NCBI GenBank assembly: GCA_964653305.1 | Contig: CAZZEV010000002.1 | Span: 1-35,843, forward strand | Direction of reading: 5' to 3' | Length of the DNA stretch: 35,843 nt | DNA from: an uncultured Cellvibrionaceae bacterium | GTDB lineage: Bacteria > Pseudomonadota > Gammaproteobacteria > Pseudomonadales > Cellvibrionaceae | Part shown: positions 1 through 35,843 of the stretch, piece after piece | Layout: each line of letters begins with the position of its first letter | Position numbering within the stretch: the stretch's first letter is position 1 | Position numbers and translations under genes: made by a program | Notes under the pieces: model-generated | Told to the model about the DNA's origin: nothing | Seen by the model: the letters and a program-made list of their open reading frames with translations, nothing else | Databases searched by the model: none

Positions 1-186
1 TCGGGTCTTGGCTCAGTGGTGGCGGAAAAGTTGCGGGCTGAGTGATAGATGGGGCGGGCTGGTGCTCAGCGGACGTGAGCTGGCTGACGAAGGGGTGCGG
101 ATTTCTGGTTTCTTAGTTGTTGGCATGGCTCAAGGTCCTGCTGGTTAGGCTGGAAAGATTCTTCGTGTGATGCGGTAGCGCAAAGT

Positions 187-214
187 AGCATAAAAAAGAG
201 CTGGGTGGTGCGAA
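187..214 (-). promoter_or_regulatory. possible divergent sigma70 promoter
   Basis: The minus strand reads TTCGCA-16 nt-TATGCT, upstream of an ATG at 126 that has an AGGA SD. Weak match. Confidence 0.25.
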
Positions 215-261
215 TCTTGTCAAACTCAGCAGATAATCAGAGGCTTCGCTTGTGAGTGTAG

Positions 262-273
262 GGCGGTAGCGTG
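262..273 (+). promoter_or_regulatory. ops: ops element (RfaH/NusG-paralog loading site)
   Basis: GGCGGTAGCGTG is an exact match to the canonical ops consensus GGCGGTAGnnTG. It lies on the coding strand 19 nt before the first gene of a >35-kb polysaccharide operon. Confidence 0.75.
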
Positions 274-292
274 CCCGTTGTGATTTAAGTCA

Positions 293-1033
293 GTGACCAA
301 ACAAAGCCAGTCGAATCTGCCGCAGCACATTGCCATCATCATGGATGGCAATGGGCGCTGGGCACAAAAGCGCCACATGCCGCGAACGGTGGGGCATGCA
401 AAGGGTGCGGCTGTTGTCAGGGCACTGGTAGAACAGTGTGCCAAGCTTGGGGTGAGGTACCTCACCCTCTTTGCATTCAGCACAGAGAACTGGGGTCGCC
501 CTGCTGAGGAGGTGTCCACCCTCATGGGTCTCTTTGTTCAGTACCTCGAGAAAGAGATGGGTGCATTGGCAGCAGCTGGTGTGCGTCTGAGGGTAATTGG
601 AGACGTGGCGGGCCTTGCTCCAGAGCTACAAACGCGTATCCGTACAGTCGAGCAAGTCACACAACAAAACCAAGCTATCAGGTTGGTGGTGGCAGCTAAT
701 TACGGTGGTCAGGGGGATGTGGTGCAGGGCGTTAAAAGCGGGCAAGCTGCCCACCCATATGCAAGCGTAAGCCAGCTCACCCAAGCGCAGCTGTCACAAC
801 ACCTGAGTACCGCAGGAGTGCCTGATGTAGACCTCTTGATTCGTACTGGCGGCGAGCAGCGTATCAGCAATTTTTTGCTGTGGCAAGCGGCCTATGCCGA
901 GCTGTACTTCACCGATGTGCTGTGGCCCGACTTTGAAGAGGTCGAGCTGCGCAAGGCCTTAGTTAGCTACGTTCAGCGCACGCGCCGTTTTGGTCAAACG
1001 GGTGAGCAAATAACCGACCACATCCAACCGTAA
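293..1033 (+). CDS. uppS: cis-prenyltransferase / undecaprenyl diphosphate synthase
   Basis: Motifs HIAIIMDGNGRWA, FAFSTENWGRP, LLIRTGGEQRISNFLLWQAAYAE and RRFG. GTG start with no clear SD. Confidence 0.95.
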   Translation: MTKQSQSNLPQHIAIIMDGNGRWAQKRHMPRTVGHAKGAAVVRALVEQCAKLGVRYLTLFAFSTENWGRPAEEVSTLMGLFVQYLEKEMGALAAAGVRLRVIGDVAGLAPELQTRIRTVEQVTQQNQAIRLVVAANYGGQGDVVQGVKSGQAAHPYASVSQLTQAQLSQHLSTAGVPDVDLLIRTGGEQRISNFLLWQAAYAELYFTDVLWPDFEEVELRKALVSYVQRTRRFGQTGEQITDHIQP

Positions 1034-1040
1034 AAGTCGC

Positions 1041-1913
1041 ATGACAGCCAATCAAACCTCATTTACACACGCCCACGAAGAAGACGAAATTAGTCTGCTC
1101 GACATCTTGTTAACCTTAGCCGAGTCTTGGAGGCTGCTGGTTTTGGGGCCTCTTGTGGTCGGCGTGTTGGCCGGGTCGCTGAGCTTTTTGTGGCCCAAGA
1201 CTTATGAGTCCGTGGTTATCGCGCGCTTGAGCGAGCAAGATCTTGGCCTTTTAGGCACTCCAGCTGTGCTCAATCCCGTGATAACCAAGTTCGAAATGCA
1301 GGTTAATACAGGGGGTATTCGAGGCGAGACCTCCAGCGTGTTGGTTAAAAAAATTGCGAGCAAAATTGATAAAAAAACAGGCTTTGCAACCATTAGCTTC
1401 GCTGCGGGCTCGCCAGAGCAGGCCAAAGAATTGGCCGAGGCTGTTATGCAAAGCCTTTTAAAAGAGTTGCTCCCCAAAGGTAATGACAAACTTAAAATAG
1501 AACAAATTATTCTCGCTAACGAGCGAAAGATCGAAATGATTCAAGATGTTCTTGATCAAATGCTCAAACAAATAAAGAAAAACAATCTAGATGATCTGAA
1601 AAACGAGCAAAATTTAAAATACTTTCAAAGTCTGACAGCTGAAGTTACGAAAGTTGAGCTTGAAAATTTAGAGCTTCGTAATAAATTAATGCCAAAGGGT
1701 GCGGAGGTGTATGTGCAGTCCCCCAGCTTGCCTAAAGGCAAAGTTTCGCCCAAGGGCGGCATGGTTGTAATAATTTCGGTGTTGGTCAGTGGGTTTGCTT
1801 TGTTATTGTGGGTTTTTGTACGCAAATCTTGGGGGCAAGCCGCTAAAGAAGCTGACAATGCAGAGAAGATAAAGCGAATCAAGGCTGCGTTGAGTCTGAA
1901 AGCGCTTTGGTGA
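1041..1913 (+). CDS. wzz: Wzz/FepE-family O-antigen chain-length determinant
   Basis: N-terminal EDEISLLDILLTL followed by a TM helix and PKTYES, a central coiled-coil, and a Pro-rich PSLPKGKVSPK segment before the C-terminal TM. Confidence 0.88.
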   Translation: MTANQTSFTHAHEEDEISLLDILLTLAESWRLLVLGPLVVGVLAGSLSFLWPKTYESVVIARLSEQDLGLLGTPAVLNPVITKFEMQVNTGGIRGETSSVLVKKIASKIDKKTGFATISFAAGSPEQAKELAEAVMQSLLKELLPKGNDKLKIEQIILANERKIEMIQDVLDQMLKQIKKNNLDDLKNEQNLKYFQSLTAEVTKVELENLELRNKLMPKGAEVYVQSPSLPKGKVSPKGGMVVIISVLVSGFALLLWVFVRKSWGQAAKEADNAEKIKRIKAALSLKALW

Positions 1914-2000
1914 TTGTGTTAAGTTTATCTCGATACTGTAGTCTGGCGGGAGTCTGATTACCGATTATTTTTGATGTAGATAATTTTCAAAGAAAAAATC

Positions 2001-3176
2001 ATGTTCATACCTTATGGTCGTCAAAATATTTCAGAAGCAGACATAAAAGCTGTGCAAGATGTATTGGTGTCGGACTACTTGACTCAAGGTCCTGTTGTTC
2101 CTAATTTTGAAAAAATTGTTGCCGAATATTGCTGCGCTAAATACGCGGTAGCCGTAAATAGTGCAACGAGTGCTTTGCACATAGCCTGTTTGGCTCTCGG
2201 GGTTGGGCCAGGCGATAGCGTTTGGACTAGTCCTATAAGCTTTGTTGCTAGCGCAAATTGCGCACGTTATTGTGGCGCTGAAATAGATTTTGTAGACATC
2301 GATCCTCTTACCTATAATATGAGCGTCGATGCGTTAGCATTGAAGCTTGAAGAGGCAGATATCAAAGGCCGATTACCGAAAGTTGTTATTCCTGTTCATC
2401 TTTGTGGGCAATCATGCGACATGGAGGCAATTCATTCGCTTTCTCGGCAGTATGGCTTTTACATTATTGAAGATGCTTCGCATGCGATCGGTGGAAAATA
2501 TAAAGATGAAAGGATTGGAGGCTGTCGTTACAGCAACATTACAGTGTTTAGCTTCCATCCTGTAAAAATCATAACGACTGGCGAAGGGGGGATGGCACTA
2601 ACAAATGACCACGATTTACTGCGGCGAATGGCACGTCTGAGAAGCCATGGTATTACAAGGGATGTGCTAGAAATGACTGCCGACTCGGACGGTCCTTGGT
2701 ATTACCAGCAGTTAGAATTAGGTTATAATTACCGGATGACTGATATTCAGGCTGCGCTTGGCATTAGTCAGATGAAGCGTTTGAACGAGTTTGTTGTGGA
2801 TCGACATAAAATCGCTGCTACGTATAATAAACTATTGGCTTCTATGCCGATAACACAACCTTTTCAGCATGATGAAACTTATTCTGCTTTTCATCTTTAC
2901 GTAATTAGGTTGAAACTTGATTCAATCAACTTAAGTCATAGGCAAGTATTTGAAGGTATGCGGAAAATTGGGGTGGGTGTAAATCTTCACTACATTCCAA
3001 TTTATCGCCAGCCGTATTACTCAAGGATGGGATATGAGCCTAATAGTTTTCCAGAATCAGAACGGTATTATAAAGAGGCGATTAGTTTGCCAATTTATCC
3101 TGGATTGGAGGAGAAGCAGCAGAAGATGATTGTCAATGCCATACTTTTACCAAGTGGGTACCAGGCAATATTCTAA
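2001..3176 (+). CDS. pseC: UDP-4-amino-4,6-dideoxy-N-acetyl-beta-L-altrosamine transaminase (DegT/DnrJ family)
   Basis: MFIPYGRQ, LTQGP, NSATSALH, IEDASHAIG, FSFHPVKIITTGEGG (PLP lysine), WYYQQLELGYNYRMTDIQAALG; lies in a pse gene context. Confidence 0.93.
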   Translation: MFIPYGRQNISEADIKAVQDVLVSDYLTQGPVVPNFEKIVAEYCCAKYAVAVNSATSALHIACLALGVGPGDSVWTSPISFVASANCARYCGAEIDFVDIDPLTYNMSVDALALKLEEADIKGRLPKVVIPVHLCGQSCDMEAIHSLSRQYGFYIIEDASHAIGGKYKDERIGGCRYSNITVFSFHPVKIITTGEGGMALTNDHDLLRRMARLRSHGITRDVLEMTADSDGPWYYQQLELGYNYRMTDIQAALGISQMKRLNEFVVDRHKIAATYNKLLASMPITQPFQHDETYSAFHLYVIRLKLDSINLSHRQVFEGMRKIGVGVNLHYIPIYRQPYYSRMGYEPNSFPESERYYKEAISLPIYPGLEEKQQKMIVNAILLPSGYQAIF

Positions 3177-3232
3177 AGCTTATAGGTAATGGTGAATGAT
3201 TTAGCAATCTGATGGTCGGGGTGTAGTCGAAT

Positions 3233-4111
3233 TTGAGTGCTGAAAAACTAGGGTTGGGGACTGTGCAGTGGGGTGTTGCATATGGCATTTCCAACAAGGT
3301 GGGAAAGACGTCTCCAAGCGTTGTGACGGAGATACTCTCGTTGGCGCAAATGGCGGGTGTTAAAGTGTTGGATACGGCTTCTTTGTACGGAGAGGCCGAG
3401 GGTGTTCTGGGTGGGAACCGATTGGAGGCGTTTAAGATTGTTACCAAGACTCCTAAGTTTGAGTCGCAGTTCATTGGTCCCCATCATGTTGAGCTAATGT
3501 TAGATACTTTTTCCCGGTCACTCGAAAGGTTATCGGTAGACAGGGTTGATGGAATTTTGGTCCATAACGCGGAAGATATTTTGGTTGACGGGGGAGGGCT
3601 TCTGGTGGCGGGTATGGAGCGCTTGAGGGAGTTGGGAAAGGTTTCAAAAATTGGGGTTTCGATCTATGATGTAGGGGGCCTTGATGAACTTTTGCGGAGA
3701 TTTACGCCGAACTTGATCCAGCTACCTCTGAGTGTTTTTGATCAGCGGCTGATCCAAAGCGGCTGGCTTGATCGTCTCAGTGGCTTGGGTGTGGAAATTC
3801 ATGTTCGCTCTGTCTTTCTTCAGGGATTGTTGTTAATGCCGTTGGATAATCTACCAATTTATTTCGATCCGATTCGCCCGCTATTGGCGCGTTGGCATGC
3901 GGCAGCTAGAGAGCAGGGCATGTCACTAATTCAAGCTGCACTTGCATTTGTTCGAGATCTGCCGCAGGTTGATTGTGTGTTGGTTGGTGTCGAGTCGGTG
4001 TCTCAATTTCAGGCTTGCCTTCAAGATTTTTCTGTTCCAACGTCATTCGATGCTAAAGGGTTAGCGTGCAATGATTTGGCATTTGTAAATCCTGTATTTT
4101 GGAAAAAATAG
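3233..4111 (+). CDS. aldo/keto reductase
   Basis: KLGLGTVQWG..YG, LDTASLYGEAE, SLERL, KIGVSIY, HVRSVFLQGLL. TTG start. Confidence 0.85.
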   Translation: MSAEKLGLGTVQWGVAYGISNKVGKTSPSVVTEILSLAQMAGVKVLDTASLYGEAEGVLGGNRLEAFKIVTKTPKFESQFIGPHHVELMLDTFSRSLERLSVDRVDGILVHNAEDILVDGGGLLVAGMERLRELGKVSKIGVSIYDVGGLDELLRRFTPNLIQLPLSVFDQRLIQSGWLDRLSGLGVEIHVRSVFLQGLLLMPLDNLPIYFDPIRPLLARWHAAAREQGMSLIQAALAFVRDLPQVDCVLVGVESVSQFQACLQDFSVPTSFDAKGLACNDLAFVNPVFWKK

Positions 4112-5007
4112 AAAAGCCAATTCAATTAGGTTTAATTGGAATGTCTCCGGGGAACGGGCATCCCTATTCGTGGGGGGCGATTTTTAACGGTTACGATCCA
4201 GTTCAGATGGAGAAATGTGGTTTCCCTGTTATACCGAGATACCTGCAGCAGCAATCGTTTCCTGAGGCAGCAATAGGGGGGGCAAATGTTACGCATGTAT
4301 GGGCTCAGGAACGAGGGATGGCAGACCAAATATCCAGGTCAGCATTGATTCCAAAGGTGGTTGATAACTTTACTGACATGATAGGTCATGTCGACGGCCT
4401 GTTACTGGCACGTGATGATGCAGAGATGCACCTCCATTTTGCGGCTCCTTTTCTCGATGCCGGGATTCCTATATACATCGATAAGCCATTGGCGCTTTCA
4501 GTTGACGAAGCTCAGAAGCTGATCGACCGACAGCGCTTCCCAGGTCAGCTATTTTCTTGTTCGGCGTTGAAGTACGCCAAAGAATTGATCCTAATAGATG
4601 AGGACTTGGCGAGATTAGGGATGATTCGCTATGCTGCTGCAACTGTGCCCAAAGATTGGGATAAATATGCAATTCATGCTATTGATCCAATATTGCAGCT
4701 TGTCGGTGACCGCGGTGACTTGATTGGAACACGTGCATCAAGCGATGGAGGTTTCTTCAGTCTAAGCGCTACGTATAGTGATGACTTTCATCTCAGGATC
4801 ACCGCGCTTGGAAAGGTTCCAGCCCCAATTTCAATTACAGTTTTCGGTGAGCTAAGTTGGAAGGAGCTCGTTTTTAGAGATTCATTTAATGCATTCAAAT
4901 TTGCACTGAAAGATTTCGTGGATGGGATACGCAACCACGACGTCCGTACCAAGCCGCAGGAGATGCTGAACGCAATCCGACTTGTAGAGGCGGGAAGAGT
5001 ATTTTGA
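4099..5007 (+). CDS. Gfo/Idh/MocA-like NAD(P)-dependent oxidoreductase
   Basis: N-terminal LGLIG Rossmann strand, H..FAAPFLDAGIPIYIDKPLA (EKP-like motif) and YAIHAID. Overlaps both neighbours. Confidence 0.72.
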   Translation: MEKIEKPIQLGLIGMSPGNGHPYSWGAIFNGYDPVQMEKCGFPVIPRYLQQQSFPEAAIGGANVTHVWAQERGMADQISRSALIPKVVDNFTDMIGHVDGLLLARDDAEMHLHFAAPFLDAGIPIYIDKPLALSVDEAQKLIDRQRFPGQLFSCSALKYAKELILIDEDLARLGMIRYAAATVPKDWDKYAIHAIDPILQLVGDRGDLIGTRASSDGGFFSLSATYSDDFHLRITALGKVPAPISITVFGELSWKELVFRDSFNAFKFALKDFVDGIRNHDVRTKPQEMLNAIRLVEAGRVF

Positions 5008-5768
5008 TGGCTACAAGAACTATTTTATTAACCGGCGCTACCGGCAAATTCGGTAAAGTACTAACTCGGCATTTTGTCAGTGCAGGGGATACGGTAATAG
5101 GAGTGTCTCGATCGTCAGAGTCTTTGGACTGCTTGAGCAAGATGTTGGATGGATGTGGCAATCGTTTCACTGGTATAGCGTCGGATCTTACGGCTGAAGG
5201 GGGGGTTGCAAGGCTTTTAGACGAGTTAGCATCTCGCTCCATTAATCCGGATTGTCTGATTAATAATGCGCGCAATATCAACTACCTTAAGGTGCAGAAT
5301 AATGGTATAGTCAGTCGTGAAAACTTCGCAAAAGAGTATGTTCTGGATGTTGTAGTTCCCTATGAGTTGACAATGCTGCTCGCCAAGCAGTCTGATGCGC
5401 GTCTATCGAGGGTCGTAAATATAGGATCGCAGTATGGTAGCGTCGCTGCAAATCCTTCCCTGTATGACGATCCTGAGCGGCAATCTCCAATCCACTACAG
5501 CGTTGCCAAGGCGGCATTGGTTCATTTGACGCGTGAGATGGCGGTGCGCTTAGCTAAGCAGAAGGTGCAGGTAAATTGCGTAGCATTTGGAGGTGTCGAG
5601 GGTAGAGTCGATGAAGCCTTCATGCATAGGTATGCGAAATTGTGTCCAATGGGGCGTATGCTTAGTGAGGATGAGTTGGCTGGGCCCGTAGACATTCTTC
5701 TTTCACAATACAGCAATGGCATAACCGGGCATACCTTAATGGCTGACGGTGGTTGGAGTTTGTGGTGA
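5007..5768 (+). CDS. short-chain dehydrogenase/reductase (SDR)
   Basis: TGATGKFG, LINNA, NIGSQYG, YSVAK (YxxxK), VNCV, ITGHTLMADGG. TGATG coupling with the upstream gene. Confidence 0.9.
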   Translation: MATRTILLTGATGKFGKVLTRHFVSAGDTVIGVSRSSESLDCLSKMLDGCGNRFTGIASDLTAEGGVARLLDELASRSINPDCLINNARNINYLKVQNNGIVSRENFAKEYVLDVVVPYELTMLLAKQSDARLSRVVNIGSQYGSVAANPSLYDDPERQSPIHYSVAKAALVHLTREMAVRLAKQKVQVNCVAFGGVEGRVDEAFMHRYAKLCPMGRMLSEDELAGPVDILLSQYSNGITGHTLMADGGWSLW

Positions 5769-6466
5769 AAGATATTGCCATTATTCTCGCCCGAGGTGGT
5801 TCTAAGCGGCTACCAAGAAAAAATATCATAGATTTTCATGGTAAGCCGATGTTGGCTTGGTCTGTCGAGGCGGCCTTGAGCAGTGGTAAGTATCAGCGTG
5901 TATTAGTGTCGACGGATGATGAGGAGATAGCTCGGGTAGGAATGAGGTTCGGTGCAGAGGTGCCATTCCTCCGGAGCGCTTCGGCCGATGACGTTTCGTC
6001 CGCCAGTCAGGCAACTCTTGTAGCACTAAGGCAGGCGGAGCAGTACTGGGGAGAAGAGTACGACACTGTTTCTCAGTTGATGAGCAACTGCCCGTTGAGG
6101 GGTTCAGACGATATACGTGATGCGTTGCGAAACTTTAAAGAGCAAGGCGCTGAGTCGCAGCTCAGCTGTTTCCGCTTCGGTTGGATGAATCCTTGGTGGG
6201 CGATGAAATTGGACCCTTGCGGTCGTTCTGAGCCTCTGTTTAAGAAATCACTTGAAGCGCGTTCTCAGGATTTGCCACCGCTCTACTGCCCAAGTGGCGC
6301 GTTGTGGATTGCACGAGCTCAGGTTTTAAGAGAAGAGCGCACATTTTATACTCCGCGACATGTTTTTCATCAGATGCACTGGTTGTCGGCCATGGACATT
6401 GATGACTTAGAAGATTTGGAGATGGCCAAGGCCTGTTATCTCATCAAGCAACAAGGCCGGATTTAA
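5765..6466 (+). CDS. pseF: CMP-nonulosonic acid (pseudaminic acid) cytidylyltransferase, NeuA/PseF family
   Basis: IAIILARGGSKRLPRKNI, VSTDDEEI, FGAEVPFLR, RSQDL, DIDDLED. GTG at 5765 with a GGAG SD, overlapping the SDR stop. Confidence 0.88.
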   Translation: MKDIAIILARGGSKRLPRKNIIDFHGKPMLAWSVEAALSSGKYQRVLVSTDDEEIARVGMRFGAEVPFLRSASADDVSSASQATLVALRQAEQYWGEEYDTVSQLMSNCPLRGSDDIRDALRNFKEQGAESQLSCFRFGWMNPWWAMKLDPCGRSEPLFKKSLEARSQDLPPLYCPSGALWIARAQVLREERTFYTPRHVFHQMHWLSAMDIDDLEDLEMAKACYLIKQQGRI

Positions 6467-6689
6467 TGAGGTGTATTTCGTCTTAAGGGTGAGTTCTGCT
6501 AAGGGTAATAGCTTTCAGCTATATCTTCTAATGAGGCCAGCTCTTGTCAGCCAGTTGGAAACTAAACAAATAAAAGACCAAGTAAAGATGAAAAACATCT
6601 GTAATTCGCAAGTGCTTACGAGTGTAACAAACACCTAATCTTTTAAATCAAAAAATATCATGTGCAAGTTATCCATAGTTAGGTGATTT

Positions 6690-7088
6690 ATGAAAAATTG
6701 TGAGAGACGGCAAGATCGTGATTTCGGACTATTTTTTAGCGCACTGTTTATGCTGCTTTCAGCATACTCAACTTACCGAAGTGCGGGTATAGCCCAAATT
6801 GCTGGGTTCCTTATTTTGGGACTAATTATCGGGTTTATTGCCGTTGTTGCCCCGGTTTTCTTGAATCCATTCAGCAAAGCTTGGATGAAGTTAGGCGAAA
6901 TTATGGGGAAAATCTCAAGCCCACTTGTATTGGGTGTAATCTACTTCGTGCTAATTACACCAATTTCATTGTTATTTCAGATATTTGGCCGCGATGCCCT
7001 ACGTCTGAAGAAAGAAAATGTAAATTCCTACTGGATAGACCGGGTGCCACCAGATATCTCCAAGGACTCTTTTAAAAATCAATTTTAA
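6690..7088 (+). CDS. SxtJ-family small membrane protein
   Basis: DRDFG start, two TM helices, WMKLGEIMGKISSPLVLGVIYFVLITPI, GRDAL, SYWI, C-terminal QF. This is the layout I recognise for SxtJ homologs, and it is next to a carbamoyltransferase. Confidence 0.8.
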   Translation: MKNCERRQDRDFGLFFSALFMLLSAYSTYRSAGIAQIAGFLILGLIIGFIAVVAPVFLNPFSKAWMKLGEIMGKISSPLVLGVIYFVLITPISLLFQIFGRDALRLKKENVNSYWIDRVPPDISKDSFKNQF

Positions 7089-7095
7089 GAAATAT

Positions 7096-7245
7096 ATGGA
7101 TTTCATCAAAGAATTATGGAAATTTTTGCGAGCACGTAAAAAACTTTGGCAGTTACCCATAATTGTTATCATTGTGTTGTTTGGGGTCCTACTTTTTGCA
7201 GCCCAAGGAACAGTCATTGCGCCATTTGTATATACATTGTTCTAA
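7096..7245 (+). CDS. 49-aa single-TM peptide, SxtK/DUF5989-like, with C-terminal FVYTLF motif (absent from the ORF track)
   Basis: Manual translation: MDFIKELWKFLRARKKLWQLPIIVIIVLFGVLLFAAQGTVIAPFVYTLF*. It fills the gap between the SxtJ-like gene and the carbamoyltransferase. Confidence 0.88.
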   Translation: MDFIKELWKFLRARKKLWQLPIIVIIVLFGVLLFAAQGTVIAPFVYTLF

Positions 7246-7254
7246 ATTTATTTT

Positions 7255-9090
7255 ATGAAAATACTAGGACTTTCCGCCTACTATCACGACTCGGCGGCCT
7301 GCTTGGTTATTGATGGGGAAATTGTTGCAGCAGTACAGGAAGAGCGATTCACGCGAAAGAAGCATGATGCTGGATTTCCAGCTCATTCAATTAACTACTG
7401 CCTGCAGGAGGCAAAGATCAAAGCTGCGGATCTAGATTCTGTGGTTTTTTACGACAAGCCTTTCCTTAAATTCGACCGTTTGTTAGAGACTTACTTGGCA
7501 TACGCTCCGAAGGGTTTCGAAAGTTTTGCTGCCTCGTTACCTTTGTGGGCTAAGGACAAGTTATTCCAAAAGATGGTGCTGGTAAATGATTTGAAAAACG
7601 TAATTGATGCGAGAGTGGATTGGATGTCAAAAATGTTGTTCTCTGAGCACCATCTGAGCCACGCGTCTTCAGCCTTCTTTCCCTCGCCGTTTGAAGATGC
7701 TGCTGTATTGACAATGGATGGCGTTGGTGAATGGACAACGACTTCAGTCGCAATAGGTGCAGCAAATCAGCTATCAATTCAAAAAGAAATTCATTTTCCG
7801 CATTCTCTGGGCCTCTTGTATTCTGCTTTTACTTATTATACGGGTTTTAAGGTTAACTCGGGTGAATATAAAGTGATGGGGTTAGCAGCTTACGGTGAAC
7901 CCAGATACGCACAACATATAAAAGAACATTTAATCGACATAAAAGAGGATGGTTCTTTTCATCTTGACATGCAGTATTTTAATTACTGCACTAGTCAGAC
8001 TATGACAAACGATAGGTTCGCCGATATCTTTGGTGGTCCACCGCGGAAGAAAGAGGGCATCCTTACACAACGGGATATGGATCTCGCTGCATCTGTTCAA
8101 TCAGTGACGGAAGAGGTCATGATTAAGCTTGCTAAGGGTATTAGAAAATCGACAGGGCAGAAGAACTTGTGTCTAGCAGGAGGTGTGGCTTTAAATTGCG
8201 TTGCGAATGGAAAACTCTTGCGCGAAAATATTTTTGAAAATATATGGATTCAGCCTGCGTCAGGAGATGCAGGTGGAGCAATAGGTGCGGCACTGGCAGC
8301 TTATTACATGATGTTGGAAAAACCGCGAACGGTAAACACATTGGATTCGATGAAGGGGTCGTACCTTGGTCCTGATTTCAAACAGAGTGATATTGAGGAG
8401 CGGCTAAGAGCATTTGGCGCCGTCTATAGCGTATCAGACGAAGAGTCCGTGATATCCGAGACGGCGCTTGCGCTTGCTAAGGGTAGGGCTGTAGGTTGGC
8501 ACCAAGGCCGAATGGAGTTCGGTCCGCGGGCCTTAGGTGGTCGTTCGATCTTGGCCGATCCGCGTGCGCCATGGGTTCAAAAACAACTAAACCTGAAGGT
8601 GAAATACCGTGAGTCATTTAGGCCCTTTGCTCCAAGCATACTCCGCGAGCATGTGGAGGAATGGTTCGATCTTAACTGTGACAGCCCGTACATGCAAATA
8701 GTCGCTTATCTACAAAAGGATAAGCGTATTGAGATGACAAAAGAGCAGCAGCGGTTGTTCGGAATCGATAAGTTGAACGTGCCTCGTTCCGAAATACCGG
8801 CGGTTACTCACGTTGATTACTCTGCACGTATTCAGACAGTGCATGAAACAACCAACCAAAAATTTTACAGGTTAATCAAAAAATTTCACGAATTGACGGG
8901 TTGTCCTGTGCTTGTAAACACATCGTTTAATGTGCGTGGAGAGCCAATAGTGAATACTCCTGAGGATGCTTTCCGTTGCATGATGGGAACGGAGTTGGAT
9001 TTCTTAGTAGTTGGAAATTGTATTCTTCGTAAAGAAGAGCAAAATTCAAAATTAATGGAAAATTATAAAGACTCATATGAGCTCGATTAA
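7255..9090 (+). CDS. O-carbamoyltransferase, NodU/CmcH/TobZ/SxtI family
   Basis: HDSAA, EERFTRKKH, EHHLSHA, DGVGE, GGVALNCVAN, MEFGPRALGGRS, NLKVKYRESFRPFAP, PAVTHVDYSARIQTV, NTSFN. Confidence 0.95.
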   Translation: MKILGLSAYYHDSAACLVIDGEIVAAVQEERFTRKKHDAGFPAHSINYCLQEAKIKAADLDSVVFYDKPFLKFDRLLETYLAYAPKGFESFAASLPLWAKDKLFQKMVLVNDLKNVIDARVDWMSKMLFSEHHLSHASSAFFPSPFEDAAVLTMDGVGEWTTTSVAIGAANQLSIQKEIHFPHSLGLLYSAFTYYTGFKVNSGEYKVMGLAAYGEPRYAQHIKEHLIDIKEDGSFHLDMQYFNYCTSQTMTNDRFADIFGGPPRKKEGILTQRDMDLAASVQSVTEEVMIKLAKGIRKSTGQKNLCLAGGVALNCVANGKLLRENIFENIWIQPASGDAGGAIGAALAAYYMMLEKPRTVNTLDSMKGSYLGPDFKQSDIEERLRAFGAVYSVSDEESVISETALALAKGRAVGWHQGRMEFGPRALGGRSILADPRAPWVQKQLNLKVKYRESFRPFAPSILREHVEEWFDLNCDSPYMQIVAYLQKDKRIEMTKEQQRLFGIDKLNVPRSEIPAVTHVDYSARIQTVHETTNQKFYRLIKKFHELTGCPVLVNTSFNVRGEPIVNTPEDAFRCMMGTELDFLVVGNCILRKEEQNSKLMENYKDSYELD

Positions 9091-9180
9091 TTTTTTTAGT
9101 CAATTAAAGTTATTTCATGTAGATGGAGTTAGATAGTATGCTGCATACCAGATTAAACTATCTTAACAAGAAGTGATATT

Positions 9181-10257
9181 ATGAAGCGTAAATTAATAAT
9201 CGGTTTGACAATAATGATTGCTGTGGGCGTGGCTGTAGGGATTTACAAAAAAATAAGATATAGATTTGCGGAGTATGAAGAAAATCAAAAGGTTTGGGGG
9301 CTTGTCCCTGAGATGAAGAAATTTGATATGACTGAATTAAGGGGTTCTTGGCCAAAGTATCAGTATGATGTCGATACTGTATTCTCCGAAAAAGCACAAG
9401 CAACTAAATACATTAACATCACAGCCTCGGGGGAAAGGGTCTCATTTGAAAATAGTGGATCTGCTGAGGTAATAATGGTTGGTGGCTCTACAATGTTTGG
9501 GTATGGAGTTCCCGATGATTATACTATCCCGTCTATGTTTAATAAAGCACAGGGTAAATATCATGCGGTTAATTATGGAAGGGGTGGTTATTACTCAGAG
9601 CTTGAAACAAAATTAATACTAAAACTTCTAAGATTAGGTAAAAGACCTGCTGAAATAATTATCCTTGACGGACTGAATGATGGTAAAAAAAATCCATTAT
9701 ATTCAAATGAACTCAGCTTTTTATTCGATTCTTTTAACTATAATAAATATAATTACTTCCTTGCTGGGGTGGGGAGTGTAATGCCTTTGATAAAGCCAAG
9801 AAGCATTGGCATCTATGAAAATCCGAGTTATTATCATGATTTAAATCTCTGGTTTGATTCGTATTTGGATAATATCTCGCAAGTCGCACATCTACAGAAG
9901 GCGTATAAATTTAAAGTAAATGTATTTATCCAGCCCATTCCTGGATTTGATAATGAATTCGCGAAGCATGCTTTACTAATTAATGTTCCGTCTGATTTTC
10001 ACGATTATCAATTTGAGAAATATAAAGTAATAAAAAAAAGAATTGGGGAATTAAAGAAAATTGCAAATGTATGTGATTTATCTGGGTTGTTTTCTGGGTA
10101 TGTGCCTTTTCCGTTTGTCGATGGTACGCATTATACGCCGACAGTAAATGCAATAATAGCAAAACGCATGCTGAAATTCATGGAGCTTGGTGTTTGCGAT
10201 GCTAGTAATACTAAACAAGAGATTGCCCCTGAAATTGCGGCTAAGCTTGGAATTTAA
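9181..10257 (+). CDS. membrane-anchored SGNH/GDSL-fold protein (putative extracytoplasmic acyl/carbamoyl transferase or hydrolase)
   Basis: N-terminal basic residues plus TM (MKRKLIIGLTIMIAVGVAVGIY). Block I MVGGSTMFG, block II NYGRGGY, block III ILDGLND, block V DGTHY. Confidence 0.8.
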   Translation: MKRKLIIGLTIMIAVGVAVGIYKKIRYRFAEYEENQKVWGLVPEMKKFDMTELRGSWPKYQYDVDTVFSEKAQATKYINITASGERVSFENSGSAEVIMVGGSTMFGYGVPDDYTIPSMFNKAQGKYHAVNYGRGGYYSELETKLILKLLRLGKRPAEIIILDGLNDGKKNPLYSNELSFLFDSFNYNKYNYFLAGVGSVMPLIKPRSIGIYENPSYYHDLNLWFDSYLDNISQVAHLQKAYKFKVNVFIQPIPGFDNEFAKHALLINVPSDFHDYQFEKYKVIKKRIGELKKIANVCDLSGLFSGYVPFPFVDGTHYTPTVNAIIAKRMLKFMELGVCDASNTKQEIAPEIAAKLGI

Positions 10258-10407
10258 TTTTATCCGGTATCTTAAAAGAGTCGAGTGTGCTCATTACATA
10301 ACATTAGATCATTCATATGACGCAATTGGTATTGGTTTATGGGCATTAATGATTAGAAGGACGATGGTTAATGCATGCAATCTAGTCAAACGTAGGGGTT
10401 GCTGTTC

Positions 10408-11517
10408 ATGACTGGGGGCTGCATCGCCTTCAGAGTTGATCTCTCTCAGGAAATGGGGGTTGGCCATTTCATGCGCTGTTTGGGTTTGGCTGATGCTTTA
10501 TTGTTCCGTGGTGCGAAGGTCCGATTTGTTTGTCGTGATTTGCCACCTGTGTTTAAAGAAACCCTTCTAGCAGGAGGGCATGAATTAGTACAACTCAGCA
10601 CTAAGCAGGCAGTCACGTCGGTGGACAAAGTGGGGATTTCCTCAGGCTTGGCCCACGCCCACTGGCTTGCCGTTAGCCAAGCACAAGATGCCGATGACAC
10701 CGCCCAGGCCCTTGCGGACCGTGTGTGGGACTGGTTAGTCGTCGACCATTACGCTCTAGATGTGCAATGGGAAAGTCGAGTAAGGCCATCATGCAGGTCT
10801 TTGATGGTCATTGATGACCTAGCTGACCGAACGCACGTCTGCGATTTGTTACTCGACCAAACTTTCGGTCGCGAGGAGGCGGACTACTGCGCCCTTGTGC
10901 CGGCCACCTGCCGGCTGCTCTGTGGCTCAAAATACGCCCTACTGCGTCCCGAATTTGCCGCTATGCGACCATACAGTCTCAAGCGCCGTATACGTCCAGT
11001 TTTGCGCGAGTTACTGATCACCATGGGGGGGGTGGACAAGGACAATGCAACCGGACAAGTATTACAGGCGCTGAGTCGGTGCTCTCTATCTGCAGATATT
11101 TGTATCTCGGTGGTAATGGGGGCGACTGCCCCCTGGTTAGAAGAAGTTCGCAAGCAGGCGCTCGAAATGCCCTGGCCGACCAGAGTGCTGGTCGGTGTTA
11201 GTAACATGGCGCAACTGATAGCCGAAAGCGATCTTGCTATCGGTGCGGGTGGAACGACATCATGGGAGCGGTGTTGCCTTGGCGTACCAACGGTCTTGCT
11301 TGTGCTGGCTGACAACCAACTGAAAGTTGCAGAGGGTTTGGAGCGTAAGGGGGCTGTCGTTCTTGTCAACCAGAGAGAGCAGATGGAAAAGCATTTCGAG
11401 ACACTGTTTGCCATTTTGCTTTCTGAGCCTATAAAAATGCGCAGCATGAGCAAGTCTGCTGCGGCCATTGCTGACGGCACGGGAATGAGCTCTGTCCTGG
11501 CTGTATTGGAGGCCTAA
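10408..11517 (+). CDS. pseG: UDP-2,4-diacetamido-2,4,6-trideoxy-beta-L-altropyranose hydrolase
   Basis: FRVDLSQEMGVGHFMRCL, VVDHYALD, VIDDLADR, YALLRPEF, TMGGVD, GAGGTTSWERCCLGVP. Confidence 0.92.
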   Translation: MTGGCIAFRVDLSQEMGVGHFMRCLGLADALLFRGAKVRFVCRDLPPVFKETLLAGGHELVQLSTKQAVTSVDKVGISSGLAHAHWLAVSQAQDADDTAQALADRVWDWLVVDHYALDVQWESRVRPSCRSLMVIDDLADRTHVCDLLLDQTFGREEADYCALVPATCRLLCGSKYALLRPEFAAMRPYSLKRRIRPVLRELLITMGGVDKDNATGQVLQALSRCSLSADICISVVMGATAPWLEEVRKQALEMPWPTRVLVGVSNMAQLIAESDLAIGAGGTTSWERCCLGVPTVLLVLADNQLKVAEGLERKGAVVLVNQREQMEKHFETLFAILLSEPIKMRSMSKSAAAIADGTGMSSVLAVLEA

Positions 11518-11518
11518 T

Positions 11519-12058
11519 ATGAACGATCAAACTTCAATGCGTGTCCGCAGAATGCTCAAACACGATCTTGAATACGTTCTGTCCTGGCGTAACCACCCTG
11601 GCGTGCGGCAGTTCATGCTCACGCAGCATGAAATAACGGCAATTGAACATCAGGCATGGTTTGATAGTGCATCCAAAGATGCAACACGGGCACTACTTAT
11701 AATTGAGCAGCAAAACCAACCAGTCGGCTGCGTGGTCTTTTCGGGCGTACAGTCAAACGCTACTGCTGACTGGAGTTTTTACTCCTCGCCAGACAGCCCT
11801 GCCGGAACTGGTAAACGAGTTTGCTCAATAGCTCTCGACTTTGTTTTTAAGGAGCTAAACATTCACAAAGTTGCGGGGCAAGTTCTTGACTTTAACATTG
11901 CGTCCATTCGATTGCATCAGCGCCTCGGCTTTATCCAGGAGGGGACTCTCCGAGAGCACATTTTGATTGGCGAAAAACACCACGATCTTCTTTGCTTCGC
12001 AGTCTTATCGAAAGAGTGGATTGCAGGCGAAAGAGATAGACGAGAATTTTATGAATAA
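11519..12058 (+). CDS. pseH: GNAT (RimJ/RimL-type) N-acetyltransferase of the Pse pathway
   Basis: WRNHPGVRQFM..HEI...EH.AWF, WSFY, VLDFNIASIRLHQRLGF..EG. Follows pseG. Confidence 0.88.
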   Translation: MNDQTSMRVRRMLKHDLEYVLSWRNHPGVRQFMLTQHEITAIEHQAWFDSASKDATRALLIIEQQNQPVGCVVFSGVQSNATADWSFYSSPDSPAGTGKRVCSIALDFVFKELNIHKVAGQVLDFNIASIRLHQRLGFIQEGTLREHILIGEKHHDLLCFAVLSKEWIAGERDRREFYE

Positions 12059-12079
12059 TCAAAAAAAAAGGAGCTGAGC

Positions 12080-12757
12080 CTGAAGAAGCAGTACATTTTT
12101 GCGAGTTGCAAGCGCTGGCATCTTCCTTTACTTGAGCAACTGAAAATAGATGTCGCGGCAAACTGGACATATGTTTCTGATAACATGGAATTAGAAGATG
12201 CCCTCGCCAGCACTAATCCAAAATATATTTTCTTTCTACATTGGAACTGGATAGTCCCTGAGAAAATTTGGAGCGCATACGAATGCGTATGCTTTCACAT
12301 GACAGATGTCCCATACGGACGCGGAGGTAGTCCTCTGCAGAACCTGATTCTTGCTGGTTATACACAAACCATGCTTACTGCGCTTCGAATGGTTGAGGAA
12401 ATGGATGCAGGGCCCGTTTATACAAAGAAACCCCTCAGCCTAGATGGATCAGCCGAAGAAATATATCTCCGGGCTGGCAAGCTGAGCATTGAAATAATTA
12501 AATGGATGCTTGATCATAAGCCACAACCTAAACCACAGAAAGGTGAGGTTGTTATTTTTAAGCGTCGCAGGCCTGAACAAAGTAACCTGCCAAATGTCGG
12601 AAATCTAAAAAATGCATTCGATTTTATTCGAATGCTGGATGCAAATGGATACCCGTCCGCTTTCGTTGAATACGGTAACTATCTAATGAATTTTAAAAAA
12701 GCAAAACTTGATGGTGATCGGATTGTAGCCGAAGTTGAAATCAAAATCCAAAAATAA
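12080..12757 (+). CDS. N-formyltransferase (methionyl-tRNA formyltransferase-like); start uncertain
   Basis: FFLHWNWIVP, CVCFHMTDVPYGRGGSPLQNLI, MDAGPVY, DFIRMLDA.GYP.AF. The frame is open back to 12059 and encodes a plausible N-terminus (QYIFASCKRWH). There is a CTG at 12080 with an AAGGAG SD; the first ATG is only at 12185. Confidence 0.82.
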   Translation: MKKQYIFASCKRWHLPLLEQLKIDVAANWTYVSDNMELEDALASTNPKYIFFLHWNWIVPEKIWSAYECVCFHMTDVPYGRGGSPLQNLILAGYTQTMLTALRMVEEMDAGPVYTKKPLSLDGSAEEIYLRAGKLSIEIIKWMLDHKPQPKPQKGEVVIFKRRRPEQSNLPNVGNLKNAFDFIRMLDANGYPSAFVEYGNYLMNFKKAKLDGDRIVAEVEIKIQK

Positions 12758-12777
12758 TACTTAAGCGAAAAATAGAA

Positions 12778-13824
12778 ATGAATATTACTATCAACGGCCG
12801 AGAAATTGGCCCTAATTCTCCGCCGTATATAATTGCCGAGCTTTCAGCAAACCACAACGGAAACATTGAGCGTGCTTTCGAGACAATTAAAGCTGCGCGC
12901 GATCAAGGTGCTGACGCAATCAAGATTCAGACCTACACCGCAGACACAATGACGATTGACTGCGAGAGTGAAGAATTTATGATTCGCGGGGGATTATGGG
13001 ACGGGTTTAAGCTCTACGATTTATATAAATGGGCTGAAACACCGTTTGAATGGCATCAGGCTATTTTCGATTATGCTAAAAGTATAGGAATGACTATATT
13101 CTCTACACCTTTTGATGAATCGGCTGTAGATCTTCTCGAGTCTCTCAATGTCCCTGCGTACAAAATTGCTTCGTTTGAAGCGACAGACTTACCCTTGATT
13201 CGCTATGTCGCGAGCAAAGGCAAGCCAATGATTATGTCAACTGGCATGTGCACGGAGCAGGAAATCGCTGAAGCTGTGAACACGGCGCGTGCCAGCGGTT
13301 GCAAGGAGCTGGTCCTGCTTCATTGCATTAGCAGTTATCCTGCGCCAATGGACCAGGCAAACCTGCTGCAAATGCCGAACCTCGCAGCAAAATTTAAAAG
13401 CATACCCGGTCTATCTGATCATACGTTAGGTACCACGGCTTCCGTTGCTGCTGTGGCACTTGGAGCATGTGTAATCGAAAAGCACTTTACATTAAGCCGC
13501 CAAGATAAGGGGCCGGATAGCGAATTCTCTATAGAACCAGATGAAATGATACGGTTATGCCAAGATACACGAGATGCATGGTCTGCGCTTGGCTGTGCAA
13601 CTTTTGAGCGCCAGCAGGTAGAAGAAGCAAGTAAGCGATATCGACGATCCGTCTATTTTGTCAAGGACATGATAGCGGGGCAGAAGATTACCGAGGCAGA
13701 TATCCGTAGGATTAGGCCGGGCTATGGCCTAGCGCCTAAGAATTTCGAAAAGTTGCTGGGCAGAACAATGCGAGAAAATGTAAAACGAGGTACGGCAGTC
13801 AACTGGGCGCATATCAATGACTAA
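12778..13824 (+). CDS. pseI: pseudaminic acid synthase (NeuB family with C-terminal SAF domain)
   Basis: PYIIAELSANHNG, KIQTYTADTMT, YKIASFE, LLHCISSYPAP, GLSDHTLG, IEKHFTL, RIRPGYGLAP. Confidence 0.95.
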   Translation: MNITINGREIGPNSPPYIIAELSANHNGNIERAFETIKAARDQGADAIKIQTYTADTMTIDCESEEFMIRGGLWDGFKLYDLYKWAETPFEWHQAIFDYAKSIGMTIFSTPFDESAVDLLESLNVPAYKIASFEATDLPLIRYVASKGKPMIMSTGMCTEQEIAEAVNTARASGCKELVLLHCISSYPAPMDQANLLQMPNLAAKFKSIPGLSDHTLGTTASVAAVALGACVIEKHFTLSRQDKGPDSEFSIEPDEMIRLCQDTRDAWSALGCATFERQQVEEASKRYRRSVYFVKDMIAGQKITEADIRRIRPGYGLAPKNFEKLLGRTMRENVKRGTAVNWAHIND

Positions 13825-14491
13825 AATCGTACTGGTTATTGCAGCTCATGCAGATGATGAAGTGCTTGGATGCGGAGGGACAATATCACGTCATGTAGGC
13901 GAAGGTGACATTGTATATACAGTAATTATGGCCGATGGCGTTAGTTCTCGTAAAGAAAATGATAGAAAAGAAATACTAGATCGTACCGCAGCAGCAGAGC
14001 GTGCGCGCGAAATCCTTGGAGTTAAAAAAAATTATTATCTAGAATTTCCCGATAACAAAATGGATAGTATTTGTATGCTCGAAATCATACAGAGACTTGA
14101 GTCTATTGTAGAGGAAATTAGACCAAATATTATTTATACCCATCATCGAGGCGATTTAAATGTTGATCACGTCGTAACACATCAAGCTGTTTTAACGGCA
14201 TGTAGGCCGATTCCCGGAAGTTGCGTTGAAGCAATCTATGCATTTGAAATCATGTCGAGTACGGAATGGGCAGCGCCACAAGTTTCTCCATTTTTACCAA
14301 ATCATTATGTTGACATAACAAATTATCTTATGAAAAAGAGAAGCGCATTGCAGGAATATAATATCGAAATGCGTGAGCAACCGCATTCGAGAAGTATTCA
14401 AAATTTGATGGCACTAGCGCATTTTCGTGGTAATACAATGGGAGTGAATTCTGCGGAGGCATTCATTACCATAAGGACTATAAAAAAATAG
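13817..14491 (+). CDS. PIG-L/LmbE-family N-deacetylase
   Basis: AAHADDEVLGCGG, FPDN, THHRGDLNVDH, SSTEW, AEAF. Confidence 0.9.
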   Translation: MTKIVLVIAAHADDEVLGCGGTISRHVGEGDIVYTVIMADGVSSRKENDRKEILDRTAAAERAREILGVKKNYYLEFPDNKMDSICMLEIIQRLESIVEEIRPNIIYTHHRGDLNVDHVVTHQAVLTACRPIPGSCVEAIYAFEIMSSTEWAAPQVSPFLPNHYVDITNYLMKKRSALQEYNIEMREQPHSRSIQNLMALAHFRGNTMGVNSAEAFITIRTIKK

Positions 14492-14510
14492 CATATAAAA
14501 AGAGGTAGCA

Positions 14511-15740
14511 ATGAGGAAAGGTGATTATATTTATATAATTTATAGAAAATGGAATTTTGAGCCATTCAAATATGCTCTAGGAACTGATAATGTCAAATAT
14601 ATACATGAGATGGACTTAGAGGGTAAACGCGACGATTCTCAGAAACAGTTAGATGGCAAAGAGGTGGAATCCATTATAATGGGTTGTAGGTTGCTGAGGA
14701 ACTTGAATTATGAAGAGGCTAGGCAAAAGATAAATTACGTGGCAGATCAATGGATTAACTTAATGAACATTGAAAGACCAAAATTAGTAATATCTGTAAC
14801 AGTTGACAATTATATATTAGATGTGATTGCAAGAATATGTGAGAAAAATAATATTAAATATTTGGGATTGGTAAATTCTCCGATACCTGGTTATTCTAGG
14901 CTAACAACTCGCGGTAAATTAGAGCAAGGACTTTGGGGGCCAGCACGCACCGAGATAATGGATTTTTATAGAAATAGGCGAAAACCCTCGCACTATGAAG
15001 AAATAAAATTTAAAGTTAAGCTGAAAAAGAGAATTGTAAATTACGCAAGGGAAAAATATTTTAAGATAAAGCATTTATTTGGGGCGAATGATTATCACAC
15101 TATAGTAAATAGCAATTGGGGATCGATCGATAAAGGATATTTAAATGGATCTATTAATGTGGAGGTAAAAGAAAAATACTTCATCCCATTGCAGTTTACG
15201 CCTGAATGCACTGTTGATTATTGGTCGCCAGTATATCCAAATAATGATTACGAGCAATTTATTTGTGATTTAATAAGCAACAATAAAAGTATTAGATTTG
15301 TTCTGAAAGAACATCCGTCATATATGGGGTATAGAAAAAAGAGCTTTATTGAATGGATTAACAAACAAGAAAATTGTGAAGTTATAAGTGTAATGGCTGA
15401 TAATTATGATTTAATATCAAAATGCAAAGCAGTTTGTACGTTGACAGGGACGGTTGGGATTGAAACTGTTATGACGGGCGGTACACTAATTATACTTGGA
15501 GATATTCCGTATTACTTGGACGGATGCAATTCAAGTATTCACATACTAGGTAACGAATTTCATCCTTCTGACGAAATTAAGGAGAGGGTAGTTGAAAATA
15601 TTTCAAAATCATTAATTCGGGGGGGGTTGAAGTTTGAAAAAAAAATTTACGGATGGCGATACAATGAAAATTTAGCAATAGATCTCTCTAAATCACTTAA
15701 TAAATATATTGAGATATACAATGAAGAAAATAAATCTTAA
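14511..15740 (+). CDS. KpsS/Capsule_synth-like protein, putative CMP-nonulosonate (pseudaminyl) transferase
   Basis: C-terminal domain has FIPLQFTPE, LKEHP and TLTGTVGIE, resembling KpsS/KpsC-like CMP-sugar transferases. AT-rich; strong AGAGG SD. Confidence 0.55.
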   Translation: MRKGDYIYIIYRKWNFEPFKYALGTDNVKYIHEMDLEGKRDDSQKQLDGKEVESIIMGCRLLRNLNYEEARQKINYVADQWINLMNIERPKLVISVTVDNYILDVIARICEKNNIKYLGLVNSPIPGYSRLTTRGKLEQGLWGPARTEIMDFYRNRRKPSHYEEIKFKVKLKKRIVNYAREKYFKIKHLFGANDYHTIVNSNWGSIDKGYLNGSINVEVKEKYFIPLQFTPECTVDYWSPVYPNNDYEQFICDLISNNKSIRFVLKEHPSYMGYRKKSFIEWINKQENCEVISVMADNYDLISKCKAVCTLTGTVGIETVMTGGTLIILGDIPYYLDGCNSSIHILGNEFHPSDEIKERVVENISKSLIRGGLKFEKKIYGWRYNENLAIDLSKSLNKYIEIYNEENKS

Positions 15741-17232
15741 AATTAGTATAGAGCAATACGCTAAAGCAGGCTTTGATATTACACAAGATGAGGAATTCCT
15801 ATATATTAAAAGCTGCATAAATATAAGAGATGAATGTTTTTATAAGATAACAGACGACGAAATAGTAATATTTGGATCAGATGAGTATGCCAAACTAATG
15901 GATTCGAATGAAACAATATTAGACTATAAAAATATAAATTATTTTATTAAGAATTATGTGTTTCCAACTGGGGAAACTGGTATAGATGGTGTCAAGAGAA
16001 TTGAGCCTAATTCAAAATATTCATTTCACAGAAAAACACTCACTATAGATTCGACGAGAATAGATATTGGAAGTGATCTGGGCCAACGAAAATACGTAAG
16101 TATAGAAATATTTGATAAAACATTTCAGACTGTTTTACATGATAAAATCAAAAAACAAGACGGGAAAAATGTTGGTGTTTTATTTAGCGGAGGTGTAGAT
16201 AGTATTTACATTGTAATTTCATTGTTAAGAATGAATATTAGACCTATTCTTTTGACTTTTAAACCATCGCCAGCATTTGATTCATCCGAGATTGACATCG
16301 TTAGATCTGAATATTGTGGAAAACTATTCGAATTGGAGCATTACTTTGTTGAAACACATATAGATAAAAATAAATTAATTTCTTACTGGAAAAATCTAAA
16401 AAGAGAAATGCCTATGGCAGTTCATACTGGAATATTTTTTGATGAATTGATACAGTTTTCAAAAATTAAAGGAATAAAAATATTAATTTCCGGTCAAAAT
16501 GCTGATACATTTTACAATTTTGGGCCTACAAGTAAGTTTAAATTTGATGTTTCGAGTATGGCAGATACATTTAGACGGTTTTTCCTAACAGATTTCATAA
16601 TCAGTGCGCTAAATCAGAATCAGAAGGGATTCATAAATAAATTGAAAAAAAATCTAGCCATTGGAACATTAAATATTGGGGCTTATGTTTATCAATTATT
16701 AAAGAAAGATGGAGCTAATTATAGAAGGCCCAGAAATGCAGAAGAAGCGTATGAGGCCTATGTCAACAGGCCAGATTATACAATATTCCCAGAAATTAAT
16801 AAGATTCAAACGGCCACTTGTGCAAAGCAAAATTTCGAATTTTATTCTGAAATCATAACGCACAAGATATATAATTTTATAACGAGTGGTGCGCCAATGG
16901 TAATTCATAATACTGCTCTTAGAAATGAAATTGAATCGATAACTCCATTTTCAGAGCGTGAGATGTTAAATTTATTTTCCCATCTGAATCGAAATATTGG
17001 AGATGTTATTTATCCAAAAAAATACATATATCGATCCATAATAAAATATAGACCTGACCTTTTAGTCAATTTAGAGAAGTTGGAAAAAGGGATAGCAGGG
17101 CCAAATTACCACAAGTGGCTAAATGATAATCTTGACTATTTCAGTACTTCAAATGATTCAATACAAGGTGGCAACTATAATTCGGCCACAAATTTCATGC
17201 GCAAGTTGGCAAATTTTTGGATTGAAAAATAA
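15721..17232 (+). CDS. asparagine-synthetase-like ATP pyrophosphatase (amide/amidine ligase) lacking the N-terminal glutaminase Cys
   Basis: PP-loop VLFSGGVDS, ISGQNADTFY (SGEGAD-like), TPF and PKK motifs. No MCG N-terminus. Confidence 0.68.
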   Translation: MKKINLKISIEQYAKAGFDITQDEEFLYIKSCINIRDECFYKITDDEIVIFGSDEYAKLMDSNETILDYKNINYFIKNYVFPTGETGIDGVKRIEPNSKYSFHRKTLTIDSTRIDIGSDLGQRKYVSIEIFDKTFQTVLHDKIKKQDGKNVGVLFSGGVDSIYIVISLLRMNIRPILLTFKPSPAFDSSEIDIVRSEYCGKLFELEHYFVETHIDKNKLISYWKNLKREMPMAVHTGIFFDELIQFSKIKGIKILISGQNADTFYNFGPTSKFKFDVSSMADTFRRFFLTDFIISALNQNQKGFINKLKKNLAIGTLNIGAYVYQLLKKDGANYRRPRNAEEAYEAYVNRPDYTIFPEINKIQTATCAKQNFEFYSEIITHKIYNFITSGAPMVIHNTALRNEIESITPFSEREMLNLFSHLNRNIGDVIYPKKYIYRSIIKYRPDLLVNLEKLEKGIAGPNYHKWLNDNLDYFSTSNDSIQGGNYNSATNFMRKLANFWIEK

Positions 17233-17403
17233 CTTGCATTTAAAATTATTATTTTTGGCTATTGATGCCTAAGAGTAAGTAAATTATTATAGCCATTTCT
17301 TTTTTGTACTTTGTTATGAATGCTCGCTTCTTCTAATAAGAATACACGCTAATGTGGTTTTAATTGTCGCCTCAATCATGAAAATAAAAATCAGTAATAT
17401 TAT

Positions 17404-18516
17404 ATGAGAATATTTAAATTAGCTGGTTACTCAATATTGGTTGATACATTGTTTACGCCAATATCTCTAATGCTTGGTCATTTGGGATTTGATGTTGCTT
17501 GGCATTTTTTCAAATTGCCGTTTTTCATATTATATTTAGCAACTTTACTTGCATATAAAGTGGATTATAAATTAGATAGGGCATTGATTATTTTTTTGTT
17601 TTTATTCATATTTTCATTATTTAATGGATTGATTAATAATGGATTAAATAAGTACACAATTTCACATGTATATTTCGCATCACTAGCTTTTTTCGGTTAT
17701 GCATTTGGTTTGCAGTTGTCTCGTAGAATAAATTTTGATGACTTGGATTTATCAAGATATATAAAGTACGGATATATTTTGTTTGCAATATGTATTGCTT
17801 ACTTTATGTTATACATTACAGGAGTCATACAATATTTTGGTATTTCAACGAATATAGGGTATTTTGCATTGATATATTATGCTATCTCACAATACAAATC
17901 ATTTGTAGTGATGCTGTTAGGGGTTCTCGTCACAGGAAAACGAACGGTTTTGCTTGGTGTTGTTGGGGCAGTTTTATCTTATTATAGAACTACAAAAATT
18001 TTCAATCTTCTAATGTTAACCATAAGCATAATAGTTTTATTGCTTGTATTTGCAAATTTAGGTTTGTTAGATAGGCTAATTTTACCTATAGAATCGATTA
18101 TTGAAGATGAGGATAGTGCTAGGGCTTTTTATTCATTAACAAGCGGAAGAAATTTCGAGGTTGAATATGCTTTAAATTTATTTAATAATATTTTTAATTA
18201 TTTTCTGGGTTTAGGCTACGGAGTGTATTATGAAATGCCCTTGGGCTTGGATGATAATACTGATGTGTATTATCAACATTACACACACTTTTCTCCGGTT
18301 TCATTTGCAATGCTCTACGGATGGGTTGTTACAAGCGTTTTTTATATTTGGATGTATAAAATAAGTGTAAATATAGGAAATAATAAATTTAAGTATTTAT
18401 TTGCATATGCAATATTGGCCTCCTTTGCTGGAGCAACTCTTCTAGTGGATAGTAAGGTGTGGATTATAATTGGTTACTTTTCTGGGGTTGCATTTACTAA
18501 AAAAAATAGTAAATGA
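17404..18516 (+). CDS. wzy: probable O-antigen polymerase
   Basis: About 10 hydrophobic segments, TGKRT, periplasmic loop LTSGR...GLGYG...HFSP; very AT-rich; central position in the cluster. Confidence 0.68.
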   Translation: MRIFKLAGYSILVDTLFTPISLMLGHLGFDVAWHFFKLPFFILYLATLLAYKVDYKLDRALIIFLFLFIFSLFNGLINNGLNKYTISHVYFASLAFFGYAFGLQLSRRINFDDLDLSRYIKYGYILFAICIAYFMLYITGVIQYFGISTNIGYFALIYYAISQYKSFVVMLLGVLVTGKRTVLLGVVGAVLSYYRTTKIFNLLMLTISIIVLLLVFANLGLLDRLILPIESIIEDEDSARAFYSLTSGRNFEVEYALNLFNNIFNYFLGLGYGVYYEMPLGLDDNTDVYYQHYTHFSPVSFAMLYGWVVTSVFYIWMYKISVNIGNNKFKYLFAYAILASFAGATLLVDSKVWIIIGYFSGVAFTKKNSK

Positions 18517-18537
18517 ATATAATTTGTTGGATTCTTA

Positions 18538-19662
18538 ATGAAACTTTGGTCAACTATAGTTAGTAAAATTTCATCAATTCGCAATTTGAAGTTAATCACA
18601 TTTGATAGGTTTTTTTTCGTATTATTTTCTATTTTTCTATCATTGAGGGTTTTTTTTATTAATTGGATTGCCGGTGCTGAGTTTTTGGGTTCATATTTCT
18701 TTCTAGTTTCATTATCTGTGCCGTTGTCTTTTATTATGGGTGGAGCAATCGAAGTTAACCTTATTTCTAAATTTGTACGATCAGAGCCTACGGCAATATT
18801 GGAAGATTACATTTGTGCGCAAAATAGCGTAATTTATTTTACTACACCTGTTTTATTATTTGGGGCTTTGTGGGCGAATTCTATGGTGCTTTATTTATTA
18901 GCTATAGCACTTGCAAATTTGTCACTTGTTTCATGCATTTCGATTTCAAGGACGTTTAGTGAGTTAAAGCTAACGAATGCTACTGGAATTCGCTTTATTT
19001 TTGTTTTTATATTTTCGTTATTAGGTGCTAAGTATGACAATATAGCTATTGTTATTTTGGGTGATTATTTTGCTTCTTTGATGATATTCAAATGGTTGCT
19101 TGCTAAGAAATTAAATATCACTTTCCCTAAAAACTTTAACCCATATAGCAAATTTTCATTTCCATATGCTGCAAATTCATTATTTCAAGGGGTTGATAAA
19201 ATAGTTCTTGGGCTCTTTTCAAGCGCAGCTGTTGGGCAGCTGGTATTAATACAATCCTTTGTATCATATGGAAGTTATTTAAATGGACTGATTAATAATT
19301 TTTTATATACATTTCGACCTAAAAATTTAAATTTTATCTCATCAATGTTCGTATTAATTAGTATTGTTTGTGCGCTATTTGTTCTTATTTTTATGCGCAG
19401 TTTGTCATTCGATCTATTTATTCCAATTCAAATTTTTCTTATATTTATATTGTCGGCGTTGAACTTTGCCGAATATGAATCCAATGCTATTGGAGTGCCT
19501 TTTACTGTAGTGTGGCAGACAATGATTCAAATTATTTCATTTTTAATGATTATTTTCATTGTGGGTTTTGATTCATATCAAAAGTTGATTGTTGCAACTC
19601 TATTTTCAGTTACTATGAAGTATTTTCATTTTCTTGTTATAAAAAGGACCAAAGATGTTTAA
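18538..19662 (+). CDS. wzx: probable O-unit flippase (short and divergent)
   Basis: Polytopic, with GAEFLGSY near the N-terminus and QGVDKIVLG..SSAAVGQL at the start of the second half, typical of PST flippases. Only 374 aa. Confidence 0.55.
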   Translation: MKLWSTIVSKISSIRNLKLITFDRFFFVLFSIFLSLRVFFINWIAGAEFLGSYFFLVSLSVPLSFIMGGAIEVNLISKFVRSEPTAILEDYICAQNSVIYFTTPVLLFGALWANSMVLYLLAIALANLSLVSCISISRTFSELKLTNATGIRFIFVFIFSLLGAKYDNIAIVILGDYFASLMIFKWLLAKKLNITFPKNFNPYSKFSFPYAANSLFQGVDKIVLGLFSSAAVGQLVLIQSFVSYGSYLNGLINNFLYTFRPKNLNFISSMFVLISIVCALFVLIFMRSLSFDLFIPIQIFLIFILSALNFAEYESNAIGVPFTVVWQTMIQIISFLMIIFIVGFDSYQKLIVATLFSVTMKYFHFLVIKRTKDV

Positions 19663-20683
19663 CGACAAAATATTATTAATTACCGGAGGCACCGGTTCGT
19701 TTGGTAACGCTGTATTGCGTCGTTTTATTAATTCTGACTTTAAAGAGATTCGTATTTTTAGTCGTGATGAAAAGAAACAAGACGATATGCGAAAGAAATA
19801 CAGAAATTCAAAACTCAAATTTTATGTGGGAGATGTGCGAGATTATCAGTCAGTAATAAGTGCTACAAGAGGCGCTCATTTCATTTTTCATGCCGCAGCC
19901 TTGAAGCAGGTTCCATCATGCGAGTTTCACCCTCTGGAAGCAGTCAAAACTAATGTGCTAGGTACCGAAAATGTGTTGGAAGCTGCCATCAACTCTGGCG
20001 TTGAACGAGTTATATGTCTTAGCACAGATAAAGCCGTGTATCCAATTAACGCTATGGGTATAAGTAAGGCAATGATGGAAAAGGTCGTCGTTGCAAAATC
20101 ACGAATATCCAAGCAAACGATTATATGTGCAACAAGATATGGTAATGTTATGGCTTCAAGGGGGTCTGTGATTCCCTTGTTTATTCAACAGATACGTAGA
20201 GGGCAGCCTATTACAATTACAGATCCAGATATGACTCGATTCATGATGACACTGGAAGATGCAGTTGACTTGGTTTTGTTTGCCTTTACGCATGGACTTC
20301 CAGGTGATATCTATGTACAAAAGGCTCCTGCGGCAACGGTCGAAACTTTAGCTGAGGCTTTAAAGGATATTGTCGGAGTTCCTGACCATCCTGTTAACAC
20401 TATCGGTACGCGCCATGGTGAAAAGCTTTTCGAAGTACTTTTAAGTCGCGAAGAAATGGTTATCGCTGAAGATTTAGGTGGCTATTATCGTGTGCAGCCA
20501 GATTTGCGCGACCTTAACTATAAGATGTATGTAGAACAGGGCGATTCCAAAATTTCTGAATCAGTTGATTATAACTCACATAATACTGCTAGATTAGATT
20601 TTGCCGGTATGCAGGAATTGTTGAAAAAATTAGATTTTGTACAAGGTCTTTTATCCGGTAATTATGTAGAGCCAGAGGAGTAA
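19655..20683 (+). CDS. fnlA: UDP-GlcNAc 4,6-dehydratase/5-epimerase (FnlA/WbjB/CapE)
   Basis: ITGGTGSFGNAV, FSRDEKKQDDMR, HAAALKQVPSCEF, STDKAVYPINAMGISKA, RYGNVMASRGSVIP, DLRDLNY. Confidence 0.95.
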   Translation: MFNDKILLITGGTGSFGNAVLRRFINSDFKEIRIFSRDEKKQDDMRKKYRNSKLKFYVGDVRDYQSVISATRGAHFIFHAAALKQVPSCEFHPLEAVKTNVLGTENVLEAAINSGVERVICLSTDKAVYPINAMGISKAMMEKVVVAKSRISKQTIICATRYGNVMASRGSVIPLFIQQIRRGQPITITDPDMTRFMMTLEDAVDLVLFAFTHGLPGDIYVQKAPAATVETLAEALKDIVGVPDHPVNTIGTRHGEKLFEVLLSREEMVIAEDLGGYYRVQPDLRDLNYKMYVEQGDSKISESVDYNSHNTARLDFAGMQELLKKLDFVQGLLSGNYVEPEE

Positions 20684-20689
20684 AAATTC

Positions 20690-21823
20690 GTGATGCAAAG
20701 CACTTGCCGTGTACTTGTTACAGGCGCCAATGGTTTTATTGGTAAAAATTTGATGGTACGCCTAAATGAGTTCTCAGTTTTTACTGTAACAACTTTTACA
20801 CGTGGAGATGACGTTAGTTCGTTGCCAGCTTTATTATCTAATGTGGATGCTGTTGTACATTTGGCAGGTGTGAACCGACCACAAGATGAGCGCGATTTTG
20901 CTGTCGTCAATAAGGGGCTGACAGAGATACTATGCGATGCTATCAGATATGAGGCAGTAACAAGTGGGCGAAAAATCCAGCTGATATTGGCGTCATCAAT
21001 GCAGGCTAGTCATGATAATGCATATGGCCGCAGTAAACTCAGCGCAGAGATTGCTGCTAATGCTCTTTCTGTTGATGTTGGTAATTCAGTAGTCGTCTTC
21101 AGGCTACCTGGTGTGTTTGGCAAGTGGTGCAAACCCAACTACAACTCTGTGGTAGCCACTTTTTGCTATAATATAGCAAGGGACTTGCCAATTAAAGTAA
21201 ATGATCCGATGGCTGCATTGAGGCTAGTATATGTGGATGACGTGGTGAGCGCCTTGATTGCTGCATTGCAGTCGTCACCGCCGGGAGCGGTCCTAACTAT
21301 TGTCCAACCTGAATTCAATATTACATTGGGTGATCTAGCGGCGCAGATTAGAGCTTTTGCTTCATCGCGAGTTAACTTGATGATTGAGCGCGTTGGCGCT
21401 GGTTTGGTGCGTGCACTCTATTCCACCTATGTAAGTTATCTTCCAAAAGAGAATTTCAGTTATAGTGTCCCGCAATTTTCTGATTCGCGTGGGGTTTTTG
21501 TTGAAATGCTAAAAACACTCGACAGTGGACAATTCAGCTACTTTACTGCGCACCCGGGCGTTACTAGAGGCGGCCATTACCATCATTCTAAGACAGAGAA
21601 GTTTTTGGTTATTAAAGGTCAAGCACTCTTCCGCTTTCGCAACCTGTTGACTAATGAGCAGTTACAGATACGAACATCAGGTGAAAATCCTCAAGTTGTA
21701 GACACAATCCCAGGTTATGTACACGACATTACTAATTTAGGTAATGAAGAAATGGTCGTAATGTTGTGGGCTAATGAGATCTTCGATCGCGAGCGAACCG
21801 ATACATTTAATAGTGAAATTTAA
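20690..21823 (+). CDS. fnlB: SDR plus C-terminal cupin, UDP-L-FucNAc pathway reductase/epimerase (FnlB/WbjC/CapF)
   Basis: TGANGFIGKNL, HLAGVNRP, FGKWCKPNYNSVVATFC, cupin RGGHYHHSKTEKF, MLWANE. Confidence 0.93.
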   Translation: MMQSTCRVLVTGANGFIGKNLMVRLNEFSVFTVTTFTRGDDVSSLPALLSNVDAVVHLAGVNRPQDERDFAVVNKGLTEILCDAIRYEAVTSGRKIQLILASSMQASHDNAYGRSKLSAEIAANALSVDVGNSVVVFRLPGVFGKWCKPNYNSVVATFCYNIARDLPIKVNDPMAALRLVYVDDVVSALIAALQSSPPGAVLTIVQPEFNITLGDLAAQIRAFASSRVNLMIERVGAGLVRALYSTYVSYLPKENFSYSVPQFSDSRGVFVEMLKTLDSGQFSYFTAHPGVTRGGHYHHSKTEKFLVIKGQALFRFRNLLTNEQLQIRTSGENPQVVDTIPGYVHDITNLGNEEMVVMLWANEIFDRERTDTFNSEI

Positions 21824-21828
21824 CTAAA

Positions 21829-22971
21829 ATGAAAAAACTTAAATTAATGACAGTTATTGGGACTCGTCCGGAGATTATTCGACTATCGCGCGTACTGCCT
21901 GCGCTTGATATGAGTTGTGACCATGTCCTAGTGCATACTGGTCAGAACTACGACTATGAACTAAACCAAGTTTTTTTTGATGATTTGGGTCTGCGTAAGC
22001 CTGACCATTTTCTTAATAGTGCTGAAGCCAGCACAGGGCCCGCGAACACCATTGGCAATCTCATCACCGCCGTAGATGAGGTATTAGCTCAGATTCAGCC
22101 AGATGCAATGTTGGTTCTTGGCGACACCAATAGTTGCTTGTCGGTCATTCCTGCCAAGAGGCGGAAAGTTCCCATATTTCATATGGAAGCCGGCAACCGT
22201 TGTTTTGATCAGCGAGTACCAGAAGAAACCAACCGTCGCATTGTGGATCACACGGCTGATATAAATCTAACATACAGCTCTATCGCTCGCGAATATCTGT
22301 TAAGAGAAGGCTTCCCTCCCGACCAGGTAATTAAGATAGGTAGTCCAATGTACGAAGTACTACACTATTATTCGTCACAGATTAACGCATCAAAGGTTTT
22401 GAGCCATCTCGGATTGCAGCAAGGTCATTACTTTCTGGTGAGTGCCCACCGAGAAGAAAACATCGAATCAGATGTGTCTTTTGGCAAGCTAGTGGCCGTT
22501 TTAAACTTGCTGGCCGAAGAGCATAGTTTGCCCGTGTTAGTGTCTACCCACCCTCGGACGAGGAGACGGGTGGAAGAAACGCAGACCAAATTTCACCCAT
22601 TAGTATCTCTTGTGAAGCCCTTGGGGTTTTTTGATTATGTGAATCTTCAGATTAATTCTAGGGCAGTTCTATCGGATAGTGGTACGATAAGCGAAGAGTC
22701 TTCAATTTTGAATTTCCCTGCTTTAAATCTTCGAGAAGCGCATGAGCGGCCTGAAAGCATGGAGGAGGCTACTGTTATGTTGGTAGGTTTAGAGATAGAA
22801 CGTGTTAGACAAGGGTTGACAATTCTTGCGGGGCAAAAACGTGGAAATGTACGACATTTGAGTTTGGTGCAAGATTACAGTGCTTATAATGTAAGTGAAA
22901 AGGTGGTACGTATTGTTCATAGCTACACTGATTATGTCAACAGAGTAGTGTGGAGGAAAAGTGCTTCGTAA
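21829..22971 (+). CDS. fnlC: UDP-L-PneNAc 2-epimerase (FnlC/WbjD/CapG)
   Basis: GTRPEIIRLS, HTGQNYDYELN, LGDTNS, HMEAGNRCFD.RVPEE.NR, SDSGTISEE, ERPE. Confidence 0.93.
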   Translation: MKKLKLMTVIGTRPEIIRLSRVLPALDMSCDHVLVHTGQNYDYELNQVFFDDLGLRKPDHFLNSAEASTGPANTIGNLITAVDEVLAQIQPDAMLVLGDTNSCLSVIPAKRRKVPIFHMEAGNRCFDQRVPEETNRRIVDHTADINLTYSSIAREYLLREGFPPDQVIKIGSPMYEVLHYYSSQINASKVLSHLGLQQGHYFLVSAHREENIESDVSFGKLVAVLNLLAEEHSLPVLVSTHPRTRRRVEETQTKFHPLVSLVKPLGFFDYVNLQINSRAVLSDSGTISEESSILNFPALNLREAHERPESMEEATVMLVGLEIERVRQGLTILAGQKRGNVRHLSLVQDYSAYNVSEKVVRIVHSYTDYVNRVVWRKSAS

Positions 22972-22999
22972 TATGAACAGAAATATAGGATCAATTTAA

Positions 23000-24244
23000 T
23001 TGAATAAAAAATCTTCAATCTTGATGCTTACTCAATGGTTTAATCCTGAGCCCAATGAAAAAGGGCTGAGTTTTGCAAAAGGACTTTTAAACAAAGGGTA
23101 CGAAGTTGAGGTTTTGACTGGATTTCCTAATTATCCTGGTGGGCGTATATATTCAGGATATAAATTAAAATTATATCAGAGAGAAAATATTGACGGGGTT
23201 AAAGTTTCAAGAGTATTTCTTTACCCGAGTCATGATCAATCTGTAATTAAAAGAATTATAAATTATTTTAGTTTCATTGTGAGTTCTTTGTTGTACTATA
23301 TTCTGAATCCTGCGTGTGCGCCTAGCTTAATATATGCATACCATCCGCCAATTACAGTTGGACTTTGCGCTTTAATTATGGGTAAATTAAGAAAAATACC
23401 TGTTGTATATGATGTGCAGGATATGTGGCCTGACACACTGAAGGCGAGTGGAGTCATAAATAATAAATACATATTGGGTTTTATTAATATAATTTGTATG
23501 TGGGTGTACAACAGAGTTGACAAGTTGGTGGTTTTATCGCCTGGCTTCAAAAAATTATTAATTACGCGCGGCGTTCCTGCTAATAAAATTTCGGTGATAT
23601 ATAATTGGGCAGACGAAGAAGTCTTAAAAGTAAAAGAATGGAAATCTTCAATTGAAATTCAAACAAAAGATGGAATGGAGTTTCTCTATGCTGGAAACAT
23701 GGGGGCGGCACAAAAATTAGAGACGTTAATTTTGGCTGCTGAAAAGTTACAGCAATGGGGGTCAAGATCTAGAATCTTAATGTTAGGATCTGGAATAGAA
23801 TTGAATAACTTAAAGAAAATTGTTTTAGAAAAAAATCTTAATAATGTATCTTTCTTGCCGCAAGTTCAAATGTGCGAAGTTGGAAAATATATAATATCTA
23901 GTGATGTTGCAATTATTCATCTGAAGAATGACGGTCTTTTTGAAATTACGATCCCCTCGAAAACACAAGCGTTCCTTGCGTTTGGAAAGCCAATTTTAAT
24001 GGGTGTTAAGGGTGATGCAGCTAATCTTGTTAAAGTGCCTAATGCGGGGATATGTACAGAGCCCGAAGACTACATGGCTATGGCTAAGGCTATTTTGAAA
24101 TTTGAAAAAATGCCAATGAATCAAATTCGTGAAATGGGGCTTCGTGGCTTAGAATATTATAGCAAGAATCTATCATTCGATGTGGGTGTTTCTGAGTTTT
24201 CAAGTGTGTTCGATACAGTAATACGCGAGTACAAAGAGACTTAA
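23000..24244 (+). CDS. GT4 glycosyltransferase, WbuB/WbjE-like (putative L-FucNAc transferase)
   Basis: TQWFNPEP, LTGFPNYPGG, DVQDMWP, YAGNMGAAQ, TIPSKTQAFLA.GKP. Directly after fnlABC. Confidence 0.85.
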   Translation: MNKKSSILMLTQWFNPEPNEKGLSFAKGLLNKGYEVEVLTGFPNYPGGRIYSGYKLKLYQRENIDGVKVSRVFLYPSHDQSVIKRIINYFSFIVSSLLYYILNPACAPSLIYAYHPPITVGLCALIMGKLRKIPVVYDVQDMWPDTLKASGVINNKYILGFINIICMWVYNRVDKLVVLSPGFKKLLITRGVPANKISVIYNWADEEVLKVKEWKSSIEIQTKDGMEFLYAGNMGAAQKLETLILAAEKLQQWGSRSRILMLGSGIELNNLKKIVLEKNLNNVSFLPQVQMCEVGKYIISSDVAIIHLKNDGLFEITIPSKTQAFLAFGKPILMGVKGDAANLVKVPNAGICTEPEDYMAMAKAILKFEKMPMNQIREMGLRGLEYYSKNLSFDVGVSEFSSVFDTVIREYKET

Positions 24245-24247
24245 AGT

Positions 24248-24925
24248 ATGATTAGTAGATTGAAATCGTTATACGAAAAAGTAAAAAAATATGGACTGAT
24301 TTTTTCGATAGAATATGCAGTTGATTCTTTCATCTTTGACTTCTTGTATGGCACCAATACGTCAGGAAAAGTAGATATAGTTGATTTCCCCCAAAATTTG
24401 CCGAACTTAAGGAATGGTGTTGGATACCAAGCAGCATTGCTGTCTGAAATACGATGGGCGCATACGTATTTATTTTGTAATTTGAAAAACTTTGACGAGT
24501 TCCATTTTGTTGATATTGGTTGTGGAAAGGGCAGAGCCCTAATTCGTTGGAGCCAGTTGAATATAAAAGAAAGATGCATACAGCATGTTTCTGGAATTGA
24601 GTATAATAAGGACCTGTATGACGTTGCAAGAGTTAATCATGCGATTGTATTTAAGGGGTCTGCAGGTAATATATATTTTTCAGATGCAACTAAAATAAAT
24701 TATGAGATGTTTGGTGAAAGATTAATGTTATTCATATTTAATTCTTTTGACGATAAAATTTTTCAAATAATTCTTGATAATATCACCCAAAGTGAGGTCT
24801 ATCTGGTATATGTGAATCCTGTGTGGGGTGATCTTGTTTCTTCTTGTGGATATGAGTTGGTGGCCAAGTCAGATAGATCTATATCTACAGCGCGCACTAA
24901 TATATATAAAAAAATATCAATTTAA
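24248..24925 (+). CDS. class I SAM-dependent methyltransferase
   Basis: FVDIGCGKGR (motif I), GIEY (motif II), SDAT, FIFNSF. Confidence 0.8.
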   Translation: MISRLKSLYEKVKKYGLIFSIEYAVDSFIFDFLYGTNTSGKVDIVDFPQNLPNLRNGVGYQAALLSEIRWAHTYLFCNLKNFDEFHFVDIGCGKGRALIRWSQLNIKERCIQHVSGIEYNKDLYDVARVNHAIVFKGSAGNIYFSDATKINYEMFGERLMLFIFNSFDDKIFQIILDNITQSEVYLVYVNPVWGDLVSSCGYELVAKSDRSISTARTNIYKKISI

Positions 24926-24979
24926 TTTGTAAAAATTAAGGTACTCCTTGCGATTGCTTTTAAAATAAGGTGGGGCAAT

Positions 24980-25897
24980 ATGCCGCAGTCAATAATGGTG
25001 ATAAATAATAGTGAGAATAAGCTTGCTGAATTTCTATCTTTGTCTGGATCGCGCGTTATAAATGTAGATAATATTTCGTGGCAAGTTTTAAACGGATTTG
25101 TAATGCCGTGCTATTTGCCGCACTGTATCCCAGATATATCATATTTCAATGCAAAAAATGCATGCAAGTTGAGTGGCAGTTTATTCGTTCGATGGACTGG
25201 TGATTTTGGTAAGACTAGATTATCCAGCTGGTGGTTTATCATATACGAGGGATATTACAGTTTAGAAAATTGTAAAAGTAAAACACGTTGGCAAGTTAAC
25301 AAGGGAAATAAGCGATTGCTCGCAAGAAAGCTAGAAGCTGAAGAGGTTCTAGCTCAGGGCTACGATGTATGCAAAAGAGCATGTGAAAGGTATGGAGATA
25401 GATCCTTCCTCGTTTCGCGGGAGCATTTCAGATTAAGGATCAATGCATCGACACAGTTTCCCGGCATTGTTGAATACTTTGGAGTTTTTAATGGTTTGCA
25501 GCTGGTCGCTCTTGCTGAGAATTTGGTTCAAGATAATGCTGTTTTTTGGGAGTCGATATGGTTCGATCCAGCAGAGCTTAAAAATCATTCAAGTTATGTT
25601 TTGACGGACTTTATGTTGAATCATTATATAAATGAGCGTAAATTTACATATGTTTCTGATGGGAGCAGGAGCATCTATCACAATACTAATTTTCAGTTAT
25701 TTCTTATTGAAAAATTCGGTTTCAAGAAGCAATATACTAAACTATACTTTTATTATAGCCCATTATTTTTTGTGCTCGTATCGTTGTTGTTCCCACTTAG
25801 AAAAGTATTTCACGCCATAGCTAGAGTCACTAGTGTAATTTTTTTAAGAAAACTTTCAAGTATTTTGCTGCAGGAGGAGATTAGGAGGGCGAATTAA
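24980..25897 (+). CDS. hypothetical protein, possibly GNAT/FemABX-like acyltransferase
   Basis: KSKTRWQVNKG helix, YFGVF..LQLVA strand, SSYVL, DGSRS..H and FLIEKFGF resemble GNAT-like/Fem folds. Assignment is by eye only. Confidence 0.45.
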   Translation: MPQSIMVINNSENKLAEFLSLSGSRVINVDNISWQVLNGFVMPCYLPHCIPDISYFNAKNACKLSGSLFVRWTGDFGKTRLSSWWFIIYEGYYSLENCKSKTRWQVNKGNKRLLARKLEAEEVLAQGYDVCKRACERYGDRSFLVSREHFRLRINASTQFPGIVEYFGVFNGLQLVALAENLVQDNAVFWESIWFDPAELKNHSSYVLTDFMLNHYINERKFTYVSDGSRSIYHNTNFQLFLIEKFGFKKQYTKLYFYYSPLFFVLVSLLFPLRKVFHAIARVTSVIFLRKLSSILLQEEIRRAN

Positions 25898-26086
25898 TGT
25901 CATATATGTTTAAGATGTTATTTAAATGTTTTCTTTGATTCGTCGTTGAAGTGAAAGTCGTATGGACTAGCGATGTAGTGCGAAATAACAATTGTTGAGC
26001 CTTTTATGGCCTTTGGAGGGTAATTTTTAATCGTAATATACTTTATTTTTCGTGGTTTAGAAATGAAATTCCAAGGATGGTAATAT

Positions 26087-26671
26087 ATGTTTGTGAAGCG
26101 TTTATTTGACCTGGCTGCTTCTTTTCTGGGTTTGATTTTTTGCTCCTGGTTGATTGTCTTGTGTTGGTTAATAGCCTCTATCGATACAGGTTCAAATGGC
26201 TTTTTTCGGCAGGTACGAGTTGGGCGGCATGGTAAAACCTTTAAGGTGCTTAAAATAAAAACCATGAAGCCTGACTCTAGATGGACGACTACAATTACTA
26301 CATCCAATGACACTCGCATTACAAAAATTGGTTCTTTTTTTCGTAAAACGAAGTTAGATGAGTTGCCTCAGCTCTGGAATGTGTTTGTTGGCGAGATGAG
26401 TTTTGTAGGGCCAAGACCAGATGTCCCCGGCTACGCGGACAAATTGGAACTGAATGTACAAAAAATATTGCTTTCAGTGCGACCTGGAATTACCGGGCCA
26501 GCTAGCCTTGCATATCGTAATGAGGAGCAAATTTTAGCTGCTCAAAAAGATCCAAAACATTTTAATGATGTAGTCATATATCCAGATAAGGTGAGAATTA
26601 ATCTAGATTACATAGCTAATTGGCGATTCAGTACGGACATGTATTATATTATGCTAACATTTTTGGATTAG
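26087..26671 (+). CDS. small monotopic phosphoglycosyl transferase (PglC/ItrA-type initiating transferase)
   Basis: KRLFD, FFRQVRVG, KIKTM, RKTKLDELPQLWNV..GEMSFVGPRP, RPGITG. Confidence 0.92.
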   Translation: MFVKRLFDLAASFLGLIFCSWLIVLCWLIASIDTGSNGFFRQVRVGRHGKTFKVLKIKTMKPDSRWTTTITTSNDTRITKIGSFFRKTKLDELPQLWNVFVGEMSFVGPRPDVPGYADKLELNVQKILLSVRPGITGPASLAYRNEEQILAAQKDPKHFNDVVIYPDKVRINLDYIANWRFSTDMYYIMLTFLD

Positions 26672-26673
26672 TT

Positions 26674-27906
26674 ATGCTTAACACATTATTTTCTCCATGG
26701 CCGAGTTTTACGCTCGAAGAATTGAATGCAGTAAATCGTGTTCTGATGAGTAATAAGGTAAACTATTGGACCGGTACGGAATGCCGCCAGTTTGAAGATG
26801 AATTTAGTAGGTGGGTTGGCACTAGACACGCAGTAGCTCTATCGAATGGAACTCTGGCACTAGACGTTGCGCTAAAGGCTTTGAACATAGGACCAGGTGA
26901 TGAGGTGGTGGTAACCCCTCGTACCTTTATTGCGAGTGTGTCGTGTGTGGTAAACGCAGGAGCAATCCCAGTATTTGCAGATGTGGATGCAAATAGCGGA
27001 AACATAACCGCTCAGACAATCGCTGCCGTACTAACACGTAAAACAAAAGCTGTTATTTGTGTGCATTTGGCGGGCTGGCCATGTGATATGGATCCCATCA
27101 TGGATTTGGCAATAGAGCATGGCCTCAAAGTAATTGAGGACTGCGCGCAGGCCCATGGCGCAAGCTACAAGGGGCGTAAAGTTGGCAGCATCGGTCATGT
27201 GGGGGCCTGGAGCTTTTGCCAAGACAAGATCATGACCACCGGTGGCGAAGGGGGGATGGTTACTACCAACGAAGAAGCCTTGTGGCGCTCGATGTGGGCC
27301 TTCAAAGATCACGGTAAGAGCTACGATGCAGTTTACGAGCGCCATCACCCTGCTGGTTTTCGCTGGTTACACGAAAGCTTTGGCACTAATTGGCGAATGC
27401 TGGAAATGCAAGCGGCTATTGGTCGCATCCAACTGCGGCGAATGGCTGACTGGACTGCTCGTCGTCGGGCGCATGCGGCAGCCTTGGCCCGGGCTCTGAA
27501 GCCTTTTGATTCCGTGAATGGTCCAGCCAGGCTGCCGCTGCTGGGATGTGCTGGTGCAAAGGGGTGCGCCGATGCAAATGCCTGTAGCAAAGGTTGTACG
27601 CATGGCCACTACAAGTTCTATGCCTATGTGCGGCCGCAAAATTTTGCTCCAGGTTGGAGTCGAGACCGTATTATCGAAGCTATTAACGCTGAAGGTGTAC
27701 CCTGCTACCAGGGAAGCTGTTCTGAGGTCTACCAAGAAAAAGCGTTTGATGGAACTGGATGGCGCCCTGCGCAACGTTTGCCAGTTGCAAGTGAGCTAGG
27801 CGAGACATCGTTGATGTTCCTTGTTCACCCAACACTGACAGATGCAGAAATTTCAAAAACTTGCTTAGTCATTCGGCAGGTAATGAGTCAAGCGTCAAAG
27901 TACTAA
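26674..27906 (+). CDS. DegT/DnrJ sugar C4-aminotransferase (QhbB/WeeJ/PglE-like)
   Basis: MLNT.FSPWPSF, KVNYWTG, IEDCAQAHGA, WSFCQDKIMTTGGEGG, GTNWRM, ETSLMFLVHPTL. ATG at 26674. Confidence 0.92.
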   Translation: MLNTLFSPWPSFTLEELNAVNRVLMSNKVNYWTGTECRQFEDEFSRWVGTRHAVALSNGTLALDVALKALNIGPGDEVVVTPRTFIASVSCVVNAGAIPVFADVDANSGNITAQTIAAVLTRKTKAVICVHLAGWPCDMDPIMDLAIEHGLKVIEDCAQAHGASYKGRKVGSIGHVGAWSFCQDKIMTTGGEGGMVTTNEEALWRSMWAFKDHGKSYDAVYERHHPAGFRWLHESFGTNWRMLEMQAAIGRIQLRRMADWTARRRAHAAALARALKPFDSVNGPARLPLLGCAGAKGCADANACSKGCTHGHYKFYAYVRPQNFAPGWSRDRIIEAINAEGVPCYQGSCSEVYQEKAFDGTGWRPAQRLPVASELGETSLMFLVHPTLTDAEISKTCLVIRQVMSQASKY

Positions 27907-28303
27907 GGTCTGCATCTGTTCAATTCTTGGGCAAACACGATCAGCAATAAGATCACGGTATTGGTTTTAGCCGTGCAGCTAGTAGGCGTAATTTTTGGAA
28001 TAATTACATTAGCCTTTAATAAGACATTTCCGTCACCTACTGGCGTCAAACACTTGTAGATGTGTTGAACAATATACTCACTGAGCCCTGCTCTTCGGGT
28101 AAGTGCCTTGCAAATTCTTGAGATGCTCCTTTCACGCAAACCACGATGATTGATCCTAGTAACCTGATTCTTCTATAAATCTTCCCTCATGTTGATTTGT
28201 GGGGCAGATAAACAGTGTTGCAGCGCTTTAGTCGCGTCAGATGTCCGCTATAACTTAACTGCCCTTACACACGATTGTTCAAACGAAAAGTTAACAAACA
28301 TTA

Positions 28304-30253
28304 ATGACTAACAAATTCATTAAGCGAAGCCTCCTATCGGCACCACGCTTACTCAAGCAGATTATTGTTCTAGGTCTGGATGTGGTCATGGCCGTATTTA
28401 GCGCTCTGGTTCCGCTAGCACTGCGCCTAGAGGACGAATTAAAGTTTGGCTGGGGGCTTTGCGTGTTTTTGCTGTCAAGTATCTTGATTGCGGTGCCAGT
28501 GTTCAGGTTCTTTGGCCTTTACAGGTCAATCTTTCGCTATTCTGGATTGGAGGTGGTTTACGCTCTCAACAAGGCAATTATTGTATATACAGTGCTGTTC
28601 GTGTTGTTGTTCACTGTAGTAGGTGTGAACGGTGTGCCGCGCTCTATGGGGTTAGCCCAGCCAATGCTTTTTGCCTTTTTGGTTATGAGCTCACGTCTGT
28701 TTGCGCACTACTGGCTCGGTGGCATTGGCTTGAAATCACGCATTCAACAAGCCCGAGCGGTATTGATCTACGGTGCTGGAGCGGCAGGTCGGCAGCTGGC
28801 AAATAGTATCTATCATTCGCAAGAGCTGGTCACGGTAGGCTATGTAGACGATGATGAGCGATTGCACGGGCAGTACCTTAATGGCCTGCAGATCTTTGGC
28901 CCACAAGATGTGGCCGAGGTGGTGGTGAACAAAAATGTCAGCGAGATTTACTTGGCCTTGCCCTCTGTCGCCCGCAGTCGGCGCAATGAGATCATTGCAC
29001 TGCTCAAGCCGTTACCTGCCAAGGTGTTGACCTTGCCCAGTTTGATGGATCTGACCAGCGGCAAGGTCGCAGTTTCTGACCTCACGGAGCTGGACATTGA
29101 AGACCTTTTAGGGCGCGAATCTGTGGCTCCCAGTCCGCGCATGCTAACCAAAAACATCACGGGTAAGACAGTCATGGTTACCGGTGCAGGTGGTTCGATT
29201 GGCTCAGAGCTGTGTAGACAAATTGTAAAGGCTGCACCTGCAGTGCTGCTACTTGTCGAGATGACTGAGTTCGCGCTTTATGACATAGAGCATGAATTGC
29301 AAAAAATGGTTTCTGACGTATTCATGGGAAATGTGCGGTTGGTGTCATTACTTGCAAACGTGCGTGATACTTCGCGCTTGGACGAAATTTTGTGCACTTG
29401 GAAACCGCATACGATTTATCATGCGGCAGCATATAAGCATGTGCCCTTGGTTGAATACAACCCAGCAGAAGGTGTGAAGAATAATGTATTGGGCACGCTC
29501 AATGCTGCGCTATTGGCTGCCAAACATGAAGTAGGAGCCTTTGTGTTGATCAGCACCGACAAGGCGGTCCGGCCCACCAATGTTATGGGGGCGAGCAAAA
29601 GATTGGCCGAGATGATTCTGCAGGCGCAAGCTTTGCTCATGTCTGAATCGGATGGTAAGACGTGTTTCAGTATGGTGAGGTTTGGCAATGTGCTGGGTTC
29701 TTCAGGCTCGGTCGTGCCGCTGTTTCGTAGGCAAATCAAAGATGGCGGCCCCATCACATTGACGGATGAGCGAATCACCCGTTACTTCATGACCATTCCC
29801 GAGGCCGCGCAACTGGTGATTCAGGCTGGCGCTATGGCCAGCGGCGGTGATGTATTTGTGCTGGATATGGGGGATCCAGTAAAGATTGCTGATTTGGCTA
29901 AGCGCTTGATAGAGTTATCGGGTTTGAGTGTTAGAGAAGATGCAAATCCTAATGGGGACATTGAAATTAAAGTTACAGGGTTGCGACCCGGTGAAAAGCT
30001 CTATGAAGAACTGTTGATTGGCGACAATCCTTTGCCTACGGCGCATAGCCGGATTATGAAAGCCCGTGAAGACTTTTTACCGTGGGATGTATTGCAAGCT
30101 AAGCTAAGCGATCTTGAGTTGGCATTAGACTCCAATGACGTACCTTTGATTCTTGCAAAGCTAAAAGATCTGGTGCCTGGCTACCAAACAGAGGGATTAG
30201 TGGCGGACTGGGTGTGGTTGACTTGTCAACAGGGAAATAAAGAGCAACGTTGA
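28304..30253 (+). CDS. membrane-bound UDP-GlcNAc 4,6-dehydratase (WbpM/PglF/CapD family)
   Basis: Four N-terminal TMs, IYGAGAAG, EDLLGRE, VTGAGGSIGSELC, HAAAYKHVP, STDKAVRPTNVMGASK, RFGNVLGSSGSV, RPGEKLYEEL. Confidence 0.95.
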   Translation: MTNKFIKRSLLSAPRLLKQIIVLGLDVVMAVFSALVPLALRLEDELKFGWGLCVFLLSSILIAVPVFRFFGLYRSIFRYSGLEVVYALNKAIIVYTVLFVLLFTVVGVNGVPRSMGLAQPMLFAFLVMSSRLFAHYWLGGIGLKSRIQQARAVLIYGAGAAGRQLANSIYHSQELVTVGYVDDDERLHGQYLNGLQIFGPQDVAEVVVNKNVSEIYLALPSVARSRRNEIIALLKPLPAKVLTLPSLMDLTSGKVAVSDLTELDIEDLLGRESVAPSPRMLTKNITGKTVMVTGAGGSIGSELCRQIVKAAPAVLLLVEMTEFALYDIEHELQKMVSDVFMGNVRLVSLLANVRDTSRLDEILCTWKPHTIYHAAAYKHVPLVEYNPAEGVKNNVLGTLNAALLAAKHEVGAFVLISTDKAVRPTNVMGASKRLAEMILQAQALLMSESDGKTCFSMVRFGNVLGSSGSVVPLFRRQIKDGGPITLTDERITRYFMTIPEAAQLVIQAGAMASGGDVFVLDMGDPVKIADLAKRLIELSGLSVREDANPNGDIEIKVTGLRPGEKLYEELLIGDNPLPTAHSRIMKAREDFLPWDVLQAKLSDLELALDSNDVPLILAKLKDLVPGYQTEGLVADWVWLTCQQGNKEQR

Positions 30254-30261
30254 TTAAGCAA

Positions 30262-31593
30262 ATGGAAATAAAAATTAGTTCAATTAGGGCGTGTTGGTTG
30301 AGAGTCATGCCATTCGGGTTGGGTGTTGGAACTTTGCTGTCAATCAGTACCAACCTGCGTATGAACTTCTTTCCTGTCGGGCCTGGTGAGCTGTTGCTGG
30401 CAGCGTTCGCTGCTGTCGGAGTGTTTTACAGCAAGCCTAGGCAGCTATGGAAAATGCCTGTGGTTTTGTTTTGGCTCGTTGCATCAATCGGTATGTTGCT
30501 AGGGGCTTGGTTCGGCACACAACAAGGTGGGCTGGCAATGCACCATAAGATGGCATATGCATTTACGGCCACTGTCACGGTGGGATTGGTGGCGCTGCTG
30601 GCGGAGCTTAGTGATGCTGCTTTTCGCAGAGTTATTTACTGGATATGCACGCTTACAGCCATTAGCTTGTGGTTTGGTTTTGTAGTGTATCTCTCGGGGG
30701 ATGCTGTGCTCGCGCAAAAACTGCACATGGCCGATGCAGGTGATGTGCGTTACTCCGGGTGGTCAATCAACCCCAACCAGTTAGCGCTCTTTTTTGTTCC
30801 GTTGCCAGTGTGGTTGGCCGCTTTTTGGCGTGGTTTTGTCAAACCAACGCGTTGGCAAATGGCTGGATTTGGGTTGTTGTTGTTTGCGCTGATGCTGATG
30901 GGCCTATTGGTGCGCAGTGACGGTTTGTTTGTTGTGTGGGTGTTTGAGTTTGTGATTTTGATCGTGCTGCGCCTACGTTGGGAGAGGAGAGCCAGCCGCA
31001 TGTCGCTCTTCGGTTATGCGCTGATCATGGTGCTGTGTGTATTTTTGGTAAAAACATTTGCGCATGGCGAGGTCCGCAAGTCGGTGCGCTGCGCTGTCGA
31101 AACCTTAAGTCAAGGCGAAGGGTTCTGGTCTGCTAAGTGCTATGACGGACAAGCTTATCAAGACCAAGAGGCTTTTCGTATTGGGTTCAGCAACCCGGTA
31201 GAAAAAACGGGTGTGCGCGAAGAGCTTTGGAAGCATGGCTTGCAGTCCTGGTTGGCATCCCCTTTGGTCGGCTCTGGGCCTGGTGAGTATTCGTGGCACT
31301 ATATCGACGCCAACGGTGGGCGATCAGAAATTATGGAATCGCACAACATCACCATCGATATGCTCACACAAGGCGGTCTATTGGCTGGTGCTTCATGGTT
31401 AGCTCTAGTGTCGTACCTGCTCATACATGCTTGGCGCATTCGAGACTCTTACACTTTCAGCGTGGTGTTGATGATGGCGGCCTTCACTTTTTTTCATAAC
31501 ACGCGACAACCGTATTTTTGGTTTGTATTGGCCATGTCATACGAAGCCATACGCAGAAAGCTTTTTGTATCGAAAACAATCGACAAGGCTTGA
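30262..31593 (+). CDS. O-antigen ligase / Wzy_C-family polytopic membrane protein
   Basis: About 12 TMs, INPNQLA, large loop with R..LW..GL..W.ASPLVG.G and ESHN. Confidence 0.75.
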   Translation: MEIKISSIRACWLRVMPFGLGVGTLLSISTNLRMNFFPVGPGELLLAAFAAVGVFYSKPRQLWKMPVVLFWLVASIGMLLGAWFGTQQGGLAMHHKMAYAFTATVTVGLVALLAELSDAAFRRVIYWICTLTAISLWFGFVVYLSGDAVLAQKLHMADAGDVRYSGWSINPNQLALFFVPLPVWLAAFWRGFVKPTRWQMAGFGLLLFALMLMGLLVRSDGLFVVWVFEFVILIVLRLRWERRASRMSLFGYALIMVLCVFLVKTFAHGEVRKSVRCAVETLSQGEGFWSAKCYDGQAYQDQEAFRIGFSNPVEKTGVREELWKHGLQSWLASPLVGSGPGEYSWHYIDANGGRSEIMESHNITIDMLTQGGLLAGASWLALVSYLLIHAWRIRDSYTFSVVLMMAAFTFFHNTRQPYFWFVLAMSYEAIRRKLFVSKTIDKA

Positions 31594-32846
31594 TGCCTAA
31601 GCCGCACGCCGCACTCCCCGCGCTGGTTGGGCAAATGCTCTTGATGAGCTTGCTTGGCTTGTCGGGGGTTATCTTCGTACCTGTGTTGTTGCGCTGGGTA
31701 GATGTACAGCTGATGGCTACCGTGTTGGTGGCGCAAGTGTATGTGTATTATTTGGTAGTGTTTGTGCAGTTTGGGTTAGGTTGGAGCGGACCAGCAGCAT
31801 TGGCTCGGGCCGCAAGCCCTGCGGCTGTAGCGCTGATCTGGCGCAGTACTGTCAAGGCCAAGCTATGTCTGTTGGTGGGGCCTGCCGCACTTGTGTTTGG
31901 TGTGGGCTATGCCTGTTTAGCAAGTGGGCAGTGGCACTTGCTATGGTTTGTGCTGTTGCTAGCAGCAAGTGCACTCAATTCAAACTGGTTTTTACAAGCG
32001 CAGTACGACTTTTACTCAAGTGTTGGCTATGCGGCTCTGGGCGTAGGAGCTAGCACGCTCATGCTAAGCTCAGGGGCAAACTGGCATGCGCTAGACGGTA
32101 CATGGGTGGTGTTGATACTGGTGATGCCGCAAGTGTGCCTAGGTGTGGGCTCTTGGTGGCGTGCGTGCCAATCATGTGCAAATACGGCTATCTGCGCCGA
32201 ATCTGCCGCGGTGTTAAACAGTCTGAGCATGCTGCGCAAAGATACGCCTTTGGTGGCGTCGCAATTGTTGCTTCTGGCCTCTACAACATCGGGCACATTG
32301 GTAGTGAGCGGACTGGCCAATGAAAACACAACAGCCGCTTATGCGGCAACGGAGAAGTTTTTTAACTTGAGCGCCACGGTGTTGGTGGGTTTGTACATGG
32401 CGATGTACCCACGCTTTGCAGATTGGTTTTATTTAAAGCGAGCTGTGTATTGGCAAAAAACAAAGCACTTGATGCTATCTGCTTTGATGGGCGGGGTGTT
32501 GTTGGTCGCGCTTTTGCACCAATACGGATCGTGGCTCATGGCGGTGTATTTACCAGAGACTTTGGCGCAAGAGGTGCTGCCCGTGTTGCTACCTTTTGCC
32601 TTGTGGCTTGGGCTGTGCATCAGCCAACATGTGCTGACCAGTTATTTGGTACTTGCCGAGCGCAACCACATGGTGCTGTTGGCTAATGCTGCGGTGCTGG
32701 CCGTGACGGTGTTAGTTGGCTACCCCTTAGCGCGCCACAACCCCGTGGCTTGGGTGTATGGCATGATAGCGGGACAAGTGCTGGCCTTGGTGTGGCTGTT
32801 GCAGTTGTATTGCAAAGATCGAAAAGATCAAGTGGTGCCAGCATGA
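31593..32846 (+). CDS. second Wzx-like oligosaccharide flippase
   Basis: About 12 TMs, VQFGLGWSG, NWFLQA, AAYAATEK, YPRF. TGATG coupling with the upstream gene. Confidence 0.72.
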   Translation: MPKPHAALPALVGQMLLMSLLGLSGVIFVPVLLRWVDVQLMATVLVAQVYVYYLVVFVQFGLGWSGPAALARAASPAAVALIWRSTVKAKLCLLVGPAALVFGVGYACLASGQWHLLWFVLLLAASALNSNWFLQAQYDFYSSVGYAALGVGASTLMLSSGANWHALDGTWVVLILVMPQVCLGVGSWWRACQSCANTAICAESAAVLNSLSMLRKDTPLVASQLLLLASTTSGTLVVSGLANENTTAAYAATEKFFNLSATVLVGLYMAMYPRFADWFYLKRAVYWQKTKHLMLSALMGGVLLVALLHQYGSWLMAVYLPETLAQEVLPVLLPFALWLGLCISQHVLTSYLVLAERNHMVLLANAAVLAVTVLVGYPLARHNPVAWVYGMIAGQVLALVWLLQLYCKDRKDQVVPA

Positions 32847-33940
32847 AAATTTTGCACATAACCGAGTCGCTGGGGGCGGGGGTGGGGTATTTTCTGGTAC
32901 TCGCTACACGTGGCCAAGTCGCGGCAGGGCACGAGGTAGTACTGGCGCATTCCATTAGGTCCGATACACCTGTGGAACACCTCGATACGCAGTTCGTACA
33001 TGTGCCTAATCGCATTGTAGTGCCGATGGTGAAACCTGTGTCTTTGCTAAAAGATGCACACAGCGTTTGGCACTTGATGCGACTGATGCGGCAAGAACAA
33101 CCGGATGTGATTCACTTGCATTCATCCAAAGCCGGTGTCCTAGGGCGCGTGGCTGCATGGTTGGTGGGTAGTCCTGCGCAGATTTTTTATTCGCCACATG
33201 GGTTTGCTTTTTTGAGGCAAGACGTTTCCAAGCTCAAGCGGAAGCTGTATTTGGTGTTTGAGCAAGTGGCAACCAAGCTTGGCGGCACATTGGTTGCTTG
33301 CTCTGGCTCAGAGGCAGAGTTGGCCGTGGACAAGGTTTGCCACCCGCATGTGCACTTGGTAGAAAATGCCACTGACTTTAACGAGGTGCAGTTGTCGGCA
33401 GGCAGTGCCGATAGCTGTGTCAATGTGTTAAACGCTGGGCGTTTGTGTTACCAAAAAGGGCCATGGCGTTTTGCCGCGGTAGCGCAAGCATGCACAGATT
33501 TAGCCGCGCGTTTTGTTTGGTTGGGAGATGGTGATTGGGCGCTGAGCTCGGCACCTGCCCGTTCACCTAATTTGCAAATCACGGGATGGCTTACTCACAC
33601 AGAAGTAGTCAATCACTTAGCGCAAGCCGATGTGTTTTTGATGCCGTCGTTGTGGGAGGGCATGCCGTTGGCTTTGATCGAAGCCCAAGCCGCAGGTGTA
33701 CCTGCGGTGGTGCCCAATGTGGCGGGGTGCCGTGATGTGGTGCAAGATGGGGTCACGGGTTTTGTGTGCAACACCGATGAAGACTTGTGCGCCCGCACGC
33801 GTGAGCTGATACAAGACACCGCTTTGCGCAAACGCATGGGAGCCAATGCAGCTCGTATAGCGCACACACGGTTTTCCGTGGCGAGAATGAATGATGAGTT
33901 GCTACTTTTGTATGCCAATTACCCATGGGCCTTGAAGTGA
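32843..33940 (+). CDS. GT4 glycosyltransferase
   Basis: MKILHITES, HLHSSKAGVLGR, YSPHG, PSLWEGMPLALIEA, GVTGF. ATGA overlap with the upstream stop. Confidence 0.92.
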   Translation: MKILHITESLGAGVGYFLVLATRGQVAAGHEVVLAHSIRSDTPVEHLDTQFVHVPNRIVVPMVKPVSLLKDAHSVWHLMRLMRQEQPDVIHLHSSKAGVLGRVAAWLVGSPAQIFYSPHGFAFLRQDVSKLKRKLYLVFEQVATKLGGTLVACSGSEAELAVDKVCHPHVHLVENATDFNEVQLSAGSADSCVNVLNAGRLCYQKGPWRFAAVAQACTDLAARFVWLGDGDWALSSAPARSPNLQITGWLTHTEVVNHLAQADVFLMPSLWEGMPLALIEAQAAGVPAVVPNVAGCRDVVQDGVTGFVCNTDEDLCARTRELIQDTALRKRMGANAARIAHTRFSVARMNDELLLLYANYPWALK

Positions 33941-35280
33941 AAGTCACCTCTTCCATAACGCCTTATGTCGTGAAGTTAGTGGATGCTGCGCTAATTTTAG
34001 TAGCAGCTTATTTGGCCTTGCATGCCCGCCGGTTTTTAGATCTGCCCACAGAAATGCCAGTCAAGTTCATCACAGGCTATGATGGTTTGGGTTTGATTGG
34101 TGCGTTGCTGTTCACGTTTTTTTCCGGTCGTGTATCTGGCTCGTGGCGTGCTGAGCAAATGCCCGCCATGTTGGCAAAGCTCACCGCGCGGTGGTGCATG
34201 GTGGGAGGGGTGTTGTTGCTTTGGTTGTTTGCATTCAAGGTGTCGCAAGAGTTTTCACGGGCGTGGTTTGCCTTGTGGATGGTGTCTGCGGTGGCGTTGA
34301 TGTGGCTAGGTCGTATCGCCATTTATTTGGTACTTCGCAGTTTGCGAGAGCAAGGCATTGGCCTGCGGAAATTGGCGTTGGTAGGCTCGGATGCGGCCAT
34401 TGCCTGCTTGCAAGCACGCATGTATTCGTCAGGTTGGTCTGGCTATGAAGTGTCGCAAGTGGTGAATACAGATGATACGGCTCGACTCGAAGCGCTGGCG
34501 GTATTGTCGATGGATGAGATTTGGATCACCTTGCCACTCGGGGATTCGCAGGCGATGCAACATGCCTTGCATGCCATGCGCCACAGTGCTGCTTCAATTC
34601 GGTTGGTGCCTGATTTGTTGACCTTGCGGCTAATCAACCACGGCATGACTGAAGTGATGGGTGTGCCGATGTATGACGTATCAACCTCGCCCATGACAGG
34701 GATGAACCAACTGCTGAAGTGGCTAGAAGATAAAGTTTTATCGTCGCTGATATTGACGCTTATCAGCCCTGTCATGTTGGTTGTTGCGTTGGGGGTCAAG
34801 CTGAGCTCGCCTGGGCCCGTGTTTTACAGGCAAGAGCGGGTAGGTCTTAACAACCGCTCGTTTGAAATGCTGAAGTTTCGCTCGATGCCGGTTGATGTAG
34901 AAAAAGACGGTATTCGTTGGGGCGGTGCGACCAATAAAACCACCACATGGTTTGGGCAATTCATCCGCCAAACCAGTCTAGACGAGTTACCTCAGTTTTT
35001 GAATGTGTTGCGGGGCGATATGTCTATCGTCGGGCCTCGCCCTGAGCGGCCAATGTTTGTGGAGCAATTCAAAGAAGAAATTCCAGATTACATGAAAAAG
35101 CACTTGGTGAAGGCCGGTATCACCGGATGGGCCCAGGTGCATGGCTGGCGTGGTGACACAGACTTGAAAACGCGCATTGAGTTTGATCTGTACTACATAG
35201 AAAACTGGTCGATTTGGCTTGACTTGAAAATCATTGCCTTGACGCTGTTCAAAGGAATTTTGAGCAAAAATGCTCGCTGA
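33937..35280 (+). CDS. wcaJ: undecaprenyl-phosphate glucose phosphotransferase
   Basis: N-terminal TMs, KWLEDK, KFRSM, RQTSLDELPQFLNVL.GDMSIVGPRP, YMKKHLVKAGITGWAQV.GWRGDT.L, DLYYIENWS. Confidence 0.92.
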   Translation: MKVTSSITPYVVKLVDAALILVAAYLALHARRFLDLPTEMPVKFITGYDGLGLIGALLFTFFSGRVSGSWRAEQMPAMLAKLTARWCMVGGVLLLWLFAFKVSQEFSRAWFALWMVSAVALMWLGRIAIYLVLRSLREQGIGLRKLALVGSDAAIACLQARMYSSGWSGYEVSQVVNTDDTARLEALAVLSMDEIWITLPLGDSQAMQHALHAMRHSAASIRLVPDLLTLRLINHGMTEVMGVPMYDVSTSPMTGMNQLLKWLEDKVLSSLILTLISPVMLVVALGVKLSSPGPVFYRQERVGLNNRSFEMLKFRSMPVDVEKDGIRWGGATNKTTTWFGQFIRQTSLDELPQFLNVLRGDMSIVGPRPERPMFVEQFKEEIPDYMKKHLVKAGITGWAQVHGWRGDTDLKTRIEFDLYYIENWSIWLDLKIIALTLFKGILSKNAR

Positions 35281-35301
35281 TGAAATTTAAAAGAGAAACG
35301 C

Positions 35302-35843
35302 ATGGCAATTTTGGTGACGGGCTGCGCTGGCTTTATTGGTAGTAACTTTGTTCATGCTTGGTTGAAGTCAACCGATGAGTTGGTCATTAATTTAGACAAG
35401 CTCACTTATGCGGGTAATTTGGCTAATTTGAAATCCGTTGAGGGTGACAAGCACCACCTCTTTGTACAAGGTGACATTGGTGATAGTGCCTTGGTTAGCC
35501 AATTACTTGCCGACAACACCCCTCGTGCCGTGCTGAATTTTGCGGCTGAAAGTCATGTGGACCGCTCAATTCACGGGCCTAGAGACTTTATTCAAACCAA
35601 TGTGCTGGGTACTTTCAATTTGCTTGAGAGTGTGCGGGCCTATTGGCAAGGCCTGGCCGAGGCAGAAAAAAAAGCTTTCCGGTTTTTGCACGTCTCCACC
35701 GATGAGGTGTACGGGACGCTGGCGCCTACTGATCCTGCATTTGCAGAAACCAACGCGTTCGAACCCAACAGCCCCTACTCAGCCAGCAAAGCTGCCAGTG
35801 ACCACTTGGTGCGCGCATGGCACCATACCTATGGCTTGCCTGT
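35302..35843 (+). CDS. rfbB: dTDP-glucose 4,6-dehydratase, truncated by the window end (absent from the ORF track)
   Basis: Manual translation: MAILVTGCAGFIGSNFV...DKLTYAGN...FAAESHVDRSI...HVSTDEVYG...PNSPYSASKAASDHLVRAWHHTYGLP. Confidence 0.95.
   Translation, partial: MAILVTGCAGFIGSNFVHAWLKSTDELVINLDKLTYAGNLANLKSVEGDKHHLFVQGDIGDSALVSQLLADNTPRAVLNFAAESHVDRSIHGPRDFIQTNVLGTFNLLESVRAYWQGLAEAEKKAFRFLHVSTDEVYGTLAPTDPAFAETNAFEPNSPYSASKAASDHLVRAWHHTYGLP

What the first reader, a model, noticed from the sequence alone, without database searches (positions are those of the whole stretch)
6690..10257. Candidate MBOAT-free trans-membrane carbamoyl relay for polysaccharide O-carbamoylation
Seen: four consecutive genes inside an O-antigen locus encode an SxtJ-like membrane protein, a 49-aa TM peptide ending FVYTLF, a cytoplasmic NodU/CmcH carbamoyltransferase, and an N-anchored SGNH protein with intact Ser...DxxH; the window has no MBOAT. 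Established: in the DltXABCD and AlgI/AlgJ-type envelope acylation systems an MBOAT loads an acyl group onto the Tyr of a C-terminal F-(I/L)-Y-x-x-F motif, and an extracytoplasmic SGNH-like enzyme passes it on toward the polymer. NodU/TobZ enzymes make carbamoyl-AMP in the cytoplasm. Inference: this cassette is the carbamoyl counterpart of that logic, passing carbamoyl from the transferase to the peptide Tyr, across the membrane with the SxtJ-like protein, then via the SGNH Ser to the glycan. I know of no described mechanism of this kind.
Basis: partly seen in the sequence, partly recalled or inferred. Interest (0 to 1): 0.92.

Follow-up and report, generated by a model that had tools for sequence, protein, structure and literature searches.

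The report
Tyrosine-tail carbamoyl relay without MBOAT
Four genes in this O-antigen cluster encode a carbamoyl-activating enzyme, two small membrane proteins and a membrane-anchored esterase-fold enzyme, and the invariant tyrosine at the tip of the 49-residue protein likely carries the carbamoyl group from the first enzyme to the last, which would be an undescribed way to decorate molecules at the cell surface.

Summary
Observation confirmed: SxtJ-family protein, 49-aa DUF5989 peptide ending PFVYTLF, intact carbamoyltransferase (CT), N-anchored SGNH with intact triad; no MBOAT in the window. The gene set matches the published sxtI-J-K-L set, for which I found no mechanism in print. For the relay: Tyr46 is the only invariant tail residue; DUF5989 sits beside a CT in 46 of 48 hits; related SGNHs occur in 37 of 44 DUF5989 genomes versus 7 of 206 others; a model places the peptide on SxtJ and the CT (0.62, best control 0.01). 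New here: a related CT clade lacks SxtJ/DUF5989, carries the tyrosine tail on its own C-terminus (22 of 22) and sits beside a soluble SGNH, mirroring DltX versus PatA. Against: the model does not put Tyr46 in the CT active site; membrane crossing is unshown; only 14 of 57 related loci have glycan neighbours; SxtL and CgnD are published as (proposed or slow) hydrolases. Verdict: tyrosine relay likely (about 0.75), full trans-membrane version about 0.55; O-antigen acceptor unproven. This scan noted the same idea earlier on other genomes.

The parts
6690..7088 (+). SxtJ-family membrane protein (J), 132 aa; two TM helices, a basic interfacial helix, a probable re-entrant helix (79-96, invariant P91) and a basic C-tail
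   Evidence: Pfam PF19588; 97-sequence alignment; hydropathy and charge profile; contacts the peptide in the model
7096..7245 (+). DUF5989 / SxtK-like microprotein (K), 49 aa: amphipathic N-helix, RARKK, hydrophobic helix, tail ending PFVYTLF
   Evidence: Pfam PF19451; present in 68 of 80 related loci; invariant K16, P21, Y46
7225..7242 (+). C-terminal F-V-Y-T-L-F hexapeptide; Tyr46 codon at 7231-7233, the proposed carbamoyl carrier
   Evidence: sequence; 66 of 69 homologues end P-F-x-Y-x-x-F; fits the FXYXXF shuttle motif of PMC12148441
7255..9090 (+). TobZ/NodU/CmcH-type carbamoyltransferase (I, SxtI-like), 611 aa, no TM helix; H11, H132, H136, D155, D338 invariant; clade-specific C-tail (F/Y)ELD
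   Evidence: Pfam; PDB hits NovN, GdmN, TobZ; alignment; C-termini
7450..7575 (+). Residues 66-107 of the carbamoyltransferase: amphipathic helices; one face (F70, F73, D74, L77) touches K in the model, the other carries K68, K72, R75, T79; aligns to acceptor-pocket helix 1 of GdmN
9181..10257 (+). N-anchored SGNH protein (L, SxtL/CgnD-like), 358 aa; S103 (9487-9489), N166, D314 (10120-10122), H317 (10129-10131)

Best explanation
The cassette likely works as a tyrosine-shuttle carbamoyl relay: the carbamoyltransferase, predicted to be held at the inner membrane by SxtJ and the DUF5989 peptide, would pass carbamoyl from carbamoyl-AMP to the peptide's Tyr46, and the tail would then hand it to Ser103 of the probably outward-facing SGNH, which would carbamoylate an envelope acceptor, here most likely the O-antigen. 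Shown here: the genes, intact catalytic residues, the invariant Tyr, the co-occurrence and the fused-tail variant. Established for homologues: carbamoyl-AMP chemistry (GdmN, TobZ) and acyl-Tyr to SGNH-Ser transfer (PatA/PatB, DltX/DltD). Predicted by a model: the CT-SxtJ-peptide complex. Inferred only: carbamoyl-Tyr, movement of the tail across or through the membrane, transferase rather than hydrolase activity of the SGNH, and the acceptor.
For: Y46 is the only invariant residue in the peptide tail across 56 sequences. The genome's own MBOAT ends in the same P-F-I-Y-x-x-F motif beside its own SGNH; PMC12148441 shows such a Tyr is acylated and donates to an SGNH. 46 of 48 DUF5989 hits lie within 4 kb of a CT. 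MBOAT near the cassette: 1 of 80 and 1 of 40 loci, each time with its own tail. SGNH within 6 kb: 45 of 80 loci; held-out 13 of 40 peptide-linked versus 3 of 60 unlinked CTs; genome-wide 37 of 44 versus 7 of 206 at E<=1e-15. Partner SGNHs are mostly N-in/C-out by charge, 44 of 61. Fused variant: of 25 metagenome loci found with a soluble SGNH-TPR query, 22 have an adjacent CT and all 22 have Tyr four residues from the end (17 distinct tails), versus 2 of 59 other CTs and 35 of 1409 long ORFs. K72 and R75 are kept in 99-100% of peptide-linked and tail-fused CTs versus 12% and 26% of 58 others, on the helix matching GdmN's acceptor-pocket helix. Complex model: 0.62, best control 0.01 (mark reached by 116 of 157 solved complexes and 2 of 215 mismatched pairs; counts hold only roughly here), runs agree in >=96% of contacts, partner pLDDT >=73.
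Against: No confident contact of the peptide with CT active-site residues; the listed CT contacts are 70-77 and 95-107 only. No route across the membrane is shown. 27 of 40 held-out peptide-linked loci have no detected SGNH within 6 kb. Only 14 of 57 related loci have a clear glycan gene as nearest neighbour; a glycan-gene screen gave 11 of 43 and 7 of 25 for peptide-linked loci versus 26 of 47 for unlinked CTs. The nearest solved relative, CgnD, is reported as a slow leader-cleaving hydrolase, and SxtL was proposed as a decarbamoylase. The window SGNH keeps block II Gly (G133), which PatB replaces. Tail-fused CTs are one clade, so one evolutionary event; genome counts are among kin. No chemistry exists for this glycan.
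Confidence: 0.55

Rival explanations
1. Direct carbamoylation: SxtJ and the peptide only anchor or activate the CT at the inner face, where it carbamoylates a lipid-linked or small acceptor like NodU/TobZ; the SGNH is a decarbamoylase or editing esterase; the Tyr tail is structural.
For: Model shows anchoring contacts and no Tyr in the active site; CT-SxtJ fusions in 2 of 80 loci; GdmN and TobZ act directly on their acceptors; published proposal for SxtL; CgnD hydrolyses slowly in vitro; SGNH not always adjacent.
Against: Does not explain why soluble CTs without any membrane partner keep a terminal Tyr in 22 of 22 cases beside an SGNH, why the motif matches the MBOAT shuttle, or why a remover would follow the donor so closely. 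In Lyngbya wollei sxtL is absent together with a truncated sxtI, which fits either reading.
Confidence: 0.22
2. Tyrosine relay without full membrane crossing: the peptide is re-entrant with its tail at the inner face, and transfer to the SGNH and acceptor happens on the cytoplasmic side or within a thinned bilayer.
For: SxtJ helix 79-96 is flanked by basic segments on both sides, so probably re-entrant, and the peptide helix runs antiparallel to it; fully soluble versions exist (L122, L124); the window SGNH is basic on both sides of its anchor.
Against: 44 of 61 anchored partner SGNHs are more basic before the helix than after, 6 the reverse; the peptide's last 32 residues are almost free of charge and its N-terminal part is basic; soluble partners lack SxtJ and the peptide, so the membrane parts need a membrane purpose.
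Confidence: 0.13
3. The relay is real but the acceptor is not this O-antigen: the cassette is a mobile module that landed in a variable locus and modifies another envelope polymer, lipid or exported small molecule.
For: Most related cassettes sit among unrelated genes; similar sets occur in small-molecule clusters; present in only 1 of 24 congeners.
Against: Here it is co-oriented in the middle of the pseudaminic-acid genes, between the PseF-like and PseG genes; the SGNH gene has the low GC of the serotype-specific genes; partner SGNHs are highly divergent (16% mean column identity) as expected of acceptor-specific parts.
Confidence: 0.1

Closest known systems
sxtI-sxtJ-sxtK-sxtL gene set of cyanobacterial saxitoxin clusters; sxtJ/K/L-like genes in the suomilide cluster
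   Same: Same four gene types and similar sizes (sxtI 1839, sxtJ 405, sxtK 165, sxtL about 1280 nt); J hits the SxtJ Pfam family; I, J, K are said to work 'in conjunction'.
   Different: No mechanism or Tyr motif in the passages read; SxtL proposed as decarbamoylase; acceptor there is a small alkaloid. I did not compare the window proteins with SxtI, SxtK or SxtL sequences; DUF5989 = SxtK rests on size, synteny and recall.
DltB-DltX-DltD and PatA-PatB / AlgI-AlgJ (MBOAT-SGNH acyl-tyrosine shuttles)
   Same: C-terminal F-x-Y-x-x-F on a membrane microprotein, SGNH partner with Ser-His-Asp, and both free and loader-fused forms of the tail.
   Different: No MBOAT; the loader would be a soluble ATP-dependent carbamoyltransferase; donor carbamoyl-AMP, not a thioester; needs SxtJ; crossing route unknown.
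TobZ / NodU / GdmN / NovN O-carbamoyltransferases (class III)
   Same: Fold, metal ligands and catalytic His.
   Different: Those transfer directly to the final acceptor; this clade has amphipathic helices 66-107, an (F/Y)ELD tail and dedicated partners.
CgnD (crocagin cluster, PDB 8A2N)
   Same: Closest solved relative of the SGNH by profile (E 7e-18) and by fold; its cluster also encodes a carbamoyltransferase, CgnI.
   Different: Described as a slow leader-peptide protease; soluble; no link to CgnI proposed in the sections read.

Membership tests
MBOAT-SGNH acyl shuttle (Dlt/Pat/Alg) | MBOAT loader in the system | tested here: not met
   None in the window; 1 of 80 and 1 of 40 related loci
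MBOAT-SGNH acyl shuttle (Dlt/Pat/Alg) | C-terminal FXYXXF with invariant Tyr | tested here: met
   66 of 69; Y46 invariant
MBOAT-SGNH acyl shuttle (Dlt/Pat/Alg) | SGNH partner with Ser-His-Asp | tested here: met
   S103, D314, H317 invariant; fold; co-occurrence
MBOAT-SGNH acyl shuttle (Dlt/Pat/Alg) | SGNH domain and Tyr tail outside the cytoplasm | tested here: inconclusive
   Charge bias supports outside for 44 of 61 partners; ambiguous for the window protein; tail side not resolved
MBOAT-SGNH acyl shuttle (Dlt/Pat/Alg) | Covalent acyl-Tyr and acyl-Ser intermediates | not testable with these tools
   Needs biochemistry
Class III O-carbamoyltransferase (TobZ/NodU/CmcH) | Kae1-like plus YrdC-like domains, metal ligands, catalytic His | tested here: met
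NodU equivalog (NCBIfam NF041651) | Score above the curated cut-off | tested here: not met
   157 bits versus 1000
sxtI-J-K-L module | CT, SxtJ, about 50-aa SxtK-type peptide and GDSL/SGNH gene together | tested here: met
   Gene types and sizes
sxtI-J-K-L module | Sequence orthology to SxtI, SxtK, SxtL | not tested
   Those sequences were not fetched
Saxitoxin biosynthesis cluster | The other sxt genes around the module | tested here: not met
   All flanking window genes are glycan genes
SGNH/GDSL superfamily | Blocks I, II, III, V and flavodoxin-like fold | tested here: met

The most novel reading that the evidence does not exclude
A third class of tyrosine-shuttle group transfer: a soluble ATP-dependent carbamoyltransferase loads a terminal tyrosine that feeds an SGNH transferase. 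The tail is fused to the enzyme in cytoplasmic natural-product clusters and is split off onto the membrane microprotein DUF5989, with SxtJ, when the carbamoyl group must cross the inner membrane with no MBOAT or AT3 protein. SxtJ/SxtK would gain a function, and SxtL- and CgnD-like 'hydrolases' would be carbamoyl transferases.
Probability: 0.5. Interest if true: 0.9.

Novelty: new variant of a known kind. Interest (0 to 1): 0.76.

Why it matters
PMC12148441 (Discussion) names two systems that move acyl groups to envelope polymers through a tyrosine, MBOAT-SGNH and AT3-SGNH, both with a multi-pass membrane enzyme as loader. This module would be a third, with a cytoplasmic loader and a carbamoyl group, found in 45 of 251 sampled genomes of the phylum and in many other phyla. 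It would give a testable function to two long-unexplained proteins (SxtJ, SxtK/DUF5989), reinterpret a family of SGNH proteins, and predict carbamoylated surface glycans from gene content. The soluble fused version makes the chemistry testable with two purified proteins and no membranes.

Tried and rejected
Search for longer proteins carrying the DUF5989 sequence: 12 candidates, none significant (weak evidence). AlphaFold2 of a tail-fused CT with a 42-row alignment (6 tail-bearing rows): tail pLDDT below 50, uninformative; its fold search only confirmed the CT fold. Profile comparisons of the peptide with the fused tail (probability 14%, E 0.002) and of membrane versus soluble SGNH families (probability 12%) are weak: homology of the tails rests on motif and context, not on these scores. 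Promoter and terminator scans equal shuffles. No DUF5989 in phage records. ESM Atlas gave no answer. The tailocin paper mentions carbamoyl only in figure legends. The single complex job held CT, SxtJ, AMP and the peptide; peptide-SGNH binding was not modelled (size limit 1000 residues). Rejected: that the genome's MBOAT loads this peptide (it has its own tail and SGNH); that this is a saxitoxin cluster; that the 49-codon ORF is spurious; that the cassette is generally a polysaccharide-locus module.
Full report
OBSERVATION. The four ORFs are at the stated places. Pfam assigns SxtJ, DUF5989 and both carbamoyltransferase (CT) domains; the last ORF has no hit but is an SGNH protein: invariant G101, S103, N166, D314, H317 among 75 aligned relatives chosen from the best 150 of 2755 hits, 50 of the 75 hit Lipase_GDSL_2, and the model (pLDDT 92) matches SGNH structures, CgnD first. 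The CT keeps the residues that align with GdmN's catalytic His and iron ligands. The cassette lies between a PseF-like and a PseG gene in an O-antigen locus. The one MBOAT match in the 81%-complete genome is on C354; it ends in its own P-F-I-Y-x-x-F and lies beside its own SGNH-like gene. Below, J = SxtJ protein, K = DUF5989 peptide, I = CT, L = SGNH.

WHAT IS KNOWN. The same four gene types form sxtI-J-K-L in cyanobacterial clusters; I, J and K are said to act 'in conjunction', J and K are 'unknown', and L is a proposed decarbamoylase (passages of PMC2684587, PMC2679770, PMC3037375, bioRxiv 2026.06.11.731795). sxtJ/K/L-like genes and a CT also occur in suomilide clusters (passages of PMC10157211, PMC8609519). 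PMC12148441 (passages and Discussion) establishes the FXYXXF acyl-tyrosine shuttle, free in DltX and fused to the loader in PatA, with no mention of carbamoyl or DUF5989. Not-in-print claim: 'DUF5989' gave 0 papers; (20 of 53 listed in the last) gave no carbamoyl-tyrosine relay. The library lacks most subscription papers; the original sxt cluster paper and the DltX paper were not held, and no supplements were read, so a remark there could have been missed.

CONSERVATION AND CO-OCCURRENCE. In 80 loci found with I (best 80 of 199), J occurs in 73, K in 68 and an SGNH-like gene in 45, of which 43 within 1.5 kb; MBOAT in 1. Of 69 K sequences, 66 end P-F-x-Y-x-x-F, two end PFIYTFW and one is cut by the contig; in a 56-sequence alignment only K16, P21 and Y46 are invariant. 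Held-out control: in 251 genomes of the phylum, DUF5989 passes its cut-off in 45; 46 of the 48 non-self matches lie within 4 kb of a listed CT match (11 CT matches were unlisted). I fetched 40 of 43 K-linked and 60 of 63 unlinked CT regions, one per genome per class. With a profile trained only on the first set, SGNH genes appear in 13 of 40 versus 3 of 60, J in 35 of 40 versus 1 of 60, MBOAT in 1 of 40 versus 0 of 60; the profile missed five soluble SGNHs described below, so the unlinked count is at least 8 of 60. Genome-wide, a similar profile hits 37 of 44 K genomes and 7 of 206 others at E<=1e-15 (43 of 44 versus 83 of 206 at 1e-8). These genomes are kin, so no P value is given. Of 66 partner SGNHs, 61 have a TM helix; 44 are more basic before it, 11 tie, 6 after, which points to an outside domain; the window's L is ambiguous. 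The cassette is accessory: 1 of 24 congeners.

THE FUSED VARIANT. Five unlinked CTs (L130, L133, L136, L147, L148; one lineage, named Magnetococcales by the sources) end in a tail closely resembling K's, have no J or K, and each lies next to a roughly 700-aa soluble protein with SGNH motifs GES, GNN, DxxH; the flanks scanned are NRPS/PKS-type genes. Using only those SGNHs as query, 25 metagenome loci were found: 22 have an adjacent CT, two start at a contig edge, one has none; all 22 CTs have Tyr four residues from the end ([V/I/T]-Y-[T/S/A]-hydrophobic-x; 17 distinct tails) behind a variable linker, and none of these loci has J or K. The background is 2 of 59 other CTs and 35 of 1409 long ORFs of the own genome. 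The 24 full-length tail-fused CTs form one clade (support 1.0) placed near the K-linked clade with weak support (0.26-0.75; K group subsampled one in five, two divergent loci and C-tails left out). This repeats the DltX-versus-PatA pattern, free tail versus loader-fused tail, and is the strongest argument that the CT itself loads the tyrosine and an SGNH unloads it. It is one evolutionary origin, and profile scores between the tails are weak.

STRUCTURE. One complex job (I, J, AMP, K; K scored): 0.62, best of 3 controls 0.01; this mark was reached by 116 of 157 solved complexes and 2 of 215 mismatched pairs, counts that hold only roughly here; runs agree in at least 96% of contacts, partner pLDDT at least 73. 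It supports binding and does not show it. K's N-helix and the start of its hydrophobic helix touch I 70-77 and 95-107 and J 130-132; the helix runs antiparallel to J 80-92; tail residues 40-47 are in the interface, but no I active-site residue is listed. I 69-82 aligns to GdmN acceptor-pocket helix 1 (passages of PMC9633730). Its K-facing side is F70/F73/L77; the opposite side carries K68, K72, R75, T79, and K72/R75 are kept in 99-100% of 102 K-linked and 25 tail-type CTs (one of the 25, L064, was mislabelled) versus 12% and 26% of 58 others. Inference: a basic patch for the tail's free carboxylate; shared ancestry could also explain it. J looks like two TM helices plus a re-entrant helix, which could thin the membrane, but how Tyr46 reaches both enzymes is not shown.

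AGAINST. The acceptor is not generally a polysaccharide: 14 of 57 related K loci have a clear glycan gene among the 105 nearest neighbours scanned, and a 26-query glycan screen gave 11 of 43 and 7 of 25 for K loci against 26 of 47 for unlinked CTs. 27 of 40 held-out K loci lack a detected SGNH nearby. CgnD, L's nearest solved relative, is reported as a slow protease with no measurable binding to its substrate (PMC10070186, passages and sections 9-10). L keeps the hydrolase-type block II Gly.

MECHANISM AND ODDS. I forms carbamoyl-AMP (established for homologues); I is held on J-K (modelled); carbamoyl passes to Tyr46 (inferred, about 0.75 for a tyrosine relay of any topology); the tail reaches L Ser103 outside (inferred); L carbamoylates an envelope acceptor, here probably the O-antigen (inferred from position only). 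Full version 0.55; direct carbamoylation with L as remover 0.22; inner-face relay 0.13; other acceptor 0.10.

VERDICT. It works like the MBOAT-SGNH tyrosine shuttles but is not a member (no MBOAT); by gene content it is an sxtI-J-K-L-type module. New variant of a known kind; interest 0.76. Earlier AI notes of this scan proposed the same relay on other genomes; they are not counted as support.

Noticed in passing
L147:6043-9933, L181-L205: Soluble two-gene module in NRPS/PKS-type clusters: CT with fused terminal Tyr tail plus about 700-aa SGNH-TPR protein; 209 relatives of the SGNH found, including named Lysobacter and Dactylosporangium proteins. Products unknown.
   Followed up: yes
L122:5980-12042: CT and SxtJ without DUF5989, followed by a 1068-aa fusion of an SGNH domain with a degenerate CT, and a 61-codon Lys-rich ORF ending in a Tyr at -4.
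   Followed up: partly
L124:5994-11110: CT of the K-linked clade with a soluble CgnD-like SGNH in a small-molecule cluster (TauD, ATP-grasp), no J, K or Tyr tail found.
   Followed up: partly
window 9076-9090: K-linked CTs end in a conserved (F/Y)ELD tail with an aromatic residue at -4 (Tyr in the window); absent from unrelated CTs. Could be a plug, a docking strand or a relic of the fused tail.
   Followed up: no
window 7150-7152: The window peptide has Gln19 where at least 90% of homologues have Leu.
   Followed up: no
G000:C354:277-2771: Separate MBOAT with its own P-F-I-Y-x-x-F end beside an SGNH-like gene: a conventional acylation pair in the same genome.
   Followed up: yes
L066:5959-8262, L068:4423-6633: CT-SxtJ fusions; L066 may be a frame slip because close relatives keep the genes apart.
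   Followed up: partly
L088:7879-8320: Two tandem DUF5989 copies with slightly different tails.
   Followed up: no
L061:4344-5432: Carbamoyl-phosphate synthase small chain directly after the cassette.
   Followed up: no
L209:6794-10996: Sinorhizobium meliloti pSym carries J-K-I with a divergent SGNH gene; 28 of 31 plasmid hits are Sinorhizobium. A tractable test host.
   Followed up: partly
L210:3932-9994: Methylosinus plasmid: AMP-binding protein and a 79-aa ORF precede SGNH-J-K-I.
   Followed up: no
PDB 8A2N / crocagin cluster: CgnD, a slow 'protease', is the nearest solved relative of L and shares its cluster with the carbamoyltransferase CgnI; it might be a carbamoyl relay enzyme. CgnI's sequence was not examined.
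   Followed up: partly
window 3233-5768, 12185-14491, 15709-17232: Extra tailoring genes in the pseudaminic-acid region: aldo/keto reductase, GFO oxidoreductase, PtmA-like SDR, formyltransferase, PIG-L deacetylase, asparagine-synthase-like amidotransferase.
   Followed up: no
window 18538-19662, 24980-25897, 31518-32846: ORFs with no Pfam or NCBIfam hit; no flippase was identified in the window.
   Followed up: no
L019:5977-7829: CT split into two ORFs.
   Followed up: no

What the first reader, a model, noticed from the sequence alone, without database searches (positions are those of the whole stretch)
7096..7245. Unannotated 49-aa peptide carrying the DltX/AlgI tyrosine acyl-shuttle motif
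The ORF is below the track's size cutoff. It has an amphipathic basic N-terminus (RARKK), one TM helix, a short linker and terminal P-F-V-Y-T-L-F-COOH (FVYTLF and stop at 7225..7245). This parallels DltX, which ends in FIYNEF, in size, architecture and motif. The positive-inside rule would put the motif on the periplasmic face, where the SGNH domain is predicted to be. I am not aware of an assigned function for SxtK/DUF5989 peptides.
Basis: partly seen in the sequence, partly recalled or inferred. Interest (0 to 1): 0.85.

Follow-up and report, generated by a model that had tools for sequence, protein, structure and literature searches.

The report
Tyrosine-tailed carbamoyl shuttle microprotein
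This is a real, highly conserved 49-residue gene ending in an invariant tyrosine; it almost always sits beside a carbamoyl-adding enzyme, often beside an esterase-fold enzyme too, and its protein likely carries the carbamoyl group from one to the other, probably across the membrane onto a surface sugar, by a route without the usual membrane acyltransferase.

Summary
The ORF is real: 7096-7245, 49 aa, DUF5989, ending FVYTLF-stop. Tyr(-4) is kept in 76 of 76 genomic copies. The DltX-like motif reading holds, but the donor is not an MBOAT (2 of 139 loci). It is a NodU/TobZ-type carbamoyltransferase (130 of 139), with SxtJ (127) and an SGNH protein (77). Relatives show the same Tyr tail fused to the carbamoyltransferase itself (18 proteins), on a soluble protein, and on TM-less GvgB-like peptides; in the published gvg cluster the SGNH, carbamoyltransferase and both small ORFs are each required. 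SGNH partners carry a membrane anchor when the peptide has a TM helix (75 of 84) and not when it lacks one (0 of 10). Best model (0.55): carbamoyl-AMP -> peptide Tyr -> SGNH Ser -> acceptor, here probably O-antigen. No covalent step is shown, the membrane crossing is unexplained, 39 of 95 well-covered loci lack a nearby SGNH, and complex prediction gave weak support only. Not found in print in ten searches.

The parts
7096..7245 (+). DUF5989 (SxtK-type) microprotein, 49 aa
7096..7143 (+). N-terminal amphipathic, basic helix (residues 1-16), predicted to lie on the cytoplasmic face
   Evidence: hydrophobic moment 0.87; charge bias
7144..7200 (+). predicted TM helix, residues 17-35; W18 and P21 invariant in alignment A1
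7225..7245 (+). C-terminal FxYxxF motif and stop; Tyr46 codon 7231-7233
   Evidence: Tyr 76 of 76 copies
6690..7088 (+). SxtJ-family small membrane protein, 132 aa; predicted membrane anchor of the carbamoyltransferase
   Evidence: PF19588 36.5 bits; fused to the carbamoyltransferase in L072 and L075
7255..9090 (+). NodU/CmcH/TobZ-type O-carbamoyltransferase, 611 aa, with H132, H136, D155, D338 and GPRALGGR intact
   Evidence: PF02543 + PF16861; AF2 pLDDT 91, TM 0.77-0.83 to GdmN/TobZ/NovN/VtdB
7459..7563 (+). conserved amphipathic two-helix segment of the carbamoyltransferase (residues 69-103; R75, K102 invariant), predicted membrane/partner contact
   Evidence: profile positions 77-127 unmatched in the tail-fused enzymes L179, L187
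9181..10257 (+). SGNH/GDSL-fold protein, 358 aa, N-terminal TM anchor, S103-D314-H317; predicted final transferase
   Evidence: weak NCBIfam hit E 9e-4; E 4.9e-16 to a profile of neighbour SGNHs built without it

Best explanation
The peptide is likely the carrier of a four-part carbamoyl relay, in which the neighbouring carbamoyltransferase would load a carbamoyl group onto its C-terminal Tyr46 and the membrane-anchored SGNH protein would take it off and place it on an acceptor outside the inner membrane, here probably an O-antigen sugar. Steps: (1) the enzyme makes carbamoyl-AMP from carbamoyl phosphate and ATP (family knowledge; fold and residues shown); (2) it is held at the membrane by SxtJ and its own amphipathic helices (inferred from natural fusions); (3) it carbamoylates the Tyr phenol, giving an activated aryl carbamate (inferred); (4) the hydrophobic 12-residue tail swings to the SGNH serine (inferred; the path through the membrane is unknown); (5) the SGNH protein, the variable part of the module, chooses the acceptor (inferred).
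For: Tyr 76/76 and stop fixed after the motif; motif equals the proven FXYXXF shuttle of DltX/PatA (PMC12148441 passages). Neighbours in 139 loci: carbamoyltransferase 130, SxtJ 127, SGNH 77, MBOAT 2. From the enzyme side: of 72 carbamoyltransferase hits at 51% identity or more in 401 genomes, 67 have the peptide within about 2.5 kb, 3 have another Tyr tail, 2 have none seen (searches compared by eye; 54, 93, 116, 133). The tail is fused to the enzyme's own C-terminus in 18 of 37 hits (..VYTFF, VYTLF, VYTLL, IYTLL) and in a Streptomyces plasmid gene followed by an SGNH-like gene. TM-less peptides ending S[IT]YP[ML][FHR] follow the SGNH gene in 6 of 6 gvg-type loci with a carbamoyltransferase, and a J-like ORF follows the enzyme in 4 of these 6; in P. 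fluorescens WH6 deletions of gvgA, gvgB, gvgF and gvgG each abolish the product and are complemented (10.1101/080572 passages). All tail-linked enzymes fall in one 96*-supported clade. SGNH anchor tracks peptide TM: 75/84 versus 0/10. Median identity: enzyme 62%, peptide 59%, SxtJ 32%, SGNH 17%, as expected if the enzyme always sees the same peptide. Complex prediction enzyme+SxtJ+peptide: weak support, score 0.56 versus best control 0.00 (peptide with SxtJ but enzyme replaced also 0.00); runs agree in at least 94% of contacts, partner pLDDT at least 71; the mark was reached by 116 of 157 solved and 2 of 215 mismatched pairs, but at 0.60 or under by only 18 solved and both mismatches.
Against: No covalent intermediate or activity shown. 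No channel or catalytic membrane residue: SxtJ has no invariant residue, so how a C-out Tyr meets a cytoplasmic active site is unexplained. 39 of 95 loci with 4 kb on both sides have no SGNH within about 6 kb (not sought elsewhere in those genomes). AF2 leaves the fused tail disordered (pLDDT 31). Two enzymes inside the clade show no tail (L177, L180). GvgB-like peptides are not detectably homologous to the DUF5989 profile (E 0.04-0.34 per sequence, HHalign 1%): the link is position, N-terminal helix and Tyr(-4) only. The closest solved SGNH is CgnD, reported as a slow peptidase. TobZ-type enzymes normally carbamoylate their acceptor directly. The acceptor in this window is inferred from gene context alone.
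Confidence: 0.55

Rival explanations
1. The peptide is a non-covalent accessory subunit: with SxtJ it anchors or activates the carbamoyltransferase at the inner membrane face, the enzyme carbamoylates a lipid-linked or soluble acceptor directly, Tyr is a binding determinant, and the SGNH protein is an optional editing hydrolase.
For: SGNH missing near 39 of 95 loci; published view that small TM proteins 'facilitate' these enzymes and that SxtL removes carbamoyl groups (proposed); WapO-type enzymes carbamoylate LPS core without such a relay; W18 and P21 are as invariant as Tyr.
Against: Tyr never becomes Phe in 76 copies although neighbouring Phe positions vary; the tail persists in soluble and enzyme-fused forms that have no membrane segment; gvgA and pnp1B (SGNH) are required for product formation, not dispensable.
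Confidence: 0.2
2. Same Tyr relay chemistry, but wholly on the cytoplasmic side: the hydrophobic segment is re-entrant, the tail faces inward, and the acceptor is a nucleotide sugar or lipid-linked O unit before flipping.
For: TM-less and fused forms work without crossing a membrane; removes the need for a channel; 13 of 75 anchored SGNHs have more positive charge on the C side and 13 are level.
Against: 19-residue segment of mean KD 2.7 with a clear positive-inside bias; SGNH anchors appear exactly when the peptide has this segment, and 49 of 75 are N-in by charge.
Confidence: 0.12
3. The peptide is a consumed, RiPP-like precursor as in crocagin: its Tyr-containing end is carbamoylated and cut off by a CgnD-like SGNH peptidase.
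For: CgnD is the only solved chain matched over most of the SGNH profile in one stretch (E 4.9e-20) and is close to GvgA-like proteins (E 2.9e-58); CgnA is Lys-rich with a Tyr in its core and the cluster has a carbamoyltransferase.
Against: The tail is nearly constant across phyla while contexts differ; it is fused to a 590-aa enzyme in 18 proteins; the gvg product is a non-proteinogenic amino acid; in most crocagin-like clusters a glycosyltransferase replaces the carbamoyltransferase; the window SGNH matches CgnD only at E 0.01.
Confidence: 0.07
4. It is a DltX/AlgI-type shuttle fed by an MBOAT elsewhere in the genome and carries acetyl or aminoacyl groups.
For: Identical motif class; the genome has one MBOAT.
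Against: That MBOAT has its own FIYFQF tail; MBOAT in 2 of 139 loci against carbamoyltransferase in 130.
Confidence: 0.03

Closest known systems
DltX with DltB (MBOAT) and DltD (SGNH); PatA/PatB and AlgI-type C-terminal FXYXXF shuttles (PMC12148441, passages read; the 2023 DltX paper was not held)
   Same: About 50-aa single-TM microprotein, C-terminal FxYxxF with invariant Tyr, anchored SGNH partner with Ser-Asp-His
   Different: No MBOAT; partner is a soluble ATP-dependent carbamoyltransferase plus SxtJ; cargo would be carbamoyl; no detectable family homology beyond the motif
SxtI-SxtJ-SxtK-SxtL of cyanobacterial saxitoxin clusters (PMC2679770, PMC2684587, PMC3037375, bioRxiv 2026.06.11.731795; passages read)
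   Same: Same four gene types; SxtJ Pfam hit; SxtI 1839 bp versus 1836 bp here; catalytic GPRALG motif
   Different: Here in an O-antigen cluster; papers list SxtJ/K as unknown and propose SxtL as a decarbamoylase; no SxtK sequence was fetched, so SxtK = DUF5989 rests on order and size
gvgA/B/F/G of the FVG cluster and pnp1B/D of PNP-1 (10.1101/080572, PMC8064604, PMC4010436; passages read)
   Same: SGNH + small Lys-rich ORF + carbamoyltransferase of the same clade + small TM ORF, all genetically required; authors noted a possible common role of small TM proteins beside such enzymes
   Different: Peptide and SGNH lack TM helices (cytoplasmic); SxtJ reduced to its C-terminal half; no Tyr motif or relay proposed in the passages read
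TobZ, GdmN, NovN, VtdB, NodU, WapO O-carbamoyltransferases
   Same: Fold, metal and nucleotide site residues
   Different: They act directly on their acceptors; none of 48 control loci of distant relatives had a Tyr-tail frame
Crocagin CgnA/CgnD/CgnI (PMC10070186, PMC10885120; passages read)
   Same: Basic peptide with Tyr near its end, related SGNH, carbamoyltransferase in the cluster
   Different: CgnA is oxidised, cyclised and cleaved; Tyr is at -2; needs CgnB/C/E, for which no counterpart was seen here

Membership tests
DUF5989 (PF19451) | HMM score above the gathering cut-off over the full model | tested here: met
   80.2 bits, 1-49/49, cut-off 27
DltX | C-terminal FXYXXF with invariant Tyr | tested here: met
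   FVYTLF; Tyr 76/76; motif definition
DltX | single-TM microprotein, N-in, motif outside | tested here: inconclusive
   predicted by hydropathy and charge only
DltX | sequence match to a DltX family model | tested here: not met
   no DltX-named model among hits of 74 members at E up to 10 in Pfam or NCBIfam; that these libraries hold such a model is recalled
DltX / AlgI-PatA shuttles | works with an MBOAT | tested here: not met
   MBOAT in 2 of 139 loci, both with own tail
AlgI-PatA C-terminal module | profile homology to MBOAT tails | tested here: inconclusive
   HHalign probability 34%, 13 columns, five template rows
Tyr acyl shuttles | covalent acyl-Tyr intermediate passed to an SGNH serine | not testable with these tools
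   needs biochemistry
SxtI/J/K/L-type module | carbamoyltransferase + SxtJ + small TM peptide + GDSL protein together | tested here: met
SxtK itself | sequence identity to SxtK of saxitoxin clusters | not tested
   no sxt gene fetched; 165-bp size and order and I-J-K-SGNH loci in Microcoleus (L149, L155) are indirect
GvgB | short Lys-rich peptide without TM after the SGNH gene | tested here: not met
   this peptide has a TM segment; no profile homology; analogous Tyr(-4) only
Crocagin-type RiPP precursor | soluble leader plus core, with CgnB/C/E-type tailoring genes | tested here: not met
   TM helix; no such families among 114 neighbours scanned in Pfam
NodU/CmcH carbamoyltransferase (neighbour) | both Pfam domains, TobZ fold, metal ligands | tested here: met
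   ligand roles recalled from TobZ
SGNH/GDSL (neighbour) | block I Ser and block V Asp-x-x-His | tested here: met
   S103, D314, H317; no Pfam hit

The most novel reading that the evidence does not exclude
A whole clade of NodU/TobZ-like enzymes does not carbamoylate its final substrate but a C-terminal tyrosine peptide, found as a TM microprotein (DUF5989), a TM-less peptide (GvgB-like), a soluble domain or the enzyme's own tail; the SGNH partner is the true transferase, and the TM form moves carbamoyl groups across the inner membrane with no MBOAT. One mechanism would then explain DUF5989, SxtJ, SxtK/SxtL and GvgA/B/G.
Probability: 0.45. Interest if true: 0.88.

Novelty: new variant of a known kind. 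Interest (0 to 1): 0.74.

Why it matters
It would give a function to two widespread unknown families (DUF5989: 68 of 401 sampled genomes; 5,889 cluster representatives; and SxtJ), extend the tyrosine acyl-shuttle principle to carbamoyl groups and to a donor that is not an MBOAT, and point to an undescribed carbamoylation of surface glycans. It also turns open questions in natural-product genetics (why gvgA, gvgB and gvgG are required; what sxtJ, sxtK and sxtL do) into single-residue predictions, and suggests that several SGNH proteins annotated as hydrolases are transferases.

Tried and rejected
Viral contigs: no relative. Word-based homolog search found 1 hit and only the self hit for the soluble 107-aa tail protein, so that form rests on one sequence. 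The 80 GTDB loci were fetched with a pattern holding the Tyr and the 150 representatives (Tyr 150/150) are top scorers: neither is counted for invariance; five sub-cut-off matches were dropped. 28 of those 150 have unconserved C-terminal extensions, and one is an SxtJ-peptide read-through; taken as likely sequence artefacts. Alignment A5 was misaligned and not used. One search timed out; the maximum-likelihood tree did not finish, so the tree is FastTree only; one row labelled K (L150, second enzyme copy) lies outside the clade. AF2 of a tail-fused enzyme did not dock the tail. RNA-library contigs cover pieces of SxtJ, the enzyme and the SGNH gene but not the peptide: no evidence on expression. 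No solved relative of the peptide (best E 0.064). The Atlas search did not complete. Three loci with a GvgA-like hit but no carbamoyltransferase (L247-L249) showed no Tyr peptide. Two papers were not held, and bioRxiv figures and supplements were not seen, so the WH6 GvgB sequence was never compared. MBOAT-fed and RiPP readings considered and ranked low.

Full report
Observation. The ORF 7096-7245 (+) encodes 49 aa ending PFVYTLF-stop and is a full-length DUF5989 member (80.2 bits). It lies 7 nt after an SxtJ-family gene (6690-7088) and 9 nt before a NodU/TobZ-type carbamoyltransferase (7255-9090), followed by an SGNH-fold gene (9181-10257). The cassette sits among nucleotide-sugar and O-antigen genes (Wzz-like, cytidylyltransferase, glycosyltransferase by Pfam; the pseudaminic-acid, Wzx/Wzy and Fnl labels for others are recalled from motifs; 12 window ORFs were Pfam-scanned). 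Only 2 of 10,386 Met-started frames in the genome end in FxYxxF: this one and the tail of the single MBOAT.

Conservation. A Pfam search of 401 genomes found matches over the cut-off in 68, 76 copies in all; all 76 were read. Tyr(-4) is kept in 76, the last residue is Phe 71/Tyr 5, F(-6) 71, P(-7) 73, and the stop follows the motif in 76. Tyr and stop codons vary synonymously and third positions are least conserved, so the gene is under protein-level selection. The HMM that selected these copies scores the Tyr, but the weakest hit is 30 bits over the cut-off, so a Tyr loss would not have hidden a copy. The family has 5,889 representatives at E 0.001.

Partners. In 139 wide loci (60 from the genome sample including the window, 79 from GTDB after removing one duplicate) a carbamoyltransferase is present in 130, SxtJ in 127, an SGNH protein in 77 and an MBOAT in 2; in the 95 loci with 4 kb on both sides the counts are 91, 90, 56 and 2 (family names). 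Both MBOATs carry their own FIYFDF tail. Kin are not independent, but the loci span several phyla. SxtJ is fused to the enzyme's C-terminus in L072 and L075. Median identities are 62% (enzyme), 59% (peptide), 32% (SxtJ), 17% (SGNH). From the enzyme side, 72 hits have 51% identity or more; 67 have the peptide close by, three have another Tyr tail, one has the peptide and SxtJ on another contig and one is on a 2-kb contig (searches compared by eye; 54, 93, 116, 133).

Other forms of the tail. (a) Fused: 18 of 37 hits to the C-terminal region of a sister enzyme end in [RDKHL][VI]YT[FL]x (one ends a residue short); the other 19 do not, 18 of them ending in the acidic ..LD tail of peptide-linked enzymes. 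Five such loci of one related group (L179, L187, L194, L195, L200) and a Streptomyces plasmid (L233) have a TM-less SGNH-like gene next, those checked in NRPS/PKS contexts. (b) Soluble: a 107-aa protein ending SPFIYVMF after SGNH and enzyme (L175; one sequence only). (c) TM-less peptides: amphipathic helix, Lys run, S[IT]YP[ML][FHR]-stop right after the SGNH gene in 6 of 6 gvg-type loci with the enzyme, and a similar ..DIYPFF peptide beside an SGNH::degenerate-enzyme fusion (L173). A relaxed tail pattern closed no frame in 48 control loci (416 kb) of distant enzymes, a set chosen after excluding those with tails. By position, size, Lys content and lack of TM these match GvgB as described; the small ORF after the enzyme matches the C-terminal half of SxtJ in 4 of the 6 (E 1.8e-5 to 0.024), like GvgG. 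In WH6, gvgA, gvgB, gvgF and gvgG deletions are each null and complemented (10.1101/080572, passages), gvgA/B/C/F are the core of gvg-like clusters (PMC8064604, passages), and SGNH and enzyme mutants lose PNP-1 (PMC4010436, passages). I did not see the WH6 sequences, and these peptides do not match the DUF5989 profile. A FastTree of 84 enzymes puts all tail-linked ones in one 96* clade of 58 rows that also holds two rows without a seen tail.

Topology. The peptide has one 19-residue hydrophobic segment with positive charge on the N side. SGNH partners of TM peptides have an N-terminal TM segment in 75 of 84 examined (of 103 hits; short frames and those without a located block I left out); those of fused, soluble and GvgB-like forms in 0 of 10 (3 of 5 further GvgA-like rows could not be scored). 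So tail and SGNH domain change compartment together. The window SGNH keeps S103, D314, H317. The enzyme has the TobZ/GdmN fold plus two conserved amphipathic helices (69-103) that are shortened or divergent in the fused enzymes.

Structure tests. Enzyme + SxtJ + peptide scored 0.56 against a best control of 0.00: weak support, with at least 94% contact agreement and partner pLDDT at least 71; at 0.60 or under only 18 of 157 solved complexes and both passing mismatches (of 215) reached the mark, and no contacts were given. AF2 left a fused tail disordered. The closest solved SGNH over the whole domain is the crocagin peptidase CgnD, which grounds the RiPP rival (PMC10070186, PMC10885120, passages).

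Mechanism. Best reading (0.55): carbamoyl-AMP -> Tyr46 aryl carbamate -> SGNH Ser103 -> acceptor hydroxyl outside the inner membrane, probably on O-antigen. Shown: the gene, the invariant Tyr, the partners, intact catalytic residues, the alternative tail forms. Inferred: every chemical step, the topology and the acceptor. That aryl carbamates carbamoylate serine hydrolases and hydrolyse slowly is my own knowledge, not a call. Against: no channel residue in SxtJ, no SGNH near 39 of 95 loci, no docking of the tail, direct action of known family members (PMC13584161, passages; PMC8005017, passages). Rivals: accessory anchor (0.20), inward-facing relay (0.12), RiPP-like precursor (0.07), MBOAT-fed shuttle (0.03).

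Known and new. It works like DltX/PatA (PMC12148441, passages; 'carbamoyl' occurs 0 times there) but fails DltX membership on family match and MBOAT partner. The saxitoxin papers (passages) say SxtJ/K act 'in conjunction' with SxtI, function unknown, and propose SxtL as a decarbamoylase; Okrent et al. suggested small TM proteins help such enzymes. Ten library searches found no paper naming DUF5989 or proposing a Tyr-carbamoyl relay; subscription papers, two papers not held and bioRxiv supplements could bear on this. Earlier notes of this scan reached the same idea on other DNA; they are not evidence, and the word GvgB was in none. Verdict: real feature, member of DUF5989, new variant of the tyrosine-shuttle kind; interest 0.74.

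Noticed in passing
L175:10376-10540 (+): Stand-alone 55-aa TM peptide ending FLYGRF between an MBOAT that lacks the C-terminal tail and an SGNH gene, with an AMP-binding enzyme upstream: a true DltX-type split in a proteobacterial genome; no Pfam hit.
   Followed up: partly
L072:6187-8400, L075:6188-8401 (-): Natural carbamoyltransferase-SxtJ fusions (738 aa) directly before the peptide, flanked by two SGNH genes and a methyltransferase.
   Followed up: partly
L173:7602-10853 (-); L244:5313-6896 (+): A TM-less SGNH fused to a degenerate carbamoyltransferase (1068 aa), and a second degenerate carbamoyltransferase copy after a GvgB-like peptide.
   Followed up: partly
L037, L038, L046, L086: SxtJ-peptide-enzyme follow lptF/lptG-like genes with no SGNH nearby, hinting at LPS core or lipid A as target in that group.
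   Followed up: no
L034:6001-6358 (-): Two tandem DUF5989 copies, ending IYTMF and IYTLY.
   Followed up: no
window 6600-7600 and 9000-10400: GC falls to 38-40% over SxtJ/peptide and 35% over the SGNH gene against 47-57% in flanks: the cassette, above all its SGNH gene, may be a later insertion between the cytidylyltransferase and the next sugar gene.
   Followed up: no
G000:C354 (L002): The genome's only MBOAT is AlgI-like with its own FIYFQF tail.
   Followed up: yes
L234:6794-10996: Sinorhizobium meliloti pSymB carries the full SGNH/SxtJ/peptide/enzyme module near a GH26 gene; 43 plasmid records match the peptide, mostly Sinorhizobium/Ensifer.
   Followed up: partly
L034, L069-L076: A related SAM methyltransferase lies next to the module in nine loci (cluster c4).
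   Followed up: no
L051, L135: Peptide copies with no enzyme, SxtJ or SGNH within 6 kb on either side; L051 is next to MoxR/DUF58 and pilin genes.
   Followed up: no
window 14511-17232: A capsule-synthesis-family protein (PF05159) and a divergent asparagine-synthase-like protein, possible further sugar-modifying genes of the same cluster.
   Followed up: no
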